NCBI GenBank assembly: GCA_035353995.1
Contig: DAOQAL010000002.1
Span: 99,762 to 163,761, forward strand
Length of the DNA: 64,000 nt
Direction of reading: 5' to 3'
Origin: Minisyncoccota bacterium
Lineage (GTDB): Bacteria > Patescibacteriota > Minisyncoccia > Phycocordibacterales > UBA9973
Shown: positions 1 to 64,000 of the stretch, piece by piece
Layout: each line of letters starts with the position of its first letter
How positions within the stretch are numbered: position 1 is the first letter of the stretch
The notes under the pieces: model-generated
The model's database searches: none
Seen by the model: only the letters and a program-made list of their open reading frames with translations
Told to the model about the DNA's origin: nothing
Translations under genes and position numbers: made by a program

Positions 1-189
1 TAAAATCATGGAAATTTCCAAATACAGAAACTAGTTCAGTTTATTTAGGTGGAATTGTAAATAACATTTTTTCTTTATTAGTAATAAAAAATTGGTCTTT
101 TCCTATTTATTCTTTTAGCATATATTTAATTGTAATAAATATTGTTATAATTTTTTCCATTTATCATAAAAAAATGGTATATTTAAAAA

Positions 190-1053
190 ATGAAAAATAA
201 ATTTGTAACAGTAGCTGGGGTACAAAGTGTTGTATCCGATGATTTAAAAGAAAACTTAATAAATACTTTTCAAATGGTAGAAGATGCTGCAAGAAATGGG
301 GCACAAATTATTTGCTTGCAAGAACTTTATAAAACTCCTTATTTTCCGCAATATAAAAATGTAAAAAAGGAAAAGTTTTATGAAACAATACCAGGTGAAT
401 CAACAGATGTATTTTCTAGAATTGCAAGAAAATATAAAGTTGTAATAATAGTGCCTATTTTTGAAAAAGATAAAAATGGTAGATATCATAATTCAGCAGC
501 TGTTATAAATATAGATGGAAAACTTTTGCCAACCTATAGAAAAATTCATATTCCTCAAGATCCATTATTTTATGAAAAAGATTATTTTACTGAAAGCAAA
601 GAAGGGTATAAAATTTACAAAACAAAATATGCAACATTTGCAGTTTTGATTTGTTACGACCAGTGGTTTCCAGAGGCAGCTAGATCTGTTAAAATTGCAG
701 GAGCTGATATTATTTTTTATCCAACAGCTATAGGAACTATTAAGGGTGTAAAAGAAAAAGAGGGTGACTGGCATGATGCATGGGAAACTATTATGCGTGG
801 TCATGCTATTGCAAATAGTCTTCATATTGTTGCAGTAAATCGTATTGGTATAGAAAATAAATTAAAATTTTGGGGGCAATCATTTATTTGTGATTCTTTT
901 GGAAAAATAATAAAAAAAGCTGGAGACAACAATGATGAAACAATTATTGCTAAAATTGATTTAGCAAGTAATAAAATTATTGGGTCAGAATGGGGTTTTA
1001 TGAAGAATCGTAGAACAGATACATATAGTTCTATTACAAAAAAAAATAAATGA
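190..1053 (+). CDS. aguB: N-carbamoylputrescine amidase (carbon-nitrogen hydrolase family)
   Basis: Translation carries the CN-hydrolase signatures QELYKTPYF, ICYDQWFPE and YPTAIG and is collinear with known AguB. It overlaps the downstream agmatine deiminase gene by 4 nt. Confidence 0.8.
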   Translation: MKNKFVTVAGVQSVVSDDLKENLINTFQMVEDAARNGAQIICLQELYKTPYFPQYKNVKKEKFYETIPGESTDVFSRIARKYKVVIIVPIFEKDKNGRYHNSAAVINIDGKLLPTYRKIHIPQDPLFYEKDYFTESKEGYKIYKTKYATFAVLICYDQWFPEAARSVKIAGADIIFYPTAIGTIKGVKEKEGDWHDAWETIMRGHAIANSLHIVAVNRIGIENKLKFWGQSFICDSFGKIIKKAGDNNDETIIAKIDLASNKIIGSEWGFMKNRRTDTYSSITKKNK

Positions 1054-2099
1054 ATACTGCAATTACAAAAGAAAATTGTTTAATGCCTGGGGAATGGGAG
1101 AAACATTCTGCTACTTGGCTTGCTTGGCCAAATGATGATGATTATTTTGGAGATAAAATAAAAAATATTGAAAAAATATATTTGCAAATAATTTTTCATT
1201 TGCACAAAGATGAGCCAGTAAAACTTTTGGTTTTAAATAAAGAAAAAGAAGAAAAAGTTAAAGTAATGATGCAAGAGTTTGGAATTGATTTATCAAAAAT
1301 TATTTTTTTTCATGTAGAATATTTTGATGTTTGGATGCGCGACTATGGTCCTACTTTTGTAAAAAAAGAAAATAAAAAAGCTTGGGTAAAATGGAATTAT
1401 GATGGATATGGAATGAAATTTCCAGAACTTTTGCCTGATAATAAAGTATTTTTAACCTTAAAAGATCCCATTAATTTAGAAATGATTGAAGCTGGCATTG
1501 CTCTTGAGGGTGGTGCAATAGAATCAAATGGAAATGGCGTATTAATGACTACTGAAGAATGTTTGCTATTAAATAGAAATATTGGAAAAAATAAAGAAGA
1601 AAATGAACTAATTTTCAAAAAATTACTTGGTATAGAAAAAGTAATTTGGTTGAAACGTGGACTTGTAAATGATCATACTGATGGTCATATTGATGAAATT
1701 GCAAGATTTGTTAGTCCTTTAAAAATTCTTTGTGGATATGAAGAAAATAAAGAAGATGAAAACTACGAAAGATTAAATGAAAATTATAAAATTTTAGAAA
1801 ATTCTACAGATCAAAATGGGAATAAATTTGAAATAATAAAATTACCAATGCCACATATGGAATATAAAAAATGTGAAAAAGAATTTTGTGGTAAAAAAGC
1901 TCCAGTGTCTTATGCCAATTTTTATATTGGAAATAGTACTGTTTTAGTTTCAATTTTTGATGATGAAAATGATAAAAAAGCTATAGAAATAATAAAGTCT
2001 TGTTTTCCAAATAGGGAAGTTATTGGCATAGATTGTCGAGATTTAATATATGGTGGTGGTGCGATACATTGTATTACACAACAAGAACCTGAATTATAA
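1050..2099 (+). CDS. aguA: agmatine deiminase
   Basis: C-terminal GGGAIHCITQQEP is the catalytic Cys motif of the agmatine deiminase/PAD family. Length is 349 aa and it is adjacent to aguB. Confidence 0.8.
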   Translation: MNTAITKENCLMPGEWEKHSATWLAWPNDDDYFGDKIKNIEKIYLQIIFHLHKDEPVKLLVLNKEKEEKVKVMMQEFGIDLSKIIFFHVEYFDVWMRDYGPTFVKKENKKAWVKWNYDGYGMKFPELLPDNKVFLTLKDPINLEMIEAGIALEGGAIESNGNGVLMTTEECLLLNRNIGKNKEENELIFKKLLGIEKVIWLKRGLVNDHTDGHIDEIARFVSPLKILCGYEENKEDENYERLNENYKILENSTDQNGNKFEIIKLPMPHMEYKKCEKEFCGKKAPVSYANFYIGNSTVLVSIFDDENDKKAIEIIKSCFPNREVIGIDCRDLIYGGGAIHCITQQEPEL

Positions 2100-2113
2100 T
2101 TTATAAAATATTT

Positions 2114-3058
2114 ATGAGTATAAAAACAGCAGAGTTTGTAAGCCCAGGACATCCAGATAAAATTTGTGATTTTATTGCTGATTCTATTTTGGACGCATAT
2201 TTAGAAAAAGATAAAGAAAGTCGTGTAGCAATTGAAGTTATGGGAGGACATAATTTAATTGTAATAAATGGAGAAGTTACAAGTAATGCAAGTCCAGATT
2301 TAGAATCTTTGGTAAAAAATATTATTGGCATGGATTTTAAAGTTATAATAAATTTGTCAAAACAGAGTTCAGATATAGCTCGTGGTGTTGATATTGGTGG
2401 AGCTGGAGATCAAGGAATAATGAAAGGATATGCAACTACTGAAACAGTATCTATGATGCCACGTGAGTATGAACTTGCTAGAAATTTATGTCAGAAAGTT
2501 TATGAAAAGTATCCACATGATGGCAAAGTGCAGGTAACCTTAAATGGAGATGTTGTTGAAACGGTAATTGTAAGTTTTCAAAATTCAAAAAATGAAGATC
2601 TTCTACCACTTGTACAAAATATTATAAAAGCAAATGAATATTTAATTAATCCAGCTGGTGAATGGACAATAGGAAGCTTTGATTCAGATACTGGTTTGTC
2701 AGGTAGGAAACTTGTTATAGATAATTATGGTCCAGAATTGCCAATCGGTGGTGGATCATTCTCTGGGAAAGATTATACAAAAGTAGACAGAAGTGGAGCT
2801 TACATGGCAAGAAAAATTGCAGTTGATTTTATAAAAAAAGGAATTGCTAAAGAAGTATTTGTTAAACTTGCATATGCAATAGGAAAACCAGAGCCAGTTA
2901 TGGCTGTTGCTGTATTAGATGGTAAAGAAATAAAAATTGAAGGATATGACTTAACGCCAAAAGGAATAAAAGAAACTTTAAATTTAGAAAATACAAAATT
3001 TGCTGATACTGCTCGTTGGGGCCATTTTGGACGATCTGATTTTTCTTGGGAAAAATAA
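2114..3058 (+). CDS. metK: S-adenosylmethionine synthetase (short form, 314 aa)
   Basis: N-terminal SPGHPDKICDFIADSILDA and C-terminal GGGSFSGKDYTKVDRSGAYMAR match MetK signature regions. It is about 70 aa shorter than E. coli MetK. Confidence 0.75.
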   Translation: MSIKTAEFVSPGHPDKICDFIADSILDAYLEKDKESRVAIEVMGGHNLIVINGEVTSNASPDLESLVKNIIGMDFKVIINLSKQSSDIARGVDIGGAGDQGIMKGYATTETVSMMPREYELARNLCQKVYEKYPHDGKVQVTLNGDVVETVIVSFQNSKNEDLLPLVQNIIKANEYLINPAGEWTIGSFDSDTGLSGRKLVIDNYGPELPIGGGSFSGKDYTKVDRSGAYMARKIAVDFIKKGIAKEVFVKLAYAIGKPEPVMAVAVLDGKEIKIEGYDLTPKGIKETLNLENTKFADTARWGHFGRSDFSWEK

Positions 3059-3062
3059 AATA

Positions 3063-4427
3063 CTATATATTTTTTATTTTATAACCTTCAGGCAAGTCTT
3101 TTATTTCATAACCTAAAGAATTTATTTTTGCTCGCAATTCGTCTGATTTTTTATAGTCTTTCTCTTTTCGTGCTTTTTCTCTTTCTTCTGCAATTTTTTT
3201 AATTTCTTCAGGAATTTCGGTAGCAATTTCTTCTTTTAAATTTTCAAAACCTAAACCCAAAATTTTATCAAAGTCCAAAATAGTTGCTTTCTTGTCTTGA
3301 TTAGAAATTTTTTCGTCTTTTATTAAATCCCATAGAAGTGGTATTGCTCGTGGTGTATCCAAATCATCTTCAATATATTCTTTAAATTTTTTCTTATAAT
3401 TTTCATCTACTATACCAATTTGTTCTCCAAGATCTAAATAAAGTCTGTAAAGTCTTTTTAGAGCAACTTCTGATGCTTTTAATGCTTCCCAAATGAAATT
3501 TACTCTTGTTCTGTAATTTGCCATTAAAAGCCAAAACCTATAAGCTATTGGGTTTATTCCTTTTTCTGTAATATCTTTTAAGATGAAAAAATTCTTTTCA
3601 GACTTTGACATCTTTTTTTGATCAACTAATACCCATTCATTGTGCATCCAGTATTTTACAAATTGTTTTCCTGTACTTGCTTCAGATTGAGCTTTTTCAT
3701 TTTCATGATGTGGAAAAATATTATCAACTCCGCCAGTGTGAATATCTATTTCTTCTCCAAGATTTTTCATTGACATAGCTGAACATTCTATATGCCAACC
3801 CGGTCGTCCTTTTCCAATACTTGTATCCCAAAAAATATTTCCATCTTTTTCATCATAAGCTTTCCATAATGCAAAATCCTGCACATTTTCCTTTTCATAT
3901 TCATCAGAAGCAACTCTGCCAGATGCATTTTCTTTTAAATCTGATAAATTCATATGTGATAACTCTCCATACTTTCCATATTTTTTTATATCAAAATAAA
4001 TACTACCGTCTGAACTTTTGTAAGCAATTCCTTTTTCTAATAGCTTTTCTATTATCTCTACCATGTCTTTTATATAATCGGTAGCTTTTGTGAATTTAGT
4101 CGGGCTGATTATGTTTAAAGACTTTATATCTTTTAAAAATTCTTCAGTAAAAAATTCTGTAAATTCTTTTAAAGATTTTTTTTCTTTCTGAGAATCACGA
4201 ATGGTTTTATCGTCAACATCTGTGATATTCATTATATGTTTTACATTAAAACCCTCATACAAAAGAGTTCTTTTTAAAACATCAGCAAAAATATATGCTC
4301 TATAGTTTCCAATGTGTGGGTAATTATATACTGTTGGTCCACAACTATACATTTTTACCTCGTCTTTATTTATTGGATAAAAATTTTCTTTTTCTCTAGT
4401 TATTGTATTGTAGAATTTTAATGCCAT
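3063..4427 (-). CDS. cysS: cysteinyl-tRNA synthetase
   Basis: Class I aaRS HIGN (PHIGNYRAY) and KMSKS motifs with the CysRS-like N-terminus (YSCGPTVYNYPHIGN). Length 454 aa. Confidence 0.85.
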   Translation of the reverse strand: MALKFYNTITREKENFYPINKDEVKMYSCGPTVYNYPHIGNYRAYIFADVLKRTLLYEGFNVKHIMNITDVDDKTIRDSQKEKKSLKEFTEFFTEEFLKDIKSLNIISPTKFTKATDYIKDMVEIIEKLLEKGIAYKSSDGSIYFDIKKYGKYGELSHMNLSDLKENASGRVASDEYEKENVQDFALWKAYDEKDGNIFWDTSIGKGRPGWHIECSAMSMKNLGEEIDIHTGGVDNIFPHHENEKAQSEASTGKQFVKYWMHNEWVLVDQKKMSKSEKNFFILKDITEKGINPIAYRFWLLMANYRTRVNFIWEALKASEVALKRLYRLYLDLGEQIGIVDENYKKKFKEYIEDDLDTPRAIPLLWDLIKDEKISNQDKKATILDFDKILGLGFENLKEEIATEIPEEIKKIAEEREKARKEKDYKKSDELRAKINSLGYEIKDLPEGYKIKNI

Positions 4428-4432
4428 TTTAT

Positions 4433-5461
4433 CTAAAATGTATTATCTTTAAAATCGTCTTGATATATTGAAATTAAAGTATAAAGCAAACTTACTACTA
4501 AAGGTCCAATTAAAATACCAACAGGACCGAGAAGTGCAATTCCACCCAATACTGAAAATAGAATAATAAATTCTGGAATTTTTATATTTTTTCCTATAAC
4601 AAAAGGACTTAATAAATTATCAATTAATCCAACAAGCACAACAGCCCATACAAGCATTCCAATTGCTTCTATTGTATGTCCTGTAGCATAAAGAAAAATT
4701 ACTGCTGGTACTGACACTAATGCTGTACCCACAGTAGGTATAAAAGAAGCAATAGCTGCAATTACTCCCCAAAGTGCAGGATTTGGTACTCCAAAGAAAG
4801 CCAATCCTATGCCCATTAAAAGTCCTTGGCATAGAGCGATAAAAAGATATCCTTTAATAACACCATTTACTGTTTTTTTTAATCTTGTAATTATTTTTTG
4901 ATCATTTCTATCAGACATTGGACTTAATGCAATCAAAGAATCTTTCCATTTATGTCCATCTTTTAAGAAATAGAAAATAGACAAAAGTAAAAGCAAAAAA
5001 GAAAATGCTGTTGAAAGCGTGGTGCTGAATATTTTTGCTACATTACTTGATATTAAAGAAATAAAATTAGAAATTTTTTCATTTAGATTAAAAGAAATTC
5101 CATTTGGTAGATAGTTGTTTATAGTGTCGTTTATATTTTCAAGAAATGGACCAATTTTTTCTCCATTTCCAACAATCTGATAAACATTCTGAGATTGATT
5201 AAAAACAATTACACCAATACCAAAGAGGGGACCACAAATTAATACTATAAATATAATTACAGAAAGAAGTGATGAAAGCCAGTTTGAAAAATGTTGTTTT
5301 TTAAACCAGTTATTAATTGGCAATAAAACAATAGCAAAAGAAGCTCCTAGTGCAAGAACAATCCAGAAAGGGCGGAATATAAAAAAGGCAAAAATTAATG
5401 TTAAAAATAATAAACCAAAAAAGAAATACTTTTGAGTTGTGTTTATTGGCATATTGGTCAT
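4433..5461 (-). CDS. AI-2E family (PerM/YhhT-like) membrane transporter
   Basis: 342 aa with about 8 predicted TM helices. Length and topology are typical of the family. There is no diagnostic motif, so this is a fold-level call only. Confidence 0.45.
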   Translation of the reverse strand: MTNMPINTTQKYFFFGLLFLTLIFAFFIFRPFWIVLALGASFAIVLLPINNWFKKQHFSNWLSSLLSVIIFIVLICGPLFGIGVIVFNQSQNVYQIVGNGEKIGPFLENINDTINNYLPNGISFNLNEKISNFISLISSNVAKIFSTTLSTAFSFLLLLLSIFYFLKDGHKWKDSLIALSPMSDRNDQKIITRLKKTVNGVIKGYLFIALCQGLLMGIGLAFFGVPNPALWGVIAAIASFIPTVGTALVSVPAVIFLYATGHTIEAIGMLVWAVVLVGLIDNLLSPFVIGKNIKIPEFIILFSVLGGIALLGPVGILIGPLVVSLLYTLISIYQDDFKDNTF

Positions 5462-5543
5462 TATAACAAAAAGAAAGCCCAGTACAAAGCTTTTTTTATA
5501 GCCAGAGTTGCTTTTTTAAGAATTATCGTGTAATATAGGTTTC

Positions 5544-5861
5544 ATGGAATTTGCAGTAATAAAAACAGGCGGAAAACAATACAAGGTCTCAAAGGACAGT
5601 GTTCTCTCTATTGAAAAAATAAAAGGGGAATACAAGAAAGGAGATAAAATATCTTTTGATAATGTTCTTTTAGTTGATGATGGAAAAGATACAACAATTG
5701 GTACACCTTATATAGCAGGAGCAAAAGTAGATGCTGAAATTCTTGAAATTGGAAGAAGTAGGAAAGTTCTAGTTGTAAAATATAAACAAAAGTCTCGTTA
5801 TCTAAAACGCAATGGACACCGCCAGCCATTCTTTAAAATAAAAATAATTTCTATAAAATAA
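5544..5861 (+). CDS. rplU: 50S ribosomal protein L21
   Basis: MEFAVIKTGGKQYKV... matches the L21 N-terminus (YAV..GGKQ). Length 105 aa. Confidence 0.8.
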   Translation: MEFAVIKTGGKQYKVSKDSVLSIEKIKGEYKKGDKISFDNVLLVDDGKDTTIGTPYIAGAKVDAEILEIGRSRKVLVVKYKQKSRYLKRNGHRQPFFKIKIISIK

Positions 5862-5884
5862 AAAATCCGCTTTAAGTGGATTTT

Positions 5885-6499
5885 TTATTGTCTATTTTTA
5901 AGAGCATTTTTTATTGTGTCATTGTCCGAATATTCAAGTTCTGTACCAGTAGAAAGGCCACGCCCTAAGGATGATATTTTAATTCCAAATAATTCTGTGA
6001 TATTTTTAATTTCACTTCTAATATAAAGATCAGTGTGGTCTCCTTGTGGACTTAAAGAAAATGCCAATATAATTTCTTTTAATTCTTTTCCATCTTTTTT
6101 TATTTTTTGTATAAGTTCATTTACGCGTATTCTACTTTTAGTATTCTTTTCTACTATTGGTACTAATCCTCCTAAAATAAAATATTTTCCGTGATAACTT
6201 CTACTTTTTTTTATACTTTCAAAATCTGAATCTTTTTCAACTATCATCAAGATGGAATTATCGGTATGTGGACTGGAACAAATATCACAAATTTTATTTT
6301 CATTATTTTTTACAATAAAAAATCTAAAACATTCCTTGCATTGTGTTATCTCTTTCTTTAAATCTTTTATTAAAAGAAGAAAATTTTCAACGTAACTTTG
6401 ATTTTTAGACATTAAAAAATAAACAAAACGTTTTGCTTGTCTTTCTCCAATTCCTGGAAATTCTTTAAATATTTCTGTTAGTTTTTCTATCGTGTCCAT
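5885..6499 (-). CDS. recR: recombination protein RecR
   Basis: C4 zinc finger (CKECFRFF...CDICS) followed by a Toprim-like region. Length 204 aa. Confidence 0.85.
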   Translation of the reverse strand: MDTIEKLTEIFKEFPGIGERQAKRFVYFLMSKNQSYVENFLLLIKDLKKEITQCKECFRFFIVKNNENKICDICSSPHTDNSILMIVEKDSDFESIKKSRSYHGKYFILGGLVPIVEKNTKSRIRVNELIQKIKKDGKELKEIILAFSLSPQGDHTDLYIRSEIKNITELFGIKISSLGRGLSTGTELEYSDNDTIKNALKNRQ

Positions 6500-6545
6500 A
6501 AGATGATTATATCAGATTGTATAGATAAGGATTAGTCCACATTTT

Positions 6546-7937
6546 TTAGAATTCATCTAACGAGTCAGAAATTTTTGCAGCTGAGAATTCGCTTATGCTA
6601 CTTTTTTCCAAACTTAAGAACGTAGTAGTCTTTTCGTCGAAATATAATTCAATTTTACCAGTCGGTCCATTTCTATGTTTTTCAATCATAATCTCTGCTA
6701 TATTTGTTTTTTCTGATTCATCTTTTCCTTTATCTTCTCTATGAATAAACATTACAACATCTGCGTCCTGTTCGATTGATCCAGAGTCTCGAAGATCAGA
6801 AAGTCTAGGTCTTCCTCCACGAGATTCCACTGCTCTGGAAAGTTGGGAAAGAGCAAGCACTGGAACATCTAATTCTTTTGCTAAACTCTTTAATGATCTA
6901 GAGATTTCAGTAACTTGATTTACCATAGAATCGTAATTTTTAGATGTAGTCATAAGTTGCAAATAGTCAACGATAATCATATCAAGTCCTTTTTCGGCTT
7001 TTAATCTGCGTGCAGTAGCTTTCATTCTAACAATAGAATTACCTGGTTGGTCATCAATATAAATTTTTGCTTTAGATAATTTATCAAGAGAATCTCTAAG
7101 TTTAGAAAAATCATTATCACCTGATAGGCGACCTGTTCGCAAATTCCACGCATTAACTCTTGATTCAGCAGCAAGCATTCTGTCTACTAATTGTTGAGAA
7201 GACATTTCAAGAGAGAAAATTCCAATAGACTTATCGTGTTGTATTGCTGACATTCTGGCTATATCAAGAGCAAGTGTAGTTTTTCCCATAGATGGTCTTG
7301 CAGCAAGAATAATCAAATCTGACTTTTGAAAACCAGAAAGAATATTATCCAAATCATGGAATCCCGTAGGAACACCACGCAATGAATCTTTGTGCTCGTG
7401 TAATTTTTCTAAACGTTCAAATGCTTCTGGTAAAGCGTCTTTTAGACTCGTAAACTTTTGATTTTTTGGAGAAGATACAACACTAAAAACTTTTTTTTCT
7501 GCTTTGTCTAAAATATCATCCATGTGTTCATCATTTTCTTCAAATGCAAGTTCTGAAACATAATCAGCTGCATCTATCAAACTTCGCAATATAAATTTTT
7601 TCTGAACAATATTTGCGTAATGTTTTATATTTGTTGATGATGGAACACCATTTGCTACTTCAGCGAGATATTGATTACCACCAATAGAATCAAGTAATTT
7701 TTTTTCACCAAGTTTAGTAGAAAGAGAAAGCATGTCTATTGGTTCATTTTTCAAATATAAATCAAGCATTGCTTGAAAAATAATTTTATGTTTTTCAGCA
7801 TAAAAAGAATCCGGAGTAATTATGTCTTCAATTTCATGTATTGCATCCTTACGAAGCATTATTGAACCCAATACTGCTTTCTCTGAATCAATACTTTGAG
7901 GAGGAATTCGAACACCACTTTTTGTTATCTTTGGCAT
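6546..7937 (-). CDS. dnaB: replicative DNA helicase DnaB
   Basis: 463 aa. N-terminal DnaB domain, Walker A (ARPSMGKT), IIVDYLQLM and the RecA-like C-terminal domain are all present. Confidence 0.9.
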   Translation of the reverse strand: MPKITKSGVRIPPQSIDSEKAVLGSIMLRKDAIHEIEDIITPDSFYAEKHKIIFQAMLDLYLKNEPIDMLSLSTKLGEKKLLDSIGGNQYLAEVANGVPSSTNIKHYANIVQKKFILRSLIDAADYVSELAFEENDEHMDDILDKAEKKVFSVVSSPKNQKFTSLKDALPEAFERLEKLHEHKDSLRGVPTGFHDLDNILSGFQKSDLIILAARPSMGKTTLALDIARMSAIQHDKSIGIFSLEMSSQQLVDRMLAAESRVNAWNLRTGRLSGDNDFSKLRDSLDKLSKAKIYIDDQPGNSIVRMKATARRLKAEKGLDMIIVDYLQLMTTSKNYDSMVNQVTEISRSLKSLAKELDVPVLALSQLSRAVESRGGRPRLSDLRDSGSIEQDADVVMFIHREDKGKDESEKTNIAEIMIEKHRNGPTGKIELYFDEKTTTFLSLEKSSISEFSAAKISDSLDEF

Positions 7938-8028
7938 AAAAGCATTCTAGCATGACACAAAAATACTCCAAGCTCAAAAAGTGTGCAAACTGTTATTAAA
8001 ATGGGGACAAGTATGATATTATTAAAAT

Positions 8029-8979
8029 ATGGTAAAAAAGATATTATTATCTGGTGTTAAACCTACTGGAATATGTCATATAGGTAATTATTTTGGTGCG
8101 ATGAAACAGTTTGTGGATTTATCAAAGGATTATGAAAGCTATGTCTTTATCGCTGATTATCATGCTCTAAATCTTATTCAAGATAGAAAAGAAATGCAGA
8201 AGATTATAGTTGATATTTTACTTGATTATTTGGCAATCGGTTTAGATCCAGAAAAAGTTATAATTTTTAAACAATCAGATATTAGTGAACACACAGAACT
8301 TACTTGGATTTTTGATGCGATTACTACTATGCCATATTTGCAAAGATCGCATGCTTACAAAGATGCATTAGCAAAAGATAAAGAGATAAATGTTGGAACA
8401 TTTAATTATCCTATGTTAATGGCAGCAGATATTTTGCTCTATAGTGCTGATATTGTTCCAGTAGGACAAGATCAAAAACAGCATGTTGAATATGCACGAG
8501 ACACTGCTCTAAAATTTAATCGAGTTTTTGGAGAGACTTTTAAATTGCCAGAACCAATGATTATTAAAAGTGTTTCTGTAGTACCAGGATTAGATGGTAG
8601 AAAAATGTCAAAAAGCTATGGAAACGTTATTCCACTTTTTGCCGAATATGATGAAATAAAAAAATGTGTAATGAAAATTGTTACTGATTCAGGAAACAGT
8701 ATTCCGGAAAATGTTTTTGCAATACATAAACTTTTACGACCCGAAGAAGAACTTAAAAAAGTATATAAAGAAATGAATGGAAGTTACAAAAAAATGAAAG
8801 AACTTTTGATAGAAGATCTTGAAAAATTTATTTCTCCAATGCGAGAAAGAAGAAAAGAATTATCGAAAGATATTCCAAAAGTTATAGAAATTTTAAAAGA
8901 GGGAAGCGAACGAGCAAAAAAAATCGCATCGACAAAAATGGACGAAGTGCGAGATAAAATCGGAGTAAAAATATACTAA
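8029..8979 (+). CDS. trpS: tryptophanyl-tRNA synthetase
   Basis: SGVKPTGICHIGNYFGA (HIGH-type motif) and KMSKS. Length of 316 aa is typical of TrpRS. Confidence 0.85.
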   Translation: MVKKILLSGVKPTGICHIGNYFGAMKQFVDLSKDYESYVFIADYHALNLIQDRKEMQKIIVDILLDYLAIGLDPEKVIIFKQSDISEHTELTWIFDAITTMPYLQRSHAYKDALAKDKEINVGTFNYPMLMAADILLYSADIVPVGQDQKQHVEYARDTALKFNRVFGETFKLPEPMIIKSVSVVPGLDGRKMSKSYGNVIPLFAEYDEIKKCVMKIVTDSGNSIPENVFAIHKLLRPEEELKKVYKEMNGSYKKMKELLIEDLEKFISPMRERRKELSKDIPKVIEILKEGSERAKKIASTKMDEVRDKIGVKIY

Positions 8980-9092
8980 AAACGCTATTTTCAGTCTTTT
9001 TTATTGGGAATTGCATCTTTATATAAAATCGTTTATAATGCATTCAAAGCTCGTTGAGCTTTTCTTTTCTTGTTATTTAGATTGCTAATAAT

Positions 9093-9395
9093 ATGGAAGA
9101 AAAAGATAAAGATTTAAGTAAAAAAGATACTATTAAACACCAAAATGGATTTGGCTTCTGGAAGCCTATGATAGTTTTTTATGCTAAAACCACTTCTTGG
9201 ATAGTTTTACCTTTAATACTAGCTGTCTTTGGAGGAAAATTTGTTACAAAAACATTCCAAAGTCAGTCAATTTTCTTTTTATTTATTATTGTTGGTTTTT
9301 TAATAACTTGTTTTGGAATTTATCGTGAAATTAAGAAATACAAAAAAGGATTAGAAGTATCAGAAAAAAAAGAGCAGGATATTGATAGTATTTAA
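9093..9395 (+). CDS. small membrane protein at the head of the atp operon (AtpI/AtpZ-like position)
   Basis: 100 aa with two hydrophobic helices, immediately upstream of atpB. Called by position and topology only. Confidence 0.3.
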   Translation: MEEKDKDLSKKDTIKHQNGFGFWKPMIVFYAKTTSWIVLPLILAVFGGKFVTKTFQSQSIFFLFIIVGFLITCFGIYREIKKYKKGLEVSEKKEQDIDSI

Positions 9396-9406
9396 AATTT
9401 AAAATA

Positions 9407-10291
9407 ATGGAAGAAAATACAACACAACAAAACACTACAACAGAAATAAGTCACGATGTAACAATTTATGCCGAACCGATTTTTAGTATAGGAAATTTTG
9501 AAGTTACGAATTCATTGATTACTTCATGGCTTACAGTTTTAATAATAATAATTTTTTCCGTAATAATTAGATTAAAATTAAAAAAGATTCCCGGTAAATT
9601 CCAACATGTTTGTGAAGTAGTTTTAGAAGGAGCTTTATCTTTAGTAGATCAAGTTACAAATGATAGAAAAATTTCAAAAAAAGTTTTTCCATTAGCATTC
9701 TCTCTTTTTATTTTCGTTTTAATAAGTAACTGGCTTGGATTGTTTCCAATATTAGGTTCTATGGGTTTATTGGTTAAAGAAGGAGCATCTTCAACATTTG
9801 TTCCTTTTTTGCGTTCAGGAACTGCAGATATAAATACTACATTGATTCTTAGTTTCATGGTTGTAATAGGATCAAATATTTTTGGAATGTGCATTGTTGG
9901 AATTTGGAAACTTTTCAATAAATATGTTAATCTTGAAGCATTAGGATCAATATTTACAAAAGTTTGGAAAGATCCTTCTGTATTAATCGTTGCACCAATT
10001 AGTTTTTTTGTTGGTATTCTTGAACTTATTGGCGAAATAGCGAAAGTTGCCTCACTTTCTTTTCGATTGTTTGGTAATGTATTTGCTGGAGAAGTCCTTT
10101 TGGCTTCAATGTCAGCGATATGTGCTTTTATAGTTCCAGGGCCGTTTCTTTTCTTGGAAGTATTTATTGGACTTATACAGGCTTTGATTTTTGCTTTGCT
10201 TACAACAGTATACTTTACAATAGCGTCACAGGATCACGGAGAAGATGAAAGTCATGAGGAAAATAAAAATAAGGGATTAGCGAGTGTTTAA
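9407..10291 (+). CDS. atpB: F0F1 ATP synthase subunit a
   Basis: Polytopic protein with the conserved FRLFGNVFAGE segment containing the essential Arg. Confidence 0.85.
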   Translation: MEENTTQQNTTTEISHDVTIYAEPIFSIGNFEVTNSLITSWLTVLIIIIFSVIIRLKLKKIPGKFQHVCEVVLEGALSLVDQVTNDRKISKKVFPLAFSLFIFVLISNWLGLFPILGSMGLLVKEGASSTFVPFLRSGTADINTTLILSFMVVIGSNIFGMCIVGIWKLFNKYVNLEALGSIFTKVWKDPSVLIVAPISFFVGILELIGEIAKVASLSFRLFGNVFAGEVLLASMSAICAFIVPGPFLFLEVFIGLIQALIFALLTTVYFTIASQDHGEDESHEENKNKGLASV

Positions 10292-10320
10292 ATTATTATT
10301 AAAAGGTCAATTATTATTAG

Positions 10321-10599
<279 letters not shown>

Positions 10600-10613
10600 T
10601 TTATTCAAAAAGA

Positions 10614-11105
10614 ATGGAAGAATTAATTAGTACATTTCACATAGATTGGAAATTAATGATTGCTCAGTTGATAAACTTCGGCTTGGTTTTTCTAGCTCTT
10701 TATTTTATTGCTGCAAAACCACTTAGTAAGCTTATTTCAGATAGAACAAAAGAAATTACAACAGGGCTTGATAATGCAAAAAAAGCTGAATCTGATGTTG
10801 CGAATGCAAATATAAAGAAAGAAGAAATAGTTAAAGAAGCTAAAGAAAATGCAAAAAGCATTTTAGCTACTTCACAAGCTGATGGTAAAGAAATTATCAA
10901 AGAAGCAAAAGAAAAAGCTAGCATCGAAAAAGAAGAAATAATTAAGCAAGCAAAACTTGATGCAGGAAAAGAAAAAAAGAATGCTGAGGAGGAAGTAAGA
11001 AAAGAAGCAGGCGAACTTATTAAAGATGGTGTTAGAAAAATAATGGAAGGTTATGTTTCCGAAGGAAAAGGGGAAGATATTATTAAGGCAATGATTCGTA
11101 AATAA
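10614..11105 (+). CDS. atpF: F0F1 ATP synthase subunit b
   Basis: N-terminal TM helix followed by a long charged coiled coil. Position is between atpE and atpH. Confidence 0.7.
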   Translation: MEELISTFHIDWKLMIAQLINFGLVFLALYFIAAKPLSKLISDRTKEITTGLDNAKKAESDVANANIKKEEIVKEAKENAKSILATSQADGKEIIKEAKEKASIEKEEIIKQAKLDAGKEKKNAEEEVRKEAGELIKDGVRKIMEGYVSEGKGEDIIKAMIRK

Positions 11106-11109
11106 TATT

Positions 11110-11484
11110 ATGATTAAATCAAAACAACTAGCTCGTGCATTATTCGAGTTGTCTGAAAAGAAAATAGAAAATCTAGATGCTAAGTTTTTTGATTTTATAG
11201 AAAAAAGAAATTTGCAAGCACAGTTGCCTTCTGTTCTATATCATTTTGAAAAAATTATAGAGCAAGATCGTGAGAAAAAGGGTATTCAAATAGAAGTTGC
11301 ACACGAAATTAAAAATGATACGGTAAATGGAATAAAAAAATATTTGAAAGCCGAAAATCTACCAGAAGTTGTAAAAATAAAAAAAGAACTTATTGGCGGA
11401 TTCAGAGCAAAATGGAATGGAGTTATATATGATTCATCCATATTAACAGGATTAAAAAAGTTGGAAAAAAATATTACAAATTAA
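11110..11484 (+). CDS. atpH: F0F1 ATP synthase subunit delta (short, 124 aa)
   Basis: Position between b and alpha subunits and helical OSCP-like composition. It is markedly shorter than the canonical ~180 aa delta. Confidence 0.5.
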   Translation: MIKSKQLARALFELSEKKIENLDAKFFDFIEKRNLQAQLPSVLYHFEKIIEQDREKKGIQIEVAHEIKNDTVNGIKKYLKAENLPEVVKIKKELIGGFRAKWNGVIYDSSILTGLKKLEKNITN

Positions 11485-11496
11485 AAAATTCCGCTA

Positions 11497-13002
11497 TTGC
11501 GGATAAGAAAAATTATGAGCGCGAATACAACAATAGAAAATTTAAAAAAGAGAATTGCAGGTTTCCAAGGAGGAGCTGATAGTTATGAATATGGAACCGT
11601 TATGAGTATTGCAGACGGAATTGCAAAAATTTCTGGTCTTGCAAAATGTCAGTCTTCTGAAATGGTTTCATTTGAATCAGGTGCGGTTGGACTTGCGCTT
11701 AACCTTGAAGAAGATTCTATTGGTGCTATTGTGCTCGGAGATTTTTCAAAAATCAAAGAAGGTGAAACAGTAAAAAGAACTAACAAAATTCTTTCCATTC
11801 CTGTAGGTGAAAATTTTATTGGAAGAGTTGTAAATCCATTAGGTGCTCCAATAGATGAAGCTGGTGCTATAAAAGAAAATACTTTTTATCCTGTTGAAAA
11901 AATTGCTCCTGGTGTTATGACACGTGAACCAGTTAAGACTCCTGTTCAGACAGGTATTAAATCAATAGACGCTATGATACCTATTGGTCGTGGACAGCGT
12001 GAACTTATCATTGGTGACAGACAGACAGGAAAAACTGCTATTGCTATTGATACAATAATAAATCAAAAAGGACAAAATTTAATTTGTATCTATGTTGCTA
12101 TTTCACAAAAGCAATCAAAAGTTGCTCGTATCGTTTCAAAATTGCGTGAATCTGGAGCAATGGATTACACAATTGTTGTTTCTGCTGGTGCTGCAGATGG
12201 TCCAGCATTTTCTTATCTTGCTCCTTATTCTGGATGTGCATTAGCTGAATATTTTTCTGATAAAGGAAAAGATGTTTTAATAATTTATGATGATCTTTCT
12301 AAACATTCTGTAGCATACAGAGAGATTTCTCTTCTCTTGCGTCGTCCACCAGGTCGTGAAGCATATCCTGGAGATGTTTTTTATCTACATTCACGTTTGC
12401 TAGAGAGAGCTTGTCGTTTAAATAAAAATTATGGAGGAGGTTCAATAACAGCTTTGCCTATTATTGAAACTCAAGCTGGAGACTTGTCAGCATATATTCC
12501 TACAAATGTTATTTCTATTACAGATGGACAAATTTTCTTGGAGACAGGTCTTTTTTATAAAGGAATTCGTCCTGCAATTAATGCTGGTCTTTCTGTATCT
12601 CGTGTAGGTTCTTCTGCTCAAATTAAGTCAATGAAAAAAGTTGCAGGTAAAATGAAATTGGCTATGGCACAGTTTCGTGAGATGGAATCTTTTGCTCAAT
12701 TTGATTCCGACCTTGATCAAGAAACCAAAAAAGCAATTGGTAGAGGTAGGAGAGTTACAGAACTTATGAAACAAGATCAATATTCTCCAATACCTGTTGC
12801 TAAACAAATTTGTTCTATTTATGCTGTTAACGAAGGTTACTTAGATGAATTAGAAGTTACAGAAATTAAAGCATGGGAAGAAAACTTTTATGCTTTCTTA
12901 GAAAGATCAAAAAAGAATTTTCTTGTTGAATTAGTTAAAGATTGGAATGAGAAAATTGAAAAAGAATTGAAAGATACAATAAAAGAATTTATGGGAAATT
13001 AA
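11497..13002 (+). CDS. atpA: F0F1 ATP synthase subunit alpha
   Basis: Walker A GDRQTGKT and conserved alpha-subunit blocks. Length 501 aa. Confidence 0.9.
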
Positions 13003-13010
13003 TTTATTTT

Positions 13011-13952
13011 ATGCCATTAGCAACTAAAGCAATAAAACAGAAGATAAAGTCAGTTGGAAGCATTGGAAAAATCACCAAAACAATGGAGATGGTTTCTGTT
13101 TCTAAAATGCGTCGTGCTGTTGATCAGGCGCTTTCTTCACGTTCTTATTCCCATTATGCTTTAGAGCTTTTGGTTAATTTATCAAAAGATAAAAATGTTT
13201 CTAATCTTTTAATGTTAGTTTCAAAAAAGGCAGAGGTATCAAATAAAGAATTGATTATAGTTGTTGCAAGTAATAAAGGACTTTGTGGTGGTTATCATAC
13301 AAATTTATTTAAAGCCCTCTCTTCTTATGTAAATAGAAAAGAAACAAATAATAAAGAAATACAATCAGTAACTATAGGTAAACATGCCGAAAAAATTTGT
13401 AAAAAATTAGGAATACAAAATTTTGCCAGTTTCATTACTTTTTCTGAAGCTTCTTCAATTGAACAAACTAGAGAATTATCTGCTTTGCTTGCTCACGAAT
13501 TTACAGAAGGTAATTTTTCTAGTATAAAAATTTTATATACTGAATTTTTAAAATCCACAATATACAAACCAGTTTTGAGAGAAATTTTTCCAATAAGTGT
13601 TGAAACTATAAAAAATATTTTGGAAGTATCTTCAACTGAAGTACTTTCTGGAGAAGAAACAGCTGGAAAAATATCAAATTTTGATTTTACTGATTATAAA
13701 TTTGAACCAGATTTAAATACAATTTTAGGAAATATTTTACCAGGATTAGTTGATGTAGTTATTTATCAAACTCTTGCTGAAGCTTTTGCGTCAGAACACT
13801 CTGCTCGTATGTTTGCAATGAAGAATGCTGAAGACAGCGCAACTGCAATATTACATTCTTTAACATTACAATACAATCATGCAAGACAAGATGGTATAAC
13901 GAGAGAACTTTCAGAAATTGTTGGTGGAGCAGAAGCATTAGCAAATAATTAA
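13011..13952 (+). CDS. atpG: F0F1 ATP synthase subunit gamma
   Basis: 313 aa. N-terminal IKSVGSIGKITKTMEMVS and C-terminal ITRELSEIVGGAEAL helices typical of gamma. Confidence 0.85.
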   Translation: MPLATKAIKQKIKSVGSIGKITKTMEMVSVSKMRRAVDQALSSRSYSHYALELLVNLSKDKNVSNLLMLVSKKAEVSNKELIIVVASNKGLCGGYHTNLFKALSSYVNRKETNNKEIQSVTIGKHAEKICKKLGIQNFASFITFSEASSIEQTRELSALLAHEFTEGNFSSIKILYTEFLKSTIYKPVLREIFPISVETIKNILEVSSTEVLSGEETAGKISNFDFTDYKFEPDLNTILGNILPGLVDVVIYQTLAEAFASEHSARMFAMKNAEDSATAILHSLTLQYNHARQDGITRELSEIVGGAEALANN

Positions 13953-13974
13953 TTAAAAAAATAACAAGTCGTAA

Positions 13975-15387
<1,413 letters not shown>

Positions 15388-15414
15388 ATTCTTTAAATTT
15401 AATTTCCAAAAACA

Positions 15415-15675
15415 ATGCATACTTTAAAAGTAACAGTTATATCAAAAGAAAAAATAGTTTACGAGGGAGATGCTGAAGCAGTATTTGCCTCTACTCAAAC
15501 TGGAATAATAGAAATTTTGCCTGGACATATTCAGTTGGTTTCTGCATTGGCAAAAGGACAAATTATTGTAAAAACAAAAGATGGTGAACAAAATAAAATA
15601 TTTAAAGTATTAAGTGGTGTTGTTGAGGTAAGAAAAGGAAGCAGTGTCATAATTTTAGCTGATATAGAAGAATAA
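15415..15675 (+). CDS. atpC: F0F1 ATP synthase subunit epsilon
   Basis: 86 aa beta-sandwich-type sequence immediately after atpD. Confidence 0.7.
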   Translation: MHTLKVTVISKEKIVYEGDAEAVFASTQTGIIEILPGHIQLVSALAKGQIIVKTKDGEQNKIFKVLSGVVEVRKGSSVIILADIEE

Positions 15676-15823
15676 TATAATAATAGTTATCTCTTAAACT
15701 ATAACAATAAATTCATAATTAAAAGGCTTTTATAACAGCTTTATTTTAATGTTCGCAAATGTGATTATTTTGCTTGCACAAAATGAATACATTTTTTATA
15801 ATTTCAGTATGGAGCATGTAACC

Positions 15824-16264
15824 ATGAAAATAGAAAGTTTTGCTTTCTCGAATGGAAACAGTATTCCAAGTCGTTTTACTTGTGATGGAGAAAATATAAA
15901 TCCACAACTTTTGTTTAAAAATGTTCCACAGAAAGCAAAAAGTTTAGCATTGATTATGGAAGACCCTGACGCTCCAATTAGAACATGGGTTCATTGGCTA
16001 TTGTGGAATATTTCTCCTGAAATAACTGAAATAAGTCAAGATAGTACTCCAGAAGGTGCTGTTGTTGGATTAAATAGTTCTGATAAAAATGAATATGAAG
16101 GACCATGTCCACCTTCAGGTTCACATCGTTACTTCTTTAAATTATATGCTCTTGATACAATACTTTCTCTTAAAGAAAACACAATGAAGGAAGAATTATT
16201 GAGCGCAATGAAGGGTCATATTGTAGAAAAATCAGAATTTTTTGGAAGATATCAAAGAAAATAA
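15824..16264 (+). CDS. YbhB/YbcL (PEBP, Raf-kinase-inhibitor-like) family protein
   Basis: DPDAP, HW and GxHRY PEBP motifs (EDPDAPIRTWVHW ... GSHRYFFKLYALD). Start is moved to ATG 15824 (MKIESF), preceded by a GGAG. The upstream part of the tracked ORF looks like leader sequence. Confidence 0.7.
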   Translation: MKIESFAFSNGNSIPSRFTCDGENINPQLLFKNVPQKAKSLALIMEDPDAPIRTWVHWLLWNISPEITEISQDSTPEGAVVGLNSSDKNEYEGPCPPSGSHRYFFKLYALDTILSLKENTMKEELLSAMKGHIVEKSEFFGRYQRK

Positions 16265-16276
16265 TCATTTAAAATA

Positions 16277-16318
16277 AAAAACGCCTAGTCGAATTTGATA
16301 TTTGACATGGCGTTTTTT
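16277..16318. terminator. bidirectional intrinsic terminator-like hairpin
   Basis: AAAAACGCC ... GGCGTTTTT inverted repeat between the convergent PEBP gene and the 16356..16823(-) ORF. Confidence 0.45.
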
Positions 16319-16355
16319 CATTAAGACTCTACTACTGTTTTGATATATCAGTCTG

Positions 16356-16823
16356 TCAGTCTCTCCATATGACTCTGCCACATAGATAAAATTTTTCTGG
16401 TCCGGGAAGAAACTTATTTTCATTAAAAAATTTCTCGAGCAGTTCTTTGAATTTTTTTTCTTTCTCTGCATTTATCGGGTTAAAAAAATTATAGATAAAG
16501 TATTCGACAGAGCCGTCCGTGCTGAAACATATTTTAGTCCAGCAGTTTGATAGTCCTCCCCAGCGGAAACCATTTTGTTGTAGGTAGTAGCCAATTTGAT
16601 TAAGGAAATCATTCCTTTTAGGGAATACAACGGAATCGAAATAATTTTTCTGGAATACTGATTTTTTGATGTCAGAATCAGGTATTCCGTTTCGGTAGAC
16701 TTCATCAATTTTTGCAATTGAAAGATTTTTTTCTTCAAGCTCATAGATGCTCAAAGCTTTTCCTTGTGCGAAAAGGGCAATGGAAAAGAGAAAAATCGGA
16801 AAAAACAGAATAATCTTTTTCAT
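16356..16823 (-). CDS. secreted hypothetical protein
   Basis: 155 aa with a clear N-terminal signal peptide (MKKIILFFPIFLFSIALFAQG). No recognisable domain. Confidence 0.4.
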   Translation of the reverse strand: MKKIILFFPIFLFSIALFAQGKALSIYELEEKNLSIAKIDEVYRNGIPDSDIKKSVFQKNYFDSVVFPKRNDFLNQIGYYLQQNGFRWGGLSNCWTKICFSTDGSVEYFIYNFFNPINAEKEKKFKELLEKFFNENKFLPGPEKFYLCGRVIWRD

Positions 16824-16940
16824 AGGCTTCTTTTTATGTTATGGAACAATTTTTTACTTGTTTCAATTTAATCAGATTTATACCAAGTTGTCAAGAATAA
16901 AATTTTTCGTATACAGAGAAATTTTTGTTATACTCAAAAT

Positions 16941-17612
16941 ATGAGTAAATTTTATGTTGTTGCAACTCCAATTGGAAATATGGAAGATATCACACTACGT
17001 GCTATTAGGGTCTTGAAAGAGGTTGATTTAATTTTATGTGAAGACACTAGAACAACAAAAAATCTTTTAGATAAATATGAAATAAAAAATAAAACTATGA
17101 GCTATCACGCTCAAAGTAAATTATCCAAGATGGATAAAATTTTTGAATTATTGAAAGAGGGGAAAAATTTAGCTCTTGTGTCAGATGCAGGCACACCAAC
17201 AATATCTGATCCTGGTGCAATGCTTATTTCTAAAATAAAAGAAAAATTTGATGATGTACAAATAATTCCAATCCCTGGTGCATCTGCTGTTATATCTGCA
17301 TTGTCAGCGTCCGGACTTCCAACTCATGAATTTACATTTATTGGCTTTCTTCCACATAAAAAGGGGAGAGAAACTATATTTAAAGAAATAGCTGAAGCAA
17401 AAAGAACAATTGTTTTTTACGAGTCTACGCATAGAATTTTAAAAACCTTAGAATCTCTAAATAATTTTTGTCCAAATAAAAAAGTTTGTATGGCTAGAGA
17501 AATTACAAAAATTTATGAAGAATTTAAAAATGGAAGTCCAGCTGAACTTTTAGAATATCTAATTAAAAACCCAATCAAACAAAAAGGTGAATTTACTGTT
17601 TTAGTATTTTAA
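16941..17612 (+). CDS. rsmI: 16S rRNA (cytidine1402-2'-O)-methyltransferase
   Basis: N-terminus FYVVATPIGNMEDITLRAIRVLKEVDLILCEDTR is the RsmI/tetrapyrrole-methylase-like signature. Confidence 0.85.
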   Translation: MSKFYVVATPIGNMEDITLRAIRVLKEVDLILCEDTRTTKNLLDKYEIKNKTMSYHAQSKLSKMDKIFELLKEGKNLALVSDAGTPTISDPGAMLISKIKEKFDDVQIIPIPGASAVISALSASGLPTHEFTFIGFLPHKKGRETIFKEIAEAKRTIVFYESTHRILKTLESLNNFCPNKKVCMAREITKIYEEFKNGSPAELLEYLIKNPIKQKGEFTVLVF

Positions 17613-17699
17613 ATTTTGTTATTTATTTATTTTAAGAAGAAAATTGACGATTCTGTCTGCTAGTGGTAAGATATAAGAAAATAGTAATGGTAACATTTT

Positions 17700-17742
17700 G
17701 TTGACTGTCCCAAGAACCTTCTAGATTTTTGGGATAGTCAAC
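17700..17742. promoter_or_regulatory. 14-bp inverted repeat (GTTGACTGTCCCAA / TTGGGATAGTCAAC) upstream of the 17779 ORF
   Basis: Seen directly. One mismatch, 15-nt spacer, and a T-rich tract follows. Candidate operator or terminator. Confidence 0.3.
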
Positions 17743-17778
17743 GAATTTTTGTTTAACCAATTGAAAACTAAATAAAAA

Positions 17779-18168
17779 ATGGCAATTTTAGAAAAAAGAG
17801 AATTTTCATTAGAAGAGAACAAAGAAATCAAGTCAGCATTATTAGGAATTAAATCTCTCGTGATTTTTACGTTGTCTGCTATTGGAAATAATTTTGGTTT
17901 GTCCGATATAGAAAAAGCTAAAACTATTTTTAGTGGATTGAAAAAAATAGAATCAGTTGACACTGAAATGTTGGACAATTTTGATTGGGAAAAAGTTTTT
18001 TTTGGAGAGGATTGGTCTTCTATAATTTTAGTCGCAATAAATTTAAGGTTTGGTTATTATAATCAGAGCAATTTTTGCGAAAAACAATTTAGAACTCTAA
18101 AAAAATATTTTCCTAATTTACAGATTCTGAAAGCTGTGCGAATTAATGAATACGCTGAGTCTAATTAG
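17779..18168 (+). CDS. hypothetical protein
   Basis: 129 aa ORF with no recognisable motif, bounded by the upstream inverted repeat and a downstream terminator. Confidence 0.35.
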   Translation: MAILEKREFSLEENKEIKSALLGIKSLVIFTLSAIGNNFGLSDIEKAKTIFSGLKKIESVDTEMLDNFDWEKVFFGEDWSSIILVAINLRFGYYNQSNFCEKQFRTLKKYFPNLQILKAVRINEYAESN

Positions 18169-18182
18169 ACTCAGCTTTTTTT
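18154..18182. terminator. intrinsic terminator (bidirectional)
   Basis: GCTGAGTCTAATTAGACTCAGC perfect hairpin followed by a T7 run. It lies between convergent genes. Confidence 0.65.
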
Positions 18183-20115
18183 ATAATAAATCTTCAGGAT
18201 CAATATTTATATAAAATGATGGTGGTAGGGAAATTAGTTTATTTAAAAGATTCTGATCTATTGATGTTTTTGAAGAGATTTCTGGTAATGACCATTTATT
18301 TGTATCAACTTTTATTAATATATTAGTGATATATTTGTTTTTTTGTTTTGATATAAAGCCACTAAAAATTTCTGGGTTGTAATCTTTAAAAAATTCACTT
18401 AATGTTTTTTTTGTATTTATTGTATTTTCTTTATCGCCAAAATAAGTTATTTTAATAAAACGCTTATATGGAGGATATCCTAATTTTTTTCTATCTTCCA
18501 ATTCATCTCTTACGAAAGAAAGTAAATTTTCATTTATAATAGATTTTACTGCTAAATCTTTTTCATTTTTTGTTTCTATAATAAATCTTTTTTCAGTTTT
18601 AGAAATTATGGAAGTTAAAATTTGAATAATTTTTTCACTAATTTTAAAATTTGGTATACTCCAAAGCGAATCGAAAGAAGCAATTATTGAAAGTGGTATT
18701 TTATTTTTTAAATAAAATAATGCCATTTCTGTTCCTATAAGTATTGCTCCAGAAGATTCTTCAAAATCATCAACTATTTTTTCTGCTTGTTTTTTTGTTT
18801 TAGCAGATTCTTTATCTAATTTAAATATTTTATTTTCTGGGAAAAAAGTTTTTATTTCTTCGAAAACTGTTTGTGTGCCAATTCCTAAAGGCATTAAATT
18901 CCATCCTCCACAATTTGTACACCTTGTCCTTGGATCCATTTCTTCTCCACATTTATTGCAAACGAACATTCTTTTATTTCCATCTCGTGATAAGTAAAGC
19001 ACTATTGGAGCCATACATTTAGTACAATTTACAGTTTCATTGCAATCTTTGCATATTGTTGTTGTAGCTAAACCTTTTCTTAGGGTAAAAATAAATACAT
19101 TTTCCTTTTTTGCTATAGAGTTTTGTATTTCTTTTAAGGTTTCATTTGTCAAAATTTTAAATTTGCTGTCTGTTTTTGGAGGAAATTCTATTTCTCCATT
19201 AAAATTTAGCCTAAAAGACAAAGGATGTATTTCACTAAAATTATCTATTTCTCTTCTTGCTGTTGTTTCAAAACGTAATAATGAATCTGCTAGTATAAAT
19301 TTTGCATTTATTTTAGAAGCAAAAATTTCTGCAAAAATTCTAAAATCCAAATGGTTTTTACCTATAGTTTTATAAGCACTAGAATTTTCGTTTTCAATTA
19401 TTATTGTTTCTAAATCATAACGTGGAATAGATAAGTAAGGAACTGTACCGAGTATTAGCATTGGATGCTCTGATGTCAATATCTTTTCCATATTCTCAAT
19501 TTGTTTTTTGTGAGTTAGTCCTCCATGTATTGATATTGCAAAATTTTCAATACCTTTGAATAATGATTCAGAAAAAATATCTATATCATGCTCTGTAGGT
19601 AATACTATAAAAATTGATTTTTTCTTTGCAAAAGATTCACGAATTAATGTTTTATAAAAAGATATTCTTTCAGAAAAGGGTGCTTGAAAAAGTAATTTTT
19701 CTGGTTTCATTTTTAATATTTCTTTTTTTTCAAATGCATTTTCTTTTTGTGTTCCATTTATTATTTTAGATATTTTATCGTATCCCTCTTTAAAGGCTGA
19801 TGGTATTACAAAAGAAATCAAATTGCTTTTATTTGATGCAAAATATTTACTAGCTAAAATTGCTGAGTCTAGAAATTCTTTTCTAAAAATAGATATACCT
19901 TTTACGTCTATTATTTTTTTTAAATCAAAATCAAGTTCCTTTATTTTTGATTTTATATTTACAACTTCTTCTGAAGATATAGTAAGACCCAATATTTTTT
20001 TATTGCGTATTGATATGCTTACGATGCTACCATCAGGTATATCTTTTGCTGAAAAATACGTTAAATTATCATTTAAGACTCCTTTTTTAAACGGAATTAC
20101 CGATACAGCTTTCAT
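18181..20115 (-). CDS. priA: primosomal protein N' (PriA)-like, ATPase motifs degenerate
   Basis: C-terminal 4xCxxC zinc-binding region (CKDCNETVNCTKC ... CNKCGEEMDPRTRCTNCGG) and PriA C-terminal domain blocks (ILIGTEMA, LGYPPYKRF). The positions aligning to Walker A and DEEH read PFSERISF and ENEN. Confidence 0.75.
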   Translation of the reverse strand: MKAVSVIPFKKGVLNDNLTYFSAKDIPDGSIVSISIRNKKILGLTISSEEVVNIKSKIKELDFDLKKIIDVKGISIFRKEFLDSAILASKYFASNKSNLISFVIPSAFKEGYDKISKIINGTQKENAFEKKEILKMKPEKLLFQAPFSERISFYKTLIRESFAKKKSIFIVLPTEHDIDIFSESLFKGIENFAISIHGGLTHKKQIENMEKILTSEHPMLILGTVPYLSIPRYDLETIIIENENSSAYKTIGKNHLDFRIFAEIFASKINAKFILADSLLRFETTARREIDNFSEIHPLSFRLNFNGEIEFPPKTDSKFKILTNETLKEIQNSIAKKENVFIFTLRKGLATTTICKDCNETVNCTKCMAPIVLYLSRDGNKRMFVCNKCGEEMDPRTRCTNCGGWNLMPLGIGTQTVFEEIKTFFPENKIFKLDKESAKTKKQAEKIVDDFEESSGAILIGTEMALFYLKNKIPLSIIASFDSLWSIPNFKISEKIIQILTSIISKTEKRFIIETKNEKDLAVKSIINENLLSFVRDELEDRKKLGYPPYKRFIKITYFGDKENTINTKKTLSEFFKDYNPEIFSGFISKQKNKYITNILIKVDTNKWSLPEISSKTSIDQNLLNKLISLPPSFYINIDPEDLL

Positions 20116-20152
20116 GTTTTTATTCTATCATAAATTGTGATATATTTACTTT

Positions 20153-21166
20153 ATGGGAATTTTTTCAAAAAAATTAGGTATAGATTTAGGTACTGCAAAT
20201 ACTCTAGTATTTTTGCCTGGAAAAGGAGTAGTTTTAAATGAACCTTCTGTTGTGGCTGTTTCTGAACAAGATAATAAAATTTTAGCTATTGGTTTTGAGG
20301 CAAAAGATATGGTTGGAAAAACACCTGATTCTATTATCACATATCGTCCAATGAAAGATGGTGTAATAGCAGATTACAGAGTTACAGAAGCGATGTTAAG
20401 GTATTTTATAAATAAAGCATTGGGTAAATTTAATCTTTTTAAACCAGATGTTATGGTTTCTGTTCCCGCAGGAGTTACATCTACTGAAAGAAGAGCTGTT
20501 GTTGAAGCGGCAATTAGAGCGGGGGCAAAAAATGCTTATGTTGTTAAAGAACCAATTTTAGCTGCAATAGGCGCTGGTATTCCTATTCATGAATCAAAAG
20601 GTCATATGATCGTAGATATAGGTGGTGGAACAACAGATGTTGCAGTTATATCGCTTGGTGGAATTGTTGCATCTACTTCTGTTAAATGTGCTGGAAATAA
20701 AATAGATCAAGCAATTGCGGATTATATTAAAAAAACATTCAACTTAGCTATAGGTGATAGAACGGCCGAGGAAGTAAAAATAAAAATTGGTGCAGCAGTT
20801 ATTCTTGAAGAAGAATTAAGAGTAACAATTAAAGGACGTGATTTTATTCAAGGGTTACCACGTTCTGTACAAGTTGGTACAAATGAAATTGTGAAATCTA
20901 TTGATACTGAATTAAAACAAATAATAAAAGCTATAAAAACTGTCCTTCAAGAAACTCCGCCAGAGATTGCATCTGATATAATTGATAATGGTATAACTAT
21001 GACAGGAGGTTCTTCAATGTTAAGAAATCTACCTGATTTGGTTTATAGAAAAACAGGAGTAAAAGCTACATTAGCAGAAGATGCTATATTTTGTGTTGCA
21101 AAAGGAACTGGAATTGCATTGGAACATCTAGATGTTTACAAGAAAACTATTTTAAGTAAAAAATAA
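20153..21166 (+). CDS. mreB: rod shape-determining protein MreB
   Basis: GIDLGTANTLVF and actin-fold phosphate/adenosine motifs. Length 337 aa. Confidence 0.9.
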   Translation: MGIFSKKLGIDLGTANTLVFLPGKGVVLNEPSVVAVSEQDNKILAIGFEAKDMVGKTPDSIITYRPMKDGVIADYRVTEAMLRYFINKALGKFNLFKPDVMVSVPAGVTSTERRAVVEAAIRAGAKNAYVVKEPILAAIGAGIPIHESKGHMIVDIGGGTTDVAVISLGGIVASTSVKCAGNKIDQAIADYIKKTFNLAIGDRTAEEVKIKIGAAVILEEELRVTIKGRDFIQGLPRSVQVGTNEIVKSIDTELKQIIKAIKTVLQETPPEIASDIIDNGITMTGGSSMLRNLPDLVYRKTGVKATLAEDAIFCVAKGTGIALEHLDVYKKTILSKK

Positions 21167-21171
21167 TTTCT

Positions 21172-21897
21172 ATGGAAATAATAGAATATTTTGACAAGGA
21201 TAATTTGCATCATGCTTATTTAATAGAAGGAACAAAGGAGAAAATATTACCTAATATTTTATTTTTTGTTAATAGTCTAGGAATAAAAACTTCTGGAAAC
21301 CCTGATTTTTGTAATTTAGAATTAGATTCTTTTACCATTGAAGATGCAAGAAATTTGAAATCAATGGGATCACAAAATGGTTTTTCTAATAATAAAAAAA
21401 TTTTTATTATATCGGCAAATAATTTTTTAATTGAAGCGCAGAATACATTACTTAAAATTTTTGAAGAACCAATAGAAAATACTCATTTTTTCTTAATCGT
21501 ACCAGATGCAAATATTTTTTTACCTACTTTGTTTTCTAGATTTTATTTTATAAAAACAAAACCAGATCTAAATGAAGAAATTAAAATAGCTGAAGAATTT
21601 ATATCACTTTCAAAAAAAGACAGAATTGCATTTCTTAAGGATAATTTAAAAGAAGAAGAATATGATGACGATTTCGAGAAATTATCAAAAGATTCAGTGA
21701 GGTCAAAAGCAATAAGATTTTTAAATGCCCTTGAAGTTGTTTTGCACAATAAATATTTTTTAAATAAAAATTTTAAAGAAGATGCAGATATCAATTTTTT
21801 TGATCAAATTTTAAAAGTACGGGCATATTTAAATCAACCAGGTTCTTCAATGAAAAACCTTATGGATTCAATTGCATTAAATATCCCCAGTTTCTAG
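21172..21897 (+). CDS. holB: DNA polymerase III delta' subunit-like
   Basis: HAYLIEG, KKIFIISANNFLIEAQNTLLKIFEEP and TLFSRF blocks align with HolB/DnaX clamp-loader regions. There is no Walker A, as expected for delta'. Confidence 0.6.
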   Translation: MEIIEYFDKDNLHHAYLIEGTKEKILPNILFFVNSLGIKTSGNPDFCNLELDSFTIEDARNLKSMGSQNGFSNNKKIFIISANNFLIEAQNTLLKIFEEPIENTHFFLIVPDANIFLPTLFSRFYFIKTKPDLNEEIKIAEEFISLSKKDRIAFLKDNLKEEEYDDDFEKLSKDSVRSKAIRFLNALEVVLHNKYFLNKNFKEDADINFFDQILKVRAYLNQPGSSMKNLMDSIALNIPSF

Positions 21898-21925
21898 ATT
21901 TATAATTAAATGCTACAATACAAAT

Positions 21926-22477
21926 ATGCAATATAATTTTTCAAATTTAAAAAATGATTTAAAAAAAGTGGAAGAATTTTTATCAAAAGAGTACAGTCAA
22001 TTAAGTACAGGTAGGGCTTCTATAATGGTATTAGATTCTGTATCTGTAGAATCATATGGCTCTTTTCAACCTATAAAAAATGTTGCATCAATTTCAGTTG
22101 AAGATCCAAAAACATTACGTATTGCACCTTGGGATAAATCTCAAATAAAAGCAATTGAAAAAGCAATAACAGTAGCTGATTTAGGATTATCTCTCGCTAC
22201 TGATGAAATTGGTATAAGAGTAATATTTCCTCAACTAACTACAGAAACAAGACAAAGAACAGTAAAAGTTCTAAAAGATAAATTAGAAGAATCTAGAATA
22301 TCAGTTAGGAGAGAAAGGGGAGTTGTTTGGGATTCTATTCAAACAGATGAGAAAAATGGGAAAATGACAGAAGATGAAAAAATGAGAGCAAAAGATGAAT
22401 TACAGAAAATAATAGACGAGACAAATAAAAATTTAGAAACAATTTTTGAGAAAAAAGAAAAAGAAGTAATGGGTTAA
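21926..22477 (+). CDS. frr: ribosome recycling factor
   Basis: 183 aa. N-terminal and C-terminal helical regions match RRF (LSTGRASIMVLDSV ... ). Confidence 0.85.
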   Translation: MQYNFSNLKNDLKKVEEFLSKEYSQLSTGRASIMVLDSVSVESYGSFQPIKNVASISVEDPKTLRIAPWDKSQIKAIEKAITVADLGLSLATDEIGIRVIFPQLTTETRQRTVKVLKDKLEESRISVRRERGVVWDSIQTDEKNGKMTEDEKMRAKDELQKIIDETNKNLETIFEKKEKEVMG

Positions 22478-22484
22478 ATAATAA

Positions 22485-23621
22485 ATGAACATATTTATAT
22501 TTATAATAATTTTATTGGTTTTAGTTTTAGTCCATGAATTTGGGCATTTTTTTACTGCAAAAAGTTTTGGAATAAGAGTTGATGAATTTGGTTTTGGTTT
22601 TCCTCCAAAATTATTTAGTTTTAAAAAAGGGGAGACAGAATATTCTATTAATGCTTTGCCGTTTGGAGGTTTTGTAAAAATTTTTGGTGAAAATGTAGAT
22701 GATGCTGATTTAGCAGAAGTTAATGCTTTAGATAAAAAAGATACTTTAGAAAAAAAAGAAATCTCTAGAAGTTTAATAAGTAAACCAAGATATCAACAAG
22801 CATTAGTTATGTTTGCTGGTATTTTTGCAAATTTTGTTCTTGCATGGATTTTATTTTCTTTTGGTTTTATAACTGGTCTTCCAACATCCGTTAGTTCAGA
22901 ATCAAAAGGTTACGCTTTAGAAGATATAAATCTTGTTGTTGTTTCTGTGCAAGAAGGATCGCCTGCTGAAATTTCTGGTTTAATATCTGGAGATAAAATA
23001 ATTTCTGTAAATTCTGGCGAAGATGTTTTGTCTGATATAAATACAGAAAGTTTTAAATCTTTCATTCTAAATCACCCAAATCAAGAAATAGATATTGGCT
23101 ATCTTCGTGGAAAGGATAAAAATATAAACACTACTTCAGTTATACCTAAGACGGAAAATGCTGGTGAAAAGCCCATGATAGGTATTTCTATGGATCAAAT
23201 TGGAAAGGCTAAATTGCCTTTTTTAAAGGCTTTTGGGGAAGGATTAAGACTTGATTGGACTGTCACAAAAGGTACCGTTGTAGGGCTTTATACGCTTATT
23301 GCGGACGGTGTAAGGGGAAAAGGAGACATGTCTAGCGTATCTGGACCAGTTGGTATGGTTGGAATAGTTGGCGATGCCTATAAATTTGGTTTTGCTTACC
23401 TTTTGTCTTTTGCTGCTTTAATATCTGTAAATTTGGCAGTAGTAAACTTTATACCGTTTCCAGCATTAGATGGTGGAAGACTATTGTTTTTGTTAATTGA
23501 AAAAATTAAAGGTTCTCCGATGAATCCCAAAATTGCAAATACTATGAATGCAATTGGTTTTGCAATATTGATAATTCTTATGCTTTTGGTCACTTTTAGT
23601 GACATAACTAAACTATTTTAG
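22485..23621 (+). CDS. rseP: RIP metalloprotease RseP (site-2 protease)
   Basis: HEFGHFF zinc motif in TM1, a central PDZ domain and a C-terminal LDGG motif. Confidence 0.8.
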   Translation: MNIFIFIIILLVLVLVHEFGHFFTAKSFGIRVDEFGFGFPPKLFSFKKGETEYSINALPFGGFVKIFGENVDDADLAEVNALDKKDTLEKKEISRSLISKPRYQQALVMFAGIFANFVLAWILFSFGFITGLPTSVSSESKGYALEDINLVVVSVQEGSPAEISGLISGDKIISVNSGEDVLSDINTESFKSFILNHPNQEIDIGYLRGKDKNINTTSVIPKTENAGEKPMIGISMDQIGKAKLPFLKAFGEGLRLDWTVTKGTVVGLYTLIADGVRGKGDMSSVSGPVGMVGIVGDAYKFGFAYLLSFAALISVNLAVVNFIPFPALDGGRLLFLLIEKIKGSPMNPKIANTMNAIGFAILIILMLLVTFSDITKLF

Positions 23622-23662
23622 GTGAATTTCTAAGTTTTTTTAATTTCTGTTATACTCTAAAT

Positions 23663-24628
23663 ATGATTAAGAAAAAATTAAAAATCGGGATACTTTTGGG
23701 TGGCCGATCCGCAGAGCATGAAGTATCTATTATTTCTGCTAAGAACGTTATTAAAGCACTCGATAAAGATAAATATAAAATATTTCCTATAAAAATAAAT
23801 AAAGACGGAAAATTTAATTTTGAAAAATTAAAAGGTTTAGACGTTATCTTTCCAGTTCTTCATGGGCCATTTGGCGAAGATGGAAGCATGCAAGGATTTT
23901 TAAAAATTTTGAATTTGCCTTTTGTTGGTCCTAGTGTATTAGGTTCTGCAGTTGGTATGGATAAAGATGTTATGAAGAGACTTTTTAGAGATGCTGGAAT
24001 CCCTATTGGAAAATTTGTTACGGCTAGAATTCAAGATCAAATTTCTTTTAAAGATGTTTCAAAAAAATTAGGATTGCCTATGTTTATAAAGCCGGCTAAT
24101 CTTGGTTCTTCTGTTGGAATACATAAAATAAAAAATGAAAAAGAATTTATTGCAGGATTAAAAGACGCATTTTGTTATGATACAAAAATTGTTATTGAAG
24201 AAAATATTGATGGTAGGGAAATAGAATGTTCTGTTCTTGGTAATGAAAATCCTATAGCATCAACGCCAGGAGAAATAATTTCCAATGCAGATTTTTATTC
24301 TTATGATTCAAAATATATAGACAATAAATCTATTTGTAAAATTCCAGCAGATTTACCCAAAGACGTTATTAAAAGAGTTAAGGATTTAGCTATAGAAGTT
24401 TTTAAAGTTTTAAATTGTGAGGGCATGGGACGTGTTGATGTTTTTGTTAAGAAAAATGGCGAAGTTATTGTAAATGAAATAAATACTCTTCCCGGTTTTA
24501 CATCTATAAGCATGTATCCAAAAATGTGGGAGTCTGACGGGTTACCCATTACAAAACTTTTAGACAAATTGATCGATCTTGGTATGGAAAGATTTGAAAG
24601 AGAAAAAAAATTAAAATCAGTAAAATAA
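23663..24628 (+). CDS. ddl: D-alanine--D-alanine ligase
   Basis: KIGILLGGRSAEHEVS N-terminus and an ATP-grasp C-terminal half. Length 321 aa. Confidence 0.85.
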   Translation: MIKKKLKIGILLGGRSAEHEVSIISAKNVIKALDKDKYKIFPIKINKDGKFNFEKLKGLDVIFPVLHGPFGEDGSMQGFLKILNLPFVGPSVLGSAVGMDKDVMKRLFRDAGIPIGKFVTARIQDQISFKDVSKKLGLPMFIKPANLGSSVGIHKIKNEKEFIAGLKDAFCYDTKIVIEENIDGREIECSVLGNENPIASTPGEIISNADFYSYDSKYIDNKSICKIPADLPKDVIKRVKDLAIEVFKVLNCEGMGRVDVFVKKNGEVIVNEINTLPGFTSISMYPKMWESDGLPITKLLDKLIDLGMERFEREKKLKSVK

Positions 24629-24636
24629 TAAAAATT

Positions 24637-25776
24637 ATGACTAAAAAAAATGAACCTATTTCTTATATAGAGCTATCAAAAAGTAATTTAATTCATAATT
24701 TTAAAGAATTAAAAAAAATTACAAAAAAGGGTGTAGAAATTGCAGCAGTTATAAAAGGTAATGCTTATGGTCATGGGCAAAATGAAATTGCAAAAATTCT
24801 TGATCCATTTGTTGATTATTTTCAAGTAAATAGCCTATTAGAACTTGAACTTTTGCGAAAAGTTACGAAAAAGAAAATATTTTTATTGGGTTATGTTCAA
24901 AAAGAAGATTTAAAAAAAGCCATAAAACTTGGTTGTATTTTGTCTATTTTTTCTTTAGAACAATTAAAAGATGTTGAAAAAGTTTCAGGTTTATTAAAAG
25001 TTAAACAAGAAATTCATATTCCTATAGATGCTTATCTTGGAAGAGAAGGTTTTTTGGAAAGTGAATGGAAAAATTCTTTTGAAGAAGTAAAAAAATGTAA
25101 AAATGTAAAGCTTGGTGGAATTTATGCTCATTTTGCAAACATTGAAGATACCAATAATTTTACTCATGCAAGAAAACAAATAAATAAATATAAACATGCA
25201 TTAGATATTGCTGGCAATCTTGGTTTTGAAAAAATTAAAACACATATATCAGCAACTTCAGGTCTTTTGGTTTATGAAAAAGATAAAGGTCCAAATTCCG
25301 TAATTCGTTTAGGTATAGGAATTTATGGTATGTGGCCTTCAGAACATATAAAATATTTATATAAAAATAAATTTGAGCTTAAACCAGTAATGGAGTGGAA
25401 AACAAAAATAGCACAAATTAAAACTTTGCCTGCCGGACATACAGTTGGTTATGGGCTTACTTACATGACATATAATCCTACAAAAATAGCTGTCATACCT
25501 ATTGGATATTCTGATGGCTTTGATAGAGGACTTTCAAATAAAGGAGAAGTTTTAATTCATGGAACTAGATGCAAAATTCTCGGCAGAGTAGCAATGAATA
25601 TGTTTGTTGTTGATGTCACACATTTAGTAGATGTTAAAGCGGAAGATGAAGTCATTCTTATTGGAAAGCAAGGAAAAGAACAAATAACAGCAGAAGAAAT
25701 TGCTGATAAATTGGAAACTATAAATTACGAAGTAACTACACGTATTAATTCATTACTTCCAAGAGTAATCATTTAA
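24637..25776 (+). CDS. alr: alanine racemase
   Basis: PLP-binding AVIKGNAYGHG motif. Length 379 aa. Confidence 0.85.
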   Translation: MTKKNEPISYIELSKSNLIHNFKELKKITKKGVEIAAVIKGNAYGHGQNEIAKILDPFVDYFQVNSLLELELLRKVTKKKIFLLGYVQKEDLKKAIKLGCILSIFSLEQLKDVEKVSGLLKVKQEIHIPIDAYLGREGFLESEWKNSFEEVKKCKNVKLGGIYAHFANIEDTNNFTHARKQINKYKHALDIAGNLGFEKIKTHISATSGLLVYEKDKGPNSVIRLGIGIYGMWPSEHIKYLYKNKFELKPVMEWKTKIAQIKTLPAGHTVGYGLTYMTYNPTKIAVIPIGYSDGFDRGLSNKGEVLIHGTRCKILGRVAMNMFVVDVTHLVDVKAEDEVILIGKQGKEQITAEEIADKLETINYEVTTRINSLLPRVII

Positions 25777-25814
25777 AGGTTGCTTTTTAAGGTTTTTTGT
25801 ATTAATATATAAAT

Positions 25815-25973
25815 ATGTCACAAGATAGACTTATAAAACTTGCTTGCGGGACTTGTAAAAGAATTAATTATTGGTCAAGTAAAAATAAAAAGCTTGTAAC
25901 CAAGAAAATTGAACTTAAAAAGTATTGCAAATGGTGCAAAAAGCAAACTAAGCACAAGGAAATCAAAAAATAG
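25815..25973 (+). CDS. rpmG: 50S ribosomal protein L33 (52 aa; below the ORF-track length cutoff)
   Basis: Hand-translated as MSQDRLIKLACGTCKRINYWSSKNKKLVTKKIELKKYCKWCKKQTKHKEIKK. Two CxxC pairs and the overall pattern match L33. Confidence 0.8.
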   Translation: MSQDRLIKLACGTCKRINYWSSKNKKLVTKKIELKKYCKWCKKQTKHKEIKK

Positions 25974-26144
25974 TTTTTATTATTTTTTTTGATATGTTAC
26001 AATAGCTCTTGCAGTAAATGTTTACTGCTTGTTCTTTATACTTTAGGAGTTCGTCCTTAAGAACGAATTCCAAGAGATATGGAACTTTTTTAATTTTCCT
26101 TATCTCTATCCAGCTCTATCTTTTTACTAAGATAGGGTTTGGAT

Positions 26145-26215
26145 GGGCGATTAGTTAAGTGGTATAACTACGGTCTCCAAAACCGTTGTCGGGAGTTCGA
26201 TTCTCTCATCGCCCG
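26145..26215 (+). tRNA. tRNA-Trp (anticodon CCA)
   Basis: Cloverleaf folded by hand. Acceptor GGGCGAT/ATCGCCC, anticodon stem ACGGT/ACCGT with loop CTCCAAA, and T-arm GGGAG-TTCGATT-CTCTC. The 3' CCA is not encoded. Confidence 0.85.
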
Positions 26216-26251
26216 CTACAACAAGCACAGGACAGCTTAATGCTGTCCGAA
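26211..26251. repeat. direct repeat copy 1 (tRNA-Trp 3' end plus downstream GGACAG-loop-CTGTCC hairpin)
   Basis: GCCCGCTACAACAAGCACAGGACAGCTTAATGCTGTCCGA recurs at 27291-27335 with 2 mismatches. Att-like. Confidence 0.55.
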
Positions 26252-26263
26252 AGCGTACTCGCG

Positions 26264-26358
26264 TTTCTCTCATCGCCCGCCTTCGCTCGCAGTAGCGAGC
26301 TACGGCGGGTAAAACCCGTTAGTAGTTCCGCGAAGGCGAGAAGGTATCATGTATTAAC
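26264..26358. other. partial duplicate of tRNA-Trp T-arm/acceptor (TCTCTCATCGCCCGCC) followed by GC-rich nested hairpins
   Basis: Sixteen nt identical to tRNA positions 26203-26218, then CCCGCC...GGCGGG enclosing GCTCGC-AGTA-GCGAGC, then CCTTCGC...GCGAAGG. G+C is far above the local background. Confidence 0.5.
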
Positions 26359-26430
26359 GACCCCATAGGTCTTGCCTCTGGGGTACTCTGGGGTAACTCT
26401 CGACCCCATAGGTCTTGCCTCTGGGGTACA
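26359..26430. repeat. island palindrome family, copies 1-2 (tandem)
   Basis: (C)GACCCCATAGGTCTTGCCTCTGGGGTA repeated twice back to back. Copy 1 carries an internal CTCTGGGGTA duplication. Confidence 0.7.
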
Positions 26431-26566
26431 GAAGGCCCGCTACACCTTGATTTATTTTCTAACTATGTTATTATGCAGATAATGATAGTTTTTTGACATT
26501 CGGTTTTATTGGTTTCCAAACGAGATAAATAATTGTCTTTTGTGGAAACCTTTAAAACCATAAAAA

Positions 26567-27160
26567 ATGAAAAGAATATTTTCAACATTAAGTCCAAAAT
26601 ATGTTTTGGTCTCTTTCTCCAAAGACGGAAAAAGAAAAAGAATAATTCTAAAAGAATTTGGAGTCTGTAGTATTGGCACATATGAAAACATAAAAGCCAT
26701 AGAAAGTGCCCTTACGGATTCCGGTGTTTATCTGACTGACTTGGTCAAGAAAACTATTTCTAGCACAGCTTTTAAATTTACAAGACAAAAAAAAGTTCAA
26801 CTATTCATTCAGATTTCAGCCTCTGATCTTGGCTTCAAAAATGGTGGTAGGTATAAGGATATTATTAACAGCATATTAGGTGCTGTGGTGATATTACGAG
26901 GGAGAAAATACATAGTAGAGTTTTGTCTTCCCGAAGTTGCCTTGTATTTACGTCTACAGTATAAAAATCAACCAGTAGAACCAATTGAAGTTGAAGAGCG
27001 AGTTGATGTTGTTATGGAGCCGATAAAAGGAGAAAGGAATGATTATGTTTTACGCCTAGTGCACGATACAGAAGGAATAGCTTTAGCAGGACATCCTGCT
27101 CATGAAAATTGTCCAAGATATTCCGGTGATAAATTTATTTTTTCTCTGCGTGCCAAGTAA
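26567..27160 (+). CDS. hypothetical protein (sole gene in the direct-repeat-bounded 1.08 kb unit)
   Basis: 197 aa ORF with no recognised motif. G+C is higher than host genes. Confidence 0.4.
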   Translation: MKRIFSTLSPKYVLVSFSKDGKRKRIILKEFGVCSIGTYENIKAIESALTDSGVYLTDLVKKTISSTAFKFTRQKKVQLFIQISASDLGFKNGGRYKDIINSILGAVVILRGRKYIVEFCLPEVALYLRLQYKNQPVEPIEVEERVDVVMEPIKGERNDYVLRLVHDTEGIALAGHPAHENCPRYSGDKFIFSLRAK

Positions 27161-27174
27161 TGGCTAGGTTCTAA

Positions 27175-27210
27175 GGGGTTGTTATTTTTTTACGATGACA
27201 ACCCTTTTTT
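27175..27210 (+). terminator. intrinsic terminator
   Basis: GGGTTGT ... ACAACCC stem followed by a T6 run, directly after the 26567 ORF stop. Confidence 0.5.
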
Positions 27211-27290
27211 ATTTCCCCAAACCAATAAATTCCCCAATACTAACCATAACTAAAGGATAGTATTTCAAAAGTTCTGAAATTCCTATACTA

Positions 27291-27335
27291 AGCCCGCTAC
27301 AACAAGCACAGGACAGATTAATGCTGTCCGATAAG
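27291..27335. repeat. direct repeat copy 2 (att-like)
   Basis: AGCCCGCTACAACAAGCACAGGACAGATTAATGCTGTCCGATAAG. Compare with 26211-26251. Confidence 0.55.
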
Positions 27336-27364
27336 TAGTTTTTAATTATGATATAATTTAATTT

Positions 27365-27982
27365 ATGAAACTTATAATTTTTGATTGGTCTGGAGTAATA
27401 AAAGATGGATTGGAGAGCAACTTGTGGATTTGTAATAAAATATTTGAAAAATTCGGAGTACCAACTATTTCACTTGAGGAATTTAAAGAAAATTATGAAC
27501 TTCCTTACATGAATTTTTTTAAGAAATATATTCCTAGTCTAACTCTTGAAGAAGAACGAATTATATATAAAAAATATATATTTGATATAAATTGTCCAAA
27601 ATCTAAATCGTGCTTAGGTATTATTGAATTAATTAAGAAACTAAAAGAAAATAATTATCACTTAGCAGTGGTAAGCTCTGATTTTCCAGGAACAATTTTT
27701 GCAGAAATAAAAGAGTATGGGTTGGAAAATATTTTTGATGATGTAATTACAGGTATATATAATAAACTCGAAGGTGTTAATAATGTTATAAAAAAAAGAA
27801 ATTTTGATTTAAGTAATACTTTTTTTGTTGGTGATACTAATCATGAAATAGAAGTGGCAAGACAGGCAGGTATAAAAAGCATAGCAGTAACTTGGGGGTT
27901 TTGTTCTGAGCAAAAACTTAAATTAGAAAATCCAGATTATCTTGTGCATAATTCAAATGAATTAGAAAAGATTCTTTTGTAA
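27365..27982 (+). CDS. HAD-superfamily hydrolase-like protein
   Basis: N-terminal IIFDWSGVI (motif I with DWSG rather than DxDG) and GDTNHEIEVARQAG (motif IV-like). Length 205 aa. Confidence 0.45.
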   Translation: MKLIIFDWSGVIKDGLESNLWICNKIFEKFGVPTISLEEFKENYELPYMNFFKKYIPSLTLEEERIIYKKYIFDINCPKSKSCLGIIELIKKLKENNYHLAVVSSDFPGTIFAEIKEYGLENIFDDVITGIYNKLEGVNNVIKKRNFDLSNTFFVGDTNHEIEVARQAGIKSIAVTWGFCSEQKLKLENPDYLVHNSNELEKILL

Positions 27983-28053
27983 ATCTTGTGTACATTGTGC
28001 ACTTTATAGATAAATTAAATCTACAATACTTATCCCCAAAAAAACAAAAATAA

Positions 28054-28080
28054 GCCCCCGCAAAAAAATTTTGCGGAGGC
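28054..28080. terminator. bidirectional terminator hairpin
   Basis: GCCCCCGCAAAA-AAA-TTTTGCGGAGGC, a 12-bp stem with one mismatch, flanked by A/T runs. It lies between convergent genes. Confidence 0.5.
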
Positions 28081-28142
28081 TTAAGTGTTTAAGAGTTAAA
28101 ATAATCTGGGAGATTATTTTAAGGTCCTCAAGTAATCAAGTA

Positions 28143-28943
28143 TCACTTCCTAGCGACCGACAAACCGAGATCGCTACTGCGGTGACTATCCCAGTAGCCG
28201 CCGACGTTCAGACCCCCGCCGTCAAAGAAGCCGACGTTGACGTGATCGCCGCCCGAGTCGAGGCTTGATGTGCGGACATAAATTCCGCCAAACAAGTAAA
28301 CGTCTCTGACTGCTTTGTAGGTTGTGATTGCCCAGGTGAATTCAGCAGAATTCGGTACAGTTTCAACATCGGAAATCAGGGTTTGCTGTTCTTCCCAGTT
28401 TTTAGAAGTTGATTCGGGGACAGGGTTCTTGCGAATCATGTACCATTTTGTTTCAACTTTGTCTTTCTGTGAAAAATTCTGATCAGCATACCATCCACCA
28501 TCTTTTGAGTAGAAGTAACCATTTTTCATGGTACGAATCTCAAGAAGAGACATTGGACGGTTGGGACCAGCGACAAGCATGTAACTGTTGTCACGGCACC
28601 ATTCCAGAATTTCTTGTGCAGGAACTGTTTCGCCGAACTTGGCAAGCTGTTCTTCGGTGTAAGTAACTCCTTTACGTGATTTCATCACGTCTTCAGGAGA
28701 AATGAAATCCTTACCGAGAATTGTGCGAACCAGTTCATAATCTGGAGCTTTCATGGAGAAACGCTTGATACCTGTAAGCAGGTAAGCAGCGAATCCAGGA
28801 TTCTCATTCAGAACCTGTGCACTTTCTTCTGTCAGTCCAGCCTTATTGTATTGGGCACGAAACGATTCGGTAGCTCTCTGTCCTTTCGGACTGTCTGCGG
28901 TTACCAGTGCAGACGTGTTCAATGACTTTTTCATCGACATCAT
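28143..28943 (-). CDS. hypothetical protein, compositionally foreign (~50% G+C)
   Basis: 266 aa ORF. The DNA is conspicuously GC-rich (e.g. 28150-28280) against an AT-rich genome. It has a Gly-rich C-terminus and no recognised domain. Confidence 0.45.
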   Translation of the reverse strand: MMSMKKSLNTSALVTADSPKGQRATESFRAQYNKAGLTEESAQVLNENPGFAAYLLTGIKRFSMKAPDYELVRTILGKDFISPEDVMKSRKGVTYTEEQLAKFGETVPAQEILEWCRDNSYMLVAGPNRPMSLLEIRTMKNGYFYSKDGGWYADQNFSQKDKVETKWYMIRKNPVPESTSKNWEEQQTLISDVETVPNSAEFTWAITTYKAVRDVYLFGGIYVRTSSLDSGGDHVNVGFFDGGGLNVGGYWDSHRSSDLGLSVARK

Positions 28944-28990
28944 CCTTTATTGGTTTTACCGAAATCGCTCGGCAACGGCTTTTCTCGTTA

Positions 28991-29043
28991 ATGAGATGAG
29001 CTTTTTAAGTCCTATAATATAAGGCATAAAAAGCTCATCTCAT
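28991..29043. promoter_or_regulatory. perfect 17-bp inverted repeat (ATGAGATGAGCTTTTTA / TAAAAAGCTCATCTCAT) enclosing a TATAAT box
   Basis: Seen directly, immediately upstream of the 28143..28943(-) gene. Candidate operator or hairpin. Confidence 0.4.
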
Positions 29044-29116
29044 GGAAGTGATATTTTAAAAGAACTCTTTCTATTATATCATATATAATGCTTTTGTCAA
29101 TAAACTATTTTGCATT

Positions 29117-29159
29117 ACCCCATAGGTCACCCCATAGGTCTTGCCTCTGGGGTAACTCT
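29117..29159. repeat. island palindrome family, copy 3 (with a 12-nt partial duplicate in front)
   Basis: ACCCCATAGGTC + ACCCCATAGGTCTTGCCTCTGGGGTAACTCT. Confidence 0.7.
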
Positions 29160-29303
29160 TTACTTTTAATAACATTCGTGGTATTGTACCATTACAATGG
29201 TTCTTTGAAATTGAACATGATTATTACTTGTTTGGATTACCTTGCACTTCCTTTGGGAGTTTGAAGTAATCCAAATGAGTATAAACAATTAAAGACAATA
29301 GTT

Positions 29304-29633
29304 ATGGAAAAATTAAAAAAATACCGACTAGGTAATCAGCCTACTGAGTATGAACTTGTTACAGAATATTTAGGGTGGCTTCCTGAAGACGCATCAAGTT
29401 GGTGGGACGTGTTCCAAATAATGGTTTCTTCTTCTGAAATTACAGGTAAAGAAATAACCATTACTAATCCTGAAAAAAATAAAAAAATTACAATTATTAT
29501 TGACCATAGAATTGTAAAAGATGCATTTCCCATGTCTTTTTTCGTGGAGGAGAGAGCAAAAAATTGGTATGATTTTTGTATTGTATCAAGTAAGGATAAA
29601 CCATCTGAAAAATTTATTATTCCACTTCACTAA
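29304..29633 (+). CDS. hypothetical protein
   Basis: 109 aa ORF with no recognised motif. It is preceded by a 10-bp inverted repeat (TTTGGATTAC ... GTAATCCAAA, 29231-29274). Confidence 0.35.
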   Translation: MEKLKKYRLGNQPTEYELVTEYLGWLPEDASSWWDVFQIMVSSSEITGKEITITNPEKNKKITIIIDHRIVKDAFPMSFFVEERAKNWYDFCIVSSKDKPSEKFIIPLH

Positions 29634-29688
29634 GTAGGGGGTATCCGAGCTTGAAGAGCTGGCATTTTTGTGTCAGCTTTTTTTATTT

Positions 29689-29720
29689 CTACATAGGTCT
29701 TGCCTCTGGGGTAACGGAGT
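29689..29720. repeat. island palindrome family, copy 4 (5' arm degenerate)
   Basis: CTACATAGGTCTTGCCTCTGGGGTAACGGAG. Confidence 0.6.
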
Positions 29721-29808
29721 ATTTTTCCATACTTGACTTTATCAATTTAAAGATGTATTATTAAACTGATATTTTATATAGTTCTTAACATTTAAAAAGG
29801 AGGTTTAA

Positions 29809-30408
29809 GTGAAAGATTTATTTGTCTGGCTTACCGTGATCACAATGACCACGTTTATTATTATTTATGTATACCAGATTTATAAGCATAAAATTTTTCC
29901 AGCTCTGTCTACTTGGATTATATTTCTTTGTGGAGTTGGCCTAAGTTTTGTTACTTATATTATTTCAGAAAAAAATGATTTAAGTTCTGGCGTATTAAAT
30001 ACCATAGATCTCCTGAACGTAGTAGTTGTAACTATCGCAATAATTCTTTGGGGTAAAAGAAGTCTACATCTTAAGCCTTTTGAAAAATGGTATTTAGTTG
30101 CTGTTGGTTTAATTATTTTTTATGGAATAATAACTGGTGATGCATGGAGTTCAAATATCTTAACTCAAGTATTAATTAGTGTTGGATATTTTCCAACCAT
30201 ACACGGTTTATTAAAAAGTAGGGTAAACACAGAATCATTCATTGGGTGGGGAATTAACTTGCTTGTTAGCTTTTTTGCCTTATACCCAGCATCGGTTAAT
30301 GGTAACCTGCTTGCAATAATTTATGCAACCAGAGCAGCCGTCCTTATCTCTGTATTATTAATAATAATGGTTTATTGTGAATTGACTAAAAAGAAAAAAC
30401 TAGCCTAG
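29809..30408 (+). CDS. polytopic membrane protein with GTG start and strong SD
   Basis: 199 aa with about 6 TM helices. AAGGAGGT lies 7 nt upstream of GTG, which is atypical for this genome. It is homologous to the 61313..61912(-) ORF (shared YQI.K, W, and Y..T/RKK tail). Confidence 0.5.
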   Translation: MKDLFVWLTVITMTTFIIIYVYQIYKHKIFPALSTWIIFLCGVGLSFVTYIISEKNDLSSGVLNTIDLLNVVVVTIAIILWGKRSLHLKPFEKWYLVAVGLIIFYGIITGDAWSSNILTQVLISVGYFPTIHGLLKSRVNTESFIGWGINLLVSFFALYPASVNGNLLAIIYATRAAVLISVLLIIMVYCELTKKKKLA

Positions 30409-30457
30409 TACCGAAAGGGAAAGGCTTTTTTTATTTTATTCTTATGTCTTTGATACT

Positions 30458-30494
30458 GAGTTACCCCATAGGTCTTGCCTCTGGGGTAACTAGG
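30458..30494. repeat. island palindrome family, copy 5 (longest: 14-bp arms)
   Basis: GAGTTACCCCATAGGTCTTGCCTCTGGGGTAACTAGG. Confidence 0.7.
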
Positions 30495-30538
30495 TTTTAC
30501 TTGAACAATCTTTTTTCTTCCTTTTCAAAAGTTGTCAG

Positions 30539-30575
30539 AGCCAACCCCATAGGTCTTGCCTATGGGGTTCTTACC
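30539..30575. repeat. island palindrome family, copy 6 (perfect variant)
   Basis: GCCAACCCCATAGG-TCTTG-CCTATGGGGTTCTTACC. Eleven-bp perfect arms with CTCTGGGG changed to CTATGGGG. Confidence 0.7.
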
Positions 30576-30708
30576 TCCGTATAAAATACTATTGATTTTT
30601 TTGTATAGTATGTTATACTTTTAGTAATAAAAGTTTTTTTAAAAAAGTGGTTTTTGGTTTTCATAGGAGATAAATTTTGTCTTTTACGAAAACCAAAAAC
30701 CTCTAAAG

Positions 30709-31422
30709 ATGAAAAAAATCGTTTTTATTTTTGCAATGATGATGACATTCTCATCTTTGCAATTTGTGTACGCACAGGAAAATGTCGTACAGAACTGGAA
30801 TTTCCAAGAAGATTCGGACAATGACGGACAAGGAGATTATTGGACTTCACTTTGCTCTCCGTCTGTTTTTTCATGGAGCATCGTATACGGTGTTCAGTAT
30901 GTAAAGTGCGATTCAGTGTATTGTTACTCCGGGTCATTGGTGCAATATTTTCCGGATTCAATAATGCCTGGAACGTATATGCTTGAATTTGATACGTATT
31001 GTAGCAGAATTCTATGGCCATTTGTTGTACTACATGATTACAAACTGTCTTTCATCGGCACGGTTGTGCCGTCGACATGGCAACACTACGAAATTACATT
31101 TACTTCGTTAGCTTGGATAAGCGGTGTCGGTTTTTTAGCTGAGAGTGCAATTTCTCAAATAAAAATGGACAATGTAAAGTTGTATTTGCTATATGGAGTA
31201 GGATGTGAAAAACAAAAAGTAAAGCAATTAAAATTCTACCCGAATCCGGTCACTGATTACGTAAATATTTATTCATACGAAAATAAAAGAATCAGTATCT
31301 ACGATGTCTCCGGAACAAATTTTGGTCATTTTGATTTATTAAATGGTCAAAACAAGATCAATATGAGTTTTCTACCGTCTGGAATTTACATATTAGACGG
31401 ACAGAAAGTTCTGAAGAAATAG
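30709..31422 (+). CDS. secreted Cys-rich protein with Bacteroidetes-type T9SS (Por) C-terminal sorting domain
   Basis: Signal peptide ending ...VYAQ. The C-terminus KFYPNPVTDYVNIYSYENKRISIYDVSGTNF ... LPSGIYILDGQKVLKK matches the T9SS CTD consensus. G+C is elevated and there is no SD. Confidence 0.6.
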   Translation: MKKIVFIFAMMMTFSSLQFVYAQENVVQNWNFQEDSDNDGQGDYWTSLCSPSVFSWSIVYGVQYVKCDSVYCYSGSLVQYFPDSIMPGTYMLEFDTYCSRILWPFVVLHDYKLSFIGTVVPSTWQHYEITFTSLAWISGVGFLAESAISQIKMDNVKLYLLYGVGCEKQKVKQLKFYPNPVTDYVNIYSYENKRISIYDVSGTNFGHFDLLNGQNKINMSFLPSGIYILDGQKVLKK

Positions 31423-31439
31423 GGGGAAGTGGGAAAAAG

Positions 31440-31472
31440 GGAGGTCTCAATCAAAATGAACCTCCTTTTTTT
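31440..31472. terminator. intrinsic terminator (bidirectional)
   Basis: GGAGGT ... ACCTCC hairpin plus T7 run, between convergent genes. Confidence 0.6.
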
Positions 31473-32592
31473 AATTTGTACTATCTACTAAATATTTTTG
31501 TATATTTTTTTGATGCTCTTCATAAGTTGCCGAGCAGTGTGTTACACGATTTTTATCATGCAAATAGTATAAGCAATCTGTTTCTGTTGGATTTAATACT
31601 GCTTCAATTGCTGGTATACCTGGATTTGATATAGGATGTGGTGGTAATCCTTTATATTTATATGTATTAAAAGGGGAGTCACTTTCTTTTTCAGAAATAG
31701 TAATTGGAGCCCACCAACCATTTCCGATATCTCCTCGTGCGTATTGTAACGTTGCGTCTACACCTAAAAACATATTTTGGTTTAGTCTGTTCCATAAAAT
31801 TCCAGCAATTAATGGTATATCAGCATTATTTGATGCTTCTCTTTGAACTATTGATGCTAAAGTCAATGCTCTTGCCCATTTTATATTTTTTTCTGTAAAT
31901 TTAGGTAAATAAGAAACAAATTTTTCATTAAATTTTGATATTAAACGTTTTGCCATTAAAGATGGCTCTTCTGTAACAGGTATTAAATATGTATCAGGAT
32001 AATAAACACCTTCTATATATTCTTTACTTACGGCTGTGTCTTTTGTTATCCAATCATTTTTTTGTTTTGAAGACCAATTAAAAGTATCTGCAAGAATTGT
32101 TGCTATTTCTTCTTTTCTCAATCCTTCTTTTATTACTACCCATTTCATATAAGGATTCCCATGTAATACTTTATTAATTTGAGATTCTGTCATTTCTTTT
32201 GATAATTTATATGCTCCACTGGAAACTTGATTTTTTTCTTTATTTAATATTTCTGTAAAACTTTTTGAATCTTTTATAAAACCAGCTTGTAATAAACTAT
32301 CTGCAATTTCTTCATTTGTTATATTTTTTTGTACTATAAAACGATCTGTGCCTTCAGGTAATACTTCTTCAGGTATTGTTTCAGTTTTTGTTGTAGGAGT
32401 AAGTACAACAGGTTCCTCTATTGTTTTTTCATTTTTTGATTGTGAGTTTTCTACATTTATATCTACATTGTTTTCATTTTCAGATTTATTTTTTTTAAAA
32501 AATACAAAATAGACAGCAATTAAAATAATTATTGCTATTAAAAGTATTAATAAAATTTTTTTCGTTTTAGTCATTTTTTTGGTGTAATCCAT
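31471..32592 (-). CDS. mltG: endolytic murein transglycosylase MltG (YceG family)
   Basis: N-terminal TM anchor. The C-terminal block NTYKYKGLPPHPISNPGIPAIEAV matches the YceG/MltG signature (NTY...GLPP.PI.NPG). Confidence 0.7.
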   Translation of the reverse strand: MDYTKKMTKTKKILLILLIAIIILIAVYFVFFKKNKSENENNVDINVENSQSKNEKTIEEPVVLTPTTKTETIPEEVLPEGTDRFIVQKNITNEEIADSLLQAGFIKDSKSFTEILNKEKNQVSSGAYKLSKEMTESQINKVLHGNPYMKWVVIKEGLRKEEIATILADTFNWSSKQKNDWITKDTAVSKEYIEGVYYPDTYLIPVTEEPSLMAKRLISKFNEKFVSYLPKFTEKNIKWARALTLASIVQREASNNADIPLIAGILWNRLNQNMFLGVDATLQYARGDIGNGWWAPITISEKESDSPFNTYKYKGLPPHPISNPGIPAIEAVLNPTETDCLYYLHDKNRVTHCSATYEEHQKNIQKYLVDSTN

Positions 32593-33431
32593 ATTACATC
32601 TTTATCTTTTTTAAACCAAGTCATTTGTCTTTTTGCGTATTTATATATTTCAGAATTTAGTTTTTCTATCATTTCTTTTTTTGTAATTTTACCTTGTAAA
32701 TAAAGGGATAAATAACGATATTCTAGACCAAGTTCGTTCATTCTTTTAAAGGATAAACCATTTTTATGTAAATTTTCTCCTTCTTTTATCATGCCGGATG
32801 ATATTCTCTTTGAAAGTCTTTTATTTATTCTTTCTTTTAAAATATCATAAGGTATAGATATTCCAATTTTTACAAACTCATATTCTTGTTTTTTACTAGA
32901 TTTAGAAAGTTTGGGGACTTTTCCTAAAGTTTTTGCTATCTCAATAGCTCTGATTAATCTAACTTTGTTATTTTTATCAATATTTTTTGCACGACTATTG
33001 TCTAATTTTTTTAGCATTTGAAAAAGTTCTGTAATATTTTTCTTTTCCAAAACTTTTCTAAGTTTTTTATTTGGTGGAACTTCTGGAAAATTTATATTTT
33101 TTACAACTGCATCAATATAGAAACCAGTTCCTCCACAGATTATTGGAGTTTTGCCATGCGAAATTATCTTTTTTATATTTTCATCAGCAAGTTTTTTATA
33201 TTGTGCAACTGTAAAAACTTTTTTAGGATTAGCTACATCAAGTAAATAGTGTGGTATGCCACACATTTCTTTTTTTGTAATTTTGCCAGTTCCCAAATTG
33301 AGTCCTTTATAAACTTGCCTAGAATCCGCAGAAATAATTTCTCCATTTATTTTTTTTGCAATTTCTACAGCTAAATCGCTTTTGCCTGTAGATGTTTGTC
33401 CCAAGATTATAATTACCGTTGGCTTTTCCAT
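32571..33431 (-). CDS. miaA: tRNA dimethylallyltransferase
   Basis: P-loop GQTSTGKSDLAVEIAK and ISADSRQVYKGLNLGT. Length 286 aa. Confidence 0.85.
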   Translation of the reverse strand: MEKPTVIIILGQTSTGKSDLAVEIAKKINGEIISADSRQVYKGLNLGTGKITKKEMCGIPHYLLDVANPKKVFTVAQYKKLADENIKKIISHGKTPIICGGTGFYIDAVVKNINFPEVPPNKKLRKVLEKKNITELFQMLKKLDNSRAKNIDKNNKVRLIRAIEIAKTLGKVPKLSKSSKKQEYEFVKIGISIPYDILKERINKRLSKRISSGMIKEGENLHKNGLSFKRMNELGLEYRYLSLYLQGKITKKEMIEKLNSEIYKYAKRQMTWFKKDKDVIWITPKK

Positions 33432-34753
33432 TACTTCAAAGTTTTAATATCAGCACCAATAGAGTTTAGACGTTTTACTATTTCTTCATAACCGCGATTA
33501 ATCATATACACATTGCGAAGAATTGATGTTCCAGGTGCCGCTAGCATTGTGATTAAAATTATCATAGATGGACGAAGTGCAGGTGGACAAACAACTTGAG
33601 CTGATTTTAAACATGTTCCTCCTTTTATATATACACGGTGTGGATCAGCTAACGTAATATTTGCACCAAGTCTATTTAATTCAACAAAATATATTGCTCT
33701 ATTTTCAAAAATCCAATCATGAATCATTGTTTCTCCTTTAGCTTTTAAAGCGATAGGAACAAAGAATGGTAAATTATCAGCATTAATTCCAGGATATGGA
33801 TTTGCGTGAATTTTATCATCCAGAGCTTTTAGTTTACTTGGAAAAATATGAATATCAACCAATCGTGTACGTTCATTATAAGAATAATATGGTTTAGAAA
33901 GTGTATATTTTAAACCCATTCTTTTTAATTTTTCTATTTCTAGTGCAAGAAAATCTATCGGACAGCGCGTTATTGTAAGTTCTGAATCAGTTACAATTGC
34001 TGCAGAAATAAAAGTCATAGATTCAATTGGATCTTCACTATTCCAGTATTCTACTTTTTGATTTATTTCTTTCACACCATGAATTACGAAAGTGGAAGCA
34101 GAAATTCCTTCTATTTTTACTCCCAATTTTTCTAAGAAAAATCCTACTTCTTGTACCATGTAATTTGCGCTAGCAAAACGAACAGTAGTTTCGCCTGGAA
34201 TAAGTGCAGCAGCCATTAAAATATTTTCACAAGCTGTATTTCCGGCTTCATACATTACTATATCTGCTGGCTTTAATTTTTTTACAGAAATTTCATAATT
34301 TTCTGATGTAGTTTTGATTTTTACTCCTAAGTCTTCAAGAGCATAAGTATGAGCGGATACAGTTCTTTTCCCTAATTTACATCCTTGAGCATGGGGAATA
34401 GAAAATTTAGGCAGAAAGTGAATTAATGGACCCAAGAGCATTATTATAGATCTTGTTTTAATTGCTGACTCTTGATTTATTTTTTCTAGATTAAATTTTT
34501 TAGGAGGATTTATGACTATTGTATTTTTTCCTTTCCACTCTACTTTTACTCCTATACTTTCAATAATTTCTATTACTCTATAAACTTCCTCAATTCGTGC
34601 AATTCCATGCAATGTTGTTGTTCCTTTATTTAAAAGGGAAGCACATAAAAGACCAACAGAACCATTTTTTGAAAAATTTGTTTTTATTGTTCCACTTAGT
34701 TTTTTTCCACCATTAACTTGAAAATCTATAGTATTGTATTCTTTTTTTGTCAT
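33431..34753 (-). CDS. murA: UDP-N-acetylglucosamine 1-carboxyvinyltransferase
   Basis: 440 aa with an EPSP-synthase-like fold. The N-terminal ...VNGGKKLSGTI... KNGSVGLL region is typical of MurA. Confidence 0.85.
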   Translation of the reverse strand: MTKKEYNTIDFQVNGGKKLSGTIKTNFSKNGSVGLLCASLLNKGTTTLHGIARIEEVYRVIEIIESIGVKVEWKGKNTIVINPPKKFNLEKINQESAIKTRSIIMLLGPLIHFLPKFSIPHAQGCKLGKRTVSAHTYALEDLGVKIKTTSENYEISVKKLKPADIVMYEAGNTACENILMAAALIPGETTVRFASANYMVQEVGFFLEKLGVKIEGISASTFVIHGVKEINQKVEYWNSEDPIESMTFISAAIVTDSELTITRCPIDFLALEIEKLKRMGLKYTLSKPYYSYNERTRLVDIHIFPSKLKALDDKIHANPYPGINADNLPFFVPIALKAKGETMIHDWIFENRAIYFVELNRLGANITLADPHRVYIKGGTCLKSAQVVCPPALRPSMIILITMLAAPGTSILRNVYMINRGYEEIVKRLNSIGADIKTLK

Positions 34754-34760
34754 AATTTTG

Positions 34761-34844
34761 TGCCGCGGGAGAGAATTGAACTCTCATGAGGTTGCCCTCG
34801 AACGATTTTGAGTCGTTTGCGTCTACCAATTCCGCCACCGCGGC
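34761..34844 (-). tRNA. tRNA-Leu (anticodon CAA), long variable arm
   Basis: Hand-folded from the reverse complement: GCCGCGG-T-GGCGGAATTGGTAGACGC-A-AACGA-CTCAAAA-TCGTT-[variable arm]-GAGAG-TTCAATT-CTCTC-CCGCGGC-A. Confidence 0.8.
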
Positions 34845-34928
34845 AATCTACTGCAATAAACATATTCTACACAAAATTATTCCCAAAATCAATTTTTAAA
34901 AAATATTCTAATATGTTAGAATAGCTTA

Positions 34929-35966
34929 ATGTCAAACTTATATTCCAATTCAATTTTCTGGATAGATACAGATAAAATCAAACCAAACCCTTATCAACCA
35001 AGGCGAGATTTTGATGAAACACGATTAAAAAATTTAGCTGATTCAATAAAGCAATATGGAGTTTTACAACCTTTAACTGTTTCAAGAACAGAAATTGAAA
35101 AAGAAGAAGGTGGTCTTTTTACAGAATACGAACTTATTGCAGGAGAACGAAGACTTCGTGCAGCAAAGATGGCTGGAGTTTCTCAAGTGCCAGTTATTAT
35201 CAGAGAAGGAGATACTTCTATGATGAAATTGGAACTTGCTATTATTGAGAATTTACAAAGAGAAGATTTAAATGCTGTTGATAGAGCAAGAGCATTTTTG
35301 CAATTATCAAATGAATTTAAATTTACTCATGCAGAAATTGCAAAAAAAATGGGCAGAAGTAGGGAATATGTTTCAAACACTTTGCGTATCCTTACATTGC
35401 CTGAAGAAATTTTAAATGCATTAGCAGAGGGTAGAATATCAGAAGGACATACAAGACCACTTTTAATGCTTATTGATCATCCTCAAGAGCAGATGGTTTT
35501 ATTTAAAGAAATAATATATAAAAAAATAACAGTTAGAGAAGCTGAAGCTTTGGCTCGCAAAATAGCTTATGACAGAGTTAGGAAAAAAGAATTTATGCCT
35601 GATCCTGAAATCGTAGAATTAGAAGAAGAATTTCAGGAAAAATTAGGTACAAGAGTTCATATAGAGAGAAAAGAAAATGGTGGACAAATTAAAATAGATT
35701 TTTTCTCAAATGAAGATCTACGAACGATTCTTGATTTAATGAAAAAAACAAATATTTCTAAAAATCCAGAAGAAATGTTGAATAACTATATAGATAAAAA
35801 AGATACTAAAAATGAATCAACTGAAGTATCTTTAGGAAAGACAGAAAACATAGAAAATATTCCAAGTCCAGTTTCTGATGAAGGATCACCAATTGATGAT
35901 AGAGCTCCTGAAGAAATAAAAGAAGACGATTCAAATCTTTACGATATTTCTAATTTTAGTCTCTAG
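34929..35966 (+). CDS. parB: chromosome partitioning protein ParB/Spo0J
   Basis: ParB box I/II (KPNPYQPRRDF, GVLQPLTV, LIAGERRLRAA) plus a helix-turn-helix. It has an acidic C-terminal extension. Confidence 0.8.
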   Translation: MSNLYSNSIFWIDTDKIKPNPYQPRRDFDETRLKNLADSIKQYGVLQPLTVSRTEIEKEEGGLFTEYELIAGERRLRAAKMAGVSQVPVIIREGDTSMMKLELAIIENLQREDLNAVDRARAFLQLSNEFKFTHAEIAKKMGRSREYVSNTLRILTLPEEILNALAEGRISEGHTRPLLMLIDHPQEQMVLFKEIIYKKITVREAEALARKIAYDRVRKKEFMPDPEIVELEEEFQEKLGTRVHIERKENGGQIKIDFFSNEDLRTILDLMKKTNISKNPEEMLNNYIDKKDTKNESTEVSLGKTENIENIPSPVSDEGSPIDDRAPEEIKEDDSNLYDISNFSL

Positions 35967-37435
35967 CGTTTACCAAAAGATTTTAGTTTTGCAAGTAAAC
36001 TATTTTTTTCCAAATAGACTTTTATTTGTTTTTTTGCACTTGAAGTCTTTACATAATCAAGCCATTTTCCAGATGGGTTAGATTCTTTTCTCGTAATGAC
36101 TTCAACAATATCTCCATTTTTAAGTTTTGTGCTTATTGGAGCTATTTTTGAATTAACTTTTATTTGGGAAACGTGTTTTCCTATATCTGAATGAATTGCA
36201 TATGCAAAATCTATAGGACTTGAATCTTTTGGCAAATCTATAACGTCTCCTTTAGGAGTAAAAATAAAAATTCTATCACTAAAAAAATCTGTTTTTAAAT
36301 GTTCAATAAATTTTTCTGGTTTTTTAGGATTATTTTTTAAATTTTTTAATTCTTCAATCCAATCAAACTTTGTTTTTTGTGTTGTAGTATTATTTTTCTT
36401 TTCATTCTCTTTATATATAAAATGAGCAGCTACACCAAATTCAGCTTCATTATGCATTTCTTGTGTTCTAATTTGTATTTCAGCAATTCCACCTGATCCA
36501 GTAAAAATAGTAGTATGTAATGATCTATATCCATTTGTTTTTGGTAAGGCAATATAATCTTTAATTCTATTTGGTAAAGGATGCCATATTGAATGAACAA
36601 TTCCTAGAACTCTATAACATTCTTCAACTGTATTTACAATTACACGAAGAGCAACTATGTCATATATCTTATCTAAATCCATATTATAATGTAACAATTT
36701 TTTATATAAACTATATTTATGTTTTATTCTATAATCTATATTTATATATTTTATTTTATTTTTCTTTAATTCTTTTTCTAATGTATCTTTAATTTCATCT
36801 AAATATTTTTTATATAAAAATTTCTTTTCTTCTAATATTTTTTCTATTTCTGAATATTCTTTAGGATATGCGAAGGGGAATGCTGCATCTTCAATTTCAC
36901 CTTTAAGTTTTCCCATTCCTAACCTATTTGCAAGTGGTGCGTAAACTTCTATTGATTCTAATGCAATTCTTTTTCTTTTATCTTCACGAATAAATTCTAA
37001 AGTTTTTAAGTTGTGTAATCTATCAGCAAATTTAATTGCAACAACACGCAAATCATTTGCCATTGCAATAAAAAATTTACGTAAACTTTCTACGTGTCTT
37101 GCTTGTCCGTGATATTTTAATGTTCCTAGTTTTGTAACTCCTTTAACTAGAAATAATACATCGCTACCAAATTCTTTTTCTAAATCTTCTTCTTTTATTT
37201 TTGTATCTTCAAGAACATCATGAAGTAAACCAGCAACAACTGTTTTAATATCTAATCCAAATTTTGCTATTGTTTTTGCTGTTTCAAATACGTGAACAAA
37301 GTAAGGATCTCCATTTTCTCTTTTTTGTCCCTCGTGCGCTTTTTGTGAAAAAGCATAAGCTTTTCTAATTAGTTCTTCATCTTTTTTATTTATTTCTCCC
37401 GAAATTAAATTTAGAAGTTCTTCTACTTCAGTCAT
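35963..37435 (-). CDS. rel: (p)ppGpp synthetase/hydrolase Rel (RelA/SpoT family), short form
   Basis: HD domain (HDVLEDT), synthetase domain (RSLHTT, YRS) and TGS-like region. At 490 aa it lacks the C-terminal regulatory ACT/RRM region. Confidence 0.8.
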   Translation of the reverse strand: MTEVEELLNLISGEINKKDEELIRKAYAFSQKAHEGQKRENGDPYFVHVFETAKTIAKFGLDIKTVVAGLLHDVLEDTKIKEEDLEKEFGSDVLFLVKGVTKLGTLKYHGQARHVESLRKFFIAMANDLRVVAIKFADRLHNLKTLEFIREDKRKRIALESIEVYAPLANRLGMGKLKGEIEDAAFPFAYPKEYSEIEKILEEKKFLYKKYLDEIKDTLEKELKKNKIKYINIDYRIKHKYSLYKKLLHYNMDLDKIYDIVALRVIVNTVEECYRVLGIVHSIWHPLPNRIKDYIALPKTNGYRSLHTTIFTGSGGIAEIQIRTQEMHNEAEFGVAAHFIYKENEKKNNTTTQKTKFDWIEELKNLKNNPKKPEKFIEHLKTDFFSDRIFIFTPKGDVIDLPKDSSPIDFAYAIHSDIGKHVSQIKVNSKIAPISTKLKNGDIVEVITRKESNPSGKWLDYVKTSSAKKQIKVYLEKNSLLAKLKSFGKR

Positions 37436-37444
37436 AATTAATGA

Positions 37445-39676
37445 TTATAACTTAATTTTAGAAATTTTGTGTGGATTGTGATTGATGCAAGCTTTATTCG
37501 AGCATCTTTCTGGTATTGTTTTTGTTCCTTCCATCATTAAGCTACCGCATTTTTTACAAATTTTTCCAGTTGGTTTTGCTTTCATTGCAAATTTACAATC
37601 AGGATAATTTAAACAAGAATAAAAAACTCCAAATCTGCCACGCCTTTCACTTATTTCTCCATTTTTACATTCTGGACACATAACACCAGTTTTTTTCTTT
37701 GCTTCTTCTGCTTCATCTTTTTTTATAAATTTACATTTTGGGTATCTTGAACATGAAATAAAAGATCCAAATCTTCCTTGGCGTATTACTAATTTTCCGC
37801 CACCTTTAGGTGGTTTTTTATCTCCACATAAAGGACAAATTTCTCCAGTTTCTTTTGGTCCTTCCATTTTTTCACCATTAATCATCAATGCACCATCGCA
37901 GTCTGGATATTTAGAACACGAATAAAATTTTCCACTTCTTGAAAGTTTTATTATCATTGAGCTACCACATTTAGGACATTTTATTTCTTTTGGAGCTTCT
38001 CCTAAATTTGTTGCTTTCTCTAATTTTTCTTTTGATTTTACTTCTTTTGTAAACGGACCATAAAAATCTTTTAATGTTTTTTCGTATTCTCTTTCTCCTC
38101 TAGAGATTTCATCCAATTCATCTTCCATTTCAGCAGTAAATGTATCAGAAATATATTTTGAAAAATTATTTTCTAAGAAATCTGATACAACTTCGCCAAC
38201 ATCAGTAGGGAACAATGTTCTACCTTCTTTTCTTACATAACCTCTATCTTCTAATGTTTTCATTATTGAAGCGTATGTTGAAGGTCGTCCTATGTCTCTT
38301 GATTCAAGTTCTTTAACTAATCCAGCTTCAGAATATCTATTTGGTGGTTCTGTAAATTTTTCTTCATTTGTTAGTTTTATTAATTTTAAATTATCTCCTT
38401 CTTTCATTTTTGGAAGTTCTACATCTTCTCCTTTTCCATCACGATCTACTTCTAACCATCCTGCGAAAAGAGTACGTGAACCATTAGCTACAAATTCTGG
38501 TAATCCTGTTCCATCTTTTTCTTTATCTTTATTTTCTTCAATTTTTACTGAAATTTTTGTTTTTAATAATTTTGCATCTGTCATCTGTGAAGAAACTGTC
38601 CTTTCCCAAATTAGTTTATATAATTTTTCTTGTTCTTCATTTCCAGCATTTATATTTTCTATATGTGTTGGTCTTATTGCTTCATGAGCTTCTTGAGCGT
38701 TTTTTGATTTTGTTTTATAAATTCTTATTTGTGCATATTCTTTTCCATATTTTTTTTCAACAAGTGAGACGATTTGCATTTGCGCAACTTTAGATAAATT
38801 TGTGCTATCTGTTCTCATATATGTAATATGTCCAGCTTCGTAAAGTTTTTGTGCAATTTGCATTGTACGAGAAGGGGAATATCCTAAACGTGAACTTGCT
38901 GTTTGTTGCAAAGTAGAAGTCGTAAAAGGAGCACGAGGTGATCTTTTTTGTTCTGTTTCCTTAACTTCAGAAACAATCCATTTACCTTTTTCTCCTATTG
39001 AAATAATTTTTTCTACAAGTTTTTCATCGCGTGGTTCTTCTTTACACTCTAAAATTATTTTTTCTTTTTTTTCTGTTTCAAATAAACCAAAAACTCTCCA
39101 ATATTTTTCTGGTACGAATGCTCTAATTTCTCTTTCTCTTTCCATTATTATACGAAGAGCTGGAGATTGAACACGTCCAGCAGAAAGCCCATAGCGAACC
39201 TTTTTCCAAATTAATCCAGAAAGATCATATCCTACTAGTCTATCTAAAACACGTCTTGCTTCTTGAGCTTTAACTAATTTCATATCAATTTCCCCAGGAT
39301 TTTTTATTGCTTCTTCTACGGCTTCTTTAGTTATTTCAAAAAACGATACTCTTTTTATTGGAGCTTTTACTTTTTTATCTTTATTTAATAATTCTTCTAT
39401 ATGCCAAGCTATTGCTTCACCTTCGCGGTCTGGGTCTGTTGCTAGCATAATTTCATTTGCTTTTTCTGCTAGAGTTTGTAATTCATGCACTACTTTTTCT
39501 TTTCCTTTTGAAATTTCATAATTAGGAATAAAACCATTTTCTATATCAATTGCTTTTTTATTTGATTTAGGCAAATCTCTAATATGTCCTACTGAAGCAC
39601 GCACAGTAAAAGCCCCCTCTAAATATTTCTCAATAGTCTTCGCTTTTGATGGTGATTCTACAATTAAAAGCCTCAT
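37445..39676 (-). CDS. topA: DNA topoisomerase I
   Basis: Toprim N-terminus (LLIVESPSKAKTIEKYLG), an active-site Tyr region and multiple C-terminal C4 zinc ribbons. Confidence 0.9.
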   Translation of the reverse strand: MRLLIVESPSKAKTIEKYLEGAFTVRASVGHIRDLPKSNKKAIDIENGFIPNYEISKGKEKVVHELQTLAEKANEIMLATDPDREGEAIAWHIEELLNKDKKVKAPIKRVSFFEITKEAVEEAIKNPGEIDMKLVKAQEARRVLDRLVGYDLSGLIWKKVRYGLSAGRVQSPALRIIMEREREIRAFVPEKYWRVFGLFETEKKEKIILECKEEPRDEKLVEKIISIGEKGKWIVSEVKETEQKRSPRAPFTTSTLQQTASSRLGYSPSRTMQIAQKLYEAGHITYMRTDSTNLSKVAQMQIVSLVEKKYGKEYAQIRIYKTKSKNAQEAHEAIRPTHIENINAGNEEQEKLYKLIWERTVSSQMTDAKLLKTKISVKIEENKDKEKDGTGLPEFVANGSRTLFAGWLEVDRDGKGEDVELPKMKEGDNLKLIKLTNEEKFTEPPNRYSEAGLVKELESRDIGRPSTYASIMKTLEDRGYVRKEGRTLFPTDVGEVVSDFLENNFSKYISDTFTAEMEDELDEISRGEREYEKTLKDFYGPFTKEVKSKEKLEKATNLGEAPKEIKCPKCGSSMIIKLSRSGKFYSCSKYPDCDGALMINGEKMEGPKETGEICPLCGDKKPPKGGGKLVIRQGRFGSFISCSRYPKCKFIKKDEAEEAKKKTGVMCPECKNGEISERRGRFGVFYSCLNYPDCKFAMKAKPTGKICKKCGSLMMEGTKTIPERCSNKACINHNPHKISKIKL

Positions 39677-39715
39677 TAAACTTAAGTATTACACGAAATA
39701 TAATTTTTTAGCAAA

Positions 39716-40591
39716 TCATATCAATTTTATTTCTCCTAATTCTTCTTTTATTATCTCTTTTATTTCCATTATAGAAAGTAAAGAATTTGCTGTTGCTATA
39801 GGCATTTTCATTGCTCTTATAAGTTCATCTCTTGGCATAGGTTCACGTAAAATTTTTACAACCATTTTTTCTTCAGGAGAAATATCTTCAAAAAGTTTTG
39901 CTTGTCTATCTTCGTCTTTTTCTTTTTCAAAACCAAGAGCTTCTAGAACATCTTCTGCAGAAGTTACTGGTGTTGCACCTTGTTTGATTAATTTATTAGT
40001 TCCTTTTGAATTTAAACAAAAAATTGATCCTGGAACTGCAAGTAAATCTCTATTATATTCAGTTGCTAATCTCGCTGTAATTAAAGTTCCAGATTTTTCT
40101 TCTGCTTCAATTACAAGTATTGCTTTTGAAATGCCTGCCATTAATCTATTACGCATTGGGAAAGACCATTGAGTTGCTTTAAAATCTGGTTCAAATTCTG
40201 AAATTAAACATCCACCACTTTCTACAATATCTTTTACTAAACGAACATTTGTTTTTGGATACATAGCTTCGTCTGAAAGTCCTGAGCCTGGAAAAACTAT
40301 AGTTTTTAAACCTACCTGCATTGCTTTTTTATGTGCTATCGTGTCTATGCCCATAGCAAAGCCAGAGACTATAACTATTGGATAACCCTTAAGACCATTT
40401 ATTATTTTTTCACAAGCTTCTTTTCCGTAAGATGTAAATTTTCTTGAACCAACAACACATAAATAAATTAAATCTTTATTTTGTTTTGGCAGATCGCCAA
40501 TAATCCAAAGATTTTCTGGTGGTTGTGGTATTTCCATTAAAGCATTGGGAAATTGTTTTTTTGGTAATTTTTGAATTTTCATATATTGCAA
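39716..40591 (-). CDS. dprA: DNA processing protein DprA (Smf)
   Basis: Rossmann-like region with GSRKFTSYG and IVSGFAMGIDTIAH. Length 291 aa. Confidence 0.8.
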   Translation of the reverse strand: MQYMKIQKLPKKQFPNALMEIPQPPENLWIIGDLPKQNKDLIYLCVVGSRKFTSYGKEACEKIINGLKGYPIVIVSGFAMGIDTIAHKKAMQVGLKTIVFPGSGLSDEAMYPKTNVRLVKDIVESGGCLISEFEPDFKATQWSFPMRNRLMAGISKAILVIEAEEKSGTLITARLATEYNRDLLAVPGSIFCLNSKGTNKLIKQGATPVTSAEDVLEALGFEKEKDEDRQAKLFEDISPEEKMVVKILREPMPRDELIRAMKMPIATANSLLSIMEIKEIIKEELGEIKLI

Positions 40592-40636
40592 TATTTACCT
40601 TTTGTAATTATACCAATTTTCGTATATAATGAATAC

Positions 40637-41902
40637 ATGCTAGATATTAAATTTATTCGCGAAAACAAAGAGATTGTAAAAAATGGCGCGAAAAAGAAAA
40701 AAATTGATATTGATATAGACAAACTCGTAACTCTTGACGATGAAAGGTTAAAAGTTCTTAAAGAGGTTGAAGATCTAAGAAGCGAAGTAAACAGAGTATC
40801 AAATGAAATAGTTCGTAATCAAAATGAAGCGCATAAGGTTCAGCTAATTGAAGAGATGCGTACAGTAAAAGAAGAAATAAAAAATAAAGAAGAAAAATTA
40901 AAAAGTATAGTAGAAGAATGGCAAAAATTAATGGTACAAGTTCCTAATGTTCCAGATGTGTCTGTACCAGAAGGAGATAGTGACGAACAAAATCAAGAAT
41001 TAAGAGTTTGGGGTGAAAAAATTAGATTTGATTTTGTTCCTAAAGATCATGTTGCTATTTTAGAAAATTTAGATTTGGCTGATTTTGGACGAGGCACAAA
41101 AGTTTCAGGCTTTAGAGGTTATTTTATGAAAAATGACGGAGCTCTTTTATTTTTTGCTCTATGGCAATATTTTTTAGATTACTTTGTAAGTCAAGGATAT
41201 ACTCCTATAATAGCTCCTTCTCTTGTAAGAAAAGAAACATTATTCGGAACAGGATATTTACCACAAGGAGAAGACGATCTTTATAAGACACAAGACGGGG
41301 ATTATCTTGCTGGTACTGCTGAAGTTTCTGTTATGTCATATTATTCAGGAGAAGTTTTACAAAAAGAATCATTACCAAAAAAGTTTATTGCTTTTTCACC
41401 TTGTTTTAGAAGAGAAGCTGGAGCTCATGGAAAAGATGTAAAAGGCATAATCAGAGTTCATGAATTTTTCAAATTAGAACAAATTTTATTATGTGAAGCT
41501 GATCATGAAATTTCTGTTAAGCTCCATGAGGAAATAACAAGACATGTTGAACATTTGATGCAAGAATTAAAATTACCATATAGACTTGTTGTTAATTGTG
41601 GTGGAGATCTTGGTCTAGGACAGGTCAAAAAATATGACATAGAAGCTTGGATGCCATCTCAAAATAAATACAGAGAAACGCATTCATCATCTTATTTCCA
41701 TGATTTTCAAAGTAGAAGATTAAATATTAAATATAAAGATGAAAATGGTAAATTAAAATATGTTCATTCTTTAAATAATACAGCTTGTGCTACATCAAGA
41801 TTACCAGCAGCTATTCTTGAAAATTACCAGCAAGCAGATGGTTCTGTAAGAATTCCAGAAGTTTTAAAAAAATATATGGGAGGAAAAGACTATATTAAAT
41901 AA
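40637..41902 (+). CDS. serS: seryl-tRNA synthetase
   Basis: N-terminal MLDIKFIREN coiled-coil arm and class II motifs. Start is moved to ATG 40637 (MLDIK), directly after a TATAAT; the tracked upstream extension looks spurious. Confidence 0.85.
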   Translation: MLDIKFIRENKEIVKNGAKKKKIDIDIDKLVTLDDERLKVLKEVEDLRSEVNRVSNEIVRNQNEAHKVQLIEEMRTVKEEIKNKEEKLKSIVEEWQKLMVQVPNVPDVSVPEGDSDEQNQELRVWGEKIRFDFVPKDHVAILENLDLADFGRGTKVSGFRGYFMKNDGALLFFALWQYFLDYFVSQGYTPIIAPSLVRKETLFGTGYLPQGEDDLYKTQDGDYLAGTAEVSVMSYYSGEVLQKESLPKKFIAFSPCFRREAGAHGKDVKGIIRVHEFFKLEQILLCEADHEISVKLHEEITRHVEHLMQELKLPYRLVVNCGGDLGLGQVKKYDIEAWMPSQNKYRETHSSSYFHDFQSRRLNIKYKDENGKLKYVHSLNNTACATSRLPAAILENYQQADGSVRIPEVLKKYMGGKDYIK

Positions 41903-41919
41903 GTTTATTTGGAACTTGA

Positions 41920-42777
41920 ATGAAAAATAGAAGTGTTTTAAATTCTCCGCGTCTTGTTGAATTAAGACGTAAAAAACGTAAAGCTGAAAAGAGAAAATTT
42001 TTTCTTTGTTTTATTTTGTTTCTAGTTTTATTTTTTGGTCTTGCTTTTCTTTCTAGAATTCCTGCTATTAATATAAAAGAAGTAAATATTTATGGGAATA
42101 AGATTATAGAAAGTGACGATATAAAAAATTTAGTAATGGAAGAAATCTCGTCAAAATATATTGGACTTTTTTCAAAATCAAATTTTTTAATTTTTCCTAG
42201 ATATCAAATAAAAAAAGATTTAGCTGAAAAATTTAAAAGATTAAAAACTATTTCTCTCGAATTAAAAAATATTAATACTTTAGAAATTTCAGTTTCTGAA
42301 TATGAAGAGAAATATCTTTATTGCGGTGAAAATTCTTTTCCAGCAGAAGGTGTAGAGGAAAAATGCTATTTTCTAGATGATAATGGTTATATTTTTGATG
42401 AAGCACCATTTTTTTCTGGTGAAGTTTATTTCAAATTTTTTGGCAAAACAAATGATGGTGGAATTTTAGGTTCTTCTTTTTCACCTGATAATTTTAAAAA
42501 CTTAATTTTATTAAAAGAAAATTTAGAACAAATGAATTTTAAGCCAGTAGCTTTTTATGTAGATGAAAATGGTGATGGAAATATTTCTTTATCATCTGGA
42601 ACAGAACATAATCCAAAAGTTATTTTTGAATTAGATTCTGATTATCAAAAAATTTCAGAAAATTTGAAATCAGCACTAGATACTGATCCATTAGTTTATA
42701 AAATTAAAGAAAAGTTTTCTTCATTGCTTTATATTGATTTGAGATTTACAAATAAGGTGTATTATAAATTCCAATGA
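41920..42777 (+). CDS. FtsQ/DivIB-like cell division protein (TM anchor plus POTRA-like region)
   Basis: N-terminal basic segment plus a single TM helix, then a POTRA-like VNIYGNKIIESDDIKNLV pattern. Confidence 0.4.
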   Translation: MKNRSVLNSPRLVELRRKKRKAEKRKFFLCFILFLVLFFGLAFLSRIPAINIKEVNIYGNKIIESDDIKNLVMEEISSKYIGLFSKSNFLIFPRYQIKKDLAEKFKRLKTISLELKNINTLEISVSEYEEKYLYCGENSFPAEGVEEKCYFLDDNGYIFDEAPFFSGEVYFKFFGKTNDGGILGSSFSPDNFKNLILLKENLEQMNFKPVAFYVDENGDGNISLSSGTEHNPKVIFELDSDYQKISENLKSALDTDPLVYKIKEKFSSLLYIDLRFTNKVYYKFQ

Positions 42778-43733
42778 TATTAGGATTTTGGAAAAAACTT
42801 AAAAAGCCCTTTTTCTGCTTGGCCCCTATGGCAGATGTTACTGATTCAGCATTTAGAGAAATAATTTCAAAATGTGGTAAACCTGATGTTTTTTGGACGG
42901 AATTTGTTTCTGCCGATGGCCTGTCACATGAAAAAGGACAAAAAAAACTTTTAAAAAATTTAAAATTTTCATCACGAGAACATCCTATTGTAGTACAGAT
43001 TTTTGGTTCTAATATAGAAAATATTAAAAAAGCTTCTCGATTGTGTGCAAAACTTGGTTTTGATGGTATCGATATAAATATGGGTTGTCCAGATAGAACC
43101 ATTGAAAAACAAAATAGTGGATCTGCTATGATAAAAAATAAAGAATTAGCAAAAGAAATAATACAGTCTGCGAAAGAAGGAGCTCCTAAATTGCCTGTAT
43201 CTGTAAAAACTCGTATTGGATATAATAAAGTTGATGAAAGTTGGATTAAATTTCTTTTAGAGCAAAATTTATCAACTTTAACAGTTCATTTACGAACTCG
43301 TAAAGAAATGTCTAAAGTTGGAGCACATTGGGAATATGCAAAAGATATAGTTGAATTACGTAATGAAATAAATAAAGAAACAAAAATAATTTTTAATGGA
43401 GATGTTATAAATCTTGAAGATGCGAAAAAGAAAGCAAAAGAAACTAATTGCGATGGTGTAATGATTGGCAGAGGAATTTTTGGAAATCCATGGCTATTCT
43501 CAAAAAAAACAAATAATAAATTAGAAGAAAAATTAAAAATTTTGATAAAGCATACGAAACTCTTTGAAAAGCATTTTGGTAAAGAAAAAAATTTTTCCAT
43601 AATGAAAAAACATTTCAAAGCGTATGTAAATGGTTTTCTTGGTGCGAAAGAATTGCGAACAGCATTAATGGAAGCAAAAAGTGCTAAAGAAGTAGAAAAA
43701 ATAGTTAATAAATTTCTAAAAAATAAATTTTGA
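42774..43733 (+). CDS. dus: tRNA-dihydrouridine synthase
   Basis: FCLAPMADVTD N-terminus, VQIFG and DINMGCP motifs of the Dus TIM-barrel family. Confidence 0.8.
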   Translation: MILGFWKKLKKPFFCLAPMADVTDSAFREIISKCGKPDVFWTEFVSADGLSHEKGQKKLLKNLKFSSREHPIVVQIFGSNIENIKKASRLCAKLGFDGIDINMGCPDRTIEKQNSGSAMIKNKELAKEIIQSAKEGAPKLPVSVKTRIGYNKVDESWIKFLLEQNLSTLTVHLRTRKEMSKVGAHWEYAKDIVELRNEINKETKIIFNGDVINLEDAKKKAKETNCDGVMIGRGIFGNPWLFSKKTNNKLEEKLKILIKHTKLFEKHFGKEKNFSIMKKHFKAYVNGFLGAKELRTALMEAKSAKEVEKIVNKFLKNKF

Positions 43734-43766
43734 TAAAAAATTTTTATAGAGTATAATTTTCAAATA

Positions 43767-44849
43767 ATGAGTAAAACAAAAAACGAAAATTTAGCCTTAT
43801 ATCGTAAGTATCGCCCACAAACCTTTAACGAAGTCCTTGGCCAAGATCAGGTAGTAAAAGTGCTAGAAAGCTCTATAAAAGGCGATAAAGTGTCTCATGC
43901 GTACCTTTTTATTGGTTCTAGAGGCACTGGTAAGACTTCTGTTGCAAGAATTTTTGCGAAAGAAATAGGTGTTTCTCAGAATGATATTTATGAAATAGAT
44001 GCAGCCTCAAATCGTAAAATTGATGATATAAAAGAATTGCGTGATGGAGTTAATGTTTTACCATTTGATTCCAAATATAAAATATACATTATTGATGAAG
44101 TTCATATGCTTTCGCATGATGCATGGGGAGCATTACTAAAAACTTTAGAAGAGCCACCAAGGCATGTAATTTTTATTTTAGCTACTACTGAGCTTCATAA
44201 AGTTCCAGATACAATAGTTTCTCGATGCCAAGTTTTTACTTTTAGAAAAGCTTCTGATATTGTTTCAAAAAATATGATTTTGGATATTGTACAAAAAGAA
44301 GGTTATGAAATGGAAGTTGGTGCAGCTGAACTTTTAGCAATATTAGGAGATGGTTCTTATCGAGATGCAATTGGCTATTTGCAAAAAGTTTTGAACTTTA
44401 CTAAAGGTAAAAAAATAAAATTAGAAGAAGTTGAAAAAATTGTTGGCGCACCAAGTACAGTTTTAGTGAATGATTTTATTTCTGCTATTGCTTCTGATTG
44501 TTTAGAAAAGGGGATTGAAGCAGTGAGAAAAGCTTCTATTGAAAATTTAGATATGAAATTATATTTAAAGCGTATTATTCAAAAAATGCGTATGGCAATT
44601 ATTTTGCGTTATGCTCCTAAGCTTGAAAAACAAATGCAAAATGATTTGAGAGAATCAGATTTGGACTTTTTGAAAAATATTTTGCAAGGAGATTCTGTTA
44701 AAAACAGAGTATTTAATTCTGAAACATTATCAATATTACTTGAAGCATATGAAAATATTGATCGATCTTTCGTTTCTGAATTGCCACTGGAAATGGCTTT
44801 AGTAAAGATTTTAAAATCTGAAAAAAATCCAAAGACTAGTAAAGCTTAA
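43767..44849 (+). CDS. dnaX: DNA polymerase III subunit gamma/tau, short (gamma-like, 360 aa)
   Basis: YRPQTFNEVLGQ, HAYLFIGSRGTGKTS (Walker A) and SRCQ motifs. The tau-specific C-terminal domains are absent. Confidence 0.8.
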   Translation: MSKTKNENLALYRKYRPQTFNEVLGQDQVVKVLESSIKGDKVSHAYLFIGSRGTGKTSVARIFAKEIGVSQNDIYEIDAASNRKIDDIKELRDGVNVLPFDSKYKIYIIDEVHMLSHDAWGALLKTLEEPPRHVIFILATTELHKVPDTIVSRCQVFTFRKASDIVSKNMILDIVQKEGYEMEVGAAELLAILGDGSYRDAIGYLQKVLNFTKGKKIKLEEVEKIVGAPSTVLVNDFISAIASDCLEKGIEAVRKASIENLDMKLYLKRIIQKMRMAIILRYAPKLEKQMQNDLRESDLDFLKNILQGDSVKNRVFNSETLSILLEAYENIDRSFVSELPLEMALVKILKSEKNPKTSKA

Positions 44850-45729
44850 AACTTTTAACCATATTTTCTAACAAAGAAGTAATTTTTGTTTTATCAAATT
44901 CTTGTATACCTTGATCAGGTGAGTAGTTGTTTATATTAGTTGAATGAATTGTATATTCTACAGCGTAACATTGATCATTTAAAATTGTTCTATAACTTGT
45001 TGTATCATAATAATTTCCTGCTCCAACATTTTCAAAAGTTATTTTTGTGAATTTTCTATTATTAATTGTGTTTTCTTCCTTGCTACCAATTATCACATTT
45101 TGTGGAGATAAACAATTTTTAATTACTTCTGGATCACTACTTGCTCCAATAGAGAATTTTGCTTCACCAAAATTTGTTTTTGTGAAAAAAGATTGTGGTA
45201 TAGAAACTACAGCAAAAACCATTCCAGAGCCTACATATTCAGCACTCCATTCAGGTGTAAATCCTATATCACCACCATAAAAATTAAATTGTTTTGGAAA
45301 AGAAAAAGAAAAAGTTTTAGAAGAGTCTGTATATGTGTTAAGATCTTTTTCTGCAGTCATAGTTCCTGTAACACATTTGGAATAAATTTGATTATCATTT
45401 TTCATTAAAAAGGCATTTTCTCCTTTGCTCCAAAAAACCAAATTATCCAATTCATATCTAGTTCCATCTGCTGAAATAGAATGTGGTAATATTTTTGTTT
45501 CATTATTAAAGGTTATTGTTACATTTTCTGTTCCATAGATTGCTTCTATTTTTCCTTCTTGGCAATAATATGTAATAGAGTTTGGATTTGAATTAGTTAT
45601 TTCTGGCTGATTACTACTTTCTTGTTTATTTTTAAAGCTCAAAAAATATACTACAGCTAGCAATAAGATTATAAAAAGAGAAGCTATTAAAATAATTTTT
45701 TTCTTTTTCATAGTAGTCAATTGTAACAT
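44836..45729 (-). CDS. membrane-anchored or secreted hypothetical protein
   Basis: N-terminal hydrophobic anchor (KKKKIILIASLFIILLLAVVYF). No recognisable domain. Confidence 0.35.
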   Translation of the reverse strand: MLQLTTMKKKKIILIASLFIILLLAVVYFLSFKNKQESSNQPEITNSNPNSITYYCQEGKIEAIYGTENVTITFNNETKILPHSISADGTRYELDNLVFWSKGENAFLMKNDNQIYSKCVTGTMTAEKDLNTYTDSSKTFSFSFPKQFNFYGGDIGFTPEWSAEYVGSGMVFAVVSIPQSFFTKTNFGEAKFSIGASSDPEVIKNCLSPQNVIIGSKEENTINNRKFTKITFENVGAGNYYDTTSYRTILNDQCYAVEYTIHSTNINNYSPDQGIQEFDKTKITSLLENMVKSFKLY

Positions 45730-45747
45730 GTTTTTAATGACATATTA

Positions 45748-46197
45748 TTATTTTTTCTCAAGAATTTTTTTAAGCTCTACGATAACTGCTTTTTCCCAGT
45801 ATTTCATTGAATACCAACGTATTAGTGGAACAGCGATTATGCGTAACCATTTTTTATGAATGGTGACTTGGTACGTGTAGTCAATTAAAGTCCCTTCTGG
45901 GTGTTCGGAAAGTAATAATTCTTCGTGTCCAGAGGTTCCAAATTGATAACTGTCATTATCTGAAATGTAGCCTTTTCCGGGAAGAATTTGAGTTTTCATC
46001 TTCACTTTAAATTTCTTACCAAATGATCGCACTGTTGCTTCCATCTCTAAAAAATTTCCTTCCCATTTATTAATTTGTATTGATTCGGCGACTTTTGGAA
46101 AATACTCCGGAAGTTTTTCGAAGTCTGTCATTATTCTAGATACATCTTCTATGGGAGCTTTAATGACCCATTGTTTGTGAAGTGTTATTTCGTTCAT
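45748..46197 (-). CDS. SRPBCC (START/Bet v1-like, polyketide cyclase/dehydrase-type) domain protein
   Basis: 149 aa. Composition and the N-terminal WVIKAPIEDV...F.KLPEYFP pattern are typical of the family. Confidence 0.5.
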   Translation of the reverse strand: MNEITLHKQWVIKAPIEDVSRIMTDFEKLPEYFPKVAESIQINKWEGNFLEMEATVRSFGKKFKVKMKTQILPGKGYISDNDSYQFGTSGHEELLLSEHPEGTLIDYTYQVTIHKKWLRIIAVPLIRWYSMKYWEKAVIVELKKILEKK

Positions 46198-46199
46198 AT

Positions 46200-46649
46200 T
46201 TAGGTTTGTTTTTTAGAGAATAAATTTAAATAACTATTAGTAATAAATAAAAAGATTATAGCGACAGGAATATATATTATTAATTTTATAGAAACAAGAG
46301 TTATAGCTTCGTAAATAAAAGTGAAAAGATTCTCAGGGACACTTTCAACTGTCGTTATAAAAATAATAGGTAAAAAAGAAATTATTTCAATCAATAATGA
46401 CCAATTAATAATTTTAAAAATTAGTTCATTAATTTTAGAATTATACATTTTTATAACCTCTAAAATAACATAAATAATAACAAACAATCCAAAAACCAAA
46501 CCCCAATTTAATCCAACTTTATAAAAATCCAATGTCTTTCCAGTATAAGAAAATAGGTATTCTAAAAATGTAGGGAAGAACAATACTACTATAATAGTAA
46601 ACTGTAATCTGTTTTGTAGTTCTTTAGCTTTTTCTTTAATAGATTCCAT
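46200..46649 (-). CDS. hypothetical membrane protein
   Basis: 149 aa with about 4 TM helices. Confidence 0.35.
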   Translation of the reverse strand: MESIKEKAKELQNRLQFTIIVVLFFPTFLEYLFSYTGKTLDFYKVGLNWGLVFGLFVIIYVILEVIKMYNSKINELIFKIINWSLLIEIISFLPIIFITTVESVPENLFTFIYEAITLVSIKLIIYIPVAIIFLFITNSYLNLFSKKQT

Positions 46650-46775
46650 AGTTTTTATTATACCAAAACTATGAGTCTTATTCGAATTAAATAATATTAT
46701 TTTTTCTAATATAATTTTCTACTGCTAGTATATCAATCATTTGATATTGGTGATTTTCATCAGCTAATTCTTTTT

Positions 46776-46803
46776 TAGCTAGCAAGGACGGTCCTTGCTA
46801 GTC
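46776..46803. repeat. second palindrome family, copy A (AGCTAGCAAGGAC-G-GTCCTTGCTAG)
   Basis: Seen directly. Eleven-bp perfect arms. It overlaps the stop codon of the 46798 ORF. Confidence 0.7.
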
Positions 46804-47334
46804 AAAATATTCAGGATTCTCTAAATGTATAAGAGCCATAGCAACAGCAGTTTTATTAAAATCTGTTCTATTCATTCTTCCTTTTGTTAATATTTCAATT
46901 ATACCTCCATGTTCTCCTAATTTTTCATGTTCAGTAAGACCAGCTAATTTCGTGGCCTGGCTACCATCTAATCCTTTATTCAATATTCCATCAATAACTT
47001 TTTTTGGCCATTCACATGCAGAAGAAAGTCCTATGTGAATCTTTTTACCATCAAAAATAGCACAAGCAGCAACTTCCATATAGCCTGATTTTGTATATGG
47101 AACTTCCATCAATCCACCTTCAATACCGAAGCCAAAATCATTATCTTTATAAGATTGTTTAGCTCTATCAACAGCCCCCGAAACTGTTTCTTTTATATTT
47201 TTAGGGTGACCAAATTCTTCAATATTTACAGTTACACCAAAAACTTCTGCATCCTTAAACATTGGATAATTTTTTAATAAATCAGAAACAGCATTTATTT
47301 TAGTTTTATTTTTTGAGCCAACACCAATTTTCAT
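46798..47334 (-). CDS. inosine/xanthosine triphosphatase-like (YjjX/DUF84 family) protein
   Basis: 178 aa. Pattern V.IEEFGHP ... GAVDRA ... IEGGL ... GGIIEILTKG ... TAVAMAL is collinear with YjjX-family non-canonical purine NTP phosphatases. Confidence 0.55.
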   Translation of the reverse strand: MKIGVGSKNKTKINAVSDLLKNYPMFKDAEVFGVTVNIEEFGHPKNIKETVSGAVDRAKQSYKDNDFGFGIEGGLMEVPYTKSGYMEVAACAIFDGKKIHIGLSSACEWPKKVIDGILNKGLDGSQATKLAGLTEHEKLGEHGGIIEILTKGRMNRTDFNKTAVAMALIHLENPEYFD

Positions 47335-47450
47335 AAAGTAAGTATATCAGAAATATAAATTAAACTTAATATTCTACAAAAAGATGTATCTAGGATACTA
47401 TATAACTAGAGCTAGAACTTTTTGATTCCTTACCCTGCAATATTATTTTT

Positions 47451-47496
47451 AGCTAGCAAGGACGGTCCTTAGCTAGCAAGGACGGTCCTTGCTAGT
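47451..47496. repeat. second palindrome family, tandem copies (20-nt unit AGCTAGCAAGGACGGTCCTT x2.3) in the divergent promoter region
   Basis: Seen directly, between 46798(-) and 47545(+). Confidence 0.7.
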
Positions 47497-47544
47497 TGCA
47501 TCGTAAGTCTATTATTTTATATTGCTTAGCGATATAATATAAAT

Positions 47545-48606
47545 ATGAAAGAAAATTATGGTGAAAATAAAGATGTTTCGATTGAAAAATTTAAAGACCT
47601 AAGAAAATTGGACTTATCTAATAAGGACTTAAAAAATATCCCTGTTGTTGTTCTAATGACCACAGATTTTGATACTGAAACGAAATGGCCAAGTAAAGAA
47701 AAATTACCATTAAATTTTAATCCTGAAGTTGTTTTAGAAAATGGTAAAAACTCAGGATTAGGCATTAAAGAATTACACGAACAAGGTATCACTGGAAAAG
47801 GGATAAATGTTGCGATTATAGACCAAAAATTAGATTTAAATCATAAAGAATATTCTGACAATGTAATTAACTATAAAGAATTTGGTAAATCAGGAAAAGA
47901 AGATATAAGTATGCACGGTCCAGCAGTAGCGAGTTTGTTTATCGGTAAAAATTGTGGAATAGCCCCAGAAGCAAAACTTTATTACGAAGCCAATCCATCT
48001 GCTGGTAATTCCAATTGGGATTGTTCCTCTGAGGGTTTGAATAAAATTATTGATTTCAATAATACAGTAGAAGAAAAAGATAAAATAAAAGTGGTTAGTT
48101 TTAGTAATGGACATCCAAATCCAGCTTTTAAGGGTAATTTAAAAAACTGGAAAGAAACAGTTAAAAAAGCAAAAAATAGTGGAATAATTTTTATTGATGC
48201 AAATACTTTTTTTGATTCAAATTTTATTGCTGGTGGCAGTAGTGGTGATAAAGAAAATATAGATGAATATAAAATTTGGTTAGCTATAGATAATAAAATT
48301 CCTATGTTTGATAAGATTAATTCGTCTTGGAATAAAAAAGATAGAATAGTTGTGCCTGCTGATTACAGAACAGTAGCTTCTTCTATAAATAAAAGTGGCG
48401 AGTATTGTTTTTACGGAAGAGGTGGAATTAGTTGGGCAATTCCATATTTAGCTGGAGTATGTTCTTTAATGTTGCAAATTAATGCTAACTTAAAAATGGA
48501 AGAAATAGTTAAAATTATTCAAACTACAGCTCTTGTAAATAAAGATGGTTTAAAGATTATTAACCCTAAAGGAGCGATAGAATCAGTAAGAACTCTAGCG
48601 GTCTAA
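47545..48606 (+). CDS. subtilisin-like (S8) peptidase-like protein with non-canonical motifs, no signal peptide
   Basis: GKGINVAIIDQ (Asp block), SMHGPAVAS (His block), GGISWAIPYLAGV (Ser block). These are D-H-S arranged as in subtilases but diverged from DTG/HGT/GTSMA. Confidence 0.45.
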   Translation: MKENYGENKDVSIEKFKDLRKLDLSNKDLKNIPVVVLMTTDFDTETKWPSKEKLPLNFNPEVVLENGKNSGLGIKELHEQGITGKGINVAIIDQKLDLNHKEYSDNVINYKEFGKSGKEDISMHGPAVASLFIGKNCGIAPEAKLYYEANPSAGNSNWDCSSEGLNKIIDFNNTVEEKDKIKVVSFSNGHPNPAFKGNLKNWKETVKKAKNSGIIFIDANTFFDSNFIAGGSSGDKENIDEYKIWLAIDNKIPMFDKINSSWNKKDRIVVPADYRTVASSINKSGEYCFYGRGGISWAIPYLAGVCSLMLQINANLKMEEIVKIIQTTALVNKDGLKIINPKGAIESVRTLAV

Positions 48607-48705
48607 ATTATATAAATGGGTTCTAACGTAGACCCAGACACCCAGCACTTCTTCACCTTCGCCGGACTCAGGCTCATCAGTGCCTACGGCCGGCAATACA
48701 ATATG

Positions 48706-48733
48706 TAGCTAGCAAGGACCGTCCTTGCTAGTC
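48706..48733. repeat. second palindrome family, copy C (TAGCTAGCAAGGAC-C-GTCCTTGCTAG)
   Basis: Seen directly, downstream of the S8-like gene after a short GC-rich patch (48607-48700). Confidence 0.7.
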
Positions 48734-48744
48734 GATAAATAATT

Positions 48745-48778
48745 AAAAAAAACCGTAGATCGCCTCTACGGTTTTTTA
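48745..48778. terminator. bidirectional intrinsic terminator
   Basis: A-run, ACCGTAG-ATCGCCT-CTACGGT hairpin, then a T6 run. Confidence 0.6.
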
Positions 48779-48796
48779 AGATACATAGCGTGCACA

Positions 48797-49027
48797 TTAC
48801 GTATTACTTACGTAACTCAATTTCAGTGGCCATTCATTTAAGCGTGAATTTCCTGGAAGACTAAACAGCTTCCTGGTAGCCCACCATGCATACTTTGGCC
48901 ATTTATCTGTAATTAGTGCTTGACACAGTGCAGGTATTAATTCTGCCAATTCGGCTACAGCAACAATTACTACGAATGCAATGTAAAATGCGTGCGCGAT
49001 ACAATTCAAAAATTTTTTTCTAAACAT
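48797..49027 (-). CDS. small membrane protein (hypothetical)
   Basis: 76 aa with one TM helix. Higher G+C than background. Weak call. Confidence 0.25.
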   Translation of the reverse strand: MFRKKFLNCIAHAFYIAFVVIVAVAELAELIPALCQALITDKWPKYAWWATRKLFSLPGNSRLNEWPLKLSYVSNT

Positions 49028-49226
49028 TTTTTATCCTCCAAGTTTAGTTAAACAATTATTTTTGTACCCTAAAATTCAAAAATCTATTACTGCTGTTGAT
49101 AATAGCATATTATAAATCATATGTCAATTGAGGTAGAACCTTTTAGTTCTTTGCTCAGTAATGTCATTTTACTACTTTTATAATATCAAAACGACGTATC
49201 AAGAGCGACTATTTTTTCTAAATTAA

Positions 49227-49925
49227 TTATTTAAATGAAATTTTAGAGCCAAGAAAATTTTTGTATATATCATTTAAAATAATCTCTGTAGAAGTTTGAC
49301 ATGATACACAAAATGAAAAAACTTCTTCTCCATTTTCTTTTAATTCATAAGCAGTAGCTTTTACTAAAGCTTTAATATTGCCTTCAATAATTTGTTCATT
49401 TATTGTAAAACCATTTTGCATTACAGGTATTACAACTTGCATTTCTTCTAAATCTGCGACAATTTGTTCTTGTCCTTGATTGTTGATTTCTAAAATATCA
49501 GAATGTTTTTTATTATTAACCAATATTCTGATCTCTCTGGGTAAAGAAGAGGATATACAAGTATTTGCTATATTTATATTATTATCTGCATTAAAAGCAA
49601 GTTTTGCTAAATAATCATATAGTAATTTATTAGTTGAAACTAGTTGATTAAAAGGCAATAAGTTTAATTGATTAATAAAAAAAGGAAATCCTTTTTCTCT
49701 TTCTTTTTTATTTAATTTTTGGGAAGTTGGTAAAATTAATAATTCAATTATATCTTGAGCACAATAGTCAAAACATTCTGTAGAAGTTTGTAATATATCT
49801 GCAACTAAGTGTGAAATATCATCACGCTTATTATTTTTTATCATGCTATCAAAAAGTATATTTCCAAGCTCTTGTTTTTTTGTAGATATATATTCTAATT
49901 TACTTTTTATGCTTAAATCTCTCAT
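49227..49925 (-). CDS. hypothetical protein (downstream partner of the HEPN-like ORF)
   Basis: 232 aa ORF with no recognised motif, 129 bp downstream of 50055..50675 on the same strand. Confidence 0.35.
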   Translation of the reverse strand: MRDLSIKSKLEYISTKKQELGNILFDSMIKNNKRDDISHLVADILQTSTECFDYCAQDIIELLILPTSQKLNKKEREKGFPFFINQLNLLPFNQLVSTNKLLYDYLAKLAFNADNNINIANTCISSSLPREIRILVNNKKHSDILEINNQGQEQIVADLEEMQVVIPVMQNGFTINEQIIEGNIKALVKATAYELKENGEEVFSFCVSCQTSTEIILNDIYKNFLGSKISFK

Positions 49926-50054
49926 ATTTATTGATTTAAATATCTATATTTTTTAATTATATTGCTAAACAATATAATTTAATAGATTTAGATTTATTTT
50001 GAACATGCGAACATTGCTCTAATTAACTATATTAATCTAATCAATTATTATATA

Positions 50055-50675
50055 TTATTTAATATAATTATTATTAAAAATAAGAAATTCTTTAATTTGT
50101 TCTGGTTTTAATTTTTTATCTATATCCCATTTAAAATGGGGCTGTTCTATTGTACGACCAATGTAAAAATCATATATAACATTTCTATACTGTAAATGTT
50201 CTATCTTTTTTATCATTGAAGAAACAAACTCATCTAAAAAAATTAATAATTGTGATGGAGAAAAAGATCTTGATTGAAATTTATTCTGAGGATATCTTGA
50301 TATTTCTTCTAAATGAGATAATAATGGCAATTTTTCAATTAAATTTTTTTCTTCAAAAAATTTATCTTTTCTTGCACATATATTAGCCCAGTATTCTAAT
50401 TTGTGTCCATTTTTTAAAAAGTCATCACATTTATTTTTTTTACCCGGATTAATCTCAATATTATTATCTAAGACAAAAGCTTTCATATATTTTTCCATGC
50501 ATTGTTGCAGGTGATAAAGACCCTGATCTGTTAAGTCCATGTTGAGCAATATACGGCAAGAAATATAATCTTCTTCAGCCTTTTGCAAGAAAATACCTCT
50601 AAAATAATCAATAGCCCATTCTTTATTGTCGTCTTCCTTAAATTTTTCTAATGATAAGCTAGCTTTGTTCTCCAC
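50055..50675 (-). CDS. HEPN-like domain protein
   Basis: YHLQQCMEKYMKAFVL ... NGHKLEYW resembles the HEPN helix pair (YH.QQ..EK.LKA.L ... H.L). Confidence 0.45.
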   Translation of the reverse strand: MENKASLSLEKFKEDDNKEWAIDYFRGIFLQKAEEDYISCRILLNMDLTDQGLYHLQQCMEKYMKAFVLDNNIEINPGKKNKCDDFLKNGHKLEYWANICARKDKFFEEKNLIEKLPLLSHLEEISRYPQNKFQSRSFSPSQLLIFLDEFVSSMIKKIEHLQYRNVIYDFYIGRTIEQPHFKWDIDKKLKPEQIKEFLIFNNNYIK

Positions 50676-50777
50676 TGCTATAATTGTATCACTATTAAAA
50701 TAAAATGCTTAAAATAACATATCTCGAGCGAAATAACCTCGCTCTTGCTGATTAGGAGACTAGGACCGCGGGTACGC

Positions 50778-51047
50778 TTATCTCCCTCGACTAAATTTTA
50801 AATAATTTGCCAATTGTTTTTTAAGAAACTTATACCCAGAACCGCTTTTCAAAAATTTTTCTCTGCCTATAGCATCTCTTTTGTCTACATAAGCTTCATA
50901 GTAGATTAATCTCCAATCTGTTTTTCTGCTCGTTGTTTGACCTCCATTTCCAGATAAATGGTTTTGCAATCTTTTCTTTAGGTTGCTTGAATATCCTATA
51001 TACCAACTCTTATCATTTTTTGATTCTAAAAGATATATATAATACAT
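50778..51047 (-). CDS. GIY-YIG nuclease family protein
   Basis: YIYLLESKNDKSWYIGYSSNLKKRLQNH is the GIY-(x10)-YIG motif plus a conserved R and N. Start is moved to the internal Met (MYYIY), because the tracked N-terminus is a translation of the tandem repeat. Confidence 0.65.
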   Translation of the reverse strand: MYYIYLLESKNDKSWYIGYSSNLKKRLQNHLSGNGGQTTSRKTDWRLIYYEAYVDKRDAIGREKFLKSGSGYKFLKKQLANYLKFSRGR

Positions 51048-51053
51048 AAATCT

Positions 51054-51134
51054 GGTCGCGTAAAAGCTAAAGCTCACGCGACTCACGATACATTAATATT
51101 GGTCGCGTAAAAGCTAAAGCTCACGCGACTCACG
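51054..51134. repeat. two identical 34-nt direct repeats (GGTCGCGTAAAAGCTAAAGCTCACGCGACTCACG), each a hairpin
   Basis: Copies at 51054-51087 and 51101-51134, upstream of the GIY-YIG gene. Confidence 0.75.
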
Positions 51135-51210
51135 TAAAATGCTTCGCATCCACCTGGCATTCCCTTACAGGGCCTGACACGTGGAAAATTGTAAAGCAAT
51201 TTTCTTTACG

Positions 51211-51284
51211 TGGCTGGGAGACTAGGAATCGAACCTAGATTAAAGGCTTCAAAGGCCTCTGTCCTACCGTTAGACGATCTCCCA
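51211..51284 (-). tRNA. tRNA-Gln (anticodon TTG), CCA encoded
   Basis: Hand-folded from the reverse complement: TGGGAGA-TC-GTCT-AACGGTA-GGAC-A-GAGGC-CTTTGAA-GCCTT-TAAT-CTAGG-TTCGATT-CCTAG-TCTCCCA-G-CCA. Confidence 0.8.
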
Positions 51285-51420
51285 ATATTAATATTTTTAT
51301 AGAAGATATACTGAATTATATACAAAAGACGATCTCCCAATAAATACTAAATAAATATAACATATTTGACTTTAAATCGGAATATTAAATTTTAGAGTGA
51401 ATTTTTTTTAAAAAAATAAG

Positions 51421-51450
51421 AAAAAAGTAAAACCCTGCGGGTGCAGGGTT
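51421..51450 (-). terminator. intrinsic terminator for the 51471..51884(-) gene
   Basis: AACCCTGC-GGGT-GCAGGGTT perfect hairpin, with a T-run on the minus strand. Confidence 0.6.
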
Positions 51451-51470
51451 TCGGGGAAGAGAAATTCTTT

Positions 51471-51884
51471 TTACGGAAAAGCCAAAGGAGGAATGGCTCG
51501 AAGTTCTTTTTGCATCTCTTCGTATTTTTCAAAGAGTGCTCTTGCTAGGCAAGTAACGGCGGTAAAATCTTTCAACTTATATTTTGGATATGTATCACCC
51601 TTGCGCCATTCCACAATATAGAAAAAAGCTTTAGAGCAGAATTCCCACGGATTTTTTATGCCAAGTAATCCGTAGATGGTCTGCGAAGTACTGTCTTCGC
51701 ACTTATGCAAATGATCTTCCTTGACCTCTAAGGTCATGTCGCCAATCTTAATATGATCATTAATTCTCAATGTGTGACCATTGAGCTCCTCTAAGTTTTG
51801 ATACAATGCCATAGCTGTTGGGGTTTTAAATGGTTTGTACTTTATTTTTCGTTTAAATCTTAACATGTTTTTGCTCTCGGTCAA
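51471..51884 (-). CDS. hypothetical protein
   Basis: 137 aa ORF. G+C is moderately elevated. No recognised motif. Confidence 0.35.
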   Translation of the reverse strand: MTESKNMLRFKRKIKYKPFKTPTAMALYQNLEELNGHTLRINDHIKIGDMTLEVKEDHLHKCEDSTSQTIYGLLGIKNPWEFCSKAFFYIVEWRKGDTYPKYKLKDFTAVTCLARALFEKYEEMQKELRAIPPLAFP

Positions 51885-51895
51885 AATAAATCTAT

Positions 51896-51934
51896 AAATA
51901 AAAAAGCTTGGTCGTAATTAGCCAAGCTTTTTTG
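51896..51934. terminator. terminator hairpin, copy A of a 40-nt direct repeat (AAATAAAAAAGCTTGGTCGTAATT[A/G]GCCAAGCTTTTTT)
   Basis: Hairpin AAAGCTTGG-loop-CCAAGCTTT flanked by A and T runs, downstream of the purB stop. Confidence 0.65.
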
Positions 51935-51953
51935 TTAGTATACTCCACAATTC

Positions 51954-53444
51954 TTACTGCTCGATAATTTCTTTGAACAGAATCGCTTCGTTTTTGAGAA
52001 GAAAAGACGGCTTGAAAATTTCATGCCATTTCTTTTCTATTTCCGGATCTTGGAAAAGATCCTTGAGAATCTTGTTGTACTCATCCACATTATTTTGATT
52101 TGCTTGTTGCAGTTGAGAATTTGGTCTCAATTTACCGGTCAAAATAATTTCCTCAATCGAAATGGGCGACTTTGGAGGATTCTTTCTTTTTTCGCACAGA
52201 AGAGACTCAGCTTCCTGGAAACTTTTTGGTGCCTCATCTTCAGGATCGAAAGTATTCACTTCGTCAAAAGCATTAAAGCAGGCGAGCTGTACCAGACGAT
52301 AACACCCTTCATAATCCAGATTGGCTTTTTCAGAAAGATGTTTCTTCAGGAATTCTTTTACTTCACTTGAAGCATAAACTCCACGCGAATCAATAATTTC
52401 CTGAAGCATGTTTCCTCGGTAAACCGTCAAATTGGTGAAGACTTTATTGATCACGTCGAGAGCTCTTGCTACAACATGAAATAAGTCCGGCCAAGCCACT
52501 CTTTCTACCGAAGATTGTTCAATGGAACGCTCTTCCCAGGTTTTAATATTCTCCGTAATGGCAAGGGTGTATCCTTTTGCCAAGCGGGCAAGGCCTTCAA
52601 TCTGTTCGAGTTGGATCGGGTTTTTCTTGTGTGGCATAGCGGAAGATCCTGTTTGCTTTTTCTTGAATGGCTCCTGCAAAAGGGGACGACCACTTCGTGC
52701 ATTCAATCGCACATCGTTGGCGATTTTGTCTAACACCAAGATCATGTTCAGCAGTGCCTGTGCCACAGGTGCGTGCAGTACTCTCGGCAGTATCTGGGTT
52801 GAACCATAAAATGGATTAAACCCAAGGATTTCCAGAGCTCTTTTTTCTACCTCCGGAGAAATACTGCCATAATTACCTACAGCACCGGATACTTTTGACA
52901 AGAATAGTTTTCCGACGACAGCATCAGAAAATGACTTGCGTGCTACTCTTAAATCAGCTTGCCAGGAGAGGGCTCGAGCGCCAAGACTTTTCAACTCGGC
53001 TTCTTGCCCGTGCGTTCTTCCTATCATTACAGTGTAACGATTTTTTCTGGCAAAATTGATGAGGGTTTTCTGGTAAATAGTTAATTTTCCATCAATGATT
53101 TCACAAGCTTGATAAAGCATCTGCAAGAAAGGTGTTTCCTCCGTGTCATAGGAGGTAATCTTGTTGTGTACGTACTTCTGCAGTTTCAAAGGCAAGTGTC
53201 TTACTCGCTCAAGGATAAAGGCGTTGAGATCATGATGAATCTCTTCATCTTTATTTTTCCACCACTCGAGATCAGTGGTTTTTTCGTGCCAGACTCTCGA
53301 AATTTTCTCGTGGGTTCCGGCGGGGATGTACCCGAGCTCCTCTTCTGCCTTTATCACAGCAAGCTCCATTTCTTGCCAGAAAAATGTCTTGTTTGTGTCG
53401 GCAAAAATTTGCTTAATTTCTTTATTAGCATAACGTTCAATCAT
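51954..53444 (-). CDS. purB: adenylosuccinate lyase
   Basis: MIERYANKEI N-terminus and the fumarate-lyase signature GSSAMPHKKNP. Length 496 aa. G+C is visibly higher than in neighbouring host genes. Confidence 0.8.
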   Translation of the reverse strand: MIERYANKEIKQIFADTNKTFFWQEMELAVIKAEEELGYIPAGTHEKISRVWHEKTTDLEWWKNKDEEIHHDLNAFILERVRHLPLKLQKYVHNKITSYDTEETPFLQMLYQACEIIDGKLTIYQKTLINFARKNRYTVMIGRTHGQEAELKSLGARALSWQADLRVARKSFSDAVVGKLFLSKVSGAVGNYGSISPEVEKRALEILGFNPFYGSTQILPRVLHAPVAQALLNMILVLDKIANDVRLNARSGRPLLQEPFKKKQTGSSAMPHKKNPIQLEQIEGLARLAKGYTLAITENIKTWEERSIEQSSVERVAWPDLFHVVARALDVINKVFTNLTVYRGNMLQEIIDSRGVYASSEVKEFLKKHLSEKANLDYEGCYRLVQLACFNAFDEVNTFDPEDEAPKSFQEAESLLCEKRKNPPKSPISIEEIILTGKLRPNSQLQQANQNNVDEYNKILKDLFQDPEIEKKWHEIFKPSFLLKNEAILFKEIIEQ

Positions 53445-53547
53445 GTTTTTGGTTTTTAGGTGAATGAATGATTTTATGGGAATATATATGGTTGTTTAAG
53501 AACTAAATGTGATTTTACATTAACATTTAATTAAGTAGGTTGTCAAA

Positions 53548-53585
53548 TAAAAAAGCTTGGTCGTAATTGGCCAAGCTTTTTTAGT
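53548..53585. terminator. terminator hairpin, copy B of the 40-nt direct repeat
   Basis: AAATAAAAAAGCTTGGTCGTAATTGGCCAAGCTTTTTT, upstream of the purB promoter region. Confidence 0.6.
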
Positions 53586-53944
53586 AAATTTTTTTTAAAA
53601 AAAAGGAGAGGATTTGATCCCTCTCCAATAAGAATGCCATGTCTCATAAATTATGTAACGACAATTCTTGGTTTTACGATCAGCACTACTAGTCTAGCTG
53701 GGTCGTACAATAACACTTCAGTAGCCTGAGACCACATTTCGTATGCGCAATCTGAAAGCTCGCGCTTCCAGCCTGTTTTTACAAGCTGAATTCTTGAAAT
53801 TCTTTGTTGTGCCATATATCTAGCTTTTTTAAAAAATTGAAATATGTACTAATTTAACTATATACATTATACCAGATAATATAAAAAAAGCAAGTATTTC
53901 TTATAAATTGGAAAAAATAATTATATAAATGTTATAATCAAAAA

Positions 53945-55036
53945 ATGTCTTTTTTAGAAAAAACTCGTAATTGGTATGGCAGGTTTGAACATCCAATATC
54001 ATCTTTCTCTCTTGTAGCTGGATTCGTATTTGATGCATTGACACTAAAACGAGTAGATATGTTTTGGGAAAATATTTGGATTCTTGTTCATTTAGTTATA
54101 GTTGGTTTATTTATATTACTTATTAATTTACAAGATAGTGAAAAAGGGGATGAATATAATCCCGAGAAAAAACATTTTTGGTACGTTAATATTTTACAGT
54201 TTTTCTTTGGAGGGCTTCTTTCTACTTATCTTGTGTTTTATTTTCGAAGTGCAGATATTTTTGTAACATGGCATTTCATTCTTGTTCTTTTGCTTGCATT
54301 TATTCTTAATCAATTTTTTAAAAGTCAGTATGTGCGATTCAATTTTCAAATAAGTTTATTCTTTCTTTCAATTTATTCATTTGCTATTTTTCTTATTCCT
54401 GTAATCTTACACAAAATCGGTACAAAAATATTTCTTCTATCTGGATTGATTAGTATAATTTTTATTGCAATATTTCTTTTAATTTTATTTTTTACAAAAA
54501 AGAAGAATTTTATTAAAAATAAAAAAACAATTTTGATTTCAATAGTTGGAATTTCATTTTTAATTAATTTTTTGTATTTTACAAACTTAATTCCTCCAAT
54601 TCCACTTTCTCTAAAAGACGGTGGCATATATAATTTTGTTCAAAAAAATCATGAAGGGAATTATGATGTTTATGGTGAAGATTATAGTTGGAAAGAGTAT
54701 TTTAAATTATATAAAGATTTTAAAAGGGTGCCAGGGTCTCCAATATATGCTTATAGTGCAATCTTTTCTCCAAGGAATCTTAATTTAAAGATTGTTCACG
54801 AATGGCAATATTATGATGATGGAAAAAAAGAATGGTTAACAAAATCAGTTGTAAATTTGCCAGTAGTTGGTGGTAGAGACGGAGGTTTTAGAACATATTC
54901 TATGCGTTCAAATTTAGAGTATGGCAAATGGAGAGTTGATGTTAAAACTGAACTTGGACAAACAATAGGACGTTTACGATTTAATATTGTTTATGCTGAT
55001 GCTGAACCAACAATAATAAAAGAAATAAAAAAATAA
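53945..55036 (+). CDS. membrane protein: N-terminal polytopic domain plus C-terminal soluble beta-rich domain (possibly DUF2914-like)
   Basis: 363 aa. Multiple TM helices in the first ~230 aa, then a W/Y/G-rich C-terminal domain. The DUF assignment is tentative. Confidence 0.4.
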   Translation: MSFLEKTRNWYGRFEHPISSFSLVAGFVFDALTLKRVDMFWENIWILVHLVIVGLFILLINLQDSEKGDEYNPEKKHFWYVNILQFFFGGLLSTYLVFYFRSADIFVTWHFILVLLLAFILNQFFKSQYVRFNFQISLFFLSIYSFAIFLIPVILHKIGTKIFLLSGLISIIFIAIFLLILFFTKKKNFIKNKKTILISIVGISFLINFLYFTNLIPPIPLSLKDGGIYNFVQKNHEGNYDVYGEDYSWKEYFKLYKDFKRVPGSPIYAYSAIFSPRNLNLKIVHEWQYYDDGKKEWLTKSVVNLPVVGGRDGGFRTYSMRSNLEYGKWRVDVKTELGQTIGRLRFNIVYADAEPTIIKEIKK

Positions 55037-55080
55037 ATTTCAAAACAATTTAATTTTTATGATATAATCATTAAAATTTT

Positions 55081-55890
55081 ATGGAAAAAGAAAATAGAAA
55101 AAAAATAGGTTTAGCACTTGGATCTGGTGGAGTAAGGGGTTTAGCTCACATAGGAGTAATTAAAGTTTTACAAAAAAATAAAATCCCAATTGATTTTATT
55201 TCAGGATCTTCAGTCGGATCTTTAATAGGATCTTATTTATCTGTTTTTGGAGAAGTGGAATCATTAGAAAAATCTATTTTAGAAAATAGTAAAGAACTTT
55301 TACCACTTTTATTTGATTTCAGTTTAAAAGGTGGACTTGTAAAGGGAAGAAAAATTGACGATTCATTTAAAAGAATTTTTAAAGATGCGGATTTTTCAAA
55401 AACAAAAATTCCTTTCTTTGTTATTGCAACCGATTTAATAAGTGGACAGCCTGTTGTTTATTCTTCTGGAAAATTATCTCCAGCAGTTCATGGTAGTATG
55501 GCTGTTCCTCTTGTTTTTAAACCTTTTCATTATAAAGAAAAACTTTTAGTTGATGGTGGTCTTAGTGATCCTGTGCCAGTTGAAACACTTAAAAAAGCAG
55601 GAGCAGATAGTGTAATTGCTGTTAACTTATATCATAAAAATGAATTTAGAAATAAAAAATTTACTTTTTCAGGTGTTGCATTGCGTAGCGTAAGAATCGC
55701 TTTGCATAATCTTTCAAAAATATCTGTTCGTAATGCAGATATAATATTAAATCCTGATACTTCAAATTTTTTAAATAAACTCAAAATGAAAGATTATCTT
55801 AATAAGGAAAAAATAAAAGAAATCATTTCTATTGGAGAAGAAGAAGCTCGCCGAAATTTGCCTGAAATAAAAAAGATAACCATGGTATAA
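55081..55890 (+). CDS. patatin-like phospholipase
   Basis: Oxyanion GSGGVRG, nucleophile GSSVGS (GxSxG) and the DGG catalytic Asp motif. Confidence 0.75.
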   Translation: MEKENRKKIGLALGSGGVRGLAHIGVIKVLQKNKIPIDFISGSSVGSLIGSYLSVFGEVESLEKSILENSKELLPLLFDFSLKGGLVKGRKIDDSFKRIFKDADFSKTKIPFFVIATDLISGQPVVYSSGKLSPAVHGSMAVPLVFKPFHYKEKLLVDGGLSDPVPVETLKKAGADSVIAVNLYHKNEFRNKKFTFSGVALRSVRIALHNLSKISVRNADIILNPDTSNFLNKLKMKDYLNKEKIKEIISIGEEEARRNLPEIKKITMV

Positions 55891-55897
55891 TAAAAAC

Positions 55898-56737
55898 ATG
55901 TCTTTTAAAAAAATTATTGTTTTTTTATTCTTAATATTCTCTTTATTTCCTTTACAAAAAGTATTTGCAGAAACAGAAAATATTGGAATTATTCCTGCAA
56001 ATATTTGGTATTCGGAAGATCCATTTGAAGAAGGTCAAAAAGTTAAAATTTATACTGTAGTATATAATCCAAGCGATAAGCAGTTATCTGGTACTGTTGT
56101 ATTTTTTGATGATGATGTTTTTCTTGGAAAGAAAGATTTTTCAGTAGCCTCAAAATCTATAAAAGACGTTTCAATAGACTGGACTGTTACAGTTGGTGAT
56201 CATATTATTTTTGCGAAAATAGAAAATGCAAAATTTTTAATTTCAGAAGGGAAATATGAAGAAGTTTATATAGCAGAAAACAAAACAGAAGAAAGCAAGA
56301 GGACTGTTTCAAAAAAAATAGATGTTAAAAAATCAACTAGCGATACTTCAGATTCAAGTATTGTTTCAACAGTAAAAAACACAATTGAAGAAAATACTCC
56401 AGCCGTTGTTACAGAAACGGCTAACAATGTTATTGAAAAATTAGAAGACACAAGAGAAAAAGCTGCAACTTATTCTGATGAAAAAAAACAGGAAGTAAAA
56501 AAAGAAATAGAAGTTTTGAAAGAAAAAGAAGCTAATAGTCAAAATGTTTCAACTGATACAAAAAAAGATAGCGAAAAAGTAGACAGTTCTAATAAGTTAT
56601 TAAAACCATTAAAATACCTAGAACTTTTCTTTTTAAATCTATTTTCGTTGATTTTCAATACTAAAATATTATTTTATATTGTTCTTATAGCAGTAGTATT
56701 TCTAATTCTTCGCTTTATTTGGAACTTATTTTTTTAG
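55898..56737 (+). CDS. hypothetical protein with signal peptide and C-terminal TM anchor
   Basis: 279 aa. N-terminal signal peptide (...VFAETEN), a Ser/Thr/Lys-rich middle and a C-terminal hydrophobic helix. Confidence 0.3.
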   Translation: MSFKKIIVFLFLIFSLFPLQKVFAETENIGIIPANIWYSEDPFEEGQKVKIYTVVYNPSDKQLSGTVVFFDDDVFLGKKDFSVASKSIKDVSIDWTVTVGDHIIFAKIENAKFLISEGKYEEVYIAENKTEESKRTVSKKIDVKKSTSDTSDSSIVSTVKNTIEENTPAVVTETANNVIEKLEDTREKAATYSDEKKQEVKKEIEVLKEKEANSQNVSTDTKKDSEKVDSSNKLLKPLKYLELFFLNLFSLIFNTKILFYIVLIAVVFLILRFIWNLFF

Positions 56738-56773
56738 ATTGAAATTTTGCTTTATTTCAGCTAATATAAAGCA

Positions 56774-57043
56774 ATGATAAAGAGAATTTGCTTTTCTTCG
56801 CTTTTATTAATTTCATTGTTCTTTTTTCCGATTTATATATCGGTAATTTTAGCTCTATTAGGAGCATTTCTTTTTTCATTTTATTGGGAAATGGTTGTTT
56901 TATTTTTTATATCAGATTTACTTTTGGGTGTAAAAGAAACAAGATTTTTAAATCTTTTATTGGTATCAACGGTAGTTTCATTTGCAGTTTTGCTTTTGAT
57001 TGAATTTACAAAAAAGAAACTTAAGTTTTACAATAAGGAATAA
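56774..57043 (+). CDS. small membrane protein (in the MreD position upstream of mrdA)
   Basis: 89 aa with 2-3 TM helices, ending 3 nt before the PBP2 gene. Confidence 0.3.
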   Translation: MIKRICFSSLLLISLFFFPIYISVILALLGAFLFSFYWEMVVLFFISDLLLGVKETRFLNLLLVSTVVSFAVLLLIEFTKKKLKFYNKE

Positions 57044-57045
57044 TT

Positions 57046-58773
57046 ATGAATTGGAAATTTTTTAGAAAAAATAGATTAAAAAGTAGAAATACTTTTGTTG
57101 AGCCAGATGAAATATTTTTAGATTCTGAAAATCTTGAAAATTTTGACTCTCAACAGTTTGAAGGCCGAATAGAAAAACAAATTTCAAAAAAAACGATAAT
57201 GTTTTTGGGTATTTTTTTTGTTATTGCTGTAGGAATATTTTGTTTTCGTTTGGGATTTTTACAAATACAAAAAGGGGAAGCTTACTTAACGAGAAGTCAA
57301 AACAATACTCTAGAGAAACAAGTTCTTTTTGCAGATAGGGGAATTATTTATGATAGAAATAAAGAAGAATTAGCTTGGAACAAAAAAGATGGCATTACAA
57401 ATAATACCGATAATCAATTAATAGATGAATTGAATTTTGCAATTAGAACTTATAAAAGTCCTGGTTTTTCCCATTTACTTGGTTATGTAAATTATCCTGC
57501 AAAAGATAGTTCTGGAAATTTTTGGCAAACTGAATTTATTGGTAAAGATGGTTTAGAAAAAATGTATAGCGATACAATAAAAGGAGAAAATGGTTCAAAA
57601 ATAGTAGAAACAGATGTAAATAAGAAAATTTATTCTGAAAATATTATAAATGCACCAAAACATGGGGCAGATTTAATAACAACAATTGATTCTCGGATAC
57701 AAAGCCAAATGTTTTCTTATATAAAAAATTTAGCTGAAAGTAATTCTTTTTCTGGTGGAGCTGGAATTTTAATAAATGTAGAAAATGGAGAAATTTTAGT
57801 TTCTACAAGTTTCCCTGAATATAATTCAGAAATACTTTCACAAGGAAAAGACGCTATGACAATAAAAAATTATTTTTCTGATAAGAGAAAAGTTTTTATG
57901 GATAGAGCAATATCTGGTTTGTATACACCTGGATCAATAGTAAAACCCTTTTTTGCGCTAGGAGCATTAAATGAAGGTATCATTAATCCTGAAAAAAAAA
58001 TATTATCTACGGGGTCAATATCAATTCCCAATCCTTATTTTCCTGATCAAAAAACAGTGTTTAAGGACTGGAAAGCTCACGGTTGGACTAATATGAAAGA
58101 AGCAATTGCTGTTTCTTCAGACGTTTATTTTTACACTATAGGTGGTGGATTTGATGGACAAAAAGGTTTAGGTATAGCAAATTTGGAAAAATATTCAAAA
58201 CTTTTTGGCATAGGAGAAAAAACAGGAGTAGATTTGCCTGATGAAAAAGGTGGGACGATACCAAGCATTGAATGGAAAGCAAAAAATTTCAAAGGAGATC
58301 CTTGGCGTATTGGAGATACATATCACACAGCTATAGGTCAATATGGATTTCAGGTTACACCAATAGAAATGGCTCGTGCTGTTTCTGCAATTGCAAATAA
58401 TGGAAAACTAATTTCTCCACATTTTATTTTAGGTGACATTGAAAAAGAAAATCAAAAAACAGATCTTGGAATAAAAAAAGAATATTTCCAAACAGTACAA
58501 GAAGGAATGAGAATGGCAGTCAATTCAGGAACAGCATCAGCATTGAATGTACCTTATGTTAAAGTAGCTGCAAAAACTGGTACTGCTCAATTGGGTGTTT
58601 ATAAGAATAAAGTGAATTCTTGGGTAATAGGCTTTTTCCCTTATGAAAATCCTAAATATGCTTTTGTCGTTATGATGGAAGCTGGTCCTTCTACAAATAG
58701 TACTGGTGCATCTTATATAATACGCCAAACATTAGATTGGATGTCTATAAATACTCCTGAGTATTTTCAATAA
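57046..58773 (+). CDS. mrdA: penicillin-binding protein 2 (peptidoglycan D,D-transpeptidase)
   Basis: N-terminal TM plus dimerisation domain. Transpeptidase motifs SIVK (SxxK), SSD (SxN) and KTGTAQ (KTG). Confidence 0.8.
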   Translation: MNWKFFRKNRLKSRNTFVEPDEIFLDSENLENFDSQQFEGRIEKQISKKTIMFLGIFFVIAVGIFCFRLGFLQIQKGEAYLTRSQNNTLEKQVLFADRGIIYDRNKEELAWNKKDGITNNTDNQLIDELNFAIRTYKSPGFSHLLGYVNYPAKDSSGNFWQTEFIGKDGLEKMYSDTIKGENGSKIVETDVNKKIYSENIINAPKHGADLITTIDSRIQSQMFSYIKNLAESNSFSGGAGILINVENGEILVSTSFPEYNSEILSQGKDAMTIKNYFSDKRKVFMDRAISGLYTPGSIVKPFFALGALNEGIINPEKKILSTGSISIPNPYFPDQKTVFKDWKAHGWTNMKEAIAVSSDVYFYTIGGGFDGQKGLGIANLEKYSKLFGIGEKTGVDLPDEKGGTIPSIEWKAKNFKGDPWRIGDTYHTAIGQYGFQVTPIEMARAVSAIANNGKLISPHFILGDIEKENQKTDLGIKKEYFQTVQEGMRMAVNSGTASALNVPYVKVAAKTGTAQLGVYKNKVNSWVIGFFPYENPKYAFVVMMEAGPSTNSTGASYIIRQTLDWMSINTPEYFQ

Positions 58774-58795
58774 AAAAATACTTATTAAAAACTTT

Positions 58796-59098
58796 TTGTC
58801 AAATATTTTTTGTTTGCTTTTTAATTTAGGTAAGAGTTATAATACAGACATGAGTAAAGCAAAAATACTTTTAACAATTGGAGTATGGGTGGCAGTATTG
58901 CCATATTTAGGTTTTCCTTTTGGACTTAGAAATTTATTATTTACTTTGACAGGTTTTTTGATAATGATGTTTAGTTATGGCTTATATAAAAACAGTAAAA
59001 AGGTAGAAAAAAAGAAAACATCAAACTTTGATAATTTTTCAGAAAATCATAATTTTATAAAGTCTGAACAAGAGGAAGAAATAAAACAAGAACTTTAA
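58796..59098 (+). CDS. small membrane protein (hypothetical)
   Basis: 100 aa with two TM helices and a charged tail. Confidence 0.3.
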   Translation: MSNIFCLLFNLGKSYNTDMSKAKILLTIGVWVAVLPYLGFPFGLRNLLFTLTGFLIMMFSYGLYKNSKKVEKKKTSNFDNFSENHNFIKSEQEEEIKQEL

Positions 59099-59107
59099 TT
59101 TCAAATA

Positions 59108-60328
59108 ATGTTTAAAAATTTTAAAACAAAGACAACAGCTTCTAATATTTTAATTATTTCGGCTTTTTTCCTTTTAGGAATTCTAATTGGATTTCATAAC
59201 CAGCCAGCAATAGGAAAAATAATAGGAGTTTCCAATAAAGAAAATCCTATAAATGTAGAAACAGATTTTTCTCCATTTTGGAAAGCATGGAATCTTATAG
59301 ATGAAAAATACCCTGGTGCAAGTAAGATAACTAATGAAGAAAGGCTCTATGGGGCAATTTCAGGGCTTGTAGGTTCTTTAAAAGACCCTTACAGCGTATT
59401 CTTTAATCCAGAAGATGCTAAGTCTTTTCAGGATGATATTGCAGGATCTTTTAGTGGAATTGGAGCTGAAGTAGGCATGAAAGATGGTATATTAACGGTA
59501 ATTGCTCCTCTTAAAGATTCTCCTGCATATAAAGCTGGATTAAAAGCTGGAGATAGAATTTTGAATATTGATAAAACTTCAACATCAGATCTTTCTACAG
59601 AAGAAGCTGTGCGATTGATGAGAGGAGAAAAAGGCACAACAGTAACATTAACAGTATTTCGTGAAGGAGATGAAGAAGCAAGAGAAGTAAAAATTGTTCG
59701 CGACATTATTGATGTTCCTGTTATTAATACAGAGTTAAGAAAAGATGGAGTTTTTGTAATTTCTTTATATAGTTTTTCTGAAAATTCTGCTAAACTTTTC
59801 CGCAATGCAATAAAAGAATTTTCTGAATCAAATACTGATAAATTAGTTCTTGACTTAAGAGGTAATCCTGGAGGATATTTAGATGCAGCAGTTGATATGG
59901 CTAGTTGGTTTTTACCTGCAGGAAAAACTGTTGTGATTGAAGATTATAGTAGTGACAAAAAACAAAGAATATATAGAAGTGAAGGCTACAATATTTTTAA
60001 TAAAGATTTGAAGTTTGCAATATTAATAGATGAAGGATCAGCTTCAGCTTCTGAAATACTAGCTGGTGCAATGCAAGATTACGGAATTGCAAAACTTGTT
60101 GGTGCACAAAGTTTCGGTAAAGGTTCTGTACAAGAAGTTGTAGGTGTTACAGATGATACAATTATGAAAATAACTATTGCAAAATGGCTTACACCAAACG
60201 GACAATCTATTTCAGAAAAAGGATTAACTCCAGATTACAAAGTTAAAATAACAAAGAAAGATGCAGAGAAAAAAATAGATTCTCAATTAGAAAAAGCAGT
60301 TGAAGTATTAAATAATTGGTCTAAATAA
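59108..60328 (+). CDS. ctpA: C-terminal processing peptidase (S41 family)
   Basis: PDZ domain followed by the S41 catalytic region (RGNPGGYLDAAVDMAS ... DEGSASASEILAGAMQD). Length 406 aa. Confidence 0.8.
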   Translation: MFKNFKTKTTASNILIISAFFLLGILIGFHNQPAIGKIIGVSNKENPINVETDFSPFWKAWNLIDEKYPGASKITNEERLYGAISGLVGSLKDPYSVFFNPEDAKSFQDDIAGSFSGIGAEVGMKDGILTVIAPLKDSPAYKAGLKAGDRILNIDKTSTSDLSTEEAVRLMRGEKGTTVTLTVFREGDEEAREVKIVRDIIDVPVINTELRKDGVFVISLYSFSENSAKLFRNAIKEFSESNTDKLVLDLRGNPGGYLDAAVDMASWFLPAGKTVVIEDYSSDKKQRIYRSEGYNIFNKDLKFAILIDEGSASASEILAGAMQDYGIAKLVGAQSFGKGSVQEVVGVTDDTIMKITIAKWLTPNGQSISEKGLTPDYKVKITKKDAEKKIDSQLEKAVEVLNNWSK

Positions 60329-60331
60329 TAA

Positions 60332-60775
60332 ATGAAAGTTATATTCTTAAAAGATGTTCCAAGGGTAGGGAAGAGGAATGAGGTGAAAGAAGTAAATGAT
60401 GGTTATGCTGTAAATTTCCTATTTCCAAGAAAGCTTGCGGAGTCAGCAACGCCAAGTGCTATTTCTGAGTTAGAAAAAAGAAAAAAAGAAATTATAATTG
60501 AAAAAGAAGTTCAAGAAACTTTGCTAGAAAAACATTTGTCTGAAATTAAGGGAAAAGTTATTACATTGAAAGCAAAAGCTGACGAAAAAGGACATTTATT
60601 CTCTGCTATTCACAAAAAAGAAATTTCTGAAGAGCTAAAAAAAGAACACAAAGCTGAAATAGGTGAAGAATTTATGATTCTTGAAAAGCCAGTAAAAGAA
60701 TTAGGTGAATTTGAAATTCCAATAATTATTAAATCCAAAAAATCTTCTTTTAAATTAAAAGTAGAAAGAAAATAA
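60332..60775 (+). CDS. rplI: 50S ribosomal protein L9
   Basis: [32 protein letters not shown] matches the L9 N-domain. Length 147 aa. Confidence 0.8.
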
Positions 60776-60793
60776 AACTCAAATCAATAATAA

Positions 60794-60823
60794 AACCAAC
60801 ATAATTAGTTGGTTGAATTTTTT
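60794..60823 (+). terminator. intrinsic terminator after rplI
   Basis: AACCAAC-ATAATTA-GTTGGTT hairpin plus a T-run. Confidence 0.55.
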
Positions 60824-60871
60824 GATTAAAAATGATTTAATATAATAAACAGAAACTTAAAAACCTACATT

Positions 60872-61282
60872 ATGGCTAGAGAAAAGACTGCTGTTGCTGT
60901 TATGACCGAGGAACACCATCGCAGGCCTCGTTCTCTTGGAGGAAAATCTTCTCCCTCCAATGTATCCTATGTGCCCAAAAAAGAACATCGGGCATATCAC
61001 ATTATCTGGGGAAATAAAAATATTTACCAAATTAGAGACGACATTAATTTGTCGCCTTTAAATTTAATTGGCCGACCAGATGATGAAATGGTTATATGTC
61101 GTTTTATAAATGGAGAAAGGGTAGAAAATAAAGGAGAAAACAATTCCAAAAAACAAAAGCGAGTTAATCGTGCTTATGAAATTTTGTTTAAAGGAATGAC
61201 TTTTCAGGAAAAGATTAGCTACCTTAACAATGTTTTTCTCGATCCAAGTTATCACTTTTACATCAGAAAAAAGAAAAAGTGA
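60872..61282 (+). CDS. HNH endonuclease family protein
   Basis: EEHHRRPRSLGGKSSPSNVSYVPKKEHRAYHIIWGN matches the HNH core (HH..P.S.GG...PSN ... K.H..H). The 5' part of the gene is GC-richer than its surroundings. Confidence 0.55.
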   Translation: MAREKTAVAVMTEEHHRRPRSLGGKSSPSNVSYVPKKEHRAYHIIWGNKNIYQIRDDINLSPLNLIGRPDDEMVICRFINGERVENKGENNSKKQKRVNRAYEILFKGMTFQEKISYLNNVFLDPSYHFYIRKKKK

Positions 61283-61298
61283 TCTCGGAGAACTAAAG

Positions 61299-61335
61299 TA
61301 AAAAGCCGGATGTCATAGATATTCGGCTTTTTTTG
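61299..61335. terminator. bidirectional terminator hairpin
   Basis: AAGCCG-loop-CGGCTT plus a T8 run, between convergent genes. Confidence 0.5.
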
Positions 61336-61912
61336 TTCTGTACGAGTATATCAGTATTACAATTAAACCATTCCCTATAATATTAACGATAGGGTAGACA
61401 AGAGATATTTTTTCTCCGGTATAATTGCATATTACTGTTAACGTAGCAAATACTCCACTTATAATTCCAAGAATCCAGGCAGCCTGATGTTCCTTTTCAC
61501 CATGTAAAATTTGATAAGCTATAGGTAAAAAAGAAATAAAATAAACAATTTGCAATAAAGCATTTGAAACTTGATCGTTTCCGTCAATTACCCAAAATAT
61601 TCCGATAAAAACCACTAAGAATATACAAATAACTTCAGTGACTTTTATCTTTGAAAATTTCTTACAAAGAAGTGCGATGAAAAAAATTCCAACAACTAAA
61701 CACAAATTAGTGATTGTAATTAGTGTTTGCCAAAAATCTTTCACTGCTTCAAAGTAGGTAATAACATTAATGATTGCTTCAAATACCCATAAAGCTACTG
61801 TAACAGGATTAGGACTAGATAATGTTTTATGTATTTGATACGAGTAACGTGTGTACTCGGCAACAGCAAACAATGATGCCAAAATGGCAAAGAACTGACT
61901 TAAAAAAAGCAT
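61313..61912 (-). CDS. polytopic membrane protein, paralogue of the island ORF 29809..30408
   Basis: 199 aa, the same length and TM layout as 29809..30408. Shared blocks are YQIHK..S.P vs YQIYKHKIFP, a central W, and a ..YRTKK tail vs ..ELTKKKK. Confidence 0.45.
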   Translation of the reverse strand: MLFLSQFFAILASLFAVAEYTRYSYQIHKTLSSPNPVTVALWVFEAIINVITYFEAVKDFWQTLITITNLCLVVGIFFIALLCKKFSKIKVTEVICIFLVVFIGIFWVIDGNDQVSNALLQIVYFISFLPIAYQILHGEKEHQAAWILGIISGVFATLTVICNYTGEKISLVYPIVNIIGNGLIVILIYSYRTKKAEYL

Positions 61913-61975
61913 AAAGCCTCCTTTTTATTCATTTTTAATTTAGAACGGAAAGCTCAAAAAGTCAATTCAAAAAAC

Positions 61976-62242
61976 TTATTTTTTGATGATATTTACCAAA
62001 CCCTTAAGTATGTATCCTAAGATGTAACCTAATACAAAAGTTACAACTATAAGAACTATAGCGTTTGCTAGAACAAATGGTGTAGCTATAACAAAGAATG
62101 GAACGCTAATATGGTGAATTTGCAATATCCAATTCATAAAATTTTCAACAACTACTGGTGCAATAGCTACAGCAATTGACCATACTAAATGTATGAGAGC
62201 AAAGAAAGAACCAACAACTAGACCCGTTTTATTTTTAGACAT
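61976..62242 (-). CDS. small membrane protein (hypothetical)
   Basis: 88 aa with two TM helices. Confidence 0.3.
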   Translation of the reverse strand: MSKNKTGLVVGSFFALIHLVWSIAVAIAPVVVENFMNWILQIHHISVPFFVIATPFVLANAIVLIVVTFVLGYILGYILKGLVNIIKK

Positions 62243-62352
62243 AAAATTATTTTTATTTAAATAATAACAAAAGTCGACTAATGAATTATAACAAACAAAG
62301 TCAATAAAATATATACCATAGCAAGTAGAATTTTATTTGGTATAATACTTTT

Positions 62353-63285
62353 ATGATTGAAGGAACAAAAGTAGGACACAAAGAAAAAGAAAAAAGTATT
62401 TTTGATGATACAGAAAGTTTAATAAAACTTTCTAAGAAACTTAGTGCCGTTTATGAAAATAGGCCAGAAATTATGTCTTTTGAAGGTTGTATGAAGGGTA
62501 CTAAATTCGAATCAGAATATAATATTGAAGAACTTAAAAGGGATGAAAATTATATAAAAGAAACGAGAGGAAGAATTGAAAAAGATGAACAAAATTCATT
62601 TGATGGAGAAGATTTAGAATGGAAAGAAAAAGGTTTTCAATTGTCAGAAATTATGCAAGTTATGGTAATTGATTTGATGAACAAAAACTGGTTTAAAAAT
62701 ACTAAAACAATAATGACCTCAGATTATGATGATTTAAAGGTTGGTATTGATGCTGTTTTAAAAGACAAGAGAGGCGGATTTATTGGAACATCTTTTGATT
62801 TTACTATTTCTAACCAAGAAAAAATAATAAATAAAAAATTAAATAAAAATTGGGATGAAAATATTAAAGATGGAAGAATTCCAAGAGTAAAATACTTTCA
62901 AGACCCAGACACAAAAGAAAAAGGGAAGTTGCTTGTTCCAAAATTTATCATTGGAGCTTTAAAAAAAGATGTTGAAGAATTTGTTAATGCTTATTTAAGT
63001 GGAAATGAAAAAGATTTAGAACAGCACCCATTTAAATATTTATTATTGCTACAAATAGAAGAGCAATTACAGACTGTTCTTGATTTATATGAAACAAGCG
63101 ATGATCCAAAATTAAACTTTGCTAAAAACAAATATAGAGAAATTCAAACAATGCTTCGTTTTATGAAAAAAGAAATTCACCTTGATGAAAAAGCACGTGA
63201 TCTTGATTTATATGAATACTCAAAAGGCAGTATAGCATTAAACACAATGAGACAGTTTAGAATGAAAAGAGGAAGAGAAATGTAA
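62353..63285 (+). CDS. hypothetical protein
   Basis: 310 aa ORF, charged and helical, with no recognised motif. Confidence 0.35.
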   Translation: MIEGTKVGHKEKEKSIFDDTESLIKLSKKLSAVYENRPEIMSFEGCMKGTKFESEYNIEELKRDENYIKETRGRIEKDEQNSFDGEDLEWKEKGFQLSEIMQVMVIDLMNKNWFKNTKTIMTSDYDDLKVGIDAVLKDKRGGFIGTSFDFTISNQEKIINKKLNKNWDENIKDGRIPRVKYFQDPDTKEKGKLLVPKFIIGALKKDVEEFVNAYLSGNEKDLEQHPFKYLLLLQIEEQLQTVLDLYETSDDPKLNFAKNKYREIQTMLRFMKKEIHLDEKARDLDLYEYSKGSIALNTMRQFRMKRGREM

Positions 63286-63315
63286 CAAAAAAATCCCCAT
63301 TAGGGGATTTTTTAT
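63286..63315. terminator. bidirectional intrinsic terminator
   Basis: A-run, AAATCCCC-ATTA-GGGGATTT perfect hairpin, T-run. Lies between convergent genes. Confidence 0.65.
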
Positions 63316-63316
63316 T

Positions 63317-63589
63317 TTAGACTACGCTAACTGTTTTTTTTACAGATGTTTTTCCATTAAAAGAAGTTTTGCGTTTAGTTCCAAATTTTACAGTACCAGG
63401 TTTCAAAGCGAATAGGGTATGATCTTTTCCAACAGAAACATTAACCCCTGCCATAATTTTAGTACCTCGTTGGCGAACAATAATTGAACCAGATTGTGCT
63501 TTCTGTCCATTTGCAAGTTTTGTACCAAGATATTTTGGATTTGAGTCTCTTAAGTTTTTGGCTGTTCCGCCGGCTTTTCTATGTGCCAT
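63317..63589 (-). CDS. rpmA: 50S ribosomal protein L27
   Basis: [29 protein letters not shown] matches the L27 N-terminus (MAHKKGGGS..N.RDS..K.LG.K). Length 90 aa. Confidence 0.85.
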
Positions 63590-63661
63590 ATTGTTTTAAT
63601 ATACTAATTAATGTTAAAATTTCTTTATAAATAAAGTAACTTTTTGAGTATAAACAATTTT

Positions 63662-64000
63662 ATGCAAAAAATCAAGCATTTTATAGAAAGTGACAAGGGG
63701 AAAGATATTTTAGTTGTTATTATAGTCATTTTAGTGGGTGTAATATCATTTTTTCTGGGTAGATTATCATACACAAACCCTCAAAAAGGCCTTAAAATCG
63801 AATATACGGACCAAGAAGCAAGCGTTGTCAGCTCTTTCGAGAATCCTGAGTCTAATCTGAAATTAACCCCTAGTATCGAAAATAGGGCTAATAATGAAGG
63901 TTCGGGGAAGTATTTTGCATCAAAAATGGGTCATAAGTATTATCCTACTGGCTGTTCTGCTGGAAAAACTATTAAGCAAGAAAATAGAATTTATTTTTCT
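63662..64000 (+). CDS. hypothetical protein with N-terminal TM anchor (3' end runs off the window)
   Basis: ORF open to the window end with an N-terminal hydrophobic helix. Partial. Confidence 0.3.
   Translation, partial: MQKIKHFIESDKGKDILVVIIVILVGVISFFLGRLSYTNPQKGLKIEYTDQEASVVSSFENPESNLKLTPSIENRANNEGSGKYFASKMGHKYYPTGCSAGKTIKQENRIYFS

Follow-up and report, generated by a model that had tools for sequence, protein, structure and literature searches.

A probable natural pseudohelicase PriA with a rewritten motor site in Minisyncoccota

In a 64,000-nucleotide stretch of a Minisyncoccota contig (the window), a priA-like gene was identified whose product is probably a natural pseudohelicase. On the evidence of its sequence and by analogy with characterized PriAs, and with a probability of roughly 0.8, the protein would have kept the PriA scaffold and lost the motor, recognizing forks and recruiting DnaB without unwinding DNA. 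The gene, its spacer and the regions of its product are located as follows, with equivalent residues given in E. coli PriA numbering.

18181..20115, minus strand: complete priA-like CDS with ATG start, 644 aa plus stop, an intact ORF for the putative pseudohelicase PriA
20116..20152, no strand: priA-mreB spacer, 37 bp separating the divergent start codons
19801..20115, minus strand: probable N-terminal 3′-DNA-binding domain (3′BD), aa 1-105, modelled as a beta-barrel with a pLDDT of about 80-90
19711..19800, minus strand: short linker replacing the winged-helix domain, aa 106-135
19216..19710, minus strand: RecA-like lobe 1, aa 136-300, with rewritten nucleotide site, pLDDT about 93-97
19648..19695, minus strand: former Walker A, LLFQAPFSERISFYKT, aa 141-156 (Q144 = G224, R150 = K230, I151 = T231)
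19369..19404, minus strand: former motif II, IIIENENSSAYK, aa 238-249 (E241-N242-E243-N244 = D320-E321-E322-H323)
19264..19296, minus strand: former motif III, ILADSLLRFET, aa 274-284 (D277-S-L = S356-A-T)
18904..19068, minus strand: cysteine-rich region (CRR), aa 350-404, with eight zinc-ligand cysteines, inserted in lobe 2
18532..18903, minus strand: C-terminal part of RecA-like lobe 2, aa 405-528, with altered motif V (ILIGTEMALFYLKNK) and deleted motif VI loop
18571..18630, minus strand: former motif VI, IIQILTSIISKTEKRFIIET, aa 496-515, with a different sequence, shorter by five residues, in place of the GRAGRAGK arginine-finger loop
18184..18531, minus strand: C-terminal domain (CTD), aa 529-644, including LGYPPYKRF

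Judged by profile matches and predicted fold, the gene is a bona fide PriA orthologue. The NCBIfam search gave strong matches to PriA models only, the best being NF004069 over the full length (E 2.4e-55), and PriA was the sole family matched by phmmer in the PDB (E 2.4e-20). Comparison of a 145-sequence family profile with seven canonical PriAs by hhalign resulted in a probability of 100% (E 2.6e-71, 590 columns). The identity to canonical PriA is about 15-20% (BLASTP against E. coli PriA; structure matches), and the protein stays under the curated cut-offs of all NCBIfam PriA models (TIGR00595 / PRK05580 models), reaching 178.0 bits vs. 230.35 for TIGR00595 and 188 bits vs. 767 for NF004069. 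The Pfam models PriA_CRR and PriA_C did not match the protein. A protein with 100% identity is recorded by NCBI from a MAG as ‘hypothetical protein PKZ36_01835, Candidatus Paceibacterota’. Most members of the clade are likewise named ‘hypothetical protein’ by NCBI, because their scores fall under the curated PriA cut-offs, and are called primosomal protein N′ by the JGI pipelines. As a result, surveys of metabolic and replication genes in Patescibacteria may record PriA as absent in error.

The predicted structures point to the same family. AlphaFold modelled the window protein with a pLDDT of 86.4 and a pTM of 0.87, and a relative with 39% identity, modelled from a different alignment, with a pLDDT of 88.7. 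The top nine Foldseek matches of the window model, with E-values from 5.5e-35 to 3.2e-25, were PriA chains without exception; the closest folds in the PDB are the PriA structures 8fak, 6dcr and 4nl4, followed by Mfd as the next family only at 1e-9. The best TM-score, 0.74, was obtained for 6dcr, a winged-helix-deletion construct of E. coli PriA. According to the models and Foldseek, the overall fold and two RecA-like lobes with PriA-specific topology are present. The earlier note had asked for a structural prediction of the nucleotide pocket, and in the two independent models the PriA fold is kept without a P-loop: both show beta1, a 2-residue turn and a helix beginning three residues ahead of the Arg, with no Gly-rich loop. 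In the window model these are a strand at 140-144, the turn, and a helix from residue 147.

The surroundings of the gene are those of a housekeeping locus. The divergent priA-mreB layout was found in 78 of 80 related loci with a median gap of 39 bp, holB is next in line in 75 of the 80, and each locus carries one copy of priA with the clamp-loader gene holB adjoining. Only mreB, holB, frr, rseP and rsmI are kept around priA across these relatives; no conserved partner gene next to priA was found in the loci compared, and the downstream orf129 is not conserved. The genes dnaB (6546-7937) and dprA (39716-40591), which had been noted before as kept in the same genome, are indeed located in the window, in which neither PriB nor DnaT was seen. 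The canonical Walker A is kept by DnaB, AtpA, AtpD, DnaX and MiaA of the same window, so that the loss of the motif is specific to the priA gene.

The alignment register was fixed by phmmer against PDB PriA, BLASTP against E. coli PriA, MAFFT (150 representatives plus E. coli) and hhalign. All four agree at the Walker lysine, where S148-E149-R150-I151 correspond to S228-G229-K230-T231, and the alignments agree on motif II, where E241-N-E-N corresponds to D320-E-E-H of E. coli. In MAFFT no gap separates R150 from its anchors, L141 (= L221) on the upstream side and P173 (= P253) on the downstream side; hhalign differs from MAFFT just upstream of S148, within a low-confidence stretch. The SIFIVLPTE block, from which the register had originally been judged correct, lies at aa 167-175, and the register also held in the profile-profile comparison by hhalign, as had been proposed for a check. 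Canonical PriAs (7 of 7, from four phyla) carry G[VI]T[GS]SGKT and DEEH. A regular-expression scan of all 644 aa for [AG]xxxxGK[ST], GK[ST], DExH and DExD found none of them, and thus no canonical Walker A or DExH is present in the N-terminal half, where the earlier note had considered that a correct alignment might place them, or elsewhere in the protein. Among the relatives, a Walker-A-like string occurs in only 4 of 509, each time at a different, non-homologous position.

In this register the motor site is rewritten throughout. The two substitutions described in the earlier note were both recovered as quoted: GxxGSGKT is replaced by QAPFSERI within LLFQAPFSERISFYKT, which leaves none of the three P-loop glycines, and ENEN within IIIENENSSAYK takes the place of DEEH, so that the catalytic E321 has become N (R/K/H in relatives) and H323 has become N (N/S in the clade). 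The degeneracy is wider than first noted and includes motifs Ia, III and VI, the aromatic-rich loop (ARL), in which W333 and Y335 of E. coli are replaced by N and L, and the missing winged-helix domain. In the former motif III, D277 is kept in 138/150, 117/117 and 118/118 relatives, and the flanking E283-T284 are common to canonical PriA. The LIGT of motif V is likewise common to canonical PriA, whereas KGHHFP is changed to FY-LKN and Q540 to E463. The 5-residue gap in motif VI relative to E. coli was found by MAFFT in all full-length representatives of the clade, with Q514-T515 retained, and a segment of about 24 residues (LNxEQ...) that precedes beta1 of canonical PriA is absent. By sequence, all elements for ATP binding, for hydrolysis and for its coupling to translocation are lost, and with motifs I, II, III and VI missing, neither ATP hydrolysis nor duplex unwinding is predicted.

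The replacements are shared across a large clade, whose taxon names include Paceibacteria, Parcubacteria, Nomurabacteria and Vogelbacteria. Whether orthologues carry the same substitution had been posed as a check, and at the Walker-lysine site they do without exception: Arg was found in 503 of 503 aligned relatives of 34-66% identity (120/120, 148/148, 117/117 and 118/118). R150 is among the eight columns that stay invariant when 145 sequences with a mean identity of 35% are aligned, 62 columns are invariant among 120 close homologues, and lobe 1 is the best-conserved domain, with 21 positions conserved to at least 90% in 150 representatives. The former P-loop is acidic across the clade, with D/E at 146-149, e.g., Q-A-D-D-E-E-R. 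In motif II, position 241 is E in 116 and D in 34 of the 150 and E243 is kept in 145, while R/K/H/N are found where canonical PriA has the catalytic Glu (position 242) and S/N where it has the His (position 244); in one large sub-lineage the catalytic-Glu position is Lys or Arg in 112 of 118 members, with the flanking acidic residues kept. DEEH or EEEH occurs at motif II in a few sub-lineages (P0242, P0198, P0241 and P0267), in all of which Walker A is absent and the motif VI deletion present. The intact gene was found in at least 185 species-representative genomes, and the family forms at least 150 clusters at 50% identity and more than 1000 at 90%. As far as sequence conservation indicates, strong purifying selection acts on the replacement residues. 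No intermediates or canonical sister group were found; a search starting from the most canonical-like member, P0179, gave only further pseudohelicases, which means that the boundary of the clade was not reached.

The domains outside the motor are largely retained, including a probable 3′BD. Pfam PF17764 gave a weak match to the 3′BD of the window protein (aa 14-105, E 0.02, 15.1 bits vs. a threshold of 22.7), is precomputed for most homologues of the clade, and in hhalign aa 1-105 align to E. coli residues 1-101; Y20 (= Y18 of E. coli), F21 and G29 are conserved to at least 90%. The four CxxC pairs of the CRR (C355/358, C364/367, C386/389 and C399/402) align to C436-C479 of E. coli. All eight cysteines are invariant in 120 close homologues; clade-wide the same holds for C355, C358, C399 and C402, and the remaining four are conserved to at least 90%. 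The CTD was aligned by hhalign through residue 606, equivalent to E. coli 698; R542 (= R625) and P549 are invariant, Y547, P548, K555 and W608 are conserved to at least 90%, and PP548-549 corresponds to PP631-632. The C-terminal landmarks named before were thus found as quoted, with ILIGTEMA at aa 458-465, LGYPPYKRF at aa 545-553 and the four CxxC pairs. The winged-helix domain between 3′BD and lobe 1 is absent: P105 and L141 are 36 residues apart, compared with 120 between P101 and L221 in E. coli, a deficit of about 84, and residues 124-132 of the linker have a pLDDT below 50. Elements with which E. coli PriA contacts the fork, the winged-helix domain and the ARL aromatics, are hence gone or altered, and fork recognition may differ or require a partner.

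Several other explanations of this gene were weighed against the pseudohelicase reading. A misalignment that hides a canonical Walker A and DExH has in its favor that E. coli PriA is so little identical overall, and nothing else; its probability verges on negligible, and it is refuted by the empty motif scan, by the few and non-homologous Walker-A-like strings among the 509 relatives and by the agreement of the four alignments at the Walker lysine and motif II. That the gene is a decaying relic or incipient pseudogene without selected function would fit the loss of all catalytic motifs, the low G+C and the reduced genome. However, the intact full-length ORFs across at least 185 species genomes and more than 1000 clusters at 90% identity, the 62 invariant columns among close homologues and eight at 35% mean identity, invariant replacement residues and a confidently predicted fold make this extremely improbable, and the conservation data effectively refute it. 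Another explanation is a neofunctionalized paralogue that works outside restart, with a canonical PriA encoded at some other place in the genome for the restart itself. It is suggested by the 15-20% identity, the missing winged-helix domain and the scores below every curated PriA cut-off. Duplicate genes of 640 aa are unlikely in very small genomes such as this one, and no canonical-type PriA from the clade is among the 509 collected proteins, all but about five of which are search matches. Scored with a canonical PriA HMM, 391 clade proteins spread continuously over 132-276 bits with no high-scoring outlier, the gene is single-copy with housekeeping synteny beside holB in each of the 80 loci, and the JGI pipelines name its product primosomal protein N′. 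The paralogue explanation is accordingly regarded as quite unlikely.

Similarly improbable is a site that still binds nucleotide in a non-canonical way, as a non-hydrolysing switch, either via Arg150 or with Y154-[KR]155-[ST]156 as a shifted GK[ST]. In some ATPases Lys-to-Arg mutants of Walker A still bind nucleotide, and such a switch draws on this survival of binding; a basic residue invariably stands in for the Walker lysine, residues 154-156 are conserved (Y in 144, K/R in 147 and S/T in 110 of 150), and motif II keeps its acidic residues at 241 and 243. Against it, all three P-loop glycines are lost, the acidic residues at 147-149 (D/E-E-E/D in most relatives) should repel phosphate, and both the arginine-finger loop and the segment of about 24 residues before beta1 are missing. 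The shifted GKT at Y154-K155-T156 was ruled out: Y154 aligns with the canonical Y234 and not with a glycine, K155 lies two turns into helix alpha1 in both models, and the gap-free L141-R150-P173 spacing in the MAFFT alignment, identical to L221-K230-P253 of E. coli, leaves a 5-residue shift to K155 unsupported.

For the pseudohelicase reading, a role in DNA binding and primosome loading, as first suggested in the earlier note, follows from homology, domain retention and the precedents of Deinococcus and priA300. The protein would recognize abandoned forks and D-loops via 3′BD, lobes, CRR and CTD, and would recruit or load DnaB directly or through a further partner, leaving the lagging-strand arm un-unwound. 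The invariant Arg, together with E/D241, E243 and D277, would most likely form a permanent salt-bridge network steadying the former nucleotide cleft. It is a more tentative and rather doubtful proposal that the former ATP site now holds an intramolecular mimic of the nucleotide or has turned into a new binding site. The charge-swapped, self-filled cleft could then fix the RecA lobes in one conformation, which would be ‘nucleotide-bound-like’ at all times and would license DnaB loading, or, alternatively, a new basic stripe on helix alpha1 (R150, K/R155 and R159) could bind DNA or the acidic tail of a partner. If so, replication restart in most Paceibacteria, and perhaps in Patescibacteria more widely, would use a re-engineered and not simply a crippled PriA.

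Literature searches on PriA in Patescibacteria or the Candidate Phyla Radiation returned nothing relevant. If the pseudohelicase reading holds, a much larger radiation dispenses with the PriA motor while the protein remains strongly constrained. This would support the idea derived from priA300 genetics that PriA is essential for recognizing forks and loading the helicase and not for unwinding, and would offer a natural comparative system for the purpose of the helicase activity. It also raises the issue of how ultra-small symbiotic bacteria restart replication without PriB or DnaT.

Canonical PriA, known from E. coli and K. pneumoniae (4NL4, 6DGD, 6DCR, 8FAK), is an SF2 DExH helicase, the primosomal protein N′. 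The protein of the clade shares its domain order, with a probable 3′BD, lobe 1, lobe 2 with the 8-Cys zinc region, and CTD. Landmarks of E. coli PriA common to the clade are Y18, P253, T303, E322, Y327-K328, R338, E362-T363 and R427-x-G429, as well as all eight Cys, LxGT of motif V, Q597-T598, R625 and PP631-632. It differs in having no Walker A, DExH, SAT, arginine finger or ARL aromatics and in the loss of about 84 residues including the winged-helix domain. Mycobacterial PriA is flagged by database curators as being without detectable helicase motifs (Actinobacterial PRK14873 models), and if this flag is right, Actinobacterial PriA represents another helicase-less lineage. The PRK14873 models match the window protein only from about aa 326 to 606, in the region of CRR and lobe 2, with a best E-value of 6e-17, which places it outside that subfamily.

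In E. coli PriA K230R (priA300), of which the window protein would be a wild counterpart, the same Lys-to-Arg change is found at the very site of R150 (= K230). Its ATPase, helicase and translocase activities are all abolished, but primosomes are still assembled, restart is supported in vivo and in vitro, and the mutant is almost wild type in vivo via the PriA-PriB pathway (PMC5778457). In priA300, however, one engineered substitution sits in a motor that is unaltered in all other respects, and the allele needs PriB and DnaT, whereas the motor of the Patescibacteria protein is wholly rewritten.

The closest parallel is the PriA of D. radiodurans, which has Arg in place of the Walker lysine and shows no ATPase or helicase activity, but binds ssDNA and forks normally and binds DnaB directly; since D. 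radiodurans has no recognizable PriB and DnaT, fork binding and direct DnaB recruitment were proposed as its role (Lopper, Boone and Morrow 2015, PMC4504706). The Deinococcus-Thermus PriAs in general have likewise lost motifs I and II, naturally and at the level of the phylum, and have Arg for the Walker Lys, and the window protein is of this type, having R150 at the position of K230 and unrecognizable motifs I and II. This likeness was drawn from the published description and covers motifs I and II. As the phyla are unrelated (Patescibacteria/Minisyncoccota and Deinococcota), the losses were presumably independent. The PriA pseudohelicase is a kind already known from D. radiodurans, of which the Patescibacteria probably provide a large and more radically remodelled case.

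The priA-like coding sequence is an intact reading frame in an AT-rich window (G+C about 0.25-0.39):

18181-20115, minus strand, priA-like CDS, intact ORF of 644 codons

Its product is 100% identical to the NCBI MAG protein 'hypothetical protein PKZ36_01835 [Candidatus Paceibacterota bacterium]', a name that now stands for the phylum Minisyncoccota, i.e., Patescibacteria. Strong NCBIfam matches were obtained with PriA models only (best E 2.4e-55, full length), all of them far under the curated cut-offs (TIGR00595: 178 vs. 230 bits). Pfam matches were sub-threshold only, and phmmer against PDB sequences matched PriA as the sole family (E 2.4e-20). Most clade members are called 'hypothetical protein' at NCBI, because their scores fall under all curated NCBIfam PriA cut-offs; the JGI name is primosomal protein N'. 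Surveys of Patescibacteria gene content relying on PGAP names would therefore overlook PriA.

The earlier note had described a PriA with degenerate Walker A and DEEH motifs, and all peptide strings it quoted were located where it had placed them. A canonical motif elsewhere in the protein would contradict this description, and a string scan over the whole length revealed no occurrence of [AG]xxxxGK[ST], GK[ST], DExH or DExD. Phmmer against PDB PriA pairs IIIENENSSAYK with VIVIDEEHDSSYK, and BLASTP against E. coli K-12 PriA pairs S148-E-R-I-S-F-Y with S228-G-K-T-E-V-Y as well as E241-N-E-N with D320-E-E-H. G[VI]T[GS]SGKT and DEEH are present in each of seven canonical PriAs, which represent four phyla (alpha-, beta-, and gamma-Proteobacteria, Bacillota, Cyanobacteriota, Bacteroidota). 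The profile alignment which the earlier note had proposed, a 145-sequence family profile against these seven in hhalign (probability 100%, E 2.6e-71, 590 columns), gave the same register as BLASTP at the Walker lysine and motif II; it differs from MAFFT just upstream of S148, in a low-confidence stretch. In MAFFT, the spacing L141-R150-P173 equals L221-K230-P253 of E. coli without gaps, so that a shifted register reading the conserved Y154-K155-T156 as 'GKT' is unsupported.

According to MAFFT, the degeneracy is not confined to motifs I and II:

Motif Ia: TPQ replaced by IDI
Aromatic-rich loop: W333/R334/Y335 replaced by N/H/L (family consensus P-H-F)
Motif III: SAT replaced by DSL
Motif V: KGHHFP replaced by FY-LKN
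Motif VI: arginine-finger loop replaced, with a 5-residue deletion

The three residues of the aromatic-rich loop link DNA binding to ATPase activity (PMC5175346). About 84 residues between the 3'-DNA-binding domain (3'BD) and the first RecA-like lobe, comprising the winged-helix domain and the helix before beta1, are missing relative to E. coli (MAFFT, hhalign). As judged from these alignments, the protein is shown to be PriA-derived with every ATPase and translocation element replaced or deleted.

For an AlphaFold2 model based on the family alignment (pLDDT 86.4, pTM 0.87; lobe 1 about 93-97), the top nine Foldseek hits among PDB structures are PriA chains without exception (E 5.5e-35 to 3.2e-25), with the top TM-score of 0.74 for 6dcr, an E. 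coli PriA with winged-helix deletion. The predicted nucleotide pocket bears out the loss: after strand 140-144 come a turn of two residues and a helix (147-163) starting three residues before R150, and no Gly-rich phosphate-binding loop is present in the model. This geometry recurs (strand 133-137, helix from residue 140, Arg143) when a relative with 39% identity is modelled from an independent alignment (pLDDT 88.7).

The substitution is shared, as Arg occupies the Walker-lysine site in 503/503 aligned relatives. The motifs are absent from all 120 closest homologues (58-66% identity), in which Q144, R150, Y154, K155, E241, and E243 are invariant. Searched exhaustively with phmmer, 1.84 billion cluster representatives yielded 1263 matches at E <= 1e-30; none of the best 150 (34-60% identity) has a P-loop, and Arg stands at the Walker-lysine column in all 148 that could be aligned. 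Two further database searches, with the profile and with the most canonical-like member as query, brought in another 117 and 118 proteins under the names Paceibacterota, Paceibacter, Parcubacteria, Nomurabacteria, Vogelbacteria or 'Patescibacteria group', all with Arg at this site (117/117 and 118/118). Only eight columns are invariant in the 145-sequence alignment (35% mean identity), namely R150, four zinc cysteines, G411, R542, and P549. The 'dead' lobe 1 contains 21 positions conserved to at least 90%, more than any other domain. The replacement state is thus shown to be of ancient origin, to be universal throughout a large clade of Patescibacteria and to be maintained by strong purifying selection. 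Conservation and the intact gene refute a pseudogene; register and motif scan refute a misalignment. Compositional drift is no explanation either, since DnaB, AtpA, AtpD, DnaX, and MiaA of the same window retain a canonical Walker A.

DEEH or EEEH persists in a few sub-lineages, aligned at motif II in the clade proteins P0242, P0198, P0241, and P0267 and as a string match only in P0439, P0445, and P0472. Walker A is missing from all seven, and the motif VI deletion is present in those that were aligned with E. coli, which suggests that P-loop and arginine finger were lost first and that motif II decayed later and variably.

It is unlikely that the protein retains residual nucleotide binding, as the former P-loop is acidic and devoid of glycines, the arginine finger has been lost by deletion and a helix is predicted at the site. 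The joint retention of Arg150, D277 and the acidic residues at positions 241 and 243 suggests that the former nucleotide cleft contains a permanent salt-bridge network. The catalytic-Glu and His positions of DEEH vary freely in the clade. One large sub-lineage combines a strongly acidic former P-loop with Lys/Arg at the catalytic-Glu position (112/118 members), a pattern compatible with a self-filled, charge-swapped cleft, which is speculative.

Three observations speak against a canonical PriA elsewhere in the genome with the present protein as its paralogue: the housekeeping synteny, the single-copy loci, and the scores of 391 clade proteins against a canonical PriA HMM, none of which stands out as canonical-like. 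The gene occurs in at least 185 species-representative genomes. In each of 80 retrieved loci it is single-copy; it lies head-to-head with mreB in 78 of them (median gap 39 bp), and holB comes next in 75, followed by frr and rseP.

20116-20152, priA-mreB spacer, 37 bp between divergent start codons
17779-18168, plus strand, Pfam-negative 129-aa ORF between rsmI and priA

Given this short spacer, the two promoters must overlap each other or sit in neighbouring coding regions. The mreB ATG is preceded at about 8 bp by a TGtgATATAT element, whose position hints that the mRNA has a very short leader or none. The 129-aa ORF had no tblastn match in the 80 related loci (median rsmI-priA distance 342 bp); it is an insertion specific to this lineage, or else no real gene. 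Locus L023 (JAMPXW010000002.1, a 267,744-bp contig), labelled 'Burkholderiales bacterium', carries a priA of the Patescibacteria type (59% identity to the window protein), and several 'uncultured Candidatus Saccharibacteria' MAGs have 55-59% identical copies. These and similar records, L044, L049, and L053 among them, are probably mis-binned or mislabelled.

Further features of the window are:

2114-3058, plus strand, S-adenosylmethionine synthetase, unusually short (314 aa), with partial N-terminal and central Pfam matches (3-71 of 99 and 3-91 of 120)
30709-31422, plus strand, 237-aa protein with C-terminal Por_Secre_tail (type IX secretion sorting, E 6e-10)
26567-30408, first higher-G+C patch, three ORFs (197, 266, 199 aa) without Pfam match
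51954-53444, minus strand, second higher-G+C patch, Lyase_1 family gene

Por_Secre_tail is normally linked with Bacteroidota and is unexpected in a Patescibacteria genome. The two patches (G+C 0.34-0.39 vs. about 0.29 elsewhere) may stem from horizontal transfer.

Replication and recombination genes are scattered over the window, including dnaB and dprA, both present as the earlier note had claimed:

5885-7937, RecR-like Toprim protein and adjacent dnaB (6546-7937, candidate partner of PriA)
21172-21897, holB, short (241 aa)
37445-40591, topA and adjacent dprA
43767-44849, dnaX, short (360 aa)

PriB, DnaT, DnaC, DnaD, DnaI, and DciA were not recognised among the window ORFs scanned against Pfam. 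By analogy with known systems, Patescibacteria PriA would recognise abandoned forks or D-loops via the retained 3'BD, lobes, cysteine-rich zinc region and C-terminal domain, and would recruit DnaB without unwinding. E. coli priA300 carries K230R at the position equal to R150; it lacks ATPase, helicase and translocase activity but still assembles primosomes and grows near wild-type via the PriA-PriB pathway (PMC5778457). PriA of D. radiodurans, an organism without PriB or DnaT, has the same Walker Lys-to-Arg change as Patescibacteria PriA, shows no ATPase or helicase activity, and binds ssDNA and forks normally and DnaB directly (PMC4504706). A natural PriA pseudohelicase is thus already known as a kind from Deinococcus-Thermus. 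Since a literature search found no paper in which PriA is discussed in connection with Patescibacteria or with the Candidate Phyla Radiation, the Patescibacteria protein is a new case, much larger and more radically remodelled than that of Deinococcus-Thermus.

Follow-up and report, generated by a model that had tools for sequence, protein, structure and literature searches.

Islands formed by tandem accretion at tRNA genes, including cis-mobilizable elements (CIMEs), target the 3′ end of a tRNA gene and leave the gene intact; their junctions are marked by direct repeats of the tRNA end, several inserts stand in series, and some units have att sites and no integrase and would need one in trans. 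Tycheposons of Prochlorococcus form islands beside tRNA genes in a streamlined genome, with serial integrations at one site, partial tRNA copies between them, older elements pushed inward, degenerated remnants and adaptive cargo, and they carry tyrosine recombinase and replication genes (bioRxiv 10.1101/2020.12.28.424599). Integrons and CALINs (integron arrays without an integrase) have one fixed insertion point and a row of short cassettes, most of them with a single gene, which each have a recombination site at the 3′ end and of which the newest is nearest the anchor, and their recombinase is not encoded by the cassettes. The locus described here is a mosaic of small accessory genes, 5-6 kb long, just 3′ of tRNA-Trp in an uncultured Paceibacteria (CPR) host, a Candidatus Paceibacterota MAG, which we analyzed within a window of 64 kb (the whole stretch of DNA under study). 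It is like the tRNA-targeted islands and the integrons in the respects just listed, and like the tycheposons in its tRNA-adjacent position in a streamlined genome, its serial integration with older elements pushed inward, its remnants and its adaptive cargo.

When these systems are compared with the locus, the differences are equally clear. In contrast to tRNA-targeted islands and CIMEs, the units here are tiny (64 nt to 1.9 kb, with 0-3 genes), no unit in six loci has an integrase, the segment of identity with the tRNA is only ~6 nt, and every coding unit carries one ~150-nt module that also provides a terminator and a promoter. Unlike tycheposons, the locus has no tyrosine recombinase or replication genes, its host is a CPR bacterium, and its separators are a dedicated arm, whose likeness to tRNA is not significant, instead of partial tRNAs. 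Compared with integrons and CALINs, it is anchored in a tRNA end rather than attI, has no IntI, and consists of cassettes that bring their own promoters and whose site lacks conserved secondary structure (0 predicted pairs), whereas attC is folded.

The order alr-rpmG-tRNA-Trp-[gap]-miaA(-) is kept in ~30 related genomes, and the gap is highly variable: 18 nt in L030, the smallest; 73-154 nt in L023, L025, L045 and L049; one gene in L004, L006, L021 and L073; 1.6-2 kb in six loci; 5.3 kb in L026; 6.4 kb in the window; and more than 9.5 kb in L003, L011 and L013. Its contents are unrelated between loci, and the minimal state, with the tRNA abutting miaA, is present in several distinct branches. 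Since the gap ranges so widely in length and holds unrelated content between conserved borders, the site is an insertion hotspot. The refuting comparison that a preliminary description of this DNA had set for its reading of an island does not refute it: related genomes lack the island's gene content, none of its ORFs having a tblastn match at the tRNA-Trp locus of any relative. That description had also put the island in the position of secE-nusG, which is not borne out, as relatives keep miaA-murA as the neighbor of tRNA-Trp, and the families listed over the 10 kb downstream include neither SecE nor NusG. The nearest relative to be had, only 79% identical in Alr, is too distant for tracing the recent history of the locus. 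Within the species, 5-7 contigs from several samples (all assemblies) carry one and the same island sequence, with no circular junction or empty/occupied polymorphism seen among them, and the island is therefore not visibly active.

At the right end, the convergent terminator that had been noted between ORF6 and mltG can be read from the sequence, and the terminator scan leaves it uncalled because its loop exceeds 8 nt. The mltG gene is host-like in G+C and had been assigned with miaA and murA to a host block; it stands beside miaA in no relative, with no match at this position in any of 86 loci. The right border may therefore be 32592 rather than 31472, and the variable segment may reach through mltG. 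Further to the right, the window encodes DprA at 39716-40591 (compare L004 and L006), and a prophage-like region lies ~33 kb off, just past the window's right end.

Table 1. Features of the tRNA-Trp locus, in window coordinates
Feature	Position	Strand	Remarks
tRNA-Trp(CCA), intact	26145-26216	+	ARAGORN; Rfam 66.6 bits
Core GCCCGC	26211-26216	+	Acceptor stem end, discriminator and one further base of tRNA-Trp
Insert A, 64 nt	26217-26280	+	Trailer hairpin 26230-26248, block CCGAAAGCGTACTCGCGTT, tRNA 3′ end copy 26262-26280 ending in core
Insert B, 160 nt	26281-26440	+	Non-coding, GC-rich, strongly folded; begins CTTCG; core copy 26435-26440 at end
Cassette C	26441-27297	+	Leader, ORF1, terminator, arm, core
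Cassette C leader	26441-26566	+	Long hairpin; 82% identity to L088 336-485, there before a different ORF
ORF1, 197 aa	26567-27160	+	ORFan; matches itself only
Cassette C terminator	27173-27207	+	
Cassette C conserved arm, ~85-95 nt	27208-27291	+	From alignments of module copies
Cassette C core GCCCGC	27292-27297	+	
att module, right half	27298-27364	+	tRNA trailer copy (hairpin 27311-27329) and extended -10 box
Extended -10 box TGATATAAT	27349-27357	+	7 nt ahead of the ORF2 (HAD) ATG
ORF2, 205 aa	27365-27982	+	HAD-family phosphatase, PF13419 at 3.6e-26; G+C 0.262, host-like
ORF3 gene unit, ~980 nt	28124-29100	-	Self-contained: promoter, leader, ORF3
ORF3, 263/266 aa	28934/28943 down to 28143	-	G+C 0.467
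ORF3 5′ leader	28991-29043	-	Long hairpin
ORF3 promoter	29100-29073	-	TTGACA-16-TGnTATAAT, perfect
Hairpin repeat copy 3 (GTCACCCCATAGGTCTTGCCTCTGGGGTAACT)	29126-29157	+	12-nt partial copy before it at 29115-29128
ORF4, 109 aa	29304-29633	+	Leader hairpin 29225-29281 upstream
Hairpin repeat copy 4	29685-29716	+	5′-truncated; fused directly to ORF4 terminator tail TTTTTATTTC
ORF5, 199 aa	29809-30408	+	Hydrophobic; GTG start five nt after AAGGAGGT
Hairpin repeat copy 5	30460-30491	+	
Hairpin repeat copy 6	30541-30572	+	C-to-A change closes stem mismatch
ORF6, 237 aa	30709-31422	+	Signal-peptide-like N-terminus; T9SS-type C-terminal sorting domain, residues 177-230
Hairpin GGAGGT-N14-ACCTCC + T7	31440-31472		Common to convergent ORF6 and mltG
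mltG (YceG)	31471-32592	-	PF02618 at 7e-67; 22-nt overlap with miaA

Three nested inserts, every one of them terminated by the core GCCCGC, make up the 1.1 kb next to the tRNA (Table 1). The core GCCCGCTACA occurs three times in the window, at 26211, 26435 and 27292, a number reached in 1/100 shuffles, and the longer direct repeats of the tRNA 3′ end that had been described beside an intact tRNA-Trp are found at 26262-26280 (19 nt, 95%) and at 27292-27331 (40 nt, 98%, partner of 26211-26250), neither being matched in any of 100 shuffles. Block CCGAAAGCGTACTCGCGTT of insert A is 94.7% identical to L088 305-342. In L088, tctctcatcgcccgc|cacaccttgattt are contiguous and insert B is absent from otherwise collinear sequence; in the window the 160 nt sit exactly at this joint, with the duplicated core on both sides. 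Insert B has no Rfam match, carries two copies of a hairpin repeat (26357-26388 and 26400-26431), and lies in a stretch, 26217-26445, that folds at -98.2 kcal/mol (z -5.2).

The module that ends coding cassettes is ~150 nt long and runs from a terminator tail through a ~95-nt arm and the core to a trailer hairpin, which an extended -10 promoter follows; the arm keeps the invariant blocks AATACTAA and AAAAGTTCTGAAATCCC and shows no evident inverted-repeat core sites. An HMM based on 8 copies detects a single one in the window (27217-27362, E 1e-24) and 14 matches in five other loci (six in L003; two each in L057, L087, L088 and L090), with none in the other ~80 relatives, and species-representative genomes scanned for the exact pattern yielded no copy, giving six module loci in all, which belong to one narrow clade. 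The copies are ~80% identical over ~150 nt and always lie between unrelated cargo, with a sharp switch of sequence right after the core, as in the six-cassette array of L003, where the module parts unrelated cassettes; cargo differs from cassette to cassette, and the same cassette was not seen in two different arrays among those compared. When all junctions are tabulated, the sequence to the left of ...CCGC is always an arm or a tRNA end, and that to the right falls into at least five unrelated classes, the same ones behind tRNA ends and arms, which argues for a fixed crossover point with combinatorial joining. This comparison with other loci shows the tRNA-end repeats to be recombination junctions with the crossover fixed right after GCCCGC, and the earlier reading of tRNA-targeted site-specific integration gains support. 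The placement of TGATATAAT in the right half of the module would give ORF2 a leaderless mRNA, a -10-to-ATG layout that host genes share.

The compositional evidence is weak except for one ORF. A shift over ~5.3 kb had been claimed; in 400-nt windows, G+C values above 0.42 are confined to 26000-26600 and 28000-29000, and only windows covering 28143-28943 stand out in tetranucleotide distance (z 2.1-3.2), the rest of the island lying within ~1 sd. G+C of ORF1 to ORF6 is 0.350, 0.262, 0.467, 0.312, 0.318 and 0.359 (host mean 0.296, sd 0.035), so that the outliers are the tRNA-proximal non-coding stretch and ORF3 alone; ORF3, reported as ~50% G+C, measures 46.7% and accounts for the GC-rich patch of the island.

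ORF3 DNA is 85% identical to copies in L091, L092 and L093 with unrelated flanks, and its family is CPR-wide (283 homologues, identity up to 91%). Across homologues, invariant scaffold positions in the last ~35 residues take turns with positions at which 10-14 residue types occur, and one homologue adjoins bAvd and RVT_1 (reverse transcriptase), both as in CPR target proteins of diversity-generating retroelements (DGRs). In contrast to these, ORF3 has no template repeat (TR), Avd or RT in the window and its predicted fold matches none of the C-type-lectin DGR targets; all assemblies of the species share one sequence for it. From these features ORF3 looks like an orphan DGR target.

The six cassette-like ORFs of the preliminary description are all present. 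ORF2 has no counterpart at the tRNA-Trp locus of relatives, ORF4 matches no family in Pfam, PHROGs or NCBIfam, and ORF5, found in this species only, has the GTG start behind a perfect SD that had been pointed out, an SD-like match of at least 4 nt occurring in only 4/51 other genes. The sorting domain claimed for ORF6 is equally sound (Por_Secre_tail PF18962 at 6e-10, 39.7 bits vs a cutoff of 27; TIGR04183 29.1 vs 23); relatives match its C-terminal 60 aa only, the full-length protein being an ORFan, and a shared leader hairpin (30646-30704) lies upstream. The structured repeats reported for the island are confirmed as a 26-32 nt hairpin repeat, CCCCATAGGTCTTGCCTCTGGGG, in six copies, all on the + strand between 26361 and 30567, with none in the rest of the 64-kb window or in ~14 kb of extra flank. 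It resembles REP/BIME palindromes as an intergenic, sometimes paired, imperfect palindrome, here with a conserved mismatch and GTTAC...GTAAC ends, and DNA folds of copies 5 and 6 reach -11.9 and -11.5 kcal/mol (z about -5). It differs from REP/BIME in that all copies fall within 4.2 kb in one orientation, with none in the other ~74 kb, and no RAYT-like gene was seen.

No recombinase was found among the six island ORFs (Pfam, PHROGs, NCBIfam), as had been stated, nor among 20 further window ORFs, and none was seen in or beside any other array locus. One alternative is exchange by homologous recombination, for example after natural transformation, with the tRNA and the module or miaA as mere homology anchors for a double crossover that needs no dedicated recombinase or att site. 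The tRNA is 88-99% identical across genera, the similarity of the modules, the presence of DprA in the window and the missing recombinase fit as well, and terminator and promoter are ordinary functions of the right half of the module. Such exchange leaves unexplained, however, why every insert ends in its own GCCCGC copy, why unrelated right-hand classes always begin at one and the same base behind the core and how a non-coding insert of 160 nt came to lie precisely between duplicated cores, and the ~95-nt arm keeps invariant blocks without an evident role in gene expression; we consider it unlikely. That a single integrative element (prophage or ICE/IME remnant) came in by one insertion at tRNA-Trp and later shed the integrase and most of its genes is very unlikely: the tRNA-end direct repeats, the missing integrase, one clearly foreign ORF and the prophage-like region nearby would suit it, but the repeats span 1.1 kb and not the whole 5.3 kb, the nested cores number three and not two, phage-family matches of island ORFs are limited to a weak HAD one, most ORFs are host-like in composition, and the same module parts up to six unrelated cassettes in L003. 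Between the two readings offered in the preliminary description, the evidence favours a passive capture locus probably serviced in trans over a single decayed element.

It is highly improbable that there is no island at all, only ancestral lineage-specific genes lost in relatives, with ordinary terminators and REP-like elements as repeats. The host-like composition of most ORFs, the identity of the locus in all assemblies and the distance of the closest relative are compatible with this, but the tRNA abuts miaA in several distinct branches, every relative has other content, insertion scars remain in the form of the duplicated tRNA ends and the insert that L088 lacks, and ORF3 has 85% identical DNA in unrelated contexts. 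Hardly credible is a classical integron array without integrase, in which hairpin repeats or modules would be attC sites recombined by IntI as folded single strands. Cassette-like ORFs are indeed parted by single-orientation repeats that are imperfect palindromes with a conserved mismatch; attC sites, however, are about 55-141 nt long and end in RYYYAAC...GTTRRRY, so that the hairpin repeat differs in both length and termini, the att module has no conserved fold, the cassettes bring promoters, and the anchor is a tRNA end instead of attI beside intI.

We hold tRNA-anchored capture by core recombination, with a recombinase in trans, to be the probable explanation of the locus. The last bases of tRNA-Trp, GCCCGC, serve as the fixed crossover point in this Paceibacteria lineage, at which segments of 64 nt to ~1.9 kb were apparently inserted serially, each with its own core copy, so that newer inserts displace older ones from the tRNA and the tRNA stays intact. 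The module would be the cassette's recombination site, in a role like that of attP or attC, and would recombine with the tRNA end, an anchor like attB or attI, or with another core. The gene for the site-specific recombinase, most likely a tyrosine recombinase, may lie at another place in the genome or on a helper element; this key actor is hypothetical because neither island, window nor array loci contain it. The core shared with the tRNA is only 6 nt, which counts against the proposal, as do the arm's want of evident inverted repeats and of a conserved fold, the failure of any cassette to recur in a second array, the lack of visible activity in this species and the confinement of modules to six loci of one narrow clade. 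The machinery is still visible only in the proximal 1.1 kb (26211-27362), to which the att signature is limited, and most of the island is assigned to the mechanism by position rather than signature, since there is one full module and the HMM finds none at E<=1 in the distal 4 kb. ORF2, ORF3 and ORF4-6 would, if the explanation as a whole holds, as seems rather likely, be older or differently acquired cargo whose junction modules were lost or replaced. The core-fixed switch between unrelated cargo is, with similar confidence, a likely signature of site-specific recombination by a putative recombinase in trans. Core-to-core recombination in trans would allow any segment between two cores to be excised as a circle and re-inserted, a logic like that of integrons. 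We lean towards the view that the tRNA-Trp–miaA stretch is an additive gene-capture hotspot and not a single element.

Upstream of tRNA-Trp the window carries ddl, alr and rpmG, and the encoded Alr matches at 100% identity a protein named from Candidatus Paceibacterota MAGs, with 79% identity to the next-best homologue. Related loci (L numbers) were collected via Alr proteins (three loci) and from 80 species-representative genomes, and alr, rpmG, tRNA-Trp, mltG, miaA and murA were located in each. The order alr-rpmG-tRNA-Trp ... miaA(-) is kept in ~30 genomes, while the distance from the tRNA to miaA ranges from 18 nt (L030) and 73-154 nt (L023, L025, L045, L049), through 0.4-0.9 kb with one gene or none (L004, L006, L021, L073 and others) and 1.6-2.0 kb (six loci), to 5.3 kb (L026), 6.4 kb (this window) and >9.5 kb (L003, L011, L013). 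The site is thus empty in the first five loci, and L004 and L006 hold one gene. None of the ORFs of the island is matched at this locus in a relative, in agreement with the preliminary description, which had taken the island to be an insertion. The cargo that relatives carry at the site is likewise unrelated (methyltransferases, a vitamin transporter, purine genes, LemA, a PfkB kinase and others). Given the variable gap and the unrelated content, we conclude that the site is an insertion hotspot. Two close relatives contain a giant 2956-aa ORF (L013 11968-20838) and a 992-aa ORF followed by purine-biosynthesis genes (L011 11497-14472) after tRNA-Trp, so the hotspot accepts inserts of very different sizes.

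The borders of the island were largely as first described. The first insert begins at 26217, at the 3' end of an intact tRNA-Trp, all six cassette-like ORFs are present, and a convergent terminator (hairpin and T-run, 31440-31472) parts them from the mltG-miaA-murA block. The suggestion that the island occupies the usual position of secE-nusG does not hold for this lineage, in which these genes are not neighbours of tRNA-Trp (three relatives' loci). The right-hand border may lie further out: mltG (31471-32592) overlaps miaA by 22 nt in the window and is adjacent to miaA in none of the 86 related loci, and the variable segment may therefore extend to 32592. Either mltG was relocated or it is part of the variable segment.

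The tRNA 3' end is indeed directly repeated, with 26211-26250 recurring at 27292-27331 (40 nt, 98%) and 26198-26216 at 26262-26280 (19 nt), and these repeats enclose the first 1.1 kb only. The last six bases at the tRNA end, GCCCGC (the core), recur at 26435 and 27292, followed by TACA. Together, the recurring cores, the 19-nt copy and the 40-nt repeat resolve the proximal 1.1 kb into three nested, core-ended segments (A, B and C in the table). In L088, a metagenome contig from a related organism, the end of A abuts the start of C directly (...tctctcatcgcccgc/cacaccttgattt); segment B was therefore inserted, in the lineage of the window, precisely between two copies of the core. One true partial tRNA copy is found among the separators (26262-26280); the others share the 6-nt core alone with the tRNA. 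Segments A and B together (26217-26445, 229 nt) fold far better than shuffled sequences (z -5.2) and match no Rfam family; across 25950-31500 and 50600-51400, tRNAs alone exceeded the Rfam threshold, all else falling far under the gathering scores. The spacer between rpmG and tRNA-Trp is conserved across genera and begins with a hairpin, GCAGTAAATGTTTACTGC, and a T-run. Its one Rfam match, to TD-2, is sub-threshold (28.6 bits against 48.7), and the spacer could comprise the rpmG terminator and a tRNA promoter or leader.

Features of the tRNA-Trp locus in the window, with corresponding features of related loci and contigs
Feature	Position	Strand	Description
rpmG-tRNA-Trp spacer	window 25974-26144; L003 11380-11505; L036 6945-7068; L057 6255-6368; L088 1-150		
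tRNA-Trp(cca)	26145-26216	+	intact, full length; ARAGORN and Rfam, 66.6 bits
Segment A	26217-26280		64 nt; ends in core
Segment B	26281-26440		160 nt, GC-rich, non-coding; ends in core
Segment C	26441-27297		leader, ORF1, terminator, arm; ends in core
ORF1	26567-27160	+	197 aa
ORF2	27365-27982	+	HAD hydrolase
ORF3	28143-28943	-	266 aa
ORF4	29304-29633	+	109 aa
ORF5	29809-30408	+	199 aa; GTG start behind AAGGAGGT
ORF6	30709-31422	+	237 aa; T9SS-type C-terminal domain
Leader hairpins	window 26441-26566, 29225-29281, 30592-30708; L088 336-470, 1400-1487; L003 11658-11778; L087 2511-2630		

The nature of the junctions becomes clearer when the window is compared with L003, a related locus whose Alr is 76% identical. 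Within 7 kb after its tRNA-Trp, L003 contains direct repeats of ~90-160 nt, five of which were detected with a repeat finder and a sixth by later motif and HMM searches. These copies divide small gene groups (an unknown ORF; SOUL-MsrB-MsrA; NUDIX-cupin; further unknowns), and the same repeat sequence precedes the third core in the window. Alignment defines a module of ~150 nt in which a terminator T-run is followed by TTTATTTCCCnAAAC, by AATACTAA and AAAAGTTCTGAAATCCC of the arm, then by ~9 nt and the core, (G/T)CCGC; to the right of the core lie a hairpin with a T-run, CTTAAGTnTTTCCGAAC and TGATATAAT. Searched with an HMM of this module, the window has one copy (27217-27362, E 1e-24) and L003 six; L057 has two, as does each of L087, L088 and L090, three contigs that an exact-pattern scan recovered from one metagenome, and the other ~80 relatives have none. 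That scan for the att pattern returned three real contigs, all from one sample, plus a chance GC-rich match (L089); the exact pattern has no match in 185k species-representative genomes, and none was found in viral contigs.

The key result comes from tabulating the junctions: an arm or a tRNA end always lies to the left of ...CCGC, and at least five unrelated sequence classes lie to its right, the same classes following tRNA ends and arms alike. Two identities for the arm were considered and rejected: a decayed copy of tRNA-Trp (local alignment against 500 shuffles, z<=1.3) and a folded, attC-like site, for which RNAalifold predicts 0 conserved pairs in the arm and module. As the arm has no significant likeness to tRNA and gives no sign of an attC-like fold, it is probably bound as duplex DNA. 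In the right half of the module, an extended -10 box is positioned 7 nt before the next start codon (that of the HAD hydrolase, 27365), a layout that matches the leaderless genes of the host. From the placement of the terminator and the -10 box, each junction is thus predicted to end one cassette and express the next. No cargo was found to be shared between arrays.

The gene-start signals of the island can be set against this background. The preliminary description held that a Shine-Dalgarno (SD) sequence is rare in host genes, and this is borne out, with just 4/51 other genes having even a 4-nt SD-like match; besides ORF5, an unknown ORF at 61313-61912 (-) has a strong one (AAGGAGG). Most genes of the window lack an SD and have, 7-10 nt ahead of the ATG, a TATAAT-like box (e.g. 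5885-6499, 23663-24628 and 47545-48606), which suggests that translation in this organism is mainly leaderless. Long, nearly perfect leader hairpins are found just before the start codons of ORF1, ORF4 and ORF6. The leaders of ORF1 and ORF6 are similar to each other and show 75-82% identity to leaders before unrelated ORFs of L088; L003 and L087 have a related leader in common, and the ORF4 hairpin has no such sequence match.

The compositional shift originally described across ~5.3 kb proved to be patchy. In 400-nt windows, elevated G+C is seen at 26000-26600 (the tRNA and non-coding sequence) and 28000-29000, and it is <=0.42 elsewhere. The six ORFs have G+C contents of 0.350, 0.262, 0.467, 0.312, 0.318 and 0.359, respectively, against 0.296 +/- 0.035 for the 50 other ORFs, and the tetranucleotide profile flags just the windows over ORF3 (z 2.1-3.2), the remaining island lying within ~1 sd. 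The T9SS C-terminal sorting domain reported in ORF6 is present, above the curated thresholds (PF18962, 39.7 bits against 27; TIGR04183, 29.1 against 23). The full-length protein is an ORFan with relatives for its 60-aa tail alone, and no donor lineage can be named; neither an outer membrane nor a T9SS is known from CPR bacteria. ORF1 has no homologue at all.

The GC-rich ORF, ORF3, falls in a 283-member family of ~265-aa proteins that lack a Pfam domain, are named from Patescibacteria MAGs only and reach 91% identity to ORF3, above the conservation of Alr. At the DNA level, a ~980-nt unit comprising promoter, leader and gene (28124-29100, - strand) is 85% identical to copies in three contigs with unrelated flanks; it begins a little beyond the stop codon and reaches the -35 box of a perfect TTGACA-16-TGnTATAAT promoter, and the family gene is 47-50% G+C in hosts of 32-36%. 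In the last 35 residues, across 51 homologues, invariant positions alternate with positions occupied by 10-14 residue types, the ten variable positions (2.7-3.4 bits, eight >3) lying between invariant G232, V235, V237, R255, G260 and R265. The gene of one homologue (P0124) immediately precedes bAvd and an RVT_1 reverse transcriptase, and another (on contig L093) has a downstream copy resembling a template repeat (TR), with 8/13 mismatches at A. The family thus looks, from its sequences and gene neighbours, like the variable protein of a diversity-generating retroelement (DGR). In the window, the variable region (VR) of ORF3 matches itself alone, there is no TR, Avd or reverse transcriptase, and seven contigs of this species encode the identical protein; ORF3 is therefore an orphan, apparently static copy. 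The modest-quality structure model (pLDDT 66, VR <50) matched nothing in a fold search and does not confirm the C-type-lectin/FGE-like fold expected of the variable domain.

Downstream of segment C, no module is detectable by HMM (27365-31470), and a different repeat is found. This is a 26-32-nt imperfect palindrome, GTTACCCCATAGG-TCTTG-CCTCTGGGGTAAC, present in six copies at 26361-30567, every one on the + strand and intergenic, with two in segment B and four among ORF3, ORF4, ORF5 and ORF6. The copies have no flanking homology, the full ones form stable DNA hairpins (z ~-5), and the repeat is missing from viral contigs and all other loci. It resembles REP/BIME elements in being palindromic but is not dispersed, being absent from the remainder of ~78 kb (the window and ~14 kb of extra flank), and no RAYT-like ORF is annotated. 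Copy 4 is joined to the TTTTTATTTC tail that normally opens the arm, and copies 5 and 6 sit at remaining arm fragments (GATACT..., CAAAAGTTGTCAGAG); given these positions at arm remnants, the hairpin may have replaced or interrupted older modules.

As the preliminary description had noted, the island encodes no recombinase: searches of Pfam, PHROGs and NCBIfam match none of the six ORFs to a recombinase family. Nor is there a recombinase among 20 other ORFs of the window, which are unknown or ordinary housekeeping genes. A crude regex screen of every ORF in 86 loci, for the motifs of tyrosine and serine recombinases, returned nothing, and no integrase appears among the 25 Pfam families listed, of 53 in total, for the hotspot cargo of relatives. 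ORF1 was considered as a small recombinase and rejected as a general enzyme, as it lacks any homologue and is missing from other cassettes. A prophage-like block (L095 11300-20933) starts 1-2 kb beyond window position 64000 and encodes AAA_24, Phage_rep_O, a ParB-methylase, a DNA methylase and portal/Mu F proteins. No integrase is visible in the stretch examined, and one at its far end could act in trans. On another CPR contig, a large serine recombinase (Resolvase, Recombinase and Zn_ribbon_recom domains; L091 12566-13927, L092 7034-8395) lies 5 kb from an ORF3 homologue, with DNA methylase, HATPase/Ymh and HEPN genes, in what looks like a mobile defence island.

The island is real and fixed in this species: each of its proteins recurs unchanged in at least two NCBI TPA MAGs and across 5-7 contigs drawn from several samples. 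No within-species polymorphism was seen, all contigs with flanking genes showing the same neighbours. Several assemblies end at the locus: L002 inside the tRNA, L008 exactly at its end, L036 and L014 <=300 nt after it and GCA_964524305.1 inside ORF3. Such breaks are weakly suggestive of repeated or heterogeneous sequence. Elsewhere in the window, the region at 50760-51284 (- strand) looks like a second tRNA-3'-anchored insertion: tRNA-Gln is followed by ~160 nt of GC-rich sequence with two copies of a ~35-nt direct repeat, cgtgagtcgcgtgagctttagcttttacgcgacca, then an N-terminally truncated GIY-YIG nuclease ORF (Pfam 1.2e-12), a 16-nt degenerate repeat of the tRNA 3' end (~50764) and a HEPN gene. 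Next to tRNA-Gln, a Lyase_1 (fumarase/aspartase-type) ORF at 51954-53444 (-), with a G+C of 0.421, deviates more in its tetranucleotide profile than anything else in the window, the island included (z 3.9).

What is established is that the site is a hotspot, that its cores are nested, that segment B was inserted precisely, that the module is conserved and that the switch point is fixed; on this basis we consider additive capture to be the probable explanation. Small integrase-less cassettes, each bearing a module, would recombine into the core at the tRNA end, through a recombinase supplied in trans and presumably via circular intermediates, and older cargo would be pushed distally and then decay; the distal 4 kb would have originated by the same route. 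The main rival, homologous exchange with the tRNA and modules as anchors, draws on the same conserved sequences, but a fixed switch point with combinatorial partners is, from the junctions, the product expected of site-specific recombination at a short overlap and not of homologous recombination, and we regard this rival as unlikely. The locus shares with tRNA-targeted integrative elements the insertion at a tRNA 3' end, the direct repeats and the empty site in relatives, although it encodes no integrase. A single decayed element fits poorly with the data, the repeats enclosing the proximal segments alone, and is quite improbable. Ancestral content also fits poorly, as no relative shares the island ORFs, and we give this reading very little credence.

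A true integron or CALIN is the least probable of these, despite an array logic that is alike. Integron arrays consist of promoterless cassettes in a single orientation; most ORFs of the window, like the array of L003, do point one way, but the modules carry -10 boxes and ORF3 is inverted behind its own perfect promoter. The 64 kb contain no IntI, attI or integrase. attC sites are imperfect palindromes of ~55-141 nt with R''/R' boxes (RYYYAAC...GTTRRRY) and a conserved fold, whereas the hairpin repeat here is 26-32 nt with GTTAC...GTAAC ends and the att module has no conserved pairs. Under the preferred reading, additive capture, the locus behaves like tRNA genes at which cis-mobilizable, integrase-less units accumulate in tandem. 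Prochlorococcus islands built by tycheposons are also tRNA-anchored, with partial tRNAs dividing successive integrations (bioRxiv 10.1101/2020.12.28.424599); the island differs in lacking a tyrosine recombinase and a replication/mobility module and in having a dedicated arm as separator. The locus belongs to none of these groups (tandem tRNA-accretion units, tycheposons, integrons), because no unit has an integrase, the arm is not significantly tRNA-like and there is no attC structure or IntI/attI. In a full-text literature search of incomplete coverage, no account of arrays of this kind in CPR bacteria came up.

More speculatively, a clade of Paceibacteria (CPR) may possess an undescribed integron-like capture system, with the tRNA-Trp 3' end as insertion point and the ~150-nt module as recombination site, terminator and leaderless promoter. 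A recombinase encoded elsewhere, possibly of new specificity or family, would shuffle core-to-core segments, including non-coding GC-rich mini-cassettes, and a similar process may act at tRNA-Gln; we put this forward as a tentative possibility. Little is understood of how CPR/Patescibacteria, whose genomes are tiny, acquire and exchange accessory genes. The locus offers a concrete, testable handle: a searchable cassette-borne site (the arm with AATACTAA and AAAAGTTCTGAAATCCC, then GCCCGC), an anchor in the last six bases of tRNA-Trp, and arrays of up to six cassettes with stress, redox and surface functions. Even if no recombinase exists, it still illustrates cleanly how a hypervariable hotspot can be anchored at a tRNA and break MAG assemblies. 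Should a trans-acting recombinase be found, the locus would represent, in a major uncultured radiation, a cassette-array system second to integrons and of independent evolutionary origin; the module would then be a useful marker for flexible genes in metagenomes of CPR bacteria and a candidate tool for site-specific integration where genetic tools are currently lacking.

Follow-up and report, generated by a model that had tools for sequence, protein, structure and literature searches.

How did a 1.08-kb unit come to lie between a tRNA-Trp gene and a second copy of the sequence found at the 3′ end of that gene, and what could have placed it there? The window, which is the whole 64-kb stretch of DNA analyzed here (∼28% GC), belongs to a CPR genome (Candidatus Paceibacterota) and contains a direct repeat, GCCCGCTACAACAAGCACAGGACAG[C/A]TTAATGCTGTCCGA, at positions 26211 to 26250 and 27292 to 27331. 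The initial annotation had described this repeat as 41 bp long with two mismatches and had placed its second copy at 27291 to 27335; the repeat itself is real, but it measures 40 nt and is identical at 39 of 40 positions, with the sole mismatch falling in the loop of a hairpin. A repeat of this length was matched in none of 100 shuffles. Copy 1 begins within the final 5 to 6 nt of tRNA-Trp, and the tRNA part of the repeat is GCCCG(C) alone. The other elements noted at the outset, namely a partial tRNA copy, two palindromes, a third CCCGCTACA, an open reading frame, and a terminator, were all recovered (Table 1).

Composition of the interval between the repeat copies

The 6-mer GCCCGC occurs five times in the 64 kb, and four of these occurrences, all on the + strand and within 1.09 kb of one another (26211, 26275, 26435, and 27292), are the proposed junctions, designated cores A to D. 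One earlier reading of the interval was a single minimal module; this reading did not survive, as the four cores divide 26217 to 27297 into what appear to be three segments, alpha, beta, and gamma.

Table 1. Features of the tRNA-Trp region, numbered along the 64-kb window.
Feature	Position	Strand	Description
tRNA-Trp (CCA anticodon)	26145-26216	+	ARAGORN; Rfam 66.6 bits
tRNA-Trp T-arm and acceptor 3′ strand (GGGAGTTCGATTCTCTCATCGCCCGC)			Putative B-type half of the acceptor; core A at 26211-26216
Repeat copy 1	26211-26250	+	Core GCCCGC, then TACAACAAGCACA, hairpin GGACAGC-TTAAT-GCTGTCC (26230-26248), and GA
Segment alpha (64 nt)	26217-26280	+	Native flank-and-hairpin copy, joined at CCGA to the final 34 nt of a structured unit (26247-26280)
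tRNA 3′-end copy in alpha	26262-26280		18/19 identical; core B = 26275-26280
Segment beta	26281-26440	+	Nested GC-rich hairpins 26281-26345; two palindromes; core C = 26435-26440
Two identical 29-nt palindromes	26358-26386, 26401-26429		AGAAGG on both sides
Third CCCGCTACA	26436-26444		
Cassette gamma (857 bp)	26441-27297	+	Promoter-like site, ORF197, terminator, putative P-type end, core D
Promoter-like site	26447-26474		Directly after core C
ORF197	26567-27160	+	Predicted cargo protein, 197 aa
Intrinsic terminator	27173-27207		3′ of ORF197
Putative P-type module end	about 27235-27291		ATACTAA..TAAC..AAAAGTTCTGAAATTCCTATACTAA; then core D = 27292-27297
Repeat copy 2	27292-27331	+	attR-like junction (predicted): module end and core, then native tRNA-Trp downstream flank; hairpin 27311-27329
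Remaining hypervariable tRNA-Trp-miaA part	27298-31470		HAD hydrolase, ORF266 (- strand, 45-60% GC), ORF109, ORF199, ORF237
HAD hydrolase gene	27365-27982		After the native flank of copy 2

The right-hand part of alpha derives from a structured element that recurs in other species. We identified 16 such GC-rich units of about 100 to 160 nt in 12 species, located 3′ of tRNA-Trp or bounding cassettes, each of which closes with (G)ACCGATTCTCTCATCGCCCGC and thereby copies the tRNA 3′ end. In a model-fitted alignment of the units, pairing is seen in 94% of cells and compensatory changes at 15 of 18 pairs, a degree of pairing that was reached by none of 500 shuffles and that compares with 33 to 53% in slid controls. 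A search of the window region and the related loci against Rfam returned tRNAs alone, with no family matching the units, which constitute an undescribed conserved element with strong covariation. We considered whether they could be tRNA-like genes, and this was ruled out because the acceptor-like 5′ strand is not conserved. The window retains just the truncated 3′ end of a unit: positions 26247 to 26280 are 94% identical (blastn) to the unit 3′ ends of loci L065 and L072, including a common 14-nt insertion, and since the covariance model scores merely 12.1 bits (E 0.66) on 26227 to 26280, alpha was assigned as a truncated remnant. A plain tandem duplication of 64 nt, made up of the tRNA end and its flank, was rejected on account of this 14-nt insertion (AAGCGTACTCGCG), which is typical of the L065 and L072 unit ends.

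Segment beta has no Rfam match, and neither blastn nor the covariance model detected it in 67 related loci. The GC-rich block at 26217 to 26460 folds far better than its shuffles (z = −5.1).

Segment gamma has the layout of a cassette built around ORF197. An exhaustive phmmer search identified 74 relatives of this protein (130 to 240 aa) with the common motif LCPxEVGPQLRLQYxxQP, and a word-indexed protein search matched ORF197 to itself alone. Searches of Pfam, PHROGs, PADLOC, and PDB sequences left ORF197 unmatched, an AlphaFold model from the single sequence was not usable (pLDDT 31), and Foldseek against the PDB returned nothing significant. The family, which is unnamed, may weakly resemble a C-type-lectin/FGE-like fold; this call is tentative because none of the 41 aligned family members has a Pfam match. 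The suggestion that the 197-aa protein serves replication or mobilization found no support in these searches, and the cassettes of other species described below carry unrelated cargo without a recombinase. From its sequence, ORF197 is best regarded as cargo, without any link to replication, mobilization, recombination, or transfer.

Occupied and empty alleles at the tRNA-Trp to miaA interval

Species genomes were scanned for the 23-nt 3′ half of tRNA-Trp, which yielded 65 related loci. Ddl, Alr, L33, tRNA-Trp, miaA, and aroA are conserved across these loci, with Ddl, Alr, and L33 lying upstream of the tRNA in the window, and the distance from tRNA-Trp to miaA varies between 35 nt (L020) and over 3 kb across the 65 related species. 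Ddl, Alr, L33, MiaA, and AroA were matched by tblastn in the 65 syntenic loci, and no match was obtained for the window genes at 26.5 to 32.6 kb (ORF197 and its neighbors). The comparison supports the tRNA-Trp 3′ end as a site-specific integration hot spot, at which the 40-nt repeat would mark the edges of inserted DNA.

The sequence immediately to the left of copy 2, a module end of ∼60 nt that finishes in AAGCCCGC, is conserved across species. We located it at 14 sites in 10 species, all of them on the + (tRNA) strand, 594 to 2932 nt downstream of tRNA-Trp, and ending in AAG(C/T)CCGC, with the motif AAAAGTTCTGAAATCC(N9)AAGCCCGC. The consensus cassette junction, TCAAGCC-CG-CAGTTGA, has dyad symmetry about CG, and the invariant junction bases are CGC. 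The cassettes that carry this end measure 0.55 to 2 kb, are mostly single-gene, and have the same orientation as the tRNA; their cargo in the related arrays comprises DUF805, a short-chain dehydrogenase, NUDIX, an APH-type kinase, DUF695, a PnuC-like transporter, and proteins of unknown function. Cassettes in L039, L050, and L071 start with a promoter-like TTGACA directly after the core. Gamma departs from this consensus at its start, where TTGAT lies 10 nt from CG, compared with TTGAC at 4 nt in the consensus cassette start.

Four species (L058, L071, L039, and L050) have in common a native flank, TCGTGAAC, by which their alleles can be compared directly. L058 is empty, with the tRNA joined directly to the flank; L071 has cassettes between the tRNA and the flank; L039 has a structured unit and three cassettes; and L050 has a unit, two cassettes, and a second unit. 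One cassette occupies position 1 in the L050 array and position 2 in the L039 array. In L050, a recombinase-less insert of 2.75 kb lies between two copies of a stretch of ∼180 nt that starts from GCCCGC; the second copy begins ...CATCAA|GCCCGC and continues into the native flank, so that L050 reproduces the geometry of the window in another species. An internal repeat in L071 was considered as a further core-bounded repeat and set aside, as it is actually a duplicated promoter and leader. For the window species itself, neither an empty allele (tRNA...GCCCGC-TACAACAAGCACAGGACAGATTAATGCTGTCCGATAAGTAG) nor a circular junction (...CTATACTAAGCCCGC joined to TACAACAAG...GTCCGAAAGCG; ...TTCCTATACTAAGCCCGCTACAACAAGCACAGGACAGCTTAATGCTGTCCGAAAGCG) was found. 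Breaks of Logan contigs inside the tRNA were discarded as evidence because the tRNA sequence is common to co-occurring species.

These alleles bear on whether any mobility is needed at all. Slippage or unequal crossing-over could have duplicated the tRNA trailer and terminator locally, leaving a resident gene between the copies, or the hairpin could be a generic repeated terminator or REP element. The hairpin does scan as terminator-like on the minus strand, and other hairpin pairs in the window (51896/53545; 46.8-48.7 kb) bracket single genes. However, the initial concern that the hairpin might be a common intergenic motif was not borne out: it has two copies in the window, its pattern has no match across 185,579 species genomes, and its single match in the JGI metagenomes is the same locus (L007). 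Across the window, the species genomes, and the JGI metagenomes, neither the 40-mer nor the hairpin shows the many dispersed intergenic copies of a REP or generic terminator; a related hairpin also lies 3′ of tRNA-Trp in species L027. Moreover, the left flank of copy 2 is the module end conserved across species, relatives have both occupied and empty alleles, and ORF197 and its neighbors are absent from every syntenic locus. We therefore consider an origin without mobility very unlikely and favor insertion.

Serine recombinase islands at the same core

A candidate recombinase was identified in a sister strain. Contig L013, a longer contig with the same protein as L007, has, like L007, a tRNA-Trp identical to that of the window, and a 6.2-kb island inserted between ...CATCGCCCGC and TACAACAAG..., which is exactly the left edge of copy 1. 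The right junction of the island reads ...GATAGTCCGC|TACAACAAG...CGCCCGCCTTC, and the sequence after the island is 100% identical to window positions 26217 to 26284. The island carries a gene for a large serine recombinase (LSR) of 577 aa, which has Resolvase, Recombinase, and Zn_ribbon_recom domains; the reading frame of this gene crosses the junction into the tRNA. Defense-type DUF4145/PD-T7-4 and PDC-S39-like proteins are encoded in the island as well. The two junctions of L013 have CCGC alone in common, and the attP reconstructed by joining the island ends has 9-bp perfect inverted arms, AATCTTTGA..TCAAAGATT. Because the L013 island inserts exactly at this edge, copy 1 in the window genome can be assigned as an unoccupied acceptor (attB-like) site for an LSR that is present in the same population. 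A complete 9.7-kb island of the same LSR family is found in L079, with SIR2, DUF87, and Trypsin_2 genes as cargo; its P arm is that of the L013 island, and its last bases are GCCCGC. LSR islands abut the tRNA-Trp 3′ half in L013, L018, L023, L077, and L079, and the island ends 3′ of tRNA-Trp in L018, L023, and L077 are homologous. The LSR family has at least 499 members, and a search of viral contigs returned no relatives. One family context, P0220, is conjugative-looking, differs from the tRNA-Trp islands, and has no tRNA.

Copy 2 is proposed to be attR-like, a junction at which the core joins a P-type arm to the native flank. We adopt this reading because GTTC lies 17 nt from the core there and 12 nt from it in the tRNA, which matches a rule for serine integrases, in which the zinc-ribbon motif is 5 bp nearer the center in attB than in attP (PMC3783163). 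The 17-nt distance holds for the cassette ends and for the P arms of L013 and L079; both it and the 5-bp shift of the outer motif are sequence patterns that were spotted post hoc. The cassette-type end and the island P arm have the core and the outer GTTC in common and differ in the middle 15 nt. An LSR is inferred to recognize the cassette-type end. Together, the island at the edge of copy 1, the module end in 10 species, and the geometry of L050 support the earlier proposal of an att-type duplication, and the layout is best read as tandem insertion at one site.

No recombinase gene is present in the 1.08-kb unit, in the 64-kb window (from its Pfam lists), or in any cassette array examined; an LSR gene inside the element is found in the L013 island and in L079. 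A recombinase acting on the window array must therefore act in trans, and two enzymes other than an LSR need to be weighed. One is a tyrosine integrase. The interval could be a tRNA island of that class, formed from an attP with a 40-bp (or 53-bp) block of identity to the tRNA-Trp 3′ region, which later lost its integrase and persists as a CIME-like remnant with attL and attR. The Islander paper (PMC4383910) gives direct repeats taking in the tRNA 3′ end as the signature of tRNA-targeting islands, and the 40-nt repeat does include it. Also in favor, the 19-nt copy at 26262 to 26280 begins within the T-loop, where crossover usually occurs, and long blocks of identity are normal for the class. 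Against this, the 40-nt repeat contains just 5 to 6 nt of the tRNA and is not a displaced 3′ part of it running from the anticodon loop or T-loop, and the 19-nt copy forms the 3′ end of a conserved structured unit (with the idiosyncratic 14-nt insertion also present in L065 and L072) and is not a displaced fragment of the tRNA. No tyrosine integrase gene lies next to the att site in the window or in the related arrays, Phage_integrase had no match in the window or among the Pfam-scanned cassette ORFs of the related arrays, the recombinases seen at the GCCCGC core are all serine recombinases, and the conserved end has the 5-bp offset of a serine integrase. A tyrosine-integrase origin thus appears unlikely.

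The other is a host enzyme. A chromosomal recombinase encoded elsewhere (Xer-like or other, as for IMEX or dif modules) or an integron-like integrase could move the cassettes, with the LSR islands merely sharing the hot spot. Single-gene, co-oriented, stacked cassettes that have a conserved 3′ site and lack a recombinase would fit such a system, as would the difference in the middle part between the cassette end and the LSR-island P arm. However, the array has no adjacent integron integrase, its sites are not dif-like and have no attC R″/R′ boxes, and the junction core and outer GTTC are common to genuine LSR att sites. We judge this explanation improbable as well, and an LSR in trans remains our preferred candidate.

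Proposed mechanism and relation to known systems

We consider it reasonably probable that the interval is a short stack of segments inserted between the tRNA-Trp 3′ end and the original downstream flank of the gene, most likely by an LSR acting in trans, of the family that the sister strain carries at exactly this core. Every junction would be the core GCCCGC, with the exchange point probably at the CG inside it. The tRNA T-arm and acceptor would form the half of the acceptor site (attB or attI-like) that stays constant, and a cassette would consist of a promoter, one gene, a terminator, and the ∼60-nt end serving as a P-type half-site. A circular cassette would recombine conservatively with the acceptor site, and repeated events would produce stacked cassettes. 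This order of events is proposed from the present arrangement, and the cassette may still be mobile.

The extent of the repeat requires an additional step. In canonical serine integrases, the shared core left after integration is just 2 bp, and to our knowledge these enzymes do not recombine attB-like with attR-like sites. Here 40 nt are common to the two junctions instead of a short core alone, and the 34-nt stretch of identity on the right side of the core does not correspond to a single canonical LSR event; it would therefore need either an origin of the inserted DNA in an array of the same species or a right half-site that is loosely read. Alpha opens with a copy of the native flank and hairpin, which accounts for the 40-nt repeat, and the inserted DNA would therefore come from a same-species array, from which it would have been excised earlier, starting at the tRNA core; upon re-entry, the native flank of the recipient would be displaced to the far side. 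A same-species-array origin is the simplest account of the 34-nt identity, and L050 needs it too.

Several features of the locus recall known systems. SCC and SCCmec elements insert at the 3′ end of rlmH (orfX) via large serine recombinases and form tandem elements bounded by direct repeats, among which the ccr-less pseudo-SCC depend on a recombinase supplied in trans. Here too, tandem elements, some of them recombinase-less, lie between site repeats at a conserved gene's 3′ end, and the recombinase seen at the core belongs to the serine class, as CcrAB does. It differs from SCC in that the target is a tRNA gene in CPR and in that the modules are single-gene cassettes of 0.55 to 2 kb with a conserved 3′ end of ∼60 nt. 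In these latter respects it resembles integron arrays and CALINs, in which co-oriented, mostly single-gene cassettes with a conserved end site share one acceptor and content varies between close relatives. Unlike integrons, it has no IntI, and the acceptor is a tRNA 3′ end; the cassettes have apparent promoters of their own, and the end lacks attC R″/R′ boxes and a folded-hairpin architecture. Upstream lie Ddl, Alr, L33, and the tRNA, with no IntI next to an attI, and, as read from the sequence, neither the module end nor the palindromes show RYYYAAC/GTTRRRY boxes in the necessary order. By analogy, SCC composite islands would be the closest match in working and integron cassette arrays the closest in layout.

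With tyrosine-integrase tRNA islands and CIMEs, the locus has in common insertion at a tRNA 3′ end, terminal direct repeats, and integrase-less derivatives between att sites, but it differs in the 5 to 6 nt of tRNA in the repeat, in the serine recombinases at the core, and in its serine-type site geometry. The likeness to serine-integrase att sites (Listeria A118-type LI, Bxb1, and phiC31) extends to a dyad-symmetric island attP, an integrase gene that abuts attL, and an outer motif 5 bp nearer the center in attB (PMC3783163), although the motif lies a few bp further out here than in the LI structure. In contrast to canonical sites, the right acceptor half varies freely between species, and identity continues for 34 to 180 nt beyond the core. 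In the literature on serine recombinases and on tRNA or genomic islands of Patescibacteria/CPR, we found no description of such arrays.

It is possible, if on balance doubtful, that the locus represents an integron-like form of gene capture by a serine recombinase in CPR, in which the tRNA-Trp 3′ end would serve permanently as the acceptor, single-gene cassettes with a P-type end would be stacked and exchanged by a trans-acting LSR, and the unit of ∼100 to 160 nt would be a portable second acceptor or a tRNA-mimic RNA that travels with the array. CPR genomes are tiny and their gene gain is little understood; our results point to the tRNA-Trp-miaA interval as a defined locus at which many species swap small accessory and defense genes, with sequence-defined junctions and a named candidate enzyme family. 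If the link to a serine recombinase is true, the arrays would combine an integron-like layout with a different enzyme class, and the tRNA-targeting recombinase family, with its apparently permissive right half-site, would be of practical interest for integrase engineering.

Beyond core D, the remainder of the hypervariable region (27298 to 31470) is punctuated by four further copies of the palindrome ACCCCATAGGTCTTGCCTCTGGGGT, and its genes may be part of the same system or otherwise. Elsewhere in the window, single genes are likewise bracketed by a hairpin pair of 38 nt (51896 and 53545) and by a palindrome family (46.8 to 48.7 kb).

A structured element carrying the tRNA-Trp 3' end

The 3' end of tRNA-Trp is copied exactly at the terminus of a conserved, GC-rich structured element of ∼100 to 160 nt, which we detected in 16 copies across 12 species (carriers L027, L033, L037, L039, L047, L049, L050, L061, L065, L070, L072, and L078). 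The element has compensatory pairs (15/18) and a conserved 5' motif, GAG(G/A)AATCG, for which pairing with the tRNA-like CGATTCTC is possible; comparison with Rfam matched no family. Only a remnant of the element is present in the window. The tRNA-Trp gene is also entered by the reading frame of the large serine recombinase in both L013 (sister-strain contig with a 6.2-kb island at this tRNA) and L079 (second complete island of the family, 9.7 kb). In each, the frame crosses attL, the island junction, such that integration alters the last ∼20 residues of the enzyme.

Coordinates of features (window positions unless a contig handle is given)
Feature	Position	Strand
Structured leader, rpmG to tRNA-Trp	26011-26108	
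Structured element, remnant	26247-26280	
Structured element, example copy	L050:4111-4241	-
(GTT)ACCCCATAGGTCTTGCCTCTGGGGTAAC palindromes	26358-26386, 26401-26429, 29127-29155, 29688-29712, 30461-30489, 30542-30570	
ORF266 (266 aa)	28143-28943	-
TAGCTAGCAAGGACGGTCCTTGCTAG palindrome, four copies	46776-46810, 47450-47504, 48706-48740	
tRNA-Gln start, 15-nt duplication	51274-51288, 51329-51343	
Terminator-like hairpin pair, 38 nt	51896-51933, 53545-53582	
Serine recombinase frame, L013	L013:23-1756	-
Serine recombinase frame, L079	L079:10001-11722	
Logan contig breaks in tRNA-Trp	L002:1-15, L006:5920-5934	
Phage-like gene run (starts ∼0.3 kb past the window's right end)	L010:15244-21221	

Palindromes and repeats around single genes

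All six (GTT)ACCCCATAGGTCTTGCCTCTGGGGTAAC palindromes of the window lie in the variable region between tRNA-Trp and miaA, in identical orientation, and separate single genes (ORF109 and ORF199). They could represent a REP-like element or, alternatively, recombination sites of a second type. In L062, a hairpin adjoining a cassette end (the conserved module end before the GCCCGC core) has the AGGTCTTGCCT center of this palindrome with other stems. The variable region also contains ORF266, with a GC content of 45 to 60% versus 28% for the genome and no match in Pfam, PHROG or PADLOC; it is probably DNA of recent acquisition.

Single genes are bracketed by repeats elsewhere in the window. Copies of the TAGCTAGCAAGGACGGTCCTTGCTAG palindrome flank two, encoding NTPase_I-T and Peptidase_S8, and one Lyase_1 gene is flanked by 38-nt hairpins that are 97% identical, a geometry like that of the 40-nt repeat pair at tRNA-Trp. 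At a distance of 0.6 kb from these hairpins lies tRNA-Gln (minus strand), whose initial 15 nt (GACGATCTCCCAATA on the plus strand) are repeated 55 nt upstream of the gene; this duplication may be the scar of another insertion.

Leader, right flank, and assembly breaks

The leader preceding tRNA-Trp scored 28.6 bits against the Rfam TD-2 RNA, below the gathering score of 48.7, and this match is probably due to chance. On contig L010, which extends past the window to the right, the phage-like run begins immediately after rpmA, exactly where a contig of another assembly terminates; the named genes of the run, from ∼1.2 kb past the window, are AAA_24, Phage_rep_O, a ParB-methylase, and a DNA methylase. 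An identical 15-nt stretch within tRNA-Trp, directly before the T-arm, is the site of contig breaks in two independent Logan assemblies; the likely reason is that the 3' half of the tRNA is common to co-occurring CPR species.
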